DNA from: Balanoglossus misakiensis
Lineage: Eukaryota > Animalia > Hemichordata
Reading direction: 5' to 3'
Assembly (NCBI GenBank): GCA_040954595.2
Contig: CM082579.2
Coordinates: 12,773,834-12,837,833, forward strand
Length of the DNA: 64,000 nucleotides
Within the stretch, counting starts at the first letter, position 1; every line of letters starts with the position of its first letter. Below, piece after piece: positions 1 to 64,000 of this stretch. The translations under genes and the position numbers were made by a program. The notes under the pieces were generated by a model that saw nothing but the letters and a program-made list of their open reading frames with translations, did no database searches and was not told the DNA's origin.

Positions 1-149
1 CACTCCTCCTGGCGTGGCCAAGGTAGTAAACTGTTTAGCATATGCGTCTAGGGGTATATCCTGTCCTTATGAATATTCATTACTAATGCGGAATAATCTC
101 GCTGTGTGCTATTAGGCTTTTAATAATGTGGTCGTTGAACTGATGACAA

Positions 150-510
150 GGCTGACAATTTCATGTAATGGTTAGCAGTTGCCTCTCTTTTCCATCCGAC
201 ATTATCCATAACATCCTGTGTACTAGCTCCCCCTAAAGCCATGGAAATGGCACACGCAGACCGTATGCTATGAGGAGTCGGACCCCTTCATCAATATTTA
301 ACTGTTGAAGATAGTCTTTTAATCTCTGATACACCACCTGAGAGGACATCGGTTTGTTATCTACCTTTCCCGTCGGGGTTGTCGGCCTAAAGAGATACCC
401 TGTACGTATATGAATACCAAAATAACTTGATAGTAAAATATATTGTTCCAAAGTGTTCACTACACATGGGCGTCTATCCTCGCACCGCTTAATACAGAGG
501 GCAGATTTCG
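150..510 (-). pseudogene. Tyrosine recombinase C-terminal fragment (DIRS/Ngaro-type YR retroelement relic), frameshifted
   Basis: ORF 233-460 (YLFRP..S..VYQRLKDYL) continues after a frameshift near 280 as TPHSIRSACAISMALGGASTQDVMDNVGWKKRGTANHY, the YR box II pattern H-x-x-R..GW..Y. Confidence 0.75.
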
Positions 511-641
511 GAAATATAAAACAAGAAGAAAACCAGTCTCATCCCCTTTGTGATACCATACCAACACTGTAACGTCACTCCTGATTTTCAACCCTAAAAA
601 CTACCGTAACGCAACGAAGTATCCCCTCCTAAAGAAACCAA

Positions 642-1483
642 ATGAAGTGTAATGACTGCGGAAGCACAAGGGGAGTACGTCTATGCCAGGGAGATCTCGA
701 GCTTTGCAGAAAATGTGAAAGAGGACGATTTGGAAGCTCAAGTCCGACCACCAAAGGTGAGAACAAAGGCAAGATGGCCGACAACGCCAACGAACCAAAC
801 CAGCTTGCAGAAATCCTCAGAAAGTTAACATCACTAGAACAGAAAATGGACAAGATACCAGCTGTTGAAAGAAAAATAAACGATCTCCAGGAATCCGTAG
901 AATTTGTGAGTAATTATTTTGAGGAATACAAACGTCAAATGCAAACAATCGAAGACGACAACAAGCATTTGAAAAACGAACTTGAAACCATGCGTAACAG
1001 ATATACCGACACTCAACGACAACTCGAGGATTTGCAGCAATACACCAGAAGAAATAATCTAGAAATACATGGAGTGCCCGAAAGACCAAATGAGGACGTT
1101 ACAGAGATAATGGTGAAAGTTGCTGAGACTATAGGTGTGCACATAACCAGGCATGACGTGGACACTGCAACCGAATTCCTTCCCAATCAGCCGAAGTAAG
1201 ATTTGTCAGAAGATCCACTAGAGATAATATTTACAGTATACGGAAAAACCTCAGAAACAAATCGATGTTTGATATGAACATTGACCAAGACAGGACAAGC
1301 AGAGTCTTCATCAATGAAAACTTGAGCCCGGTAAATAAACAACTGTTCTATAAAACCAACATGAAGAGGAAGGCGTTGCAGTGGAAATTCATATGGACAA
1401 ACAACGGGAAGATTTTCATTAGGAAGGAACAAGGAGAAAGAGCCATCGCGATCTCGTCGATGAGTGATATTGACCACCTGTAA
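642..1483 (+). pseudogene. LINE ORF1 (CR1/L2-group; Cys-rich N-terminus, coiled coil, RRM-like region, C-terminal domain), disrupted
   Basis: CNDC..C..C N-terminus, heptad coiled coil, QYTRRNNLEIHGVPE motif. The second part (1265-1483) has FINENLS and KFIWTNNGKIFIRK, typical of these ORF1s. There is a break near 1170-1265. Confidence 0.85.
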
Positions 1484-1518
1484 CTTCTCCTCAACAGAAC
1501 TATCTACTAACGGTACAC

Positions 1519-2345
1519 ATGGAACCGGACACTGAAACTTTACAAGCGCACTATCAGTGCAACGAATATTCAGTAGACCAGCTACACCCAGGTAGTAATA
1601 ATTCTCCCTTAAAAGCTAATCATTCTTCATTTTCTGTTCTCCATGTCAACGTGAGATCGATCCAAAATCACTTTGATGACATGGTTTCCTTTTTGAGTGT
1701 TTTACAGTACAACTTTCCCATTATAGCTTTGACTGAAACTTGGTTACATAATGAATTGGATTGTTCTCTGGACAAATTACCCTATTACTCACTAGTCACC
1801 TCCAATCGTAATTATTCCCAAGGTGGTGGAGCTGCTATGTACGTTCATGATTCCGTCGCATATACACCTGTCACAGCGCTTGAAATAGCTCACTGTGAGT
1901 CGTTATTCATTGAGACGAGCTCGTTGAGAAGGAAACTGATAATTGGTGTTGTCTACAGGAAGCCTAATACCTCAACCCATGATTTTCTAGAGAGTTTTGA
2001 AAGGTGCCTTGACACCATTTCTTCTATGAACAAAAAAGTATAAATCAAACGGTAATCAAATCATTTGTAAACCATGGCTGTCCAGAGGCCTTCTGAGATC
2101 AATCAAATAAAAAAAAGTTATTTTCTCGAATGAAAAAATCAAATCAGAATGTTTCCCTCACAAATGAGTACAACAATCGGTTTCGCAACAGTCTGACAAG
2201 ATGTCAGAGATTAGCCAAAAAACAGTACTATGCCATGAAGTTTAAGTCTGTTGCAGGTAATCCTCGTAAAATCTGGAAAACTGTCAACAAAATTTTCTGT
2301 AGGAACAAAAACACACATTCCTGCCCAAAACATATAAAAACAAGT
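1519..2345 (+). pseudogene. LINE ORF2 N-terminus (APE endonuclease), internally deleted and truncated before the RT
   Basis: HVNVRS, IIALTETWL, GGGAAMYV and IIGVVYRKP APE motifs. After 2043 it jumps to the linker (KPWLSRGL...AKKQYY...KIWKTVN) and homology ends near 2345. Confidence 0.85.
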
Positions 2346-2822
2346 GACCTATCGGTTATAAGAGCTCTGCCGACTTTAACAGTGTAATCTGGGCAATGAT
2401 AGTAATACCCTATAGGTTTTAATTCATAACAATTAATGGGTGAGCATGTTGTTTTGTTGTTTGTGTACATACATGTACAAAGTATTGAGCATATAATTGT
2501 TGTGATTAGCTGTTTGTGAAAGTGATTATGTGATGTTGTGAAGGGCTGAAGAAAAAGTACAAGGGACTAAAGGTTCCAATTCAATAACATTTATTAAACC
2601 TGAGAAAAAGAACAATAGTAACAGTGAACATTCAAATATTAAAACAAAATGACAAAAAACAATGATAACGATGGTAAATTAACAAACTCGACTGTACACA
2701 GTTCACACAACTGATCCGATAAGGTCCGATTTATCATGGTCACTCCACACACGGCCATGAATCAAAAACTGGGCTCTTTGTTGTTGACCGCCTTTCGTAT
2801 TTACTTTGTTAATAGGGATTAA

Positions 2823-3020
2823 GGCTGCATTTTCACATGCCCTCGTACACAACCCAAAATATTTTCGAATCCCTCCTTATGAACTGCTAAAATTTTGAAA
2901 TCCCTTCCCCCATTTTCTTTCACACAGCAAAACACATCACCTATCAAACTTGTAAAAAAGAAAAAAAACAGCACTCTCATGAATATAATCTGAAACTGAT
3001 GTTTTCCCTCATCATTTTAA
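2823..3020 (+). mobile_element. Truncated copy of the left part of the MITE at 3497-4289
   Basis: Starts taa|ggctgcatt and then aligns by eye to about 3567-3750. Confidence 0.6.
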
Positions 3021-3428
3021 TTTATTCATATATTACTTTAATTTTTAATTTATTCCTTTGTAAGTCATACGCCACCGGAATGTAGGTTACATTCCCCCCC
3101 CCCCCCCCCCCAAGCATGAATTGCTTCCTACCCCCCTGCGTACTCTGTGCCAGGCTGTTAGACCAGGCGGGGCTGGATGTCTCGATCTCCACTGTGGTGC
3201 CCTAGGGTCGGGTCATGGTAACCTGGAGGAGAGGGTAGTAGAAACAACCGGAAGAGTACAGATTTCAACTCCTGTGCTTGGAGCGCAGGTCTGACCAGTT
3301 TCCTCTGGGATAGAATATCAATTGCAAATACACCATGGGGAGCAGATATAAACAACAATGGTATCATCCTCCATGGCACATGGTATTGATTGTCCCCCAC
3401 CACAACTTTCTTTCTTTTCTTTTATGTA

Positions 3429-4965
3429 CAGTGAAACCTGTCTATTACGGACACCCCTTGGACCAGAAAATAGATAGACCGGTAACATTCTATTTAGGCT
3501 GCATTCACAAACACCTCTGGAGGGGGGGGGGGGGGGGCGGGAGAATTCAATTTTTTTTACCGTTAATTTTCACATGCCCCCCTCAACAACCCGAAATATT
3601 TTCAAATCCCCCCCTTCCGAACTGCTAAAATTTTCAAATCCCCCCCCCATTTTCTTTCACACAGCAAAACACATCACCTATCTATCTTGTAAAAAAGAAA
3701 AACAGCGCTCCCATGAAAAGAATTTGAAACTGGTGCTTCCCCTTATCAGTGGATATTAAAACTGAACATTGTTTACATTACTTAAGTATTTGTATTCTGT
3801 GTTGGCAGACATTGTAAACTGAGAAGTGAAGGGGTGGGTTTGGGAGGGGTGTCCCCCTCCTGCGTAAGAACATTTTACAAAATACAGAGCTCAAAGCAGC
3901 ATTTTAATGAACCCAAAAGCAAATTAACTCAACTTCCGGTATGTTGGGGAGGACAAATTTAACCTTTGGCGCTCAAAGTTAGCATGGGGGGGGGGAGGGG
4001 GGGGGGGGCAAGTCCCCTGACCTGGGACACTAGATAAACCAGTCAATGATTGAAAGGTGTTGATGAATGATGGGGGTGTCCCCCTCCCACATAAGAAAAA
4101 TTTGTATTATGAAGGGTTCAAAACTGCATTTTTGCGGACTCAAAATAAATATTTAGTCCTCAACGTTTTCAAGTCTCCACCTTTCAGTCCCTAAATATTA
4201 TTTCAAATCCACCTTACATACCCTCAAATTTTTCAAATCCCCCCTCAATTCTCCCGCCTCTCCCTCCAGAGGTGTTTGTGAATGCACCGTTATGGAGATG
4301 ATCCTCTGGTGTTGGGAGCTGTTAAATTAGTTACAAAGTTAACCCAATAAAACAAAATACCAGTTTTCACCCAGAATGTTCTACGTTCTCTATCTGCAAA
4401 TGTGTTGTGGGGGGGGGGGGGGCAAAAGTTTATGATATTCGTGTTTACAATTACATACGTGAACGTACTCTGGTACGATTTGTTGATTTTGACGACTGTC
4501 ATGTTGATTGTATGTCAATTTTGGCAGTTTTGGCACCTGTAGGTTTTCCAAAATGGTGTTCAAAGAGTTTGCATGGTAGACAAAATAAAAACATATGTTT
4601 AGCTGAGAAATAAAGTCATGTACATCAATAACTGCCCTAATGAAAATGATGGCCATTTTTTGAGAAATGAACAAGAGGTATGAATGCACTTGCTAGACTG
4701 TGTGAACAACGGCAAATGAGAACAAGAGGGGCAAGAAAGACAAGTTCCTGTATTCAAGTTGAAGGGGCTAACTGAAGCCTTATCTTCCCTACAACATATT
4801 TAACACTGTTACATCGTCCCAGATATGACTCAGACGGAAAAATTACGTGAGAACACTTATCGACGGTGCTGCGCCAGTGTTAATTTTCAACAGCGTTCAA
4901 ACTACAAAGCAATTAAGTGATGTGGTCTTATTTGCAAGATGAAATGTTTCTTATAGAGGTTGACA
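3429..4965 (+). mobile_element. Possible pogo/Tigger-like relic hosting the MITE
   Basis: ta|cagtgaaacctgtctattacggacacc resembles a pogo terminus. A decayed coding-like tract at 4690-4940 reads LTEALSSLQHI. The right terminus is only weakly recognisable. Confidence 0.3.
3497..4289. mobile_element. Non-autonomous PIF/Harbinger-type MITE
   Basis: TIRs ggctgcattcacaaacacctctggaggg / ccctccagaggtgtttgtgaatgcaccg, with TTA on both sides (3-bp TWA target duplication). Confidence 0.8.
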
Positions 4966-5256
4966 ATCATTGTGGATTTCAGTCATTGTGGATTTAACAC
5001 GGGTGGGCCCAAATCCTGCAGCAAAAATACCTGTAAAAGTTTATTATTGAATGTTTAAGTGGGTATAACCTTAATACATGAAACATATCAAAGATTTTTC
5101 TCAGAACGATTGAAAGAGCAAATATCATCATAGGGATTTACTCCCTGCTTCCTGAGTAAATACACATGAAAGTGTTTATATAGATCAATACGTTCATGTG
5201 GTTACAGCCTTTAAGCATAAAACTAATATCTACACAATGATAACAATGGTCCGGTT

Positions 5257-6780
5257 CTAAACGAGAGTGATACTGTTGATTGACTGGTGAAATGTAGTGT
5301 AGCTGATGTGGATTGGTATTTTGTCAAGCAGTTTCTCCTGAATTTCTTGAATAGAGTTTTCTTTTGGGTTGATATGTAGGATATGCAGCAAATCCTGGCT
5401 GGCTTTTGTTGTTAAAGGTACTGACATCTCCTGCTGGTTTTGTTTGACAAGAACAGGTAACTTGAAGGCAGATCTTGCCATTGGGCTACGGCGTTTGTAA
5501 CATATGTTACAGCTGTGAATGGAAGGAGATTAAAAATGATTGGTAAGATGCATTAGAATTACTTGTGTAGCATAATGCATAAGGAATATAAAGAGTATAA
5601 ATTTATAATAGAATATGAATGTGTTGGAAGTTCACATGTTAGAGTGTGGAGGTACTTCACCCCGACAGCCTGCCAGATTACAAGTTGTGGATTTTTCTAT
5701 GGCTCATAGGCCCGTGATATGGCCTGTGTTGACATCGTGTGGGGTATCTGAATCCTCTGACAACTCATCAGTTGTTGACTCTGGTAATGTGACCTTATGT
5801 TGAGATAACAACTGAGGTGTTGCTTGCCGGAAACTGAACAATAAAATATGAGTATTACTATAAGGTATGTGTACCATTGGTATGTGAACATTTTTTCTTG
5901 TTACACAGAAGAATTTGTGTATGAATGGAACAAAATGTGTTTGTTGTGTTAGACAGGTGTGATTATGAAAGAGTGTACTTGTATAGTATAAATGAAAGTT
6001 ACTTGTGTTAATACCTGCAAAGTTGTTGTTTTTGTAGTCGTTATTCTGTGCATGTTTCTGGATTTGCGCACAATCCGTACATATATAGCATTGTTGCAAG
6101 TGATGAGGTTAAGATCACAGAGGTTGTCCCGTAGGGTCAGCTTTTGTTGCCCACTTGTATCCACTACGACCAATGTTTGCCGATTCATAGGCTGTCCTCT
6201 CAATGAAGTCTGTTTGGTACCTTGCACCTTTGAAAAAAGAAGGCAAATTGTAAAATTAGTAAGACTGATGTTTCATCATGACATGTAAGTAGCTTTTGCA
6301 ATTGTATTAAGTTATAGTCATGTAATAGTGTTTGTTGGTGATGTTTATGAGCAATAAATGGAATTGGTATGGATGATGTTCTGTCAAAAATGTTACGTGG
6401 GGAAAAATTGCTGAAAGCGACATGGGTATCATAAATAGAAACTTGCCAGACAAGTTGTGTGTATGTACAGTAGTATGTGTGTGTAGAGAAATACAAGTGA
6501 GATAGCTTACCCTGTTTATTTTTCTAATTATGTTGTGGTATGTTGCTGGCTGTTCAAGCACCTGTAACAGTGTCGAGATACTGTCCGTTGGTGCTGAGGA
6601 CTTTATATAGAACACCATCTCCTCGTCTTCAGTACTGACATGTGGTGGTATGGTCACCTGTGTTGGGGTTGTTGAAATTATGGCAGTATTCCCAATTGCC
6701 AGACCGCCCTCGATTCTCTTAAAGTCTGTATAGCTGCCAAATGGCGCATTTTTTTCATGATTTTCCTTCCAAATTTGCAT
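5257..6780 (-). pseudogene. RPA70-like OB-fold / zinc-ribbon ssDNA-binding protein, 4 predicted exons (6780-6511, 6227-6015, 5793-5636, 5512-5257), one in-frame stop at 5704-5706
   Basis: GT-AG joins keep the frame. NIIRKINR|VQGTK..RQTLVVVDTSGQQKLTL resembles the OB-fold D-x-S/T-G-x-x-x-LTL motif. TTCNLAGC..NICNIC resembles the RPA70 DBD-C zinc ribbon. Confidence 0.6.
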
Positions 6781-6980
6781 TAATCTATATAAAAGAAATA
6801 CGCAATACGTATATGTGAACGTCTTGTCAAAATTTGTCTGTGACGGTACGTTGCAATGCGAAAAGCTTCTCGGTTAGATCAGTGCCGCACCAATCTAGTC
6901 GACCTCCAGTTGACCTCCATGGCAGAGTACACAAGATCATGGTATGCGCGCATGCGTATTTACATCTTCACAATTTCAAA
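6781..6980. promoter_or_regulatory. Candidate bidirectional promoter between the RPA-like and transposase genes
   Basis: 200-bp CpG-containing spacer between divergent ATGs. It has gcgcatgcg (NRF1-like) and aaaatggcg (YY1-like) overlapping the transposase start. Confidence 0.45.
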
Positions 6981-8046
6981 ATGGCGTGGTATCCCGGAAA
7001 GCGTGGACGCCCGGCTACCACGAGTTCCGCCAAGAAGAGAAAACAGCTGAAGAGTAATGCGCTCAAACGTAGCTGTAAAATATACATTGGAACACAGATC
7101 GGAAGATGGCGAGATTTGCAGGAGGAGACGGGACTTTCATGTCCTGATTTGGCGGCAGAGTTGATAGATAGGTAAGTAGTTTGGTTCGCAGTTTGCACTA
7201 GTATTACCGGTCGCTGTTTACCATGTCGACAGTGTCGTCGCGTACGCGTGTTACTCACTTCATTCTTTCAAACGTTCAAGAAAATTATGTTTACAGAAAA
7301 TCATTTCGTGCTGTCAAAATGTTTGGTAATACCACTCAGACTGTTTCGTGGGAAATTAAAACTAAGCTGTATCAGATATCCGGCAATCTTGTCGGAGAAC
7401 ATGGCGTAGTCAATAGTCGTATTCAAAGACAAGTTGTCTTTGTTGGGTTTGGTCAGCTGTTTGATAGATACCATGGAAATTTTAACAATCGTCTTGTCTA
7501 TCCCTTTTTTCTCAATTACAACAACACCTACCACGTAAAGTTATCACAGAACTAGTAGTAGTAAAGCGTTGGTGAGCCAAGCAGTCCCACTCATGAATGA
7601 ACCAGTGCCGAGTTCAAGTTCGAGTGGGCATTCATCTCCTGAAAGAAATGTTGAACTACAAAATAAGGATTCATCATCACCTTTGTGTGGTCACAGGTAA
7701 AGAATGATTTTCATTATTTGTAACCTATCAATGACTTGTGAAATGTAAACATTTCCCTGGGATTTTGAGTATAATTTTTGGAGTGACCATGGTGCGTGTA
7801 ATGGAACAAAAATTTGTTGTTTATTGAGTCAACACCTTTTTAAAAGAAAAGAATGAAGTTTACAATTACATATGGGAAATCTGTGCAGCTGTTAGGATAT
7901 GCAAAGCAAACTATATGCCTTTAATGATTAGGGTCATGATATGTCTTTATTAAAAGATACATGTACTACTTGTAATTACACTTATGTTTGTTTCACACCT
8001 TGATCACTTATTTCTATCTCTGAAGGAAACATATCCCCAAGCAACC

Positions 8047-8433
8047 TGTAGTAACCTCGATGTGCCGTCTCTAATGGCGCCCTAATTCACATCAAAGGTC
8101 ACAGGGTTCTATAGAGTTTGCCGTTAACTAACTGGAGCTCACCATCGCCGACGAACATTCCTTGTCAGATGTCACAGAAAACGCTGATCGGAACTTTACA
8201 CGAACATTTAATGACTGAACATACAACACTGGCACTGGATGATGCGTCGCGGTGGTTGAAGTTTCCGTAGAAAACTGGCAAAAATCCCCAGGCTAACTGT
8301 GCAAATGTCCTCACATGTGCGCCATGGAATTTTCCAGATATTTTCTAAACAAAAGCGCATGCGCTAATGTCCTCACAGCGCGAGGGCGCTAGACTAAATA
8401 TTTCAGTTTCTCTAAGAACTGGGCGTCCTTACA
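8047..8433 (-). repeat. 3' LTR of BEL-1 (387 bp)
   Basis: Direct repeat of 16963-17347. By eye it differs by one substitution and one 2-bp indel. Confidence 0.97.
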
Positions 8434-11400
8434 CCAGCCCCCAAATTGTTCATGAAAAAACATTAACAATTTTCATCCTAGCAAATTCAAAACGCCAACA
8501 TCCATATGTGCCGAAATTTCATAACAAATAGAAATTACAAAACAATATCTATAAATTGAAACGCGAAGTCGAAAAAGTTTTTCAGGAAACGCAAATACAA
8601 GAATCCTTTTCTTCATGAATGTGATGATACATCCTAGACCATGCCCAGACCTCGTCCGGTCAGTCATGCTGCCAAGCATGATATCCAACACATCTGTACT
8701 TCAAAGATGAGATCAAACGCTGGACGTAGTGGATTGACTGGCCACTACTTGAGATCGTTGTTATTACAGCTGCTGGTAACTGCAACCATACCAATACCAC
8801 TAAGTCTGTGCTTCCAACAATGTGCACAACTTATCATATGGTCTTTCTAAAACATTGGATCTGGTCTTCACCAATACCCGTCGCACCACCCCTTTCCGAT
8901 CAGGCATAACTTTGATGATTACACCCAAAGGCCAAGCATTTCTGGAGGTGTTCTCATCCTTCACCAATACCACGTCCCCAACGTGTAAGTTTTTCTTGAC
9001 TTTCAACCATTTTTGCCTTTCTTGCAGAGAAGGTAAGTATTCCTTCGTCCATCTTTTCCAGAACAAATCTGACAGATACTGAACTTGCTTCCATCTATGT
9101 ACAGCATACAAGTCCTTCTTCTCCGTCACACCAGGGGGTGTTGCTGCTCCCTTCATAGTAAGCAACATACTGGGTGTCAATGCTTTTAAGTCTCTAGCGT
9201 CGTCCGACGATACTGTAATCGGGCGGCTATTAATAGTATGCTCCACTTCACACAGGAAAGTCTGTAGACTATCATCTGTCAGCTGTTGCTGCCTAACTAT
9301 GACGTTCAGCAACTGTCTGATAGTGCGAATTTGTCTTTCCCATACTCCACCAAAATGGGATCCATAGGGCGGGTTAAACTTCCATTCTTTGCCTGGTTCC
9401 ATTTCTCGAGCTCTTCCTTCAACACTCTATTCGCTCCTACAAAATTGGTACCATTATCAGATCTCATGGACTTCACTGGTCCCCTCCTGGATATAAATCT
9501 ATCTCCTCAACGCATTTATGAAAGAATCCGTACTAAGTGATTCCGCCATCTCTATGTGGACAGCGCGTATGGCTAAGCAAGTAAATATCACGCCATATCG
9601 CTTTACTGTACTCCTTTTCATCTTTACTTCGATAGGACCAAAGTAATCAACGCCAACATTGGTAAATGGTGGTTCATTCGACTGCAAATGATCAGCAGGC
9701 AAGTCTGCCATCTTCTGTTCACACAGTCTGGCTCGCTGACGTCTACAAGTTACACATTTACTGACCATATTTCTAGCTGCCGAGTTCGCACCTGGGATCC
9801 AATATTTCTCGCGTAACCTTGACAGGATGTAGGCTCGTCCAAAGTGTTGCCCTCGTTCATGTATTTCACGCAACAGCAACTCTGCAACATGCAAACACTT
9901 TGGTAAAATCGCGGGGTGCTTTGCTTCTTCTGCTACTGCGGACAAACTCAGACGTCCTCCTACGCGTAACAAACCATCTGCCCCCATGACAGGGTCCAGC
10001 CTATAGATGTTACTATTTCTTCGTGTCTTCTTATCAGTATAGTCATCCACTGACAAACTGTCAACGTCTCTGGGAAACGCTTGGCGTTGTACAAACTTGA
10101 CGATTGCAGTCTCTGCCGCATTCATGTCTTCCACTGTAATTTCATGCGGTCCATCTGTACGACGATTTTTGTTCTTGGCACATCTCAACAATGTGTCACC
10201 CACTTTGCGTATCCAGGCCACTGCTTTCTTCAGTTTATACCAACTGGAGTAGTGGTCTATCAATTTCTGAACCGTCTCCTCCGCATTAACGGACATGGAT
10301 CGATCCGCCCCTTTGTCAGGCGTCTGTCGTTCTCCCGAAACAACAGGTACTGTTCCCAACACAACGGGTACAGTTTCTTCTTCCGATCTCAAAGATATTC
10401 TATGCACTAGTGCAGATTTCTTCACCTCTGGATCTTCTGGATCTAGCTGTGTATTGTAGCTATCACTTGGCCAGTTGTCTTGTGTCTTCCGCAAGAAATC
10501 AGGACCACCTATCCATCTTTCGTTCTTCAGAAAAGCATCTATTTTCTGACCTCTAGAGCACTCATCTGCCGGGTTGTCACTGGTATTAATGTAGCGCCAG
10601 TTCGCTGGGATTGATCCTCCTCGAATCACTGCTAGTCTATTCGCCACGAAGGTATGAAATCTTGTGGTTTCGTTGTTTATGTACCGCAGCACGGTTTTGC
10701 TATCCGTCCAAAACACGGATTTATTGATTGGCAAATCCATCTCCTTTCTGAGAAGTTTGTCAAGCCTCACTGCTACAGTAGCTGCAGTTAATTCCATTCA
10801 TGGAATCGATATTTGCTTCAATGGAGCCACTCTTGCTTTGGCCATCATCAAAGTGCTGTGGATGTTTCCGCTTTTGTCGATCAACCTAAGATACGATACA
10901 GCGCCATAACCATTTTCGCTGGCATCAGCAAAGTGATGTAGCTGAGCTGTGTCTACTTCACCAAAGTGCTCGGGCTTTATACATCTGGGTACTGCGAAAC
11001 ACTCTTCTAATTTTGGTAGATCACTCAACCAATTCTCCCACACTTTGCGTTGTTTTCCAGGAATATCATCATCCCAGCCTAGTTTTGCTTTACACAACTG
11101 CTGCAAAAGCATCTTGGGTGGCAGAAGCGCTGGTGCTGCCATGCCCAGTGGGTCATATAATGAACTAACCACTCCCAGAATTCCTCGTCTGGTCGCTGGT
11201 TCCTCTTTAGTACGATTTCTGAATCCGAATTCATCAGATTCCACGTTCCACTGCATACCGAGTGCATGCTCCGTGGGCAAGTCATCTTGCTCCAAGTCTA
11301 AGTTCTTCACCTCTGTCGCCCTTTGTTCTTCAGGTATTGCTTCCAAAACTGGACGTGCATTGCTGATCCACTTTGTGAGCTTGAACCCTGATTTCTTACA

Positions 11401-13473
11401 GGTGTCTGTCAGCCCTTCAGCCAAAGTCTTTCCTTCCATCACTGTTGATGCTGCCTTCAACATATCATCAACGTAGAAGTTTCTAGATATGGTGTTCTTG
11501 ACACTCAGATCAAAAGTATTGTCTGAAGCTTTCTTCAACGCGAAGTTTGCACAACTGGGTGACGATGTAGCCCCGGAAATGTGCACTGTCATTCGGTACT
11601 CGACAGGAGGTTCCTCTACATTACCATTAGGCCACCACAGAAAACGCTGGAAATCTCGGTTTTCTTGCGACACGCCAACTTGAGAGAACATAGCCTCTAT
11701 ATCTGACATCAGTGCTATCCACTCTTCACGAAAACGTATAAGCACTCCTACAAGTGAACTGGTCAGATCCGGTCCTTGCATCAACTCCTTGTTCAAAGAA
11801 GTTCCCTTGTATTCTGCACCACAGTCGAAGACTACCCGGATTTTCTGTTTCTGTGGATGGTATACTCCATGATGGGGAAGATACCATTCTTTCCAGGAAT
11901 GCCTTCCAATTCTTCCTGTGGCACCCTTTCAGCATAGCCTTTGTCTATAATACTTTCCATGAAGGTAGAATATTCTTGACGATAGTCATCGATGTTTCTA
12001 AATTTCTTTCCCAACTGAGAAAGCCGATATTCTACTGCCACTTTGTTGTTTGGCATCTTAACACCGTCATCACGAAACGGTAATGGCACCTGATAATGAC
12101 CATCAACAAACTGCGTTTGTTCGTACGCAATCTTCATGAACTTTCTATCTTCAACCGAATCTTCGGGTTTGTCATCTATGATACGCTCGCTGAACTCGTG
12201 ATTGAAGAGGTTGATTAACTGCTGATCAATCGCCGGTCCAACTTGTATTCTACAAACTGTTGCGGCAGTTTCATTTTCTGACACGTCAGCCTCCGTAAGG
12301 AAACCATTTACGAACCAGCCTAAACGGGTACGTACAGCAAATGGTCCATCTCCATTACTGTTTATCACTTCCCATGGTTCAAATGCTTCAGGAACGTTAC
12401 CACCGATGAGTAGGCCGCATCTATCTCAGGCAGGCGTACCTTACGCAAATAAGGATACTTGCCAATGTCATCTTGCGTAACGATGAGATCTTTCGAAGCA
12501 GGAATTTTCTCTTGCGTATATGTAGCTGGAAGTTTGATGATGTAATGCTCATCAAGATCTGAAACTTCTTGACCCTTGATAACACGACTATCAGCTGATT
12601 TACTTCCAGTGATAGTGTTCAGCATAATCTTTGTTTTCTTACCACCGACGTTCAGTTGTCGACGAAGTGTTTCCGTACAGAATACTGTGTCACTGCCGTT
12701 GTCAATAAAGGCGTACGTTTGTACACTAAGACCACTCGATCTACATTTGACCTTGACGGGAATAATCACGGGTTTATATGCACACTCTCCATTCCCCGCA
12801 GATCCACATGATGCGTCAATCATCCCCACATTCGTTAACACAGGTTTTCCAGACTGGTCTTTGGTTTTGTTGAAGTGCAACACGGTCAGATGCATCTTGC
12901 CACATTTTCCACAAGTCAACTTGCTTGTACAGTCTTTCACCATATGTTTTCCATTTTTCAGGCAACCAAAACATAACCCTTTCGTTTTTATGAGCCGTTT
13001 TTTGTCATAGTAAGCCTTGGAGGCAAACACTTGCAAGTCTTGAATTACATGTGTACTGTCTGCACAACACAAACACGGAGTAACAGTCTCTGTGCTGACT
13101 GTGTAGGTGTTGCGTCTTTGTGTACCACTAGTTGCTTTCTTGATGTTCTTTGCTTCCTTGTCCTTGGATGGAATGCCGGCGAGGTTACCAAACACCTCTT
13201 GGGACATTATCTTGGCTTCCCTGTTGACAAATTCCACAAGATCTTTGAACAGCACTGATCGTTGTTGTACGATGCTGTATGTTCTGCTGCGCCATCGGTC
13301 TCTCAACTTGAAAGGCAGTTTGTAAACCAACATTTGCAAGATTTTGTAGTGGTTGAGCTCTCTCAGATGTGATTCACCTTTCATAGCATTTTCACATTTG
13401 GTCAAGAAAAGAGCGAAATCTTTCAAGGCAGTCTTATCCTCGGATTTCAATTCCGGCCAATCTTCTGCTTGCT

Positions 13474-15129
13474 ATAGCTGACGCTTTTAATTCTTTTTTT
13501 GTCAACATTGGACAAAATCTAGCATCACAAATACATTGTAGCACTAATTTCAATGATTACCTTGGTATTCGTCATTTTAATTCTTTCTTTTTCCATTCTG
13601 TGCATCCTGGTGATATACTCAGAGAAATTAATTTATTAGACCATTGTAAAGCTGCTGGTTTTGATGAAATATATCCAAAACTTGTAAAGGAAGCAGCTGA
13701 TTATATTACAGAACCATTTGCTCATATTGTTAATATTTCCTTGTCACAGGGTATTTTTCCAGAGAAACTGAAAATGGCAAGAGTAACACCAATTTTTAAA
13801 AAGGGCTGTGTTCATGAAATAGGAAACTACAGACCTATCTCTGACTTGCCAATATTTAGTAAGCTGTATGAGTCTATTATAAATAAGCAACTGTGTTCTT
13901 TTTTCGAAAAATTTGATATTCTCACTAACAGCCAATATGGATTTCGTAAGAAATATAGTACTAAGTTAGCTTTAGCAGATCTCACAACTGAAATATCAAA
14001 GCACATTGATAACGGTCTTGTTACCTTTGGTATCTTTATTGATTTTAAACAGGCATTTGATACGATTAACCACACAATTTTGTTAGCTAAGCTATGCCAC
14101 TATGGGATTAGGGGATCCACACTTAATTGGTTTAAGACTTATATAGAAGACCGACAGCAGTATGTCAAGGTCAATAATTGCACTTCAAAAGCGAAAAGGA
14201 TCTCCTGTGGGATTCCACAGGGATCAATTCTAGGTCCACTTCTTTTTTTAGTATATATAAATGATATCTGCAGTTCCTCAGACTATTTTCAATTCAGGTT
14301 ATTTGCTGACGATACCAATTTATTTTGTTCAGATAAGCAGGAGAAAATTGATCTTGCCACTCTGAATGTTGAGCTAACTAAAGTACAGACCTGGTGTAAG
14401 TCAAATAAACTTACTATTAATATTGACAAAACAAACTATGTTATTTTCAAAACAGCCCAGGCGAAGTTTAAGCCTGAGGGAGATTTATATGTCTCTGATT
14501 TACCATTACATAATGTTTCTTCTGCTGTTTATCTTGGAGTTACTCTTGACTCATCATTATCCTGGAAGTCTCACATCAACATTATTTTTAAGAAGGTTAG
14601 CCAAAAAATCGGTATTATTTCATATGTACGCCATTATCTCCCTAAGTATATAATTTTATTATTATACAATTGTCTTATCCTTCCCCATATAATGTATTGT
14701 ATCGAAATATGGGGAAATGCGTATAAAACCTATTTAGATTGTATTTTCAAATTGCAAAAGAGACTTGTAAGACTTATAACATTTTCTAGCCCCAATACAC
14801 ATAGCGCACCACTTTTTCAGCAACTTGGAATTCTTAATGTTTACAAACTCTGTAAATTTCAAACTTGTGTTTTTGCGTATGATCTAAAGGCAGGGCATTA
14901 CGCCCACTCACTAGATCGCTATGCTTCATTTGTATCACACAAATATTTTACAAGATTTGCCTCTACTGATAAGTTTACGCTTCTCAAAGTAAAACTTACT
15001 TCATCTCAAAATAATTTATACTATTCTATTGCCAAGCATTGGAATGAAATTCCCACACAAATAAAATCAATTCAATCAAGGAATTTATTTAAAAGCTCTC
15101 TGAAAATGTATCTGTTGAGCATAGATTAA
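13474..15129 (+). CDS. LINE reverse transcriptase, 5'-truncated but uninterrupted frame
   Basis: IADAFNSFFVNIG, NYRPIS, QYGFR, DFKQAFDT, GIPQGSILGP, LFADDT and YLGV motifs. Confidence 0.92.
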   Translation: MADAFNSFFVNIGQNLASQIHCSTNFNDYLGIRHFNSFFFHSVHPGDILREINLLDHCKAAGFDEIYPKLVKEAADYITEPFAHIVNISLSQGIFPEKLKMARVTPIFKKGCVHEIGNYRPISDLPIFSKLYESIINKQLCSFFEKFDILTNSQYGFRKKYSTKLALADLTTEISKHIDNGLVTFGIFIDFKQAFDTINHTILLAKLCHYGIRGSTLNWFKTYIEDRQQYVKVNNCTSKAKRISCGIPQGSILGPLLFLVYINDICSSSDYFQFRLFADDTNLFCSDKQEKIDLATLNVELTKVQTWCKSNKLTINIDKTNYVIFKTAQAKFKPEGDLYVSDLPLHNVSSAVYLGVTLDSSLSWKSHINIIFKKVSQKIGIISYVRHYLPKYIILLLYNCLILPHIMYCIEIWGNAYKTYLDCIFKLQKRLVRLITFSSPNTHSAPLFQQLGILNVYKLCKFQTCVFAYDLKAGHYAHSLDRYASFVSHKYFTRFASTDKFTLLKVKLTSSQNNLYYSIAKHWNEIPTQIKSIQSRNLFKSSLKMYLLSID

Positions 15130-15353
15130 TTTAACCTCTTTTATAAACCTGTTTACTTTGTCACCGCGTTGTTTGACTACCAACTATTGTTTTGTGATAT
15201 GAATTGGCAATTATATTAATTGTTTCAATGATTTGTATGTATTTAGGGCCAGGGACACGACTAGTTCCACTAGAACTACTTCCCTGGTCCGCACCAGTTA
15301 TGTAAAATGCATCTTTCTGGTGATATAAAACTATCTAGCAGACTAGCAGACTA
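13474..15353 (+). mobile_element. 5'-truncated CR1/L2-group LINE inserted antisense in BEL-1 gag
   Basis: Removing it restores gag (AYTKQAEDWPELKS). GCT lies on both sides. It has a 3' UTR stem-loop (15246-15290) and a (ctagcaga)n tail. Confidence 0.92.
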
Positions 15354-16951
15354 GCTTGGTGTAGGCTCTGGCCGTCACGTATGGATTGCCGAACTCAGTT
15401 TCAAGCAATTTTCTGGCTCTTTCGTATCCTTCATTCGCTTCAATGTGAATGCAACTGCTCACTATTTCTCTCGGTTCACCACGTGTATACTGCTCCAAGT
15501 AATACAAACGATCATCAGGATCTTCAGTGTTGGATTCTATGCCATGCCGAAAGGCACGTATAAATGATTTATACTGCAATGGGTCCCCATCGAACACGGG
15601 TATCGATTGCGGCGGTAAAGCGGCACGCTTGTTATGCTCAATCAACAGTTTAGTAACTGTGGCTAGGTTATGATCACTACAGGAACTGTGGCTGCTATTG
15701 CTACTTGTACACGAACCAAGGTCAGGACTGAATTTTGTCTGCTTGTTTACATCGGGTTTTCCTTTTTCTGAACTGCATACAATGCTGTCGACAGGACTAT
15801 CAGACTTAGTAACATTGGGACTATCACATGTGTGGAAACTACCCAAGTTGCTAGCACTTGAACTCTTCATCTTGATGTTGCCCCGAAATGCAGCGGGTGT
15901 CTTGAAGAGATCTTGTAGGTTGTATTCCTGTAAACTACTTTCATCTTCACCATTTTTCAAAATGACGATACACTTCGATTATTGCATTCTGTTCAGCAAT
16001 TTCTGTTTTGATTTCCAACAATTGTTTTTGTTTGTTTATTTTGGATTCCAATTCGTCTAATTTCTGTTTTTCCTCCAAACCTGCCATACGAGTCATCAGT
16101 TCCGCCCGTTTCACTGCGGCTGCAATTATAGATGCCTTGCTATTAATACTACTACCACGTGAGGACACGTGTGATGACACTCTGCTTGATCTTGCTGATT
16201 TAAATCTAGGTGTCTTACTACCAATGTAGGACACGCTATCTTCTGGCTTCACAGTGTCTGCCAACATGGAATCATGCAGCCCATGGCGAAATAGCCAGGT
16301 GTCAACTACATGCCGAAATTCATCAAACCCAGTCATACGTGGTAATGACCAACTGGTATACATATGTTGTTTTTCTTTTTCATCCAATGACTCATGGTAT
16401 TTGACATCAGCCTCTTTGAAGTTTTCAAAGGCAACATCACATTCTTTCATTTTAGTTTTCACCAAAATACCATTGACTTTATCTTCCATCAGAGATGTTA
16501 TCTGATTCATCAATGTTGTTACTCTACCATAGATGTGTGATCTGGTAGTTTTCAATCTTTCTCTTTCAGCTTCTTTGTGCTTGTCTGTTTTTATGGAGAC
16601 ACGCTTGGTGTTTTCTGGATTACCAGTAAACAAATCATTTTTCTCTGTTTCCACCATGACCTTTGTATCATCATTGGTGGCCATTTTGCTTCTTATTCTG
16701 TATAAATTCACTGTGCTGAATGATACCCAATGCGCCCTGTACGTACGATATGCGCGGTCGAGTACTAGTATGACACAATGACCTTGAAGTTTCTGACATG
16801 CGCAGTGGCGTCTTGATCACGTATGCCAGTTTTCCTCGGCTGAACCGAGACCAATGTACTGCTAGACGGGAAAATACTGATAATAAATCGCTGTCCTACC
16901 AGATTCTTTCTACCAATCTTCAGAAGGTGACAGTTTCTGCCCGGTCGTTCA

Positions 16952-16962
16952 CAGTTTTCTAC
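16952..16962 (-). promoter_or_regulatory. Non-tRNA primer-binding site GTAGAAAACTG directly after the BEL-1 5' LTR
   Basis: No TGG start. It is the exact reverse complement of an 11-mer inside both LTRs (17183-17193 and 8267-8277). Confidence 0.75.
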
Positions 16963-17347
16963 TGTAGTAACCTCGATGTGCCGTCTCTAATGGCGCCCTA
17001 ATTCACATCAAAGGTCACAGGGTTCTATAGAGTTTGCCGTTAACTAACTGGAGCTCACCATCGCCGACGAACATTCCTTGTCAGATGTCACAGAAAACGC
17101 TGATCGGAACTTTACACGAACATTTAATGACTGAACATACAACACTGGCACTGGATGATGCGTCGCGGTGGTTGAAGTTTCCGTAGAAAACTGGCAAAAA
17201 TCCCCAGGCTAACTGCAAATGTCCTCACATGTGCGCCATGGAATTTTCCAGATATTTTCTAAACAAAAGCGCATGCGCTAATGTCCTCACAGCGCGAGGG
17301 CGCTAGACTAAATATTTCAGTTTCTATAAGAACTGGGCGTCCTTACA
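16963..17347 (-). repeat. 5' LTR of BEL-1 (385 bp)
   Basis: Direct repeat of 8047-8433. ATTAAA poly(A) signal on the sense strand at 17123-17128. Confidence 0.97.
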
Positions 17348-17819
17348 CAACCTACAACATCAACACCAGTAGGTCAGCAACTGATTGCTGGTAAAATGTC
17401 TATGTCAGAGTTGTCATCCATCCCGTCCACTGATCAGGGGTAAGATTTCTTTCTCTAGTGATTGGAGTCTCTCATGCAAACAATCAAGTCCAACTTTTTT
17501 GCATCAGGATTCATGTAAAATAAAAATACTGTTAAGTGTTTTGAGCAGTTATAGGATGTAATGGATTTAATTTAGGCATTTATCAGGGTGGAAAATTGGT
17601 GCTTTTACGTTGGCAACTATTGCTATTGTTATCAATCATGTTATCCATTTCAAAGTCAGACTATAAATGATTTGTTATGTTATGCTCACCATATTTTTCA
17701 TTTTTTGTAATCCATTGATATGATGTCAGGAGTTGAAGGACTGCCCGATATACAACACCAAACACAAACAGAACCATCAACAAGCTACATGTGTAAATTT
17801 TTTTTATCACAGCTTAATT

Positions 17820-20800
17820 AGGGCCCAAGCGCACGCAAGCGCTTGGGCCCTATTGGTTTCGTTGGAATTTTTCTTTCTTGCTTGCTTTCTTTAGGGCCCA
17901 AGCGCAAGCAAGCGCTTGGGCCCTATTGGTTTCGTTGGAATTTTTCTTTCTTGCTTGCTTTCTTTCTTTCTTTCTTTCTTTATTCTTGTGTCAATTCTTC
18001 GGCCAACTAAATCTCAGAAACTACTGCAGGTACACTGCTCAAACTTGCTACAGTGGTCAAGGTCAATGAGTAGATGTGCAGTGATTTGTGAATACTTAAT
18101 TAGTCACGTGACCTGGCGGCCATATTGGATTTTCTGAAAAAATGCAAATCTCAGATCTCAGAAACTACAAGTCAGATCGACTTCAAATTTGGCATGCAGG
18201 TAGACTACCTTCTGCCCATCATTTTTGTAATTGGAAATTTTGCTGTCAATGTTGCAGTTTTTTTGCTACAATTTTTTTTCTGAAATCTGGCTTAAATTTC
18301 AAAAATCTTCTTCTCCAGAACCGGTGATAACCGAGACACGGGGTTTGGGGTATGTGGTCACCTAACTGATGTCTATCAAGTTTGCGAAGATCATTGTGAT
18401 TGGTCGGAGATTTTGGCGGCCATATTGGATTTTCGAAAAACCATAGTTAAACTCCAAAAATCTTCTTCTCCAGAACGGGGGATGACTGAGTCGCAAGATT
18501 CGGGGAGTATGGTCACTACACTGATGTCTATCAAGTTTGCAAAGAGCATTGTGATTGGTCGAAGATTATGGCGGCCATATTGGACTTTGTAAAAAGCAGT
18601 GAAAATTTGAAATTCCTTTTTCTAGTCTAAAAATTGACAGCATACAAATTCTTTTATGGATATCAATCGTCATGTGACTAAAATATGTTACAATTTTTTG
18701 GCGATTTTTCACATGACCTTTGACCTACTTATCACGCATTATTATCTGCATATCTAATTCCAGGCTAACCTATAGGGCTAGACGTTTGGTTTTTGATGAA
18801 TGTGGATTAGTGTGTGATCAAAAATATTTTGCTACTTTTCATGACCCCTTTGACCTCTGCGGACCTCATTAATTATGTGCATAGCTAATTACAGGCGAAC
18901 TAATAGAGCTAGAGGTTTTGTTTTTGTTGGACATGGACCAGTATGGGATCAAAATTTTTTGCCCAAATGTTGGGTGACCTCTGGTGACCTTTGACCTACT
19001 TTCGCATATCTCAGCATCCAGAGCAGATACAGCCATGGCATTTGGTAGGATGGGACCAAAATGTAAAGCCACATTTTTGGGTCACCTGTGACACCTGCTG
19101 ACCTCATTAAATATGCACATACCTAATTACAGCCGAACCAATAGAGCTACAGTTTTGCTTTTTGTTGGACATGGACCAGTATGGGTAAAAAAAAAAGTGA
19201 CCTTAGGTGACCTTTCACCTACTTCACCCTATTTCAGCAGCAAAAATAGACACATCCTTGTTATGTCATGGGATAATACATCCGATAGAAAATTCTGTTT
19301 CTTCTCATTCATACTGTGCATATATAATTCAAGATCAGCGCTTGGGCCCGACAATGCTGCTCGCAGCTTTAATTAGGGCCCAAGCCAAGCCAGGCTTGGG
19401 CCCTATTGGTTTCGTTGGTATTTTTAGGGCCCAAGCGCATACCAGCGCTTGGGCCCTATTGGTTTCGTTGGGGTTTTTTAGGGCCCAAGCGCATACCAGC
19501 GCTTGGGCCCTATTGGTTTCGTTGGGGTTTTTCTGTCTTTCCTTCTTTCTTTATTCTTCTGTCATTTCTTTGTCGCTCTAGATCTCAGACACCGCTGCAG
19601 GTACACTTCTCAAACTTGCTACAGTGGTCAAGGTCAATGGGTAGTCGTGCATTGAACTCTTGAATTTTTAATTAGTCACGTGACATGGCGGCCATATTGG
19701 ATTTTCTGAAAAAATGCAAATCTCAGATCTCAGAAACTACAAGTCAGATTTACTTCAGATTTGGTGTGCTGGTAGTGTACCTTCTGCCCATCATTTTTGT
19801 AATTGGATATTTTGCTGTCAATGTTGCAGTTTTTTTGCTACAATTTTTTTTCTGAAATCTGGTCAAAATTTCAAAAATCTTCTTCTCCAGAACCGGCAAT
19901 AACCGAGTCACGTGGTTTGGGGTATGTGGTCACCTAACTGAGGTCTATCAAGTTTGCGAAGATCATTGTGATTGGTCGAAGATTATGGCGGCCATATTGG
20001 ATTTTCGAAAAACCCTAGTAAAATTTCAAAAATCTTCTTCTCAAGAACCGGCGATAACTGAGTCACAAGATTTGGTGTGTGTGGTCATTAAACAGATGTC
20101 TATCAAGTTTGCGAAGGTGAATGTGATTGGTCGAAGATTATGGCGGCCATATTGGATTTTAGAAAAACCATAGTTAAACTCCAAAAATCTTCTTCTCCAG
20201 AACGGGCGATGAGTGAGTCGCAAGATTCGGGGAGTATGGTCACTACACTGATGTCTATCAAGTTTGCAAAGAGCATTGTGATTGGTCGAAGATTATGGCG
20301 GCCATATTGGATTTTGTAAAAAGCAGTGAAAAATTGAAATTCCTTTTTCTAGTCTAAAAATTGATAGCATACAAATTCTTTTTATGGATATCAATCGTCA
20401 TGTGACTAAAATATGTTACAATTTTTTGGCGATTTTTCACATGACCTTTGACCTACTTATCACGCGTTATTATTTCTGCATATCTAATTCCAGGCTAACC
20501 AATAGGGCTAGACGTTTGGTTTTTGATGAATGTGGATTAGTGTGTGATCAAAATATTTTGCTACTTTTCATGACCCCTTTGACCTCTGCTGACCTCATTA
20601 ATTATGTGCATAGCTAATTACAGGCGAACCAATAGAGCTAGAGGTTTGGTTTTTGTTGGACACAGACCAGTATGGGATCAAATTTTTTTGCCCAAATGTT
20701 GCATGACCTCTGGTGACCTTTGACCTACTTTCGCATATCTCAGCATCCAGAGCAGATACAGCCATGGCATTTGGTAGGATGGGACCAAAATGTAAAGCCA

Positions 20801-23800
20801 TATTTTTGAGTCACCTGTGACACCTGCTGACCTCATTAAATATGCACATACCTAATTACAGGCGAACCAATAGAGCTAGAGTTTTGTTTTTTGTTGGACA
20901 TGGACCAGTATGGGTCAAAAAAAATTGCCCAAATGTTGGGTGACCTCAGGTGACCTTTGACCTACTTCACCCCATTTCAGCAGCAAAAATACACACATCC
21001 TTGTTATGTCATCAGATAATACATACGATAGAAATTTCTGTTTTTTCTCATTTATACTGTGCATATATAATTCAAGATCAGCGCTTGGGCCCGACAATGC
21101 TGCTTGCAGCTTTAATCTTTCTTTCTTTCTTTCTTTCTTTCTTTATTCTTCTGTCATTTCTTTGTCGCTCTAGATCTCAGACACCACTGCAGGTACAGTT
21201 CTCAAACTTGCTACAGTGGTCAAGGTCAATGAGTAGTCGTGCATTGAACCCATGAATTTTTAATTAGTCACATGACCTGGCGGCCATCTTGGATTTTCTG
21301 AAAAAATGCAAATCTCAGATCTCAGAAACTACAAGTCAGATCGACTTCAAATTTGGCGTGCAGGTAGACTACCTTCTGTCAAACATTTTTGTAATTGGAA
21401 ATTATGCTGTCAATGTTGCAGTTTTTTTGCTACAATTTTTTTTCTGAAATCTGGCTTAAATTTCAAAAATCTTCTTCTCCAGAACCGGTGATAACCGAGA
21501 CATGGGGTTTGGGGTGTGTGGTCACCTAACTGATGTCTATCAAGTTTGCGAAGATCATTGTGATTGGTCAAAGATTATGGCGGCCATATTGGATTTTCGA
21601 AAAACCCTAGTAAAATTTCAAAAATCTTCTTCTCGAGAACCGGCGATAACCGAGTCACAAGATTTTGTGTGTGTGGTCATTCAACAGATGTCTATCAAGT
21701 TTGCGAAGAGGAATGTGATTGGTCGAAGATTATGGCGGCCATATTGGATTTTGTGAAAAACGATTAAAAAGTAAAAATTCCCTTTCTAGCCTAAAAATTG
21801 ATAGCACAGAAATTCTTTTTATGGATATGAATCATCATATAACAAGAATAAGCTATAAATATTTTGGTAATTTTGGCAATGACCTTTGACCTACTTTTGA
21901 CGCATCAATTTTCTGCATATCTAATTCCAGGCTAACCAATAGGGCTATAAGTTTGGTTTTTGATGTATGTGGATTTGTATGTGATCAAAAAATTTTGGTA
22001 CTTTTCATGACCCCTTTGACCTTTGCTGACCTCATTAAATATGCACATACCTAATTACAGATGAAACAATAGACCTAGAGGTTTTGTTTTTGTTATACAG
22101 GACAAGTATGGGGTCAAAATTTTTTACCCAAATTTTGGGTGGCCTCTGGTGACCTTTGACCTAATTTCGCAAATCTCAGCATCCACAGCAGATACAGCCT
22201 TGGCGTTTGGAGGTATGGGGCCATAATGAAAAGCCAAAGTTTTGGGTCACCTGTGACACCTGCTTAACTCATTATTTATGTGCATACCTAATTCCGGGCT
22301 AACCAAAAGGGGTAGAGATCTGGTTTTTGTTGGACATGGACCACTATGGGTCAAAATTTTCTGCCCAAATTGTGGGTGACCTCTGGGTGACCTTTGACCT
22401 ACTTAACAGTATATCAACACCAAACATAGATGTAAACTTGATATTTCATGGGATAAAACACAGCATTATGTTTCTACTCATTAATTATGTGCATATCTAA
22501 TAATCAGATCAGATAATAGAGCTTGGGCCCGGACAATGCTGCTTGCAGCTTTAATTCAGTCTTTCTTTAGGGCCCAAGCGCAAGCCAGCGCTTGGGCCCT
22601 ATTGGTTTCGTTGGGGTTTTTCTGTCTTTAGGGCCCAAGCGCATACCAGCGCTTGGGCCCTATTGGTTTCGTTGGGGTTTTTCTTTCTTCTTTCTTTCTT
22701 TATTCTTGTGTCAATTCTTTGTCGCTCTAGATCTCAGACACCGCTGCAGGTACACTTCTGAAACTTGCTACAGTGGTCAAGGTCAATGAGTAGTCGTGCA
22801 TTGAACCTGTGAATTTTTAATTAGTCACGTGACCTGGCGGCCATATTGGATTTTCTGAAAAAATGCAAATCTCAGATCTCAGAAACTACAAGTCAGATCG
22901 ACTTCAAATTTGGTGTGCAGGTAGTCTACCTTCTACCCATCATTTTTGTAATTGGATATTTTGCTGTAAATGTTGCAGTTTTTTTGCTACAATTTTTTTT
23001 CTGAAATCTGGCTTAAATTTCAAAAATCTTCTTCTCCAGAACCGGTGATAACTGAGTCACGCGGTTTGGGGTATGTGGTCACCTAACTGATGTCTATCAA
23101 GTTTGCGAAGATCATTGTGATTGGTCGAAGATTATGGTGGCCATATTGGATTTTCGAAAAACCATAGTAAAACTTCAAAAATCTTCTTCTCAAGAACGGG
23201 CGATAACCGAGTCACAAGATTTGGTGTGTGTGGTCATTAAACAGGTGTCTATCAAGTTTGCGAAGGGGAATGTGATTGGTCGAAGATTATGGCGGCCATA
23301 TTGGATTTTGTGAAAAACGATTAAAAAGTAAAAATTCCTTTTCTAGCCTAAAAATTGATAGCACAGAAATTCTTTTTATGGATATGAATCATCATATGAC
23401 AAGAATAAGCTATAAATATTTTGGTAATTTTGGCAATGACCTTTGACCTACTTTTGACGCATCATTTTTCTGCATATCTAATTCCAGGCTTACCAATAGG
23501 GCTATAAGTTTGGTTTTTGATGTATGTGGATTTGTATGTGATCAAAAAATGTTGCTACTTTTCATGACCCCTTTGACCTCTGGTGACCTCATTAAATATG
23601 CGCATACCTAATTAATGATGAACCAATACACCTAGAGGTTTTGTTTTTGTTATACATGGACCAGTATGGGGTCAAAATATTTTGCCCAAATGTTGGGTGA
23701 CCTCGGGTGACCTTTGACCTACTTTTGCATATCTCGACATCCACAGCAGATACAACCTTGGCGTTTGGAGGTATGGGGCCATAATGAAAAGCCAAAGTTT

Positions 23801-26800
23801 TGGGTCACCTTTGACACCTGCTTAACTCATTATTTATGTGCATACCTAATTCCGGGCTAACCAAAAGGGCTAGAGGTCTGGTTTTTGTTGGACATGGACC
23901 ACTATGGGTCACAATTTTCTGCCCAAATTGTGGGTGACCTCTGGGTGACCTTTGACCTACTTAACACTATATCAACACCAAGCATAGATATAACCTTGAT
24001 ATTTCATGGGATAAAACACAGCATTATGTTTCTACTCATTAATTATGTGCATATCTAATAATCTGATCAGATAATAGAGCTTGGGCCCGGACAATGCTGC
24101 TTGCAGCTTTAATTCTTTCTTTCTTTCTTTCTTTTTTCTTGTGTCAATTCTTTGTCGCTCTAGATCTCAGACACCGCTGCAGGTACACTTCTGAAACTTG
24201 CTACAGTGGTCAAGGTCAATGAGTAGATGTGCATTGAACCCTTGAATTTTTAATTGGTCACGTGACCTGGCGGCCATATTGGATTTTCTGAAAAAATGCA
24301 AATCTTAGATCTCAGAAACTACAAGTCAGATCGACTTCAAATTTGGTGTGCAGGTAGTCTACCTTCTACCCATCATTTTTGTAATTGGATATTTTGCTGT
24401 CAATGTTGCAGTTTTTTTGCTACAATTTTTTTTCTGAAATCCAGCTTAAATTTCAAAAATCTTCTTCTCTAGAACTGGTGATAACCGAGACACGGGGTTT
24501 GGGGTATGTAGTCACCTATCTGATGTCTATCAAGTTTGCGAAGATCTTTGTGATTGGTCGAAGATTATGGCGGCCATATTGGATTTTCGTAAAACCTTAG
24601 TAAAATTTCAAAAATCTTCTTCTCAAGAACCGGCGATAACCGAGTCACAAGATTTGGTGTGTGTGGTCATTAAACAGATGTCTATCAAGTTTGCGAAGAG
24701 GAATGTGATTGGTCGAAGATTATGGCGGCCATATTGGATTTTGTGAAAAACGATTAAAAAGTAAAAATTCCCTTTCTAGCCTAAAAATTGATAGCACAGA
24801 AATTCTTTTTATGGATATGAATCATCATATGACAAGAATATGCTATAAATATTTTGGTAATTTTGGCAATGACCTTTGACCTACTTTTGACACATCATTT
24901 TTCTGCATATCTAATTCCAGGCTAACCAATAGGGCTATAAGTTTGGTTTTTGATGTATGTGGATTAGTGTGTGATCAAAATATTTTGCTACTTTTTGTGA
25001 CCCCTTTGACCCCTGCTGACCTCATTAAATATGCACATACCTAATTAATGATGAACCAGTAGACCTAGAGATTTTGTTTTTGTTATACATGGACCAGTAT
25101 GGGGTCAAAATATTTTGCCTAAATGTTGGGTGACCTCGGGTGACCTTTGATCTACTTAACACTATATCAGCATCAGATCAGATAATAGAGCTTGGGCCCG
25201 GACAATGCTGCTTGCAGCTTTAATTCTTTCTTTATTCTTATGTCAATTCTTTGTCGCTCTAGATCTCAGACACCACTGCAGGTACAGTTTTCAAACTTGC
25301 TACAGTGGTCAAGGTCAATGAGTAGTCGTGCATTGAACCCATGAATTTTTAATTATTCACGTGACCTGGCGGCCATATTGGATTTTCTGAAAAAATGCAA
25401 ATCTCAGATCTCAGAAACTACAAGTCAGATCGACTTCAAATTTGGTGTGCAGGTAGTCTACCTTCTACCCATCATTTTTGTAATTGGAGATTTTGCTGTA
25501 AATGTTGCAGTTTGTTTGCTACAATTTTTTTTCTGAAATCTGGCTTAAATTTCAAAAATCTTCTTCTCCAGAACCGGTGATAACTGAGTCACGCGGTTTG
25601 GGGTATGTGGTCACCTAACTGATGTCTATCAAGTTTGCGAAGATCATTGTGATTGATCGAAGATTATGGCGGCCATATTGGATTTTCGAAAAACCATAGT
25701 AAAACTTCAAAAATCTTCTTCTCCAGAACGGGCGATAACCGAGTCACAAGATTTGGTGTGTGTGGTCATTAAACAGATGTCTATCAAGTTTGCGAAGGGG
25801 AATGTGATTGGTCGAAAGATATGGCGGCCATATTGGATTTTGTGAAAAACGATTAAAAAGTAAAAATTCCTTTTCTAGCCTAAAAATTGATAGCACAGAA
25901 ATTCTTTTTATGGATATGAATCATCATATGACAAGAATAAGCTATAAATATTTTGGTAATTTTGGCAATGACCTTTGACCTACTTTTGACACATCATTTT
26001 TCTGCATATCTAATTCCAGGCCAACCAATAGGGCTATAAGTTTGGTTTTTGATGTATGTGGATTTGTATGTGATCAAAAAATTTTGCTACTTTTCATGAC
26101 CCCTTTGACCTCTGCTGACCTCATTAAATATGCACATACCTAATTACAGATGAACCGATAGACCTAGAGATTTTGTTTTTGTTATACATGGACCAGTATC
26201 GGGTCAAAATATTTTGCCCAAATGTTGGGTGACCTCGGGTGACCTTTGACCTACTTTTGCATATCTTGACATCCACAGCAGATACAGCCTTGGCGTTTGG
26301 AGGTATGGGGCCATAATGAAAAGCCAAAGTTTTGGGTCACCTGTGACACCTGCTTAACTCATTAATTATGTGCATACCTAATTCCAGGCTAACCAAAAGG
26401 GCTGGAGGTCTGGTTTTTGTTGGACATGGACCACTATGGGTCACAATTTTCTGCCCAAATTGTGGGTGACCTCTGGGTGACCTTTGACCTATTTAACACT
26501 ATATCAGCACCAAACATAGATATAACCTTGATATTTCATGGGATAAAACACAGCATTATGTTTCTATTCATTAATTATGTGCATATCTAATAATCAGATC
26601 AGATAATAGCGCATGGGCCCGGACAATGCTGCTTGCAGCTTTAATTAGGGCCCAAGCGCATACCAGCGCTTGGGCCCTATTGGTTTCGTTGGGGTTTTTC
26701 TGTCTTTCTTTCTTTTTTCTTGTGTCATTTCTTTGTCGCTCTAGATCTCAGACACCGCTGCAGGTACACTTTTCAAACTTGCTACAGTGGTCAAGGTCAA

Positions 26801-29800
26801 TGGGTAGTCGTGCATTGAACTCTTGAATTTTTAATTAGTCACGTGACATGGCGGCCATATTGGATTTTCTGAAAAAATGCAAATCTCAGATCTCAGAAAC
26901 TACAGATCAGATTTACTTCACATTTGGTGTGCTGGTAGGGTACCTTCTGCACATCATTTATGTAATTGGATATTTTGCTGTCAATGTTGCAGTTTTTTTG
27001 CTACAGTTGTTTTTCTGAAATCTGGTCAAAATTTCAAAAATCTTCTTCTCCAGAACCGACGATAACCGAGTCACGCGGTTTGGGGTATTTGGTCACCAAA
27101 TTGAGGTCTATCAAGTTTGCGAAGATCATTGTGATTGGTCGAAGATTATGGCGGCCATATTGGATTTTTGAAAAACCCTTGTAAAATTTCAAAAATCTTC
27201 TTCTCAAGAACCGGCGATAACCGAGTCACAAGATTTGGTGTGTGTGGTCATTAAACAGCTGTCTATCAAGTTTGCGAAGAGGAATGTGATTGGTCAAAGA
27301 TTATGGCGGCCATATTGGATTTTGTGAAAAACGATTAAAAAGTAAAAATTCCCTTTCTAGCCTAAAAATTGATAGCACAAAAATTCTTTTTATGGATATG
27401 AATCATCATATGACAAGAATAAGCTATACATTTTTTGGTAATTTTGGCAATGACCTTTGACCTACTTTTGACTCATCATTTTTCTGCATATCTAATTCCA
27501 GGCTAACCAATAGGGCTATAAGTTTGGTTTTTGATGTATGTGGATTTGTATGTGATCAAAAAATGTTGCTACTTTTCATGACCCCTTTGACCTCTGCTGA
27601 CCTCATTAAATATGCACATACCTAATTAAAGGTGAACCAATAGACCTAGAGGTTTTGTTTTTGTTATACATGGACCAGTATGGTGTCAAAATATTTTGCC
27701 CAAATGTTGGGTGACCTCGGGTGACCTTTGACCTACTTTTGCATATCTTGACATCCACAGCAGATACAGCCTTCGCGTTTGGAGGTATGGGGCCATAATG
27801 AAAAGCCAAAGTTTTGGGTCACCTGTGACACCTGCTTAACTCATTATTTATGTGCATACCTAATTCCGGGCTAACCAAAAGAGCTAGAGGTCTGGTTTTT
27901 GTTGGACATGGACCACTATGGGTCAAAATTTTCTGCCCAAATTGTGGGTGACATCTGGGTGACCTTTGACCTACTTATATCAGCACCAAACATAGATATA
28001 ACCTTGATATTTCATGGGATAAAACACAGCATTATGTTTCTACTCATTAATTATGTGCATATCTAATAATCAGATCAGATAATAGAGCTTGGGCCCGGAC
28101 AATGCTGCTTGCAGCTTTAATTCTGTCTTTCTTTCTTCTTTCTTTATTCTTCTGTCATTTCTTTGTCGCTCTAGATCTCAGACACCACTGCAGGTACAGT
28201 TCTCAAACTTGCTACAGTGGTCAAGGTCAATGAGTAGTCGTGCATTGAACCCATGAATTTTTAATTAGTCACATGACCTGGCGGCCATCTTGGATTTTCT
28301 GAAAAAATGCAAATCTCAGATCTCAGAAACTACAAGTCAGATCGACTTCAAATTTGGCGTGCAGGTAGACTACCTTCTGGCAAACATTTTTGTAATTGGA
28401 AATTATGCTGTCAATGTTGCAGTTTTTTTGCTACAGTTGTTTTTCTGAAATCTGGTCAAAATTTCAAAAATCTTCTTCTCCAGAACCGGCGATAACCAAG
28501 TCACGCGGTTTGGGGTATGTGGTCACCAAACTGAGGTCTATCAAGTTTGCGAAGATCATTGTGATTGGTCGAAGATTTTGGCGGCCATATTGGATTTTCG
28601 AAAAACCCTAGTAAAATTTCAAAAATCTTCTTCTCAAGAACCGGCGATAACTGAGTCACAAGATTTGGTGTGTGTGGTCATTAAACAGATGTCTATCAAG
28701 TTTGCGAAGATGAATGTGATTGGTCGAAGATTATGGCGGCCATATTGGATTTTGTGAAAAACGATTAAAAAGTAAAAATTCCCTTTCTAGCCTAAAAATT
28801 GATAGCACAGAAATTCTTTTTATGGATATGAATCATCATATGCCAAGAATAAGCTATAAATATTTTGGTAATTTTGGCAATGACCTTTGACCTACTTTTG
28901 ACGCATCATTTTTCTGCATATCTAATTCCAGGCTAACCAATAGGGCTATAAGTTTGGTTTTTGATGTATGTGGATTTGTATGCGATCAAAAAATTTCGCT
29001 ACTTTTCATGACCCCTTTGACCTCTGCTGACCTCATTAAATATGTGCATACCTAATTACAGATGAACCAATAGACCTAGAGGTTTGGTTTTTGTTGGACA
29101 TGAACCAGTATTGGGTCAAATTTTTTGCCCAAATGTTGGGTGACCTCGGATGACCTTTGACCTACTTTTGCATATCTCGACATCCACAGCAGATACAGCC
29201 TTGGCGTTTGGAGGTATGGGGCCATAATGAAAAGCCAAAGTTTTGGGTCACCTGTGACACCTGCTTAACTCATTATTTATGTGCATACCTAATTCCGGGC
29301 TAACCAAAAGGGATAGAGGTCTGGTTTTTGTTGGACATGGACCACTATGGGTCAAAATTTTCTGCCCAAATTGTGGGTGACCTCTGGGTGACCTTTGACC
29401 TACTTAACACTATATCAACACCAAACATAGATATAACCTTGATATTTCATGGGATAAAACACAGCATTATGTTTCTACTCATTAATTATGTGCATATCTA
29501 ATAATCTGATCAGATAATACAGCTTGGGCCCGGACAATGCTGCTTGCAGCTTTAATTCTTTCTTTCTTTCTTTCTTTATTCTTGTGTCAATTCTTCGGCC
29601 AACTAAATCTCAGAAACTACTGCAGGTACACTGCTCAAACTTGCCACAGTGGTCAAGGTCAATGAGTAGATGTGCAGTGATTTGTGAATAATTAATTAGT
29701 CACGTGACCTGGCGGCCATATTGGATTTTCTGAAAAATTGCAAATCTCAGATCTCAGAAACTACAAGTCAGATCGACTTCAAATTTGGTGTGCAGGTAGA

Positions 29801-30986
29801 CTACCTTCTACCCATCATTTTTGTAATTGGATATTTTGCTGTCAATGTTGCAGTTTTTTTGCTACAATTTTTTTTCTGAAATCTGGCTTAAATTTCAAAA
29901 ATCTTCTTCTCCAGAACCGGTGATAACCGAGTCACGGGGTTTGGGGTATGTGGTCACCTGACTGATGTCTATCAAGTTTGCGAAGATCATTGTGATTGGT
30001 CGAAGATTATGGCGGCCATATTGGATTTTCGAAAAAGCATAGTTAAACTCAAAAAATCTTCTTCTCCAGAACGGGCGATGACTGAGTCGCAAGATTCGGG
30101 GAGTATGGTCACTACACTGATGTCTATCAAGTTTGCAAAGAGCATCGTGATTGGTCGAAGATTATGGCGGCCATATTGGATTTTGAAAAAAGCAGTAAAA
30201 AATTGAAATTCCTTTTTCTAGTCTAAAAATTGATAGCATACAAATTCTTTTTATGGATATCAATCGTCATGTGACTAAAATATGTTACAATTTTTTGGCG
30301 ATTTTTCACATGACCTTTGACCTACTTATCACGCGTTATTATTTCTGCATATCTAATTCCAGGCTAACCTATAGGGCTAGACGTTTGGTTTTTGATGAAT
30401 GTGGATTAGTGTGTGATCAAAATATTTTGCTACTTTTCATGACCCCTTTGACCTCTGCTGACCTCATTAATTATGTGCATAGCTAATTACAGGCGAACCG
30501 ATAGAGCTAGAGGTTTGGTTTTTGTTGGACATGGACCAGTATGGGATCAAAATTTTTTGCCCAAATGTTGGGTGACCTCTGGCGACCTTTGACCTACTTT
30601 CGCATATCTCAGCATCCAGAGCAGATACAGCCATGGCATTTGGTACGATGGGACCAAAATGTAAAGCCACATTTTTGGGTCACCTGTGACACCTGCTGAC
30701 CTCATTAAATATGCACATACCTAATTACAGGCGAACCAATAGAGCTATAATTTTGGTTTTTGTTGGACATGGACCAGTATGGGTCAAAAAAATTTGCCCA
30801 AATGTTAGGTGACCTCAGGTGACCTTTGACCTACTTCACCCTATTTCAGCAGCAAACATACACACGTCCTTGTTTTGTCATGAGATAATACATCCGATAG
30901 AAAATTCTGTTTCTTCTCATTCATACTGTGCATATATAATTCGAGATCAGCGCTTGGGCCCGACAATGCTGCTCGCAGCTTTAATT
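17820..30986 (+). mobile_element. Array of 9 non-autonomous Helentron-like elements (HINE/DINE-1 architecture), about 1.1-1.6 kb each, in a transposase intron
   Basis: 5' hairpin agggcccaagc..gcttgggccct, (cttt)n microsatellite and internal 120-bp repeats. The 3' end has subterminal gcttgggccc plus hairpin gctgctYgcagc-tttaatt. Insertions are in T-rich sites with no TSD. Heads at 17820, 17893, 19375, 19426, 19480, 22569, 22630, 26647. 3' ends at 19374, 21116, 22556, 24114, 25225, 26646, 28122, 29557, 30986. Confidence 0.85.
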
Positions 30987-33900
30987 TAAATTGTAACCTC
31001 CTTTTTGTGACAACAAAATGATGAACCATTGTGTATGTACTCTCTTTAGTGCTGGGGCTAGAAAAGGAAGAGGAAAGAAAAAAAGAGTGTCCTGTCCCAA
31101 TCTTTTGTGAACCCTTTTGAGTAAGTCCCATTTCAGTATTTTTAGTAATTTTACGAAAAGAAAAAAAATATGTTGACAGCATACATTGCATGCTTTTCCA
31201 ACCCTTTCAACAGATGTTACCGTACTTCATGATATGTGTACTTAACTCAACATGATTATGTTTGTAATCTCATGATAATTGTACATGATAATTATAACAT
31301 TGGAAGTCTGTAGGCTTGCAAACACATATTACAAGGAAACTGAGTGCTCATTTTCAAGCCGTGTTATAGTTACTGTGACACTCACGGCAATTTATAATTA
31401 ATGGTATAATGTTTTTTTTTTCAATTCTAGTGTGAGTATAGATGTGACAGAAGTAAAAGATGATGATTATGATCATAATTATCTAGCAGACTTTGATGAG
31501 GATGGTGATCCAGATTATGACCAAGTTTTCATATAACAATGCAGTAAGTGAAACAGCTTGTTGATTTTAAAGTTGTAGCCAGGCTTGTATCAGGGGTGTA
31601 TGTTATTACGCCTATGTATATTTTACCTGACCATGGTTCTTCTCTTCATTCTTTAAAGAGAAAGTGCACTTATATGTTTGCTGTTATCAACATAATGGTA
31701 AAAAATCCGTACATTCGTTAAATATAAAATGGTAATTTTCTTTCCATATGACATTTTTAAAATCTAATATTTGGTATGTTAATCCATCACACAGACCCTG
31801 TGGAGTAAATCTAGATGACTTTGCATCTGACAATTCTGATTTTCCTGAAGACAGTGGTGATGAGGATGAGGATTCTGCAGATGTACAGGAACCCAAGGGG
31901 CGGGGTGTAACAAGTGTGGCGAGTAAGGAAGATGTTACACAGCTTCTTGAAGACGACTTGTATTTAACAAGTCTAGGTCAGCTGCTTCTGCTTGCCAAAA
32001 CCAACCCAAAGGCAACATGCAGTAACACAGATTGTAAAGGAACGCTGACCTTTTCAACAAGAAGTATAGGGTCAGCACTGTATCTGTCATGGGTATGTAC
32101 TGGTTGTTAGTCGATATATCTTTGACCATAAATCAGTGTTCTTTCATGTAATGACATTTTCCCCAAATACCTAGAGGAAAACAGAAGTTAAGTTTATTGC
32201 TGACTTTCTCTCATGACAGAAGTGTTCTTCTCAACCAAGCTATGTACACAGTGCTCTATAAATACATTTTATCCTAACAAAATCACAGCCATTGTTATTT
32301 ACCCATGGATCAGAGACTGATCCAGACCTGTAACATGCATATCCTGTGATCTTTTGATGTTTGTCTTTTGTGTGACTGACCTGTGCCCTTTGTCAGACCC
32401 CAAGTCGAAGCAAAATATTTTATGGCAATGTATAATGATGAATGTATAAAAGACCGATAACATCAAAACACATCTTCATATGTTTTAGGTCTGCCCTTCT
32501 GGACATATAGAATATAAATGGTGTTCACTGCCTGTTCTTAACAATCGGCTGAACAGTGGAGACCTGCTAACATCAGCTGCTATACTGATGTCTGTGAACA
32601 ATTACAGCAAAATCGCTTTATTTGCCAAGATGCTGAGGCTGAAGATGGTTTGCAGTTTTACGTACTTCAAAATACAACAACACTATCTGGTTCCATGTGT
32701 GGATGAGTTTTGGCTTAAGAGTCAACGGGAACTACTTTGCAAGTACCAAGATAAGGACATTGTCATCCTTGGTAAGTAGCAGCACTACCAAAGTATCTCT
32801 TGCACGTATCTACAGAGTGCAGTGACTCTATGTGTCGTGGCAAGGATGAGCTATGGGAATAAAAAACTCCATACCTTTGATATTCACAGTTTTTGTACAT
32901 GTATTTACAAATTTACAAGGTGACGGCAGAATGGACTCTCCTGGTTTCTGCGCCCAGTACTGTACATATACAATTATGGAAAATGATTCCAAGGACATTT
33001 TGGAGATGATCACGATGGACAAGCGACAGACTGATAAAAAATCTACCATCATGGAAAAAGCATCGTTTCAAGAAGGGCTAAACAATCTCCTTGATTATGG
33101 ACTGCAGATAACGGAAGCAGTAACAGATGCACATTCACAAATTGGATGTCTGATGAGTAAGTTTGACAAAGTGTTTCTTTTGAACTATATGTGTTAATAT
33201 GCAACATCCTACAGTCATTTAAAATCAAAGGCCCAGGCAAAAGTAACTTACTGGGGCTGTAAATTTCTCCTTTTTGTAGAGAATAGATACCCCAATATCA
33301 AGCATTCATTTGATGTATGGCATGTAGCCAAGAATCTTGGTAAAAGAATACTCAAGGTGAGTGTTTGTTCCATAGACATGTAAATTTTCAACAATAGTGA
33401 TTCATCAAATGGGTGAAATTAGCTGTACTCATTCGAGTGAGTTGCTGTGCATGCAAGCAAACTATCTCTGAAACTCAAATAATGTTTTGGGCCTGTTAGC
33501 CCTTGAAACAGAGAATGATTGTATACAACACTCATATTTTAGTACACAGGAACTGGTATCAATGATTGAAGGCCTATCTGTATTTTTTTCTTTACCTTCT
33601 TTCAAGGCCGGTCAAAATAAAAATTGCAAACCCCTTTGAAGCTGGAGCAGGCATATTGTAAACCATTTTTGGTATTGTTGCCAAAAGGCTTCAACGTATG
33701 AACAGTTTCTGGTAAGTTAAAAATTTTGAGTTGTCATTTCCACTACTTGACAGAAAATCAGAGCTAGCATTCTGTTGTTAGGGACATGTTAGGGCAAGCA
33801 AAACAACAATGTTCAGACAGTGTTGGTGTAGTAACATGCTCTTCTGGAACTTTTTTTTTTGGGGGGGGGGGATTCATAGTCGATTCTATTTTCCTATCAC

Positions 33901-35704
33901 CTGACGGATTCTGGCGAATCACGACACAGTATTAGCATGAGGTATATTATAATATATGACTACAGTATGATTTTGTCATTCTTACACCTATTACAGTATA
34001 TATCGTGTGTTACCAGGTAACCTATGTTGAGCTATGACTGTATGACACTTGTCTTTGTTATGCTTTAACCACAGGGACTCTGGTATGGTGTGATTCATCA
34101 TGTTATAAATGAAAACACCTGGGCGTTATCATATGGGCATGGTACAAATTCATGTGACCACGGACCACTGTCGGAGACTGCAGACACTGACAAGGAGTGG
34201 CTGAAAAGTAGAAGCCCAGCTCATATGGCTTTGATGAAGATAGTTATGGACAAGAGATTCACCAATCAAATAAGCTACTTCTTAACTTTCAGGTAAGACA
34301 TCTTGTTGATAACCTATTAATTGTAAATACAGTAGTCTTTGTAAAGGCTTGCTACTGTTTGTAAATGGTGTGAATTGAAAGTTGTACTACTAGCACACAG
34401 AAGATAAATTTGACAATATGACAGTTTTTGGAACATTAGATAGATTTTCCCCAATGTTCTAACTTAAATGCCCTTTTACTAACAATTTTAATGGTCTGGG
34501 TTTTGCAGATGTACAGCTGAACTGGAAACCTTCCAGCAGAGTATATTGATGTATGCATCAAAGAGAAATTCATATATACCACCAGTATACAGAGCACGTA
34601 ATCGCTTAGCAGCATTGGATCACAATATGCACCACAACAGGGAGATTATGAGAAACAAAAATGGTGAAATTGTGTAAGTAAATGTTTGAAGATTACACTG
34701 GTAGCTGTATAGTTATACAAATAATGTTGCTGAACATTTTTACAACATAAATTTTTCACGATGATGACCTCTGTACCACATTACATCGCTGACTTGTTGG
34801 TGATGTTCGGGCTGGCATCATGAAATTAGTGCTAGTTCAATGGCAGGTATAAACTCAGTCCCTAATTCAGCAACTTAGAGGGTAATATTGCACAGCTTTT
34901 AAGGGTTCTATTTTAGAACAGATTAAAAAATTTCAACGCGTTCGGTTTTTAAAAGGTTACGTGCTCATGAATAAGTACAACACAACTTTTCAATAATTCC
35001 GTTTGTACTGCCCAATCAGTTAATGACAAACTGCCTTAGGCGGATTTTTTTTAGTGCAAGATTTGTTTCTTTCGGAGTTAAATTAGAACTAACACTATTA
35101 CATTCTCATCCACTTAGCTTTCACAGGCACTACAACAAGAAGAGCGGATGGTGGAGTGTCTTCCCTGACAAAGTAAACAAGACATACCCACACATCCCCC
35201 AACTGAAGAAACTCATCGCAGAGAAACGCTTGGCTGACCAGGAAGGAATGCAGAGGAAGAAAGAGTTGGAGCCACAAGACCCACGTAGACTGTCAGCACA
35301 CCTTGCAAGTCTGCCCCCACCACCTACAGCTTCCATTGTCCAAGAGTATGTCTCGCGTCGACTCTAAACTACAGCATTGTTTGATAATTATGAAAAGCTG
35401 TTCCTGTTTTTTGACTGCAAGACTGAAAATTCAGTGAAACAATTTATGGTCTTTACCATTTATTCACTGTTAAGTCAAATTTTAGTCATGAACTTGACTG
35501 GCATGGCAAGTGTTGCACAACGTTTAGACCACATGTTGGCCATTGTAGTTGATTCATTTTGGTGAGATTTTTACTCTCGTATTCAACAAACAGGATGGAA
35601 ATGGTGTGTGATCGAACATTGATTCACATTATATCCACATGTGTAGAATATCATGAACGGTGTCCTGTATCAAACATAATTAATGGAAAAAGGGCAGCGA
35701 GAGA

Positions 35705-35724
35705 GAGAGACTTCGTCCCTTTAA
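35705..35724 (+). other. Candidate right terminus of the Kolobok element
   Basis: cttcgtccct|TTAA about 350 bp after the stop codon fits the Kolobok YY|TTAA pattern. I did not find a matching left end. Confidence 0.45.
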
Positions 35725-36443
35725 GTGGATTGAAAACCATATTGGTGCATTCCATTGTTGGTAGTTGTACGGCGTACACTTTGAGAAAGGGTTCAGGGAG
35801 TGGAGAGGGACGAATGGCCGGGAAGTGAGACTCGATGCGTGAGTTGTGGTTACCAAATTCAAGTCTGTTTATTGTACATTTAGTCAAGCTATATATACGT
35901 GTCGGTGAACTTTGGCATTTGTTCACACCTGGTACAAAAGGTTTGGTGACCGGCGTCACACAGGTAGCAAATAAAGAGATTACATGTCTGATGAACGAAT
36001 TACATGTCTGACAGACAAATCGTGGGCGGAGTCTATAATATGCCGTGTGTGGTCTCCGACATCCTCCCGCCCGCAAGAAATTACAGATAAACTATGAATA
36101 AACATCAAAAAGGAAGTGCGAAAAACTTCTTAATCTCATAAACAAGACATTTATGCACTTGCAAAAACGATATGTAATACTCTTCGTTAATCTCAGACTT
36201 CAATTAACTAAGGAATAACCTGTTATAACAGGTGATAAATCTCGAAATTAGAAAAGACGTCAGGAAACTTAATTAACCTAGGCAACAAGTGAAACAAAGC
36301 TCGCAATACAATGAAATGCTCTCAATACAATGAAATTTCAACAAAAAATTGAATGCACAAATAATGCTACAAGGAAAGATCTCTCATTGTTTAAATATCA
36401 CACATGAATCGTGTAACAATGTCAGTACACTGAAATTGCATTA

Positions 36444-39400
36444 TTAAAGAACAGAGGAAAGTTCTCTTATGCGTTGTCGGGCTCTTATACCCGCTACACG
36501 TACTGGTCGTGTGGTGTCCACATTGTTGTACTCAGTACGTGTATTTCCAATGTCTACGTGGTTTAGATTGTCCTCTGACTCAAGATTGATCTCTAAAGGG
36601 TACAGTTTTGTAATAGGTCTGTTAGTCTTGCCAGTTCGCGTTCTTATGCAAGCAGAACGTGCTAAACCATCGTTACCTATCTCAAGCCTCTCTACTAGGG
36701 CAAGTGACCATTTTATTCGTGGCAGAGATTTATTTTCGACCAGAACGACATCACCCACCCGAATTTGATTTTGTAGGACCCCCTTCCCAGAGATTTTGTC
36801 CTGTTCACGTAATGCATTCAAATACTCTTGGGACCATCTCCTCCAGAAGTGACAGTGAATTTTGGCTAGATATTCGGCTCTTCTTTGAAGATTCTCATGA
36901 TTGCCGAAAGTTGGGTCATTTAGCTCGCTATCATCAACGGTGTAGTATGGCAATGTAGTGATAGGATGCCATACAATAAGTGCGAAGGGGTCAAGGGTGG
37001 TAGATCGTTGGAATCCGAAGAAAGATAAGTGAGGGGACGATCGTTTAGGGTAGCCTCGATTTCGGTGAGGACCGTCTGTAGTTCATCAACAGACACGAAG
37101 CGACGACCTAGAACTTTTCTGAGAGATGTTTTAGTGAGGCCGATCAATCTCTCCCAAAAGCCTCCAAACCAACGAGCCCGTTTTGGTATAAACACCATTC
37201 TACGCGGCAATTCGCAAAGTGGTTTTGTACGGCATCCGACCTTAACAGTTTTCCTATCTCTTCCGACGCAGATAAGTACGTAGACCTGTTGTCCGACATG
37301 ATTTTACGTGGTAACGAGCGCCTGGCTGCGAACCGTCTAAAGGCACGTAAGAACGTTTCGGCAGTCAAATCGGTCACTAGCTCTAAGTGGATTGCACGAG
37401 TCACAGCGCAAGTGAATAAACAAATGTATGCCTTTTGTTCGGACTTTCCGGTTGAGACATACACGGCACCGGTGAAATCTACGCCAGTGGTCGTAAAGGG
37501 AGGAGCTTCGCATAATCTACAGCTCTGTAAAGGTGCAGGGATTGGTTTTCTGTATGGCTTCCCACACACCAATTTACAGACAACACATTTTTTCAGTATT
37601 GAACGAACGAAAGGTCGAATTTGGGGGATCCAAAACCTTTGGCGAATGAGCGTGGTCGTTGTCTGTGATCCAGAATGTTTCGCTCGCGAGTGGATGGCCA
37701 CTACCATGAGTGTTGTGAAGTAGCTCGTTCGTGGTAGTAGGAGTGGAAATTTCGCTTCACAAGTTATTGGCGCATTATGAAGCCTGCCGCCAACACGAAT
37801 GAAACCTTCTTCATCGAGAAATAGTCGAAGTTGGCGAGTTAATTGGCCCGCTGAATTTTGTTTTGTTGTCAGGGCCCTTATCTCTGTCGGGTACGCGCGA
37901 TTCTGAACATCGTGTACCCATAGTTTTTCCGCGGCGTTAATTTCGCGTGCGCTCAAGGTGTCGACGGGGCGATCTTGTTTCTTTACTTTCAAGTTGTGAA
38001 CGAATCGTAACACGTATGCGCTTACGCGTAGTAGCCTTGACAACGTGCTGTAATCAGATGCGTTTATGATGTCTGCGATACCAACATATGTGGTGGGTTG
38101 TTGAGGTGTACCTATGTCAACCTCAGGCGGAGACATTTCATCGGCGATGTGTAATACCTGACTATCAAACACTTCACAGATTGGCCAATCGCCGTGTTTC
38201 AGCCATTGTGGACCGTGCCACCACAACTCGTTGTTGGTCAGGTGTGATGTTGAGATTCCGCGTGATAACAGATCAGCCGGATTATCTGTTGTAGGACAAT
38301 ACTTGTAATCATTCAAGATTTCATTTGCTTTGATTTCAGCGACTCTATTGTTTACAAAGCAGGGCAGTGTTTTGTTGCCTTGTAACCAATGTAGAACGAT
38401 CTGACTATCTGACCACAGGATACACTTGTCAATCCTGACTTGTTGGCTGAGACTAGAATGAACAAATTTCACGAGTCGTGATCCTAACAAGGCTCCCATC
38501 AATTCGGCACGCGGTATTGTCATTGATTTGACGGGAGTCACTTTACTCTTAGACATTACGAGCGCGGTTTCGGCCGAAGTTCGGTGACGTAAATAAACTG
38601 CAGCGCCGTAAGCTTTCTTGCTAGCGTCGGAAAATACGTGTAATACAAACGCGTCGTCACCAGTGTTTAGATTGAGAATCCGGCGCGGAATTTGAACTTG
38701 GGTGACGGCTTGCAATTCGCGATATATTCCAACCCATTCGTTACGAAGATCAGTTGATAGAGGTTCATCCCAATGAAGTTTTTCTTTCCATAATTTCTGA
38801 ACGAAAATTTTCGCGTTGATATGCACGGGTGTAATGAATCCTAGGGGATCGTACAAACTAGCTGTCGCGCTTACGACCTCCCGCTTAGTCACAAGTGGGT
38901 CGTTACCTGTTGAATGGTTCGCGACCTTATTTGGGTACCCGAGTAAATCAGAATCTGTATCCCAGCGAAGACCGAGAACGTTGGCGATACTATCGGAGCA
39001 AGCTATATTCGCGTTCGTGACAATTTCTTTCAATTCTGTGGAATTGGTCGCCCATTCTCGAAGGTTGAAGCCGCTCGATTTCATGAGATTCACGGTTTCG
39101 GTGTGATAACCAACGAGCTCCATTTCTGAGTCACGGCCACTCAGAACATTATCAACGTAGATATTTCTACTCAAATCAGTGGCTGTTTCGGAGCCGTCAC
39201 TTTCTAAGTGGAACTTAACGGTTGCGTTCAGAATGAAACCGAATGCCGCGACGAAGAGAACAACTTTGAAGCGGTAAACAGCGAACGGACTGTTTGGATC
39301 TCGCAGGTCGGACAGCCACATGAATTTGGTGAAATCGCGGTCGGACTCGTGAAGACCTACTTGTAAAAAAGCTTTCTCGATGTCCGCGGAAACGCCAAAT

Positions 39401-41742
39401 TTGTGCATGCGGAAGCGAAGTAGAATCGATGCGAGGTCATTGAGTAGCGAAGGTCCCGTATCTAAACAGTCGTTCAAACTAGGGTTTTTTGCGGTTTTGC
39501 AACTGCAGTCGTATACTATTCTTATCGGCGTGGTTTCTGAGTCTTTCTTCACGGAATGATGTGGTAAATAATGGCCAGAATTCACATCATCATTGGAGAC
39601 TGATTTAATAAAGCCGCGCGCTAACTGGTCGTTGATGAGTTTATTGTATACCTGTCGTGTTTCTGGTGACAATCGTCGTACCATAGAGCGCGTTCGCTAT
39701 TCGCAGATATCCCGGTTTGTTGGGAGCGGGGCGTGATCTTGGCGCCACGGAAGTTTACAAACATAGCGACCGTTTTCTTGGCGAAGGTGTGTTTGAGTGA
39801 AACTATCATAGGTAGTTTCAAGGCCATGATTTGTAGCATCGGTTATGCCGATACTTTCTACATCCCAAAACTTTTGGAGGAGGTGATCCTCATTTGAGGT
39901 GTGCGTGGCGACATGCATTACAGTGGAGGTGGGGCAGGGATTCGCACTTTGCGACAACAGGGGCCCAGATAGTAAATATCCCAACTTGGAAGACACGGCC
40001 GTTGGTCCCTTGCCACGAACAATATGATCACCCACAAAAGAATAGTAGAAGTCAGCCCCTACTAAAATGGAAATCTCAAAATCATGAATATCAGACACAG
40101 GATGAGCTAATTCTAAACATTGCAAATATGGCAATCTGGCAAGACTAACACTCGGTTGGAAATAATTTCTCAATGGTGTTGTGATTTGAGGAACAATCAA
40201 CGCACGTATACTGACATTAGAATTATTGGGTATAATTACCGTCACATCTGTAACCTTCAGCGATCGCAATCCAGTAGATTTCGCCCCAAGCGTAGATACG
40301 TTGATCACTTCGGATTCGCACCTGTCGACGTTGATGCCGATCGTTCTCGCCGTACGTTCAGTGATAAAAGTTCTTTGGGAACCGTCGTCGAACAACAGCG
40401 TCACTGGTTCTGATGCTCTGGAACCCTTGGCGCTGACGTCCGCTACTGCAGTCTTCAGGAGCACCGGAGACTTCTGGCTGGTATCGGATGACACGAACGT
40501 GTGGACATCTTCCCTCGGTGTCGCTGGCTGCCTTGGCGTCTCTACCGTACAAATCGTAGTGTGGTGTTTGCGTTTACAGACTTGACACTTGAACTTGGAT
40601 TTACAGTCTGAAACGCGATGATTGCCGAGGCAGTTATAGCAGAGTCTGTCCCTTTTGACGATTTCAAGTCGTCTGCGTTTGTCGGTAACCACCTGACATT
40701 CCGTAGGTCTGTGACCGCTTCTCTTGCAGAATGCACACTGTGCTGGTCTCATGGGTTTCTGGTGGGTCGTTGTGACAAACGTGGCAGTGGCTGGCAGATG
40801 CTCGGTGTGGATGTCGAGGTCTTCGGTCGGTTGACTGGCTCTATCAGCTTCGATTTCGCGTCGAATCGCTTCTCTCAGACCTTTCAAAGTCCACTCTTCT
40901 TCACCTTGATCTCTAGAGATTTGTCTTCGTATATTGGCCGGTAGTTTCTCGAGGATGATTGGAATCAGCAGATCTCCGAAGTTGTCGTCGGATTTGCCGA
41001 GAGCATTTAGCCCTCGTATGTAACTTTCCATGTTGTCATGAAAAATTATCATACTGTTCAGTGTTCCAGTCGGTTTTTCAAGCTGCCACAGTGCCTTCAT
41101 ATATGCACTTATGATTTTTTGTGGTCGGCCATAGCTCTTGGTCAGCAAATCTAATGCTTCGTGGTAGTGATCTCTAGTCAACGGCAAGTTCTGGATTTTG
41201 CGCGCTGCTTCGCCACGAAGATGTGCCCTCAAATATTGGAATTTTTGGACATGGTCTATACTCGTGTCGTCGTGGACCGCAGCGTCAAACCCATTCCTGA
41301 AGCTTTGCCAAGTGAGAACGTCCCCGGTAAATGGGGCTAGTGTCAGCTTCGGTAGATTTACCTTTCTAGACTGCTGACTCGATACAGAAGATAGACTTAC
41401 TTGGCTGCTTCCTAGGGGTGGATCTGCTTGGGTTGGGTGTCGTGAAGTTTGTTCTTGTAAAAACTTCTTAAACTTCACCAGCTGGTCGTAGATTTCTATG
41501 CGGTAGTCATCGGCCGCTGCGTACTCTTCATCGAAATTGTCATCATCGATCTCGTCGAGAATCCTTTCGTCGAGAACTTTGAGCTGTTCTAGCCTCTCGG
41601 TGATATTGTCAATGGTCGCTTCCAGGACCGCGAGTTGGTCCTTTTCCAGCGGTGTCTCGGTCGAGGTGATGTTTCCCGCCTTGACAATAAGTTTCGTCAT
41701 CTGACTGCGGTGGCCCCTTCTGCTACGCTTGTCCTTCTCCAT
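36444..41742 (-). pseudogene. BEL-2 gag-pol; stop at 39697, frameshifts near 37200 and 36950
   Basis: LPKLTLAPFTGD gag, CYNC..H..C knuckles, LFDDGSQR protease, ADIEKAF and YVDN RT, FSDAS RNase H, GVDFTG and GGFWER integrase. Confidence 0.95.
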
Positions 41743-41758
41743 CCTGGTCTCGGCACCA
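41741..41758 (-). promoter_or_regulatory. tRNA primer-binding site of BEL-2, probably tRNA-His
   Basis: TGGTGCCGAGACCAGGAT, 5 nt after the 5' LTR. It is one mismatch from the complement of the invertebrate tRNA-His 3' end as I recall it, and it overlaps the gag ATG. Confidence 0.8.
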
Positions 41759-42579
41759 TAAAATGTACGGCGTACACTTTGAGAAAGGGTTCAGGGAGTG
41801 GAGAGGGACGAATGGCCGGGAAGTGAGACTCGATGGGTGAGTTGTGGTTACCAAATTCAAGTCTGTTTATTGTACATTTAGTCAAGCTATATATACGTGT
41901 CGGTGAACTTTGGCATTTGTTCACACCTGGTACAAAAGGTTTGGTGACCGGCGTCACACAGGTAGCAAATAAAGAGATTACATGTCTGATGAACGAATTA
42001 CATGTCTGACAGACAAATCGTGGGCGGAGTCTATAATATCCCGTGTGTGGTCTCCGACAGTAGTCACTGATATATTACAGTGTAGTTTCAAACAAATCTG
42101 TGCAATTGAAAATCAAGAGATGTGTATAACGTCTTGGTTCATCCTAGAGTACAAACTTGTGTACACCTTCACCAGTGAAAGCAAATTGATGCTTTTAATG
42201 CAAAAGATAATAAATTAAGTTCATTATTATACATAGCCACTGTTGGTAATTGAATTTGTTAAGATTGTCAGTCAATTTAAAATGAGACAGAAACAAAACA
42301 AATTAAAGTCTTTGAATATTTATTTTACACAAAAACATTTAAAGTTTGCTTTAAAAAGACAATAAATCATCACTAAAACATCTAAAGGAACTAAAGAAAG
42401 TAAATGAAACAATGTGAAGTTACAATTGTTTGAATATTTGTCTTACAAAAAATGTTCAAAAGTTTACTTTAAAAAGACGATAAACCTCAATAAAACGCCA
42501 AACAGAACTAAAGAAGTAAATGAAATAATCTTAAATTACAAAAGCAAAACTCAAAATAAAAGGACGGTGGGTCACTCAG

Positions 42580-43006
42580 TACTATTATGCCAGTCTCCCG
42601 GGGTTAAATCCTGTGTACTGACAAAATGCGGAAATTTGTCTCAAATTGCCCATACACTGCACAGCAACTGGATATTACTCATCTGTCACCGGGTCCGAGT
42701 CTCCCATATTGCCATAAAATGTACTGCCTATACCTTTATGAATGCATTTTAGGTGCATCCAGCGATACCCATGAAGCCTGCCTGACTTGGCAACCTAACT
42801 TCTTATAAACGATATAACCTCGTTGATATCAGAGAGATTTTTTCGTTGGAAAAGCTGCAGTTTCTCAAAGTCCTCTGAAATTGTCGCATACTGACTACAA
42901 TTCCATGATTTGTAGCTAGCAGAGCGAGGATTTCGTTGTAGCTAAAACCCATATGAAAATAACACTTAATGATATCCTTTCTTTTCATTGCACATGAAAC
43001 GTCCAC
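42580..43006 (-). pseudogene. IS3EU-like transposase N-terminal relic, internally deleted
   Basis: IKCYFHMGFSYNEILALLATNHGIVVSMRQFQRTL, then frameshifted KLQLFQRKNLSD..SGRLHGYRWMHLKC, the typical N-terminus of this family. Confidence 0.7.
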
Positions 43007-43103
43007 AGCTGTGTGTTAAGCAGAATAACAGTTGTAACTATTTCTGTAGTACTGTAACTTAAATAACTATACACAACTCCCACATATAAGGGGATACAGG
43101 AAT

Positions 43104-43754
43104 ATACGGTTATTCACAAAATACCGGGATTTATGTCCGCGTACATCGTGCAGCGCAGGTATTGTCCGAGACGCGCAGCGTCGAGGACAATACCGAAGCG
43201 TACGATGTACGAGGACATAAATCCCGGTATTTTGTGAATAACCTTATTATTATACACCTTTTTCGGACGTCCTTGATGAACGATAAAGAATAAATAGGCC
43301 GCTATCGGACTTTCTAGTTTTCAGACGCCACCATGATGTAATTTGCATATCGAACGCGCCTTCACCTCGCGCATCAGGTGATGCTAGTGTCGAACTGCCT
43401 GTCTCGCGCGCGACGTTCTACGCTGCTTCGCTGAAATGAACGCGCTCGCCTGTTGTTCACAGATTCCTTCCACTGAAATTTCAGCGTGGATTTTAACTTA
43501 TTTCGCATCTTGGGTCACCAATAATTTTTTTTTAATAACGGCTGTGTACTTTTTATATAAATTTTTGTCAGAGTAGGGTTAATATCATTGTTTACATTGA
43601 TCACCGGTCCTGTGAGGTCAAAGTCACAATGCGTCCAATAACCCTGTGGGTTATGGGACTCCGCGTCCTCATTTGAATAATTATTGTACGGTGATACCGC
43701 GAATTATTGTATCACGGAACTCCATAGGTTACAGCAGTAGGTGTATAATAATAC
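43104..43754. mobile_element. Non-autonomous Crypton-like element with a terminal 136-bp hairpin
   Basis: Palindrome 43108-43243 is followed by tattattatacacct, whose reverse complement aggtgtataataata marks the other end. Same layout as the adjacent YR-coding element. Confidence 0.7.
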
Positions 43755-43833
43755 TGTTTATTTGACCGTACCGAACAACAAGATCGTGTGAGATAAATCC
43801 TAGTATCGCCAATATATTACCACACATCGTCCA

Positions 43834-46366
43834 AATAATATGACAGAACCCCAAGGCTCGATCGTGCAAGCACGGCGTAACGGTAGTATTTGCATCGAGT
43901 GTCTGGCGGTGTATTCTTGCGCCCGTCCCCTGCACGAGCGATAGCGAGTGCGGGGGGCAGCAAGAATACACCGCCAGCACGAGTGCAAATACTACCGTTA
44001 CGCCGTGCTTGCACGATCGAGCCATGGGGTTCTGTTTTTATTACATATGTTAATCCCGTTTTAGGAGAAATCATCGGAATCACTTAATAAAAAACGAAAG
44101 AAACGCGACTGCGGAATGATCTTGGTTGTTTGGTAATTTCGTGAACAGGCTACGATATGATGACATCATGAAATTTTCATTGGCTAATGTCTACCACACC
44201 CCCAATTTTGATTGGACAGTGTTGTTTACTTGTTTACGAGTCTTTTCTGCGAGTACTGTTCTGCGGAACATCGCGCGCATCGCCTTCCACTCACTGCAAA
44301 CTGAAGCGAGACATGCCAGAGGGAATATAACGACAATACAAGATATATATAGTGAACTTCGAAAATTTTTAATCAACAAACAATGTCCCTAAAACATGAA
44401 TTCTGAAAAAATGTCATAAATAATCAACAAGGCACCGTCTTTCGGTCGCGTGAATAACAACGATCGTGACCTCTCCCAGCAGTCTGCCAAAAACGCAAAA
44501 CACTGAACAAATACAAACAGCAAACGATGGAACACCAAAACATTTTAAACATGACGATTTAAACAGTCATTGGCAAGCAAAAAGTTTCAAAATATTTAAA
44601 AATGTCAACACACGGAAGTGTCCGTTTATTCATCGTCCGAATCGTACAAAACCATGGGACGTCGTCTCTTGGCAGCGGGCGCGTCGATGGAGCGTGATGC
44701 GGCTGTGGCTGTGCTGGTATTACCTGCTACGTTGAAATTAAAATTAAATGTCCCGCCAGTGATGGTAGCGTTGGCGAACATACCAGCGACAGCACTACTG
44801 CTTGCCTGTTGGGAAGATAGAATGGGGACATCGACAGGTACTACAGCGCGATCGCGATTCTGAGATGTTTTGGGCTCGTACTGCGATTGAGCACCGGTTA
44901 AAATGTCGCTCATTTGCTTCTGTTGATCGTCAGAGGCGACCGCGTACCTGTTCAAACTGTTTACGTTCTTGTGGCCGCTCAACTGAACTACGGTATTCGG
45001 TGGAACGCCTGCGTGTAGTAGCCGAGTTATGGATGTTTTTCTGGCACTGTGGTTGGTTAATTTTCCTTCGAGACCAGCTGATGTGCACATACGTTTCATT
45101 ATGGTGTCGATCTTGTTCCGTCCCATGGGCTGCGCTCGAAACCATATAACGCATTCCAGACTGGATGACAACGTCTGGATGCCGAGGTAAAATGGAGAAG
45201 CAGGGTCTTTCATCTTCTGCGGCCTTCGAAATTCGTATTCTTTGAATACTCGGACGGGGCATGTAGCAGGGCTGTCTGGGGTCCCGTATGCCTTCGGTAG
45301 AAATTGCCGGGTATTCCCTGGTTCGCCTTTACGGGTTTTAGTCACCCGCTCGTTATATTCTAAATATTCCCCGCGCTGGTCTTGTTTTACAATTATGTCG
45401 CCCCATTTCATCTGGTGGTGTTCATTGCTCCCCCGCAGTCCAAACAACTTCGTGTTGTTATACCATATGGTGTTGATGATGGAATCGGGGGTGGCGGTAC
45501 CTAAATGACCGCTTTCGACTAGCTTTCTTTCATCCGCCTCCGTAATTGGGGACGATTTGCGCGGCAGGTTCCCTTTACCTTCTGCTTTTAATTTTTTACG
45601 TTTGGCGGCCAGTGCCTCTCGGCTTTTTTTGAAATGGTCGTCACGTATTACACTTTGTGGGTACTCCATTTCTCGCAAATGTCTATCGATGCTTTTCTGG
45701 TAACTCGATAATGAATCTGGCTCATATTCCATTCCGTTTTTCATGCGTACCGACCAGAAGAACGACGCGAGAAGATTATCAAGCTCACCGGGTGGTATTT
45801 CGTGAATCGGTCGCCTTTCCTCGGTCATGTTGATTTTCCAGTCGTTGAAAACGGCTACTTCACGCCTGGTCTTGTTGGCTGTATTGGGGTTTTTCTGCTG
45901 CGCGATTTGTTTGTCCACCTCTTCGGAAGTTACGCGGACAAACCTCGGGTCCCTTGTAGTTGAAGTTGTAGCTGCGTTGTTGTTATTCGCATTGCTGGCC
46001 GATGATGTTGGTTGCGGGGTCGATAATTCTTGCTGTTCAACAGTCGAAATCGGAAAAATCATGTCCTCGGGATAGTAAAAGTCTTCATCCCGTTGAGATA
46101 AAAAAATACAGTTTTCCTTGTCGTAGTTTTCGTCCGTATACATGTCTTCTTCCATCGCGAAACGTTAAACTCAAGGACAGTGAAAGCTAGCAGACGACAA
46201 TTTGTGATCTGTTTACGTGGATGTTTATTTACAAACAAAAGTAGTTCCGGCATCAAACTCATTTGCATACAGGTATGGCATAATGTTTTTGGTATAGCAC
46301 TGAGTGCAAGTACCGATGTTACGCGCGCGCTCAGTGCAAGTAATCGACGGTACATATGTAATAATA
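43834..46366 (-). mobile_element. Apparently intact autonomous Crypton (CryptonA/V-like) DNA transposon
   Basis: 193-bp palindrome at 43843-44035, subterminal IR ttattacatatgt / acatatgtaataa, AATAATA direct repeat at both ends, and a single YR ORF. Confidence 0.85.
44626..46155 (-). CDS. Crypton tyrosine recombinase (DUF3504 / ZMYM-QRICH1-KCTD1-related), 509 aa
   Basis: EYEPDSL, FGLRG (R), TKTRKG (K), NHSARK (HxxR) and SGHKNVNSLNRY (H, Y). All catalytic residues are present in an open frame. Confidence 0.92.
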   Translation of the reverse strand: MEEDMYTDENYDKENCIFLSQRDEDFYYPEDMIFPISTVEQQELSTPQPTSSASNANNNNAATTSTTRDPRFVRVTSEEVDKQIAQQKNPNTANKTRREVAVFNDWKINMTEERRPIHEIPPGELDNLLASFFWSVRMKNGMEYEPDSLSSYQKSIDRHLREMEYPQSVIRDDHFKKSREALAAKRKKLKAEGKGNLPRKSSPITEADERKLVESGHLGTATPDSIINTIWYNNTKLFGLRGSNEHHQMKWGDIIVKQDQRGEYLEYNERVTKTRKGEPGNTRQFLPKAYGTPDSPATCPVRVFKEYEFRRPQKMKDPASPFYLGIQTLSSSLECVIWFRAQPMGRNKIDTIMKRMCTSAGLEGKLTNHSARKTSITRLLHAGVPPNTVVQLSGHKNVNSLNRYAVASDDQQKQMSDILTGAQSQYEPKTSQNRDRAVVPVDVPILSSQQASSSAVAGMFANATITGGTFNFNFNVAGNTSTATAASRSIDAPAAKRRRPMVLYDSDDE

Positions 46367-46759
46367 CACGTGTTTAGCCACTATACCAAGCCGCAACATG
46401 ACGATTTCTCACAAATATTGCCAATTAAGCGCTGTTGGAAAAGTTTATCACACCGGCTTCACTGCAATATATATTCACCTTCCCTATTTACCTTTTGAAA
46501 CAAGTCACATTATGTCCGGGGATAAAAAAACGTCCTTTGTTCTCTTTAATAGGAAGACACTTTGTCTTGGATAGATGAAAATGCGTATCATCAAACTATT
46601 TAGTTGGATATCTTATCTGAGCTGAATGTAGTAGAAAGTCCAATCAAAGAAACACACAAAGAAAGTCTACAACACAACTAGGCCTAATTCAAATGATTCG
46701 AGCAACAACGAGCAAAGGAAATCCAAACACACAAACTTACTTAGTACATGTGTCTCCGA

Positions 46760-47259
46760 CGTTATCTCGACTTAGTATCTCGAGATAACGAGATAGTATC
46801 TCAAGATCTCGACTTAGTATCTCGAGATAACGAGATAGTATCTCGTTATCTCGACTTAGTATCTCGTTATCTCGACTTAGTATCTCGAGATCTCGACTTA
46901 GTATCTCGTTATCTCGACTTAGTATCTCGAGATCTCGACTTAGTATCTCGAGATAATGAGATAGTATCTCGTTATCTCGACTTAGTATCTCGAGATCTCG
47001 ACTTAGTATCTCGTTATCTCGACTTAGTATCTCGATATCTTGACTTAGTATCTCGTTATCTCGACTTAGTATCTCGTTATCTCGACTTAGTATCTCGAGA
47101 TCTCGACTTAGTATCTCGTTATCTCGACTTAGTATCTCCAGATCTCGACTTAGTATCTCGTTATCTCGACTTAGTATCTCCAGATCTCAACTTATTGTAT
47201 CTCGTTATCTCGACTTAGTATCTCGTTATCTTGACTTAGTATCTCGAGATCTCGACTTA
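46760..47259. repeat. 21-bp minisatellite, about 24 units, built from quasi-palindromes
   Basis: Units are atctcgacttagtatctcg(tt/ag) and ataacgagatagtatctcgtt. Confidence 0.95.
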
Positions 47260-47454
47260 GGGACCGTTCAGTTTTTACGGCCGGGGGGCGGCAAGTTTGT
47301 GTCATCGGTTCTCAAAATCAGGCCGACCCCCCTTCACCCAGGACCAAAAAATGATGACCCCCCCCCCTTTGACAGACCCAAAAATATGATGACCCCCCCC
47401 CCCCCACGGTGCTCAAAGTTGCAATTTAATGAACTCAAAAGCAAATTAACTCAT

Positions 47455-50081
47455 TGTTAGGGTAAGCGATATGAAGCCAAATAAGCCACCAGGATAATCA
47501 TAATTTAAATTAAGAATGGGGCTGCATAATAAATGACTAGTGCATGGTCGTAGGGGATTTTGCTCGCGTAGGTGTTGTTGTCTGATCAACAAAATAACAC
47601 TCGGTAGCCCGTAATATGATGCAATGATAATCAGAATAATTATTACATACAAAAAGAAATACAATATACAGGTTCATATACACTGAATACTCCGACTGGT
47701 TCAGCAAAATTGCTATATAAATATACAATGTTGTGATGTCTTTGATATAAAGTTTGATCGATATGATAACTGAATTGACCAAAATAAATAAAGAAAAATA
47801 TAGAATAAATAATACTAGATGATAATAATTAAATAAATAATACTAAATATATATGGTAAAGTAACAACTACAGTATTGTATTATGTAATCACCAAGTTTA
47901 AATCATCAGTTCGTGATCAATAAATTTATAGTTCACAATAAATACACACACTTGAATTCAGAGGATACAACGCGGTAGCCGGGGTAACTACAGTTCTAGG
48001 GCTTCGCCTCGCAGGTGGCAATCACCGACAGCAAATCAGCATGGACATCCACATCTGTACAAATCAGCTGACTGTAGTACTCGTAGAACGTAGAATACCA
48101 AAATGGGACTTGCAAACTGGCGATCGATGAAAGTCTAACTACGTAAATACACAGTACGGAAATAGCAAGCAACTGCTAATTTGCATAAAGCACATGTTCC
48201 GCGTCGGTATCTTCAAAAGTAAAAACAAAATAGTTGGCTAGGAAATATCACAAAGTATCAGTGGAACCGGAAACAACAGGATAGCGTTCACGATAACAGG
48301 ATAGCGTTCATGATAACAGGATAGCGTTCATGATAACAGGATACAACACAAAACAGTAAACTCAAGTTGGCTGCAGCAACATCCGCAAATCATGGAAACA
48401 GTCGTTGAACACACAGGACGGCATAGACACGTACACAATACACCAAAATCAACAAGTTATTTTGGAGAGTTCACTTCAACCAAAATTACACCAAAATGGC
48501 ACTCATCCAAGTTGAGACATAACTATAAAGTACTTCAGGTCATCGGGTTAACGTATATTTACCAGTTCGGGTAGGATTGCTTGGATTGAAAACTGGATGT
48601 CTTGACTTCTCGGAACCTCTCTCAGGTTAGGTCACCAACAGGTTGCTACAGAGAGTCGAACAGGCACAAACGTCGCCAAAACAGCATCCGTTTCACTTGA
48701 GACATAACCACAAGTAACTTTACGTCACCAGCTTCGTAACAGACACCAATTTAGACAGGATTACTCGGGATTGGAGACTGGATGTCTTGATTCCTCAGAG
48801 CAGTTACACTGTGCACATCTAACCCGCCTTCTTGGAGTGTCTCTCACCTCTGACCTCTGACCCACAGTAACAAAAGAACATCAGGGCTGGCTCCTGTGCT
48901 GCCTGTGGTGGCGCTAAACATGTGTTACTTACACTCTCCCCTGGTTTATAGAATGACGACCCGTCATGAACAAACTATTAATGAAAAAAAATTGCTCTGG
49001 CATGTTGTTACAGTCATACAGTTCTCATATTGGTTAAACTCGAGATACGATATCAATAATTGCGTTACAAATATTACTAGATTCATCAGTAAACTGAGTC
49101 TTCATAGCTGCAAGGAATTCAGCTCTAACAGCCCAATCAGGTTTCACACTGACTTGTGAGTAAGTTAGACGATCAGGGGGTTTCCGTACTCTAGATGACC
49201 TACGAAGTGCTGGGTCATCCTCTAGTGTTGGTTCATTGTGCTCGTCCTCATCGTGATGGCCATTACTGGATCTAACACCGTCAACTGCAATAGGAGTATC
49301 CTCCTGGTCCTCACACTGGACTCTGTCATCAGACATCTCATTTGTCACAGGCTCATCAGTAGATTGGGTAAAGTCATCCTGCTCATTATCTGCTTCCACA
49401 GTTGCACCAGACTCACTGTCAGGTAAGATAATTGGAATAACAACCATATCTTCCTCTTCCTCTGATGATGATCCTGTAGATTCATCACCATATTTCGTCT
49501 GTGGTTTTACTTCTCTATGTTGTTTTCTTTTACATAATGACTGTCCTTTGTCATGCTGGGAGGTTCCAGGCCATGGCAATGCAGAACATGGTAGCAGTAA
49601 GTTACGATGTAAGGTACGTTCACATCCTCTACGGTTCTCTGGACGGACTACGTAGACTGGGAGTTTTGGGTCAAGTTGCTTTACAACTCTATATGGCTGT
49701 TCTTCCCAGAGGTTTGCCAATTTGTGCTTTCCCCTAATTCGTACATTCCTCACTAGAACACGGTCACCTGGTCTGAGTGTAGCCTCACGTGTTTTCCTGT
49801 CGTATCGATTCTTGTTGCTGGTAGCGGCTTTCTCAGCTTGTTTCGATGCAAGTTCATACACATACTGAAGTCGACTTCTCAGGGATTCAGCATACTCGTG
49901 GTGACTCACTATTTTGTCATCTTCTGGCGCTATACCCATACATACATCAACAGGCAATCGTGGATGTCTGCCAGACATCAAGAAATACGGCGAATATCCA
50001 GTGACATCACTCTTGGTACATTGAGTGATGAGAAGAAACAAGATTGGAAATCATACGTTGCTCCTTTGGTACATGCGTACA
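47455..50081 (-). mobile_element. Gypsy LTR retrotransposon 3' fragment (integrase end, PPT, probable LTR 47455-48933)
   Basis: PPT ccaggggagag precedes TGTAA at 48933. A TG..CA-bounded 1.48-kb segment contains a 20-bp repeat (48285-48343). MITE sequence resumes on both sides. Confidence 0.75.
49034..50020 (-). pseudogene. Gypsy integrase C-terminal part (GPY/F region and acidic tail)
   Basis: TGYSPYFLMSGRHPRLPVD, PGDRVLV, HKLANLWEEQPY, LHRNLLLPC and LRRSSRVRKPPDRL motifs. Confidence 0.9.
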
Positions 50082-50829
50082 TTAGGGAGGACAATTTTTA
50101 ATTTTGCCACTCCACTCAAAGTAAGCATCGGGGTTGGGGTGGCAAGAAGTCTTCCCTGGTACAGTAGACAAACCAGTGAATAAATGCATTGTGGCGAAGA
50201 ATGGAGGGGGTGGGTGTGGGAGGGGGTGTCCACCTCGCACATAAGAAAATTTTGTAAAATACGGTGCTCAAAGTTGCAATTTAATGAACTCAAAAGCAAA
50301 TTATCTCAATATTTGGGAGGACCAATTTTACTTTTTGCCACTCCACTCAAAGTTAGAAGATTTGGCGTCATCTTCGTCATGACATTATTTATAAAACTTC
50401 TAGTATATAGAAGATGCAGCGCGAAACTATCAGTTATGCAAAATGGTTTAAACAATTATTCTCCTTTATGTATTCACTTTGTTAAATATTATCATCGTTG
50501 GGGTTGGGGTGGCAAGCACTCTGCCCTGGTACACTAGACAAACCAGCAAAAAATGCGATGTGGCGGAGAATGAAGGGGGTGGGCGTGGGAGGGGATGTCC
50601 CCCTCCCACATTAGAAAATTTTGTAAAATAAAGGGTGCGAAACTGCAATTTTGTAGACTCAAAAGCAAAAGTTCGGTGGCAAAAGTATGTGACCCCCCTA
50701 AACGCTTAAAAAAACCAGATGACCCCCCCCCCCTTGTGGACTTCAAAATTTAAGTGACCCCCCCCCCCTGGATTTTGCCGCGCCCCCCCCCCCCGGCCGT
50801 AAAAACTGAACGGTCCCTTAGTATTCTAC

Positions 50830-53800
50830 TGATTTTTTTTCTTGTGCAGTTTTTTCGGCCACTTTGATCTTGAAAACGGCTGAATCTACAAATCTCAAAC
50901 TTGGCACAGTGGTGCAGGCCTATGAGAGCTGGTGCAGTACCCTCGTGAATATTTAATAAGTCATGTGACCTGATGACCATATATGGGCAAAGTTTTCAAA
51001 TGGGCCTCATTTGCATATGAATGGAGATATCAAAATTCTTTTAGCAATTTTTGCGGACCATGTGGTCAGTGTCCTACATGCCAAATGTCAAGGCCGTGGG
51101 CCAAGTCTATTTTGAGAAGAAGATTTTTTTATTTTTCATATTTTTGGACCCAGCCATAGGCCTATACTTTCTATAGTTAAGCAATTGCGCTATGTCCACG
51201 TCGGCTGTGCAATGTTCCTGTACAGTGACTCTCTATTGGCCTGTGAGCAGAATGGGACCACAATAAAATACAAAATTTTGGGCTCACCTGTAACACCTGC
51301 TTAACTCATTAATTATGTGCATACCTAATTCCAGACTAACTAATAGGGCTAGAGGTTTTGTTCTTGTGGGACATGGACCAGTATGGGATCAAACATTTTT
51401 GCCCAAATTTTGGGTGACCTCAGGTGACCTTTGACCTACTTTCCTATATCTCGGCATCCACAGCAGGTACACACTTGGCGTTTGGAGGGTTGTGACTAAA
51501 ATTGAAAAGACAAAATTGGGGGTCACCTGTGAAACCTGCATATCTCATTAATTATGTGCATACCTAATTCCAGGCTAGCCAATAGGGCTAGAGGTTTGAT
51601 TTTTGTTGAACATGGACCAGTATGGTGTTAAAATTTCTTGCCCAATTTTGGGTGACCTAAGGTGACCTTTTTCCTACTTTACCATATCTCGGCAACCAGC
51701 CCAGATACAGCCTTGGCATTTGGAGGCATGGAACTCCTAATGGAGCCCTGTACTTTACCTCATTAATTATGTACATATCTAATTGTAGGCGAACCAATAG
51801 GGCTAGAGGTCTGGTTTTTCTTGGACCTTGACTAGTATGGGGTCAAAAATTTTTGCCCAACTTTCGGGTGGCCTCAGGTGACCTTTGATCTACTTTCCTA
51901 TATCTCGGCAACCAAAACAGGTACAGCATTTGTGTTTGGATAGATCGAACTATTAATGGAGTCTTACACTTTACATCATTAATTATGTGCATGTATAATA
52001 TCAGACAAACCAATAGGGCTAGATGTCTGGTTTCTGTTGACCTAGACTAGTATGGGGGTCAAAACTTTTTGCCCAAATTTTGGGTGACCACATATGACCT
52101 TTGACCTTCAGCTTAAGCTTGTGCCCGTCATAGCTGCTTGCAGCTATATTCATCTTTTTCTTCTTGAGTCTTTTTTTGCGACCGTTTTTCTCTGAAATTC
52201 CGGCAGGTACGCCTACCAAATTTGGCACGGTGGTTGGGGCCCATGAGTACTGGTGCACCTGCCCTTTGAATTTGCAATTAGTCACGTGACTTTGTGGCTA
52301 TAATCAAGCGAAATTTTCAAATTAACCTAATTTGCACGTTAATGGGGCATGTACATTCTTTTCGCGATTTTTGTAGACCATGTGGCCAAAATCCCCTGTG
52401 CCAAATTTCAAGGTCCTAGGCCACGTCGATTTTGAGGAGAAGATTATTGTAATATTTTTTCGCATTTTTTGGTGGGCTGAGGACGAATACTGGGGCATCG
52501 GACTTTGACCCTCATTACGTAATGTTGCTCATTAGCAGGCGGGTAGCAGTAGTCCTGAAATACGTAACCAGTGACTATTTTCCACGGAATGAATTTTGGG
52601 ACAACACATTATCGGAGTTCAGGCTGTGTTAGGGCGTTTTATTCAATTACGCTGAGTTTGTTTGCTGTTGCCGTTCAAATGTGTCGACACAGACCCGGCT
52701 ACACTGGTTAACATTCAACGTAATGCGGCAGCGGACTTTGACCCTCAGTCGCTAATGTGGCCGAAATACGTCAGCACACCAGTGATTTTCTTGCACGAAG
52801 GGAGTATGGTACCAGCAACAATCAGAGATCAGGCTTCGTTGCCGTTCAAAAGTTCCTACTTCAGTTGTGATGTTACAACTGAACGTTCAGTTTGGGGGTT
52901 GGCCCGCAGGTGGCCGTGAGGGATATCAGGTCGCCCGTAATGGCACGCAGCTTCATGCAGCTGTATGGGACCAAAATAATACGTCCGATTCGGGAGTCAC
53001 CTGTGACACCTGCGTAACTCAATAATGTGCATGCGTAATTTTGGGGTCAATGAAACGGATGCTAGTGTGGTATTTGTTGCACATGGATCAATATGAAGTC
53101 CGATTTTCCTGTCAAGTTATGGGCGACCTTATGTGACATTTCACCTACTTTTGCTTAGTGAGCATCCACAGCAAATGCATGCAGCTTTGGCGTGGGGGGG
53201 GGGGCATATACGGATGGGACCATAATTATATACCAAAGGCGGGGTCACCTGTTGCACCTGCCTAAGACATTGATTTTGTACATTTAATTGGACACTAACC
53301 AACAGGGCAATAGGTGTGATTTTTGTTCCACAGGGACGAATGCAAGTGTCAGTTTGTTTTTGCCCAATGTATAAGTTGATTTGGATGACCTCTGTCGTAC
53401 AGTGCCATATCTCAGCCCGTTGTACAGGTGCAGCTTTGGTATTTGGAGGGATGAAACTATCATGAAATGCCAAATACAGGGGGATACCTGCGACACCTGC
53501 TTGATTCATGTATTACGTGCATACCTAATGGTAGGCAAAGTGAAAGGGCTGCAAATGTAGGATTTGTTGCACATGACATAAACAGGAATGAACATTTTTT
53601 GTCAAATTTTTGGGTGACCTCAGGTGTCCATTGACCTGCTTTCCATATGTTAGCACGCACATCATATAGAGCCAGGTGTTTGGAGGTGTAGGGTAGGACC
53701 CTCTGCGTCATGAAATGCTAAATTCCTGGGGCCACCTGTAACTTACTTGCGTAACTCATTATTATGGCCATATCTAATTTGTCAAACCCAAACAGCGAGA

Positions 53801-54094
53801 ATTTTCCGTTATCTTGAATATGAACCAAATAAGAATCCTAATTTTTGGCCCAATTTTTGGGTACCCTCACCTGACCTTTGAAGTACTTACTGAAGTACTT
53901 ACAACGTAGAAGTTCACCTTTGGTTGTTGTGTTTGTACTTGTAGGACATCCATTTCGGGTGGTTGCCTACTTCCCCATATCTCGACATCCAGAGCAAATA
54001 CAGCCTACGCATTTGAATGGTACAACCCTAAATGGAGTCTAATGGTTATTATCTCTATGCTTGGGCCCCTTCAATGTTGCTTGCCGCTTTAATT
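50830..54094 (+). mobile_element. Two older, diverged HINE-like bodies related to the 17820-30986 family
   Basis: Same tgacctttgacc / catggaccagtatggg modules. 3' ends are gcttgtgccc..gctgcttgcagctatatt (52150) and gcttgggccc..gttgcttgccgctttaatt (54094). Confidence 0.75.
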
Positions 54095-54496
54095 TACCAT
54101 TGGTATTTCGTCTATAACCAGTATGTCAGCTGTTACTATCCTTTGCTTGGCTGATTGAAAGGACGAGTCAATTTCCAGAAGTTCCAGTACTTCCTGCGTA
54201 AGATATCTACCGTCCTAAAATCATCGGGGCAAAACAATATGTATAAAAGCGTATGACTAGCAGTTCGATGTAACCAAAGTGTCCCATCAAAAGCTGGCTC
54301 ACCAACAGCATCAATTGCACAACATTAAAGTCATCCGGCTCAATTGAACTTGGTATGAGCGCACGTCACAAAGAGAAAGAGCAAGATTTCCCTGATTTTT
54401 ACTTTGATTTGGTGGACATGTTTATCTCAAGAATAATAGAATCTCACACTCCCATGGACCCGGGATCATATCTCTCATACGAGTTGGGGATGTTGT

Positions 54497-54527
54497 GTCC
54501 CACACTCGCCTGCGGCTCGTGTGGGAC
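54497..54527 (-). repeat. Hairpin tip resembling the Crypton terminal hairpins (probable Crypton relic)
   Basis: Minus strand reads gtcccacac-GA-gcc-GCA-ggc-GA-gtgtgggac. Confidence 0.5.
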
Positions 54528-54639
54528 TGTAAAATCAGCGCTTGCGTCATATACAGTTCGATTCAGTGAGAATGTAGTTCCGCACTCTCGGCGTGCCAGG
54601 AGTGAGCGAAAATGTTTTCCTCCACAGTGTCATCTGTCA

Positions 54640-55523
54640 ACAATTCTCTCCATCTAAATATCGTCTGCATATAGATAAAAACCATGTAGCTACACAGAAA
54701 ATTGCCGTATATAGCCAGTGGCGACTTACGTGTAAACCGGCCCAGGCGTGCAGCGTTGTTGCATTGTTGTATTGAAGAGTTGCAATACCAGTAGATGCGG
54801 TTATAACTTTTTTTCTTCGACTTCCCAAAACGCGACTCGATAGCTTTGATCAAAGTCGTCTTACCGGTACCAGCTTGACCGGTGATTAAAACGTTTAGAG
54901 AGGTTTAGTTACACGTAAATATGCGTACGTCTGACGGCAGGCAGTGGCGTTCGCGTATGCGTAGCGACGCGTGAATTTTGCGGTTTAGTTGTCCGTTTTG
55001 AATAACAAAAATGTTTAAAAACAATAGAAAATTCAAATATTTTTCACTTCAATAAATTTTGTGTGTGATGAATATTCTCTAAGATCACCACCCTTGCAAT
55101 AAGTTTCTTGACTGCAGTGGACAGATAGTTTAGTGAAGTTTTTCGATATCTTTGTCGAGGCGTCCACTGAAAACGTAGTTTGTGAATACATTTTTGTGTT
55201 TATGTTTTGAAAACACCAAATAGCGCCGGTTTTAGCACATATGGCAGAATTTTTTAGATAATATGGATGCTGGCTGCATCACAATTGCAATTCAAAGATC
55301 AATAGCTCAAATTAAAGAGAGAATATCGGGAAATTTCGAAAAAATGTTACACGTAATCATGATTACGCGTAGAAGCGTCGCTTGCCGTTCCGAACGTCTG
55401 TTCAACGCGTACGCGACGTCTGCTTATCACGTGACAATGACGCTACGCGTACTGAACGAACGTATTTACGTGTAACTAAACCTCTCTATTGTGACCCAGT
55501 TGAACTAATTCGAAGACATCCAT
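54640..55523 (-). pseudogene. PIF1-family helicase N-terminal fragment split by a MITE
   Basis: Removing the MITE gives MDVFELVQLGHNVLITGQAGTGKTT (Walker A). After a frameshift come ITASTGIA (motif Ia) and TLHAWAGL (motif Ib). Confidence 0.8.
54896..55488. mobile_element. 593-bp MITE with a 2-bp TT target duplication
   Basis: 26-bp perfect TIR tagagaggtttagttacacgtaaata. Removing it with one TT restores the helicase frame. Confidence 0.88.
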
Positions 55524-56306
55524 GACGAGGCAGATCGATGACCCCTTCGCCAAGCTCGCCAACAATGATGAAGTATTCGCTACCCACAAGGCTTTGCACG
55601 TTAAAATAATAAAATACTGTTTGCACGTTTGTTTGTATTTTAAAGGTACGCGAGTATGGCGGGTACATAGTTTCACACTCGAATGTTTTTCGCAGCAGTA
55701 TACTACCAAAATTTTTTTCCGACTATGTTTTTACTTTAGAACCGCCAAACACATAACATGTATCAGGTATGGTGCCTCACCAGCCTCATTGCATTTCCTC
55801 TGCACAGTCTTTGTCTGCACCACGTAAGTCCACGTTGTTGAAGTTGCCCGTCATCTGGAAATTTGAATGCCAACGTAACTGCCGCCTAAGCGCGTCTGAC
55901 GTCATTTCAAATTGATAATTGCCGCCTAGAAAACAAACTTCTACCATTGTCACTTTAATGTTTTTTTCGCAAAATTTTACACATAGCCCAGTCAAGTAAA
56001 TATTAATTCATTGGTCAAATAAAATCTTGTGGTCACCGCGCTCTATTTTAAGATAAATTTCGTTAAAATTTTCGCCCATAGACAAACCATTGGTGGTAAA
56101 TGCTGAGTCAGCAGTTTTTTTCTATTATCGACTGAATTCATGGCTCTGTATTTCAACAACAAGCGCGGTGATCCCTATATTTTATTACGGATTTTCATTA
56201 TACATACACAGGATAATACAAAAATTGAACAATTGAAAGAAATGACAATAATTTCAATTTATTAAACGTACATCCTTAACAAGGATTTTATTTCTTTTTA
56301 TGGCAG

Positions 56307-57636
56307 GATCCAGAGAAATGTACTGAAGGTGGCAAGCGAGTCGGTGCTTTGTCTGAATTTTTACAATCACTACCAAGTTTGCCTGTTAATATGGTAAATT
56401 TATTATTATCGACGGTCCGCAACAGTACTGTTAAACCGACTGGAAGAAGGTGGGATCGCAGAACTATACAATTTGCTCTTCATCTGTGGCTGAAAACACC
56501 CCAGGGATACCAGGATATCCGAAAGAGCGGGCATCTAGCCCTACCTTCGCCCAGACTACTGCAATATTACAAAAATATAATACAGCAAAAGTCTGGGTTT
56601 CAAGTAGAGGTATTCCGATGGATGGAAGACACCGCTTGTCAGAAGGGGATAACTCCATCTGGGTATTCTGGTGGGATTATTTTTGATGAGATGTCAATAC
56701 AGGAAGACCTACAACTGGACAATAGGGATAGCAAACCGAAATTGGTAGGCGCTGTTGAGTTGGGCGAGGAATGTGCCAGATTTGATGTCATGAAGTTCAG
56801 CAGAAGACAGGCTGCTCTTGCAAACCATGTTTTGCAGTTTATGTTGTGGGGGTTTTATGGGTTCCGGTTTCCCTTTGCCCACTCTCCGACTGTACGAGCT
56901 ATTCTGGCAAGGAGTCGACCACCTGGCCAATCGAGACTTTACTGTGGACTTTGTTATGTTTGACGGGGCGGTTGCAAACCGCTCATTTCTCAAAATGAAT
57001 TTCAGTGGTGACCCCCTCAACGACAAAATGCACGTTCGAAATAGGGTTTGTTCCCCCACCAAGACCATCGTGTTCAGACTCGACCCAATACAAGTGATTA
57101 AGCGTCTCCGAAACAGTGTCTTGAAAAGTGGCGTTGGTGCTGGCTGTACCAGGCGGCTGTGTTGGCAGGGGAATTTCATCAAATGGGACCACTGGGTACA
57201 AGCATACAAGTGGGACGTTGAAGTTAACCCAGAAATGTACAGAGTCAATCACAAATTGACTAAAGAACATATCGACCCAGGAATTGCAGGCAAAATGCGG
57301 AACCATTTGGCCGAAGAAACCCTGGATAAACACATGCTGCATTTGATGACATCATATCAGCAAAGTCTGTCTGGTCCCGCTGTCAGTGAATTGAATAGCA
57401 GCATAGAGTTCCTGCGCAACACAAGCACGTTGGTGTCATTCTTTAATGACAACAGAGAGATCAAGAATATGGAAGACCAGCGTCTTCATGAAATTCAAGC
57501 CACTATGTCATGGTTCAAAGCGTGGGAGGAAGATGCAATGAGTGCAGCCAACGACAAAACCACGGAGATAAAGAGAAAGCTGACATCGTATGAAACGCGG
57601 GAAGACACACAGTTCTGCATCACTGCGAATGTTTAA
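56307..57636 (+). pseudogene. P-element/THAP9-like transposase core, frameshift near 56885, 3'-truncated
   Basis: GRRW, LPSPRLL, IFDEMSI, LANHVLQFM, FDGAVANR, IKRLRN, KLTKEHI and KMRNHLA motifs. The third catalytic region is missing. Confidence 0.85.
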
Positions 57637-58189
57637 CTTTGTGATTATGACACAATATATCAGAATAACATGTAGCATGCGCCAGTCAAAATAAAGGAAA
57701 TCTGCCGTATATATGTAATGTAACTGCGCAATGCTTTGTGTAAAATACTCAACAAGAAAACATTGCTAAAACAGCACAAACCTTATAGGCCTACAACAAA
57801 GCTACAATATCACTAGAGAAACCGGTCAAAATGTGGCATCATTGTATATTAACGCCGAGGAAACAAATGTCTCGAGCTGACGATATGTCTCGACAAATGT
57901 AGCTGCATGGTGTTTATAATTGAATTATTTACTTCCGTCTGGGTATAAATTCAGTTATAGAATATAACCATATAACCATATATTTTAAATTCGTCAGAAA
58001 ATGGGAATACTGGACAAGGATGGTAAAATAAATGTAATAAATGGGGTTAAACAACAGTTCACTATATACTCGGTAGTGATTCCGATCAAGAACATTAACT
58101 TTACCAAGAGCAGTCATAAGAAAAGCTTTCTTATCGTATGGTATAGGAAAAATGTATAAAAACATGATGTTTTCTAAATGCTAATCAAA

Positions 58190-59030
58190 CATCCCTAAGA
58201 CTTCCAAAAATGATAAAGTTCTGGTTACGTTTAACAAACGCTGATACTAATAGATATATTTTTCATGCGTACCGAGAGCAATGTAAACTGGCTGAAAGAA
58301 ATTGTGAATGTTGGGCAAAAGCTTTGAGATCTCTCCTGTTCTCATATGGGTTTGCGGAGGCATGGTATAATCAGGGAGTGGGTAACGAGACAAAATTCCT
58401 TTCGGAATTTAGACAGCGTTTTACAGACATAGAACTGCAAGACTGGAACGTGGAAATTGGTACTTACAACAGGCTGCAATCATATAGACTTTTTAAATCT
58501 ACTATATTGATAGAACCATACCTCCTCACCACCTTGAAGCCTATTTTTAGAGCTTCTTTTCGGTTATCTAACCATCCACTTCATATTGAACAAGGTAGAC
58601 GAAATAACACCCCACGTGAAGACAGGATGTGTATTTGTAACGATGGGTACATAGAAAATGAATACCACTTTTTATTACAATGTAAGTTATACGATACCAT
58701 CAGGGTAAAATACTTACCAGCTCAATTTCTTACCAACCCTTCTATTGATAAATTTATGCAAATTATGTCAACACAAAATCCGAATATCTTAGGAAAGCTA
58801 AGCCTTTACTTATTTTATGCCTTTAACAAAAGGAAGGAGTTGGCGAACTGACTTCCGGGAAAGTGCTGGTTCTTGTTTTCACTGTAAAAGAAACCCCCTG
58901 CAAATCTTAACACTCTCAAGGTCACTGTGTTCTGTAACATTTAATTTTTTTCCTGAAATGTATTTAAAATATTCCAGTACATTGGGCTGGAGGCCTGTAG
59001 TGCAAGTGGAATAAAATAATAATTAATTAT
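58190..59030 (+). mobile_element. 3' end of an RTEX-like LINE (C-terminal zinc-finger region, 3' UTR, AAT-rich tail)
   Basis: IKFWLRL, FRLSNHPLHIEQGR and RMCICNDGYIENEYHFLLQCKLY, then an aataaaataataatt tail. Confidence 0.8.
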
Positions 59031-59039
59031 TTAAATAGT

Positions 59040-59420
59040 CTAAATAATATCCATGACCCACACTCCACTGTGTAATACACAGTTGAATTCTGCCCGAAAT
59101 TCCGGATAGTTTTCATATACCAACGGCAATTCCAATAAATTGGAACACGTGTATGAGACTGGTCGGTGTTGGATACCTTCAAGCTTTACGAAGCACACTT
59201 TAATCTGGTCATCAGGCATGATATCGGCTCCAGTACAGAATCGAAGGAAATACTTCAGAGTTGGGCCATCTATTTCCCTGAGAAACTGTTGAAGGTGGTT
59301 GGCGACGGTTTTGGCGAACAGTAATTTCTTGATCACTTTTCTCGCTGTAGGCTTTTTCTCGTCGTAGAATCTGGTGAAAGCTGTGTTATCCATAGCATCG
59401 GCCACAGGACGGAGTATGGC
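59040..59420 (-). pseudogene. HECT-type E3 ubiquitin ligase C-lobe fragment
   Basis: FLRFCTG..I.V.F..RPVSYTCSNLLELPLVY..F matches the HECT C-terminus with its catalytic Cys. The 5' part is cut off at the minisatellite. Confidence 0.8.
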
Positions 59421-59445
59421 AAGCCTCAGGGGTCTTAAGTATAGC

Positions 59446-60175
59446 AATAGTAGTATTTAATGTTGAAGTAGTACGATTATATTTTGATTCGTTAATATAT
59501 TATAAATAAATAGTAGTATTTAATGTTGAAGTAGTACGATTATATTTTGATTCGTTAATATATTATAAATAAATAGTAGTATTTAATGTTGAAGTAGTAC
59601 GATTATATTTTGATTCGTTAATATATTATAAATAAATAGTAGTATTTAATGTTGAAGTAGTAAGATTATATTTTGATTCGTTAATATATTATAAATAAAT
59701 AGTAGTATTTAATGTTGAAGTAGTACGATTATATTTTGATTCGTTAATATATTATAAATAAATAGTAGTATTTAATGTTGAAGTAGTAAGATTATATTTT
59801 GATTCGTTAATATATTATAAATAAATAGTAGTATTTAATGTTGAAGTAGTAAGATTATATTTTGATTCGTTAATATATTATAAATAAATAGTAGTATTTA
59901 ATGTTGAAGTAGTACGATTATATTTTGATTCGTTAATATATTATAAATAAATAGTAGTATTTAATGTTGAAGTAGTAAGATTATATTTTGATTCGTTAAT
60001 ATATTATAAATAAATAGTAGTATTTAATGTTGAAGTAGTACGATTATATTTTGATTCGTTAATATATTATAAATAAATAGTAGTATTTAATGTTGAAGTA
60101 GTACGATTATATTTTGATTCGTTAATATATTATAAATAAATAGTAGTATTTAATGTTGAAGTAGTACGATTATAT
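59446..60175. repeat. 63-bp AT-rich minisatellite, about 11.6 near-identical copies
   Basis: Unit aatagtagtatttaatgttgaagtagta(c/a)gattatattttgattcgttaatatattataaata, with one variable site. Confidence 0.97.
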
Positions 60176-60294
60176 GACACTTTGCAAGTATTATTATTAT
60201 TTACTTGTTTACTACCTCACTAGAGGGCGCACAATTTTATTGTCGGCCATTTTCTGTTTGTTTTGCGCGTCTCTGGCAGTCGCAGTCGAAAGAG

Positions 60295-60387
60295 ATGAAT
60301 ATCGAGGCAATTTTGCAGGAGATAAATTTGGCAACGTTGGTAGAGAGGTTCAAATATCAGCGGGTTGAAGCTGCCACCGTTCTTTAA
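60295..60387 (+). pseudogene. Truncated SAM-like N-terminus, similar to the start of the downstream transposase
   Basis: MNIEAILQEINLATLVERFKYQRVEAATVL versus [27 protein letters not shown]. Confidence 0.5.
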
Positions 60388-60551
60388 TTACCCATTAATA
60401 TCTTATAGGTCCCTTTATTAAATACATATTGTGGGTGCATTTCATGTGAATTCCCAGAATGCATCACCAACATAAAGGAGCATGACCTATGACAATCTAC
60501 TGGTAAATCCATGCTCCTTGGACAGGCCTTTGGAAACAAGTATTCTGTAAA

Positions 60552-61931
60552 ATGGATCTAAACATTTCTGAGATGGCAAAGGTATTACTGAGTTTGAATT
60601 TGGGTAATTTAATAGATACGTTTGAGCAGGAGAACATTACTCCAGACATTATCTGTAAATTATCAAGCGTTGATTTCCAAACACTTGGAGTGAATAATTC
60701 ACGGGATGTCATGGCTTTGCGCACAAAGTGTACTCACTATGGATCTAAAGTACCAGTGAAAGTACAAGTAGGATGTGGTCCACCACAATTCTATATACCA
60801 AAGGCAATCCTACAGAACCACCTAGAAGAAGGATTCCTGGTAACTGAGATTGCATCAATGTTTGCCATTTCCAAAAGTACTATTATTCGTAGAATGCGGG
60901 TTTATGGACTGAGCAAAATGGATTTTGCAGATATTTCTGATGGTGACCTTGACATTCACGTTAATGAATTGACACAAGAATATCCTTTCTGTGGTGAGAA
61001 TATGCTAAGGCACCTCCTTACAGAAAAATTTGGGATAAAGGTGCAGAGGATGAGACTCCGTGATAGCATTCATCGGATAGATGATGCTGGCATACAAGCA
61101 AGAAAGAACAGTCGATTAAGGCGCCGGGTATATAATGTAAAAGGTCCGAACCAGTTGTGGCATGTGGACACTAATCATAAACTGATACGATGGGGCTTTA
61201 TCATACTTGGTGGTGTTGATGGCTTCAGCCGTTTACCTGTCATGTTGGAGTGTAAAGACAACAACAGGGCAGCAACTCTTCTAGAGTGCTTCAAGACTGC
61301 AGTTAAAGTTTATGGCCTTCCCAGCAGAGTGAGATCGGACATGGGACTGGAAAATGTAGACATAGCCGACTTCATGCTACAAAAACGTGGTACAAATCGA
61401 GGTAGTATGATAACTGGTAAAAGCGTACATAACCAGAGAATAGAGAGGCTTTGGCGCGATGTGTTTGAGGGTGTTCTTGCCTTGTTTCATCAACTGTTCC
61501 ATTTTATGGAAGATAACAGTATTCTAGACCCTTTCAAGCCAAGTCACCTTGCTGCTCTCCATTACATCTACCTTCCAAGAATAAATGAGAAATTAGAAGT
61601 GTGGAGTAGGGCTTGGGGCAACCATAGAATGCGCACAACACGGTCATCACCACTGCGTTTATGGATTTCAGGCCAGCTGCAAAATCCCGTTGGTGTCCAA
61701 CTATCAGCAGATGATATCACAACCTATGGTGTAGAAGGTATTGTAGATGATCATGACGGCGGTGCTGATGAAAGACCGATACTACAGCCAATATCCTTTG
61801 AACTAGGTGAACAATGCTTGGAGGAACTCATGCAGCGTGTACCAGCAACCCGGCCAACAAATAATTATGGCATTGAATTATACCAGAGTGCCTTACAAAT
61901 AATTAATCACTATCATGCCAATATCCAGTAG
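60552..61931 (+). CDS. IS3EU/IS481-like integrase-core DDE transposase with an N-terminal SAM-like domain, 459 aa, intact
   Basis: SAM-like start, HTH ([16 protein letters not shown]), [35 protein letters not shown] and [13 protein letters not shown] motifs. Confidence 0.9.
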
Positions 61932-62089
61932 AACACATGAGTTTGTTCCAACAATACAAACACAAGATCTATGACAAAACCTTCCCTTAGTTTCTCAATA
62001 ATCTTCAGTGCTTTTCTTGTTTCTTGTATACACTTATACTACAATTTGGCACACACAAAATCAAAGAAAGCGTTATGTCTGACACAACT

Positions 62090-62390
62090 GTTAGGAAACA
62101 CACGAGTTGGGAGTTGACCAGACACCTAATCAGCTATATACTTAGGCATATCATTGAGTATATTGGTACTTTGCTCGGCAATCACCCACACGTTTGTTTA
62201 TTTCTACATGGAACTCAGAGACACTCACTCCATGGGTAGCACTCTAATACACACACAGTTGTGTGTGTATTAGTCTGACTTCCATGTAGAAATAAATAAG
62301 TGTATGAGGGATTACCAGGCAAAGTTTCAATATACTCCACGATACGATACGGCTGATTAGGTGTCCAGCCAAGTCGCGTGTTTCCTGTAA
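62090..62390. repeat. Diverged inverted repeat with a perfect hairpin at the inner end of the right arm
   Basis: The arms share aggaaacac, gacacctaatcagc, gagtatattg and tttatttctacatggaa. The hairpin is ctaatacacacaca-gt-tgtgtgtgtattag. Confidence 0.7.
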
Positions 62391-64000
62391 CATTACAATA
62401 ATTAATGTATCTGCCAAAAAGTGTTGTCTTGGCGCTACAATACCGGTAGAAGGCAACTTGATGGGCAGGCATTTATCTCATGCAGAGACAATGTGAAAGT
62501 AGATATTTGAATAGAAATTATATTGCAATAGAGAGACAACAGCTAGTTGATAAAACTCTTGTAGAACTCATTAAGTATTAAGTTTATTGATCAAATGTTT
62601 ATTGCAACTTTTGAAATAATTTAAATAACATGCACAGTGCACAGTTAGCCACTTTCTAGTCACTATATCCCCCCAAAAACAACACACAAAGAAAACAGGC
62701 TGTCCACATTGTTTTGTTCACTAGTAAGTAACCAGGAATTTTTCCATTTTAAGGCAAATGTGACAAATGAACATGGAGTAAACATTTGCTCCAAAAAACT
62801 GTACACTGTAATGCGAGAAGGAAAATTATCTCATGAAAGACTTCAACCCATATATTCCATGAATACTTTTCATATCTGCTTCAATCCGGCTGAGTAGCTC
62901 TGTTGCTCTGAAATGTATTTGGGAGAACTTGTGAGTTCTGAAGCCTTATGTGTCACTTTTCTTTTCATGCAAATGTGCTATGCTGTTACTGTTTTCATAA
63001 GGCAGAGTTACCTTTCACATTTACTTGATTGGTTCCAAGTAGTATGATTGTGAAAGTCATTGAAACATCAAATTAAATCCTTTACTCTTCAATTGTGTGC
63101 ATTGCAGTGTGACATTTATCATCCATACACATCTTTCAAGAACATATTACAAGTCATCGTTGATGACACAGTCCCCCTCTTGTCGAAAGTGTTATAATCT
63201 TTGGTGTCTAGGTTACTGTAGGATGACATTGATGCAACTTGTGTGAGGACTGTAACATGCAAAATAAAGTAATCTGAGCATCATTTAATAAATGACCTGT
63301 TGGTCACATCATGTTGATCATATCATGAAATAAATTGGCATGGTATTTTATCTTAGTGCCAAGTTTTAACAAAATTGGCTCAGGGAAGTTTGAATTATGC
63401 TTCAAAGACATAAAATATCGCATGCATGACTGTCAGGCCTCATATTGGATGATACTGCAAAATAAATAAACATGCCTATGAATGCCAAAGCGCCTCGTCT
63501 GCGGGGACTAATAATCAAACCCTAGTTGTGGAAAACTACCTTGAATGACACTCTTGGTGACATGGCAACTAATCTTAGTTCCAAGATCATCTTGACATTG
63601 TACCTTGTACAAGGGACAGAAGCTCTGGCATTCTGGTTCACAATCTTATCCAAATACTAGGTGACCAAAACACAACTGCAAATTTGCACACAATAACTGA
63701 AATGGACCTTAACACACACATAGTTATGTTTCAATGTTTGTCATCAATTTTTGTTTTCATTTTTAGGGCCCCAAGTATATGCAGGACTAAACATGTAACA
63801 ATAACAATAATATTTTTATTGAGAATTCAGAAAAAACTACTAACACTTGCATGCAATTAAAATGATTATTTATGCTGTTCAAAGTTGACATTTTGTTGGA
63901 CAACACAGAAAAATTTGGAAACTTGCTTTCCTCATAAGGAATGCATAGCACTGATTGTGCCTACCAGTGTGAGCGTACCCAGGTGTCTGAGACTGTCAGT

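Follow-up and report, generated by a model that had tools for sequence, protein, structure and literature searches.

A BEL/Pao retrotransposon of Balanoglossus misakiensis with a predicted LTR-derived self-primer, and relatives in which an intron appears to split the primer segment

BEL-1 is a BEL/Pao retrotransposon on the minus strand of a 64-kb stretch of Balanoglossus misakiensis DNA (64,000 nt; hereafter, the window). Directly behind its 5' LTR, it carries a short site that lacks the TGG of a tRNA-type primer-binding site and is instead the exact complement of a segment inside its own LTR. Comparison with relatives suggests that BEL-1 belongs to a widespread BEL/Pao clade of aquatic animals with a self-complementary site after the LTR. 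The primer of this clade is very likely derived from the LTR, whether it acts in cis or in trans, and reverse transcription is probably primed by the cis fold-back of the element's own LTR RNA segment. What stands out most is that the relatives are predicted to build their primer by splicing; the window copy is simpler, intron-less, and broken.

The BEL-1 Element

The following features of BEL-1 were mapped in the window:

16963 to 17347, minus strand: 5' LTR, 385 nt, TG...CA, with no intron at the primer segment
8047 to 8433, minus strand: 3' LTR, 387 nt, 99.2% identity with the 5' LTR
17348 to 17352, minus strand: target-site duplication on the 5' side (GGTTG); the same 5-nt duplication flanks both LTRs
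8042 to 8046, minus strand: target-site duplication on the 3' side (GGTTG)
16952 to 16962, minus strand: primer-binding site, 11 nt, without TGG, directly after the 5' LTR; GTAGAAAACTG
17183 to 17193, minus strand: predicted self-primer segment, the exact complement of the primer-binding site, beginning with CA; LTR positions 155 to 165
8267 to 8277, minus strand: second copy of the primer segment, inside the 3' LTR
17123 to 17128, minus strand: ATTAAA, predicted poly(A) signal, 54 nt past the 3' end of the primer and 65 nt from the start of the 11-mer
8434 to 8442, minus strand: G-rich sequence resembling a polypurine tract, before the 3' LTR
15343 to 16684, minus strand: 5' part of gag in two broken frames, resembling the N-termini of full-length homologues
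8800 to 13471, minus strand: remaining gag and pol (protease, RT, RNase H/A17, integrase, and DUF5641), with stops and frameshifts
13472 to 15342, plus strand: fragment of a LINE-type RT, inserted antisense in gag (RVT_1, E=2e-33); boundaries approximate

Both LTRs start with TG and end with CA, and the differences between them amount to one substitution plus a 2-nt indel. The window copy is a broken element, with stops, frameshifts, and the antisense LINE fragment in gag. BEL-1 is a BEL/Pao element, identified by its pol domains, and departs from the ICTV profile of this group in its primer site. Pfam detected Peptidase_A17 (E=1e-36), Integrase_H2C2, and DUF5641, in this order, and the homologues of BEL-1 carry DUF1759, RVT_1, A17, rve, and DUF5641. 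The LTR features of BEL/Pao elements are also present, including a length within 0.2–1.2 kb, TG...CA ends, a target-site duplication, and a polypurine tract; comparable G-rich tracts occur in the relatives. No chromodomain family was matched in BEL-1 by Pfam and the pol is of the Pao type, so the element is not a member of the Tf1/sushi group. Rfam gave no match within 16700–17500, a sequence search of the PDB gave no match, and ARAGORN predicted no tRNA gene in the 64-kb window.

Other features were observed in the window. A tandem array of nine units of 1.1–1.6 kb with internal 155-nt repeats lies directly upstream of BEL-1 (17970–30650). A 512-aa frame on the minus strand (44626–46164), with matches to DUF3504, a tyrosine recombinase, and QRICH1, is presumably Crypton-like. 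Two further arrays consist of a partly palindromic 21-nt unit in 23.6 copies (46764–47260) and a 63-nt unit in 11.6 copies with 99% matches (59446–60175). Two near-perfect, MITE-like hairpins have arms of 46 and 52 nt (43104–43247 and 43843–44035), and the regions 56280–57636 and 60507–61931, both on the plus strand, contain fragments with weak matches to TNP-like transposases, together with a 474-aa frame in which an integrase-core domain (rva_4) was detected.

The Primer-Binding Site and Its LTR Complement

A preliminary description of this DNA had reported a missing TGG and an exact 11-nt complement after the 5' LTR; both were confirmed, with all coordinates correct. The self-match is exactly 11 nt long and fails on extension to 12, and within the window the 11-mer occurs only in the primer segments and the binding site of BEL-1. 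The chance expectation for a match of this length, which had been estimated at about 1e-4, was recomputed as 1.1e-4 from base composition and 1.4e-4 under a dinucleotide model. The nearest TGG downstream of the 5' LTR is 47 nt away, and the duplex of primer and site has a predicted energy of -13.0 kcal/mol. The ATTAAA motif, placed earlier about 65 nt beyond the start of the 11-mer, does start at 17128.

BEL-2, the contrast element in the same window, was likewise found to have a TGG-type site, as had been proposed. Its features are as follows:

41764 to 42059, minus strand: 5' LTR of BEL-2
35766 to 36061, minus strand: 3' LTR of BEL-2, with the target-site duplication ACTAC
41741 to 41758, minus strand: TGG-type (tRNA-type) primer-binding site of BEL-2, with the TGG 5 nt after the LTR

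The self-complementarity of BEL-2 extends to only 5 nt, and its primer-binding site may resemble the 3' end of tRNA-His.

Variation among sequenced copies was surveyed in contigs from three DNA runs of one sample; such contigs show presence, not absence. Other letters were seen at many positions of the LTR and the leader, including the base just before the segment, and none inside the LTR 11-mer, where these contigs also had no joint or loose end. In run X2, a different base is listed at one loose-end cell within the binding site, and the LTR has no corresponding change among those listed.

Self-Complementarity in Relatives

The RT region of BEL-1 has thousands of homologues, with 53–67% identity among the at least 120 matches listed. 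The hosts named among the listed homologues include amphioxus, echinoderms, a hemichordate, fishes, a sea anemone, and a scallop. Twelve loci were taken from genome_contigs and, out of 538 in metagenome_contigs, the best 80 were added; direct repeats were mapped in all 92, and no relatives were found in viral_contigs. Nearly complete BEL/Pao elements were present in contigs filed under bacterial MAGs (L001, L003, L004, L005, L007, and L009), and these contigs are most likely animal host DNA that was binned by mistake. ARAGORN detected two tRNA genes in the 30 relative loci submitted to it, both in one locus.

A strict test was applied to the window element and 11 loci with a repeat-defined LTR end and a whole readable LTR copy. 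L043 (the same element as L045), L009 (of the L035 family), and L036 and L053 (diverged LTR ends) were left out at this point and entered the later tests. None of the 12 elements had a TGG within 6 nt of the LTR, and perfect self-complementarity of 10–15 nt, starting 0–5 nt after the LTR, was found in 11 of the 12. With the same scoring, a match of at least 10 nt appeared in 3 of 128 cross pairs (none of 11 nt) and in 2 of 240 own-leader decoys. The 12 helices have sharp ends, and 137 of their 138 pairs are Watson-Crick, with no G-U pair; the one mismatch is in L005, which pairs at 10 of 11 positions, across a junction. The pairing length is narrow across elements, with a mode of 11 nt. Among the 21 non-duplicate elements, 19 different primer strings were counted, each with its own matching post-LTR site, so that the check for compensatory change proposed in the preliminary description was passed; these counts are not fully independent because several relatives share one primer sequence.

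These matched changes on both sides largely refute an alternative that we regard as very improbable, namely a chance match in the window at a site whose real partner would be half of a host tRNA or a fragment from within one. Half-tRNA primers are known in copia lineages, according to the accessible part of PMC6317226, but the chance of the match is 1e-4 in the window, and the pairing is repeated in 11 of 12 elements as compared with the controls. Furthermore, 19 different strings in 21 elements cannot all equal one conserved tRNA end. The anticodon loop is marked by U33 and a purine at position 37, and the 3' end of the window primer, judged by eye, misfits this pattern.

The helix could also be a regulatory RNA structure, such as one that holds back polyadenylation at the 5' LTR or helps in packaging, with priming by other means, for example by a host RNA that binds nearby. 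Long-range helices are common in the leaders of retroelements, and this one lies 0–97 nt from the poly(A) hexamer. On the other hand, the helix begins 0–5 nt after the LTR end in every case, which is the exact position of a primer, and no TGG site is present there in any of the 12 elements. Structural helices usually tolerate G-U pairs, whereas none was found among the 138 pairs here. A purely regulatory role is therefore considered quite unlikely.

Several loci of different families (L014–L016, L021, L024, L025, L027, L029, L031, L033, and L041) have nearly one binding-site sequence, which contains the palindrome TTCGAA, a motif that also occurs in the T-loops of tRNAs. This shared site could permit cross-priming or contacts between RNA dimers.

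A Predicted Intron in the Primer Segment of Relatives

In 8 of the 11 matching elements of the strict test, the match is obtained only after a GT donor is joined to a pyrimidine-rich AG acceptor inside the LTR, and the best unjoined match in these elements is 6–8 nt; the remaining three are contiguous. Between the close relatives L001 and L003, a difference where exon 1 ends is mirrored in the binding site by the corresponding change. A boundary-free search was run on every locus whose gag start could be read, 65 out of 92, and 49 of these contained a candidate junction. Pairing of at least 11 nt across the junction was found in 19 of the 65 loci, and all 19 matches lie 0–5 nt after ACA or ATA, for which the background is 16%. 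Cross pairs reached 11 nt in 70 of 1216 cases, mostly between families with one common binding-site sequence. Many of the other 46 loci have short flanks and appear to be without a whole LTR. Considering the 21 non-duplicate elements together, an intron of 76–451 nt is predicted in 15, with 3–9 nt of the primer in exon 1 and 4–8 nt in exon 2.

Contiguous pairing like that of the window was found in L050, L053, L068, L077, and L089 when 39 loci were checked. Contiguous matches of 10–11 nt in L020, L023, L027, L030, L051, L065, and L069 fall outside any recognisable LTR end and were put down to chance. An RT tree was built with 28 rows, namely the window element, 26 loci, and BEL-2 (L005 and L009 were dropped for their short segments). 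On this tree, the contiguous label is unclustered, and the six contiguous elements need five changes, at least two of which are forced by well-supported branches; gain and loss of the intron are not told apart. The preliminary description had proposed self-priming as in Tf1. This proposal is strongly supported by the matched changes, but it missed the predicted intron that splits the primer segment in most readable relatives. The window copy is one of the intron-less forms.

One weak intron candidate in the window LTR, with its acceptor inside the 11-mer, was rejected, as joining gives no better match. The start of the primer segment overlaps an acceptor-like run (T5-GC-CAG; 17197–17191, minus strand), and acceptors also stand directly or shortly before the segment in L017 and L077. 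An adaptation of the BEL-1 binding site to an acceptor left unspliced is thus a possible alternative to the precise loss of an intron.

Transcription Start, Polyadenylation, and RNA Folding

The pairing starts with CA in 13 of the 21 elements, against a background of 0.10 (nominal p 1e-8, uncorrected for kinship), which favours a transcription start at the segment, where the preliminary description had expected it (17192–17193). A start there is also favoured by the narrow range of pairing lengths, by helix probabilities that are highest for RNA beginning at this point, and by a somewhat higher A+T content 20–35 nt upstream. Three observations count against it: no TATA box was found near -30 of the pairing start in the 21 elements, 4 of 11 LTRs have TATA-like boxes 49–240 nt upstream, and the first exon would have the unusual length of only 3–9 nt. 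A poly(A) hexamer is located 0–97 nt downstream of the 3' end of the primer in 10 of 11 LTRs (none in L002), and this order would provide the geometry that is needed for strand transfer.

Folding calculations were not decisive for the helix. With window RNA beginning at 17193, different positions of the 3' cut gave helix probabilities of 0.98, 0.93, and 0.08, and the value drops to 0.01–0.13 when 40–100 nt of upstream sequence are added. A partial competitor pairing site lies at 16913. The folding energy of the whole leader is ordinary when compared with shuffles (z of 1.02 and 0.36), and a competitor site is used in the minimum-energy folds of these calculations. In forced folds, the U5 end pairs close behind the primer in L031, L035, L050, L068, and L002, and local hairpins form in others; flanking duplexes like those of the Tf1 "pretzel" structure are predicted in some forced folds only.

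The primer might also be supplied in trans, by a short (spliced) LTR transcript. Made from either a 5' LTR or a solo LTR, this transcript would be packaged and pair with an unspliced genomic RNA. Such a supply fits all of the DNA pairing evidence equally well, and no single RNA would then have to be spliced at its 5' intron copy and left unspliced at its 3' copy. Short transcripts are plausible in those LTRs in which the hexamer follows closely, at 0–12 nt from the segment (L001, L003, L035, and L068). However, a cut at the end of the helix would still be needed, because in 10 of 11 LTRs the hexamer comes after the segment. Calculations also favour cis fold-back for RNA that begins with the segment, for which the helix probability is highest (0.89–0.99 in the shortest constructs). 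Supply in trans is accordingly regarded as rather unlikely.

Proposed Mechanism

Cis fold-back, the preferred reading, would proceed through the following steps. RNA polymerase II would start at or just before the segment, to which we assign about an even chance, or otherwise further upstream. In intron-bearing elements, splicing of the 5' intron copy would create the primer. The segment would fold back onto the site after U5, and the RNase H of the RT would, by analogy with Tf1, cut at the 3' end of the helix and leave a free 3' OH. The RT would copy U5 and the rest of R and would then jump to the identical R stretch that precedes the poly(A) site; the part of R between the cut and the poly(A) site would permit this first strand transfer. 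The new primer-binding site would be made as a copy of the primer, so that both halves would change together without wobble pairs.

More specifically, and with slightly less than even confidence, we suggest that the primer of the clade is built by the host spliceosome. Transcription would start 3–9 nt before the LTR intron, and splicing of the cap-proximal copy would yield a self-primer of about 11 nt. The copy in the 3' LTR would escape splicing, and the progeny would keep the intron; where this copy is occasionally spliced too, intron-less lineages such as BEL-1 would result, which offers a simple origin for the window type. Proximity to the cap is, as a speculation, one possible reason why only the 5' copy would be spliced.

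If this is correct, a splice-made primer would put the start of reverse transcription under the control of host splicing, and two identical intron copies in one RNA would need different handling. It may also point to extremely short first exons. Furthermore, LTR finders that demand a tRNA site or a contiguous self-primer would miss or misannotate these elements.

Comparison With Known Systems

BEL-1 resembles the elements of the ICTV profile of Belpaoviridae in its Gag-PR-RT-RH-IN order, LTRs of 0.2–1.2 kb, polypurine tract, and metazoan host (PMC8742986). According to this profile, replication is poorly understood and is primed by a tRNA, at an 18-nt site that pairs with tRNA-Arg or tRNA-Gly of the host (PMC8742986). 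A tRNA site of this kind is absent in BEL-1 and in all 11 relatives with a defined LTR end, whereas BEL-2 has a TGG-type site. The term "PBS" is absent from the accessible main text of three BEL/Pao surveys (PMC3118150, PMC6238403, and PMC554778), and the accessible parts of PMC8220671, PMC6934838, PMC3601003, PMC4558846, and PMC3532108 are silent on the priming of BEL/Pao elements and on introns in LTRs. In the mainly open-access articles searched, no account of a self-primed BEL/Pao element or of an intron in a BEL/Pao LTR was found. Cer7 of C. elegans, also a BEL/Pao element, reportedly carries a primer-like sequence of its own, in the form of a tRNA-like extension that lies past the 3' LTR; it differs in this from BEL-1, in which the corresponding sequence is a segment of the LTR.

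Tf1 and Tf2 of S. pombe, Tj1, Tosmo, and the Tf1/sushi group including plant Tcn1 (Ty3/gypsy chromoviruses) are similar to BEL-1 in having no tRNA site and a short LTR segment complementary to the post-LTR site, and also in its length, the self-primer of Tf1 being 11 nt. Two sources treat self-priming as demonstrated in Tf1 and as an inference for the Tf1/sushi group (10.1101/2022.12.06.519325, PMC4600332), and the latter cites work on the RNase H cleavage that releases the Tf1 primer. However, these elements belong to a different superfamily, as the pol of BEL-1 has A17 and DUF5641 and no chromodomain match. They also differ from the relatives of BEL-1, most readable ones of which have a segment split by a predicted intron; the accessible texts contain no such description for Tf1/sushi. 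BEL-1 would work like Tf1 but is not a member of its group.

Self-priming was also predicted for Tcn1 gypsy and TAR copia elements from an LTR complementarity of at least 10 nt located 0–5 nt after the LTR (accessible part of PMC6317226), and the same extent and position of complementarity were found in BEL-1 and its relatives. The TAR lineage of Ty1/copia (Houba and Osr-1) consists of plant copia elements, and the accessible part of that source describes no intron-split primer for it (PMC6317226). If the proposed priming is correct, a self-priming clade that extends over the hosts of the RT homologues (fishes, amphioxus, echinoderms, hemichordates, cnidarians, and molluscs) would represent a third independent origin of this mechanism, after Tf1/sushi gypsy and TAR copia.
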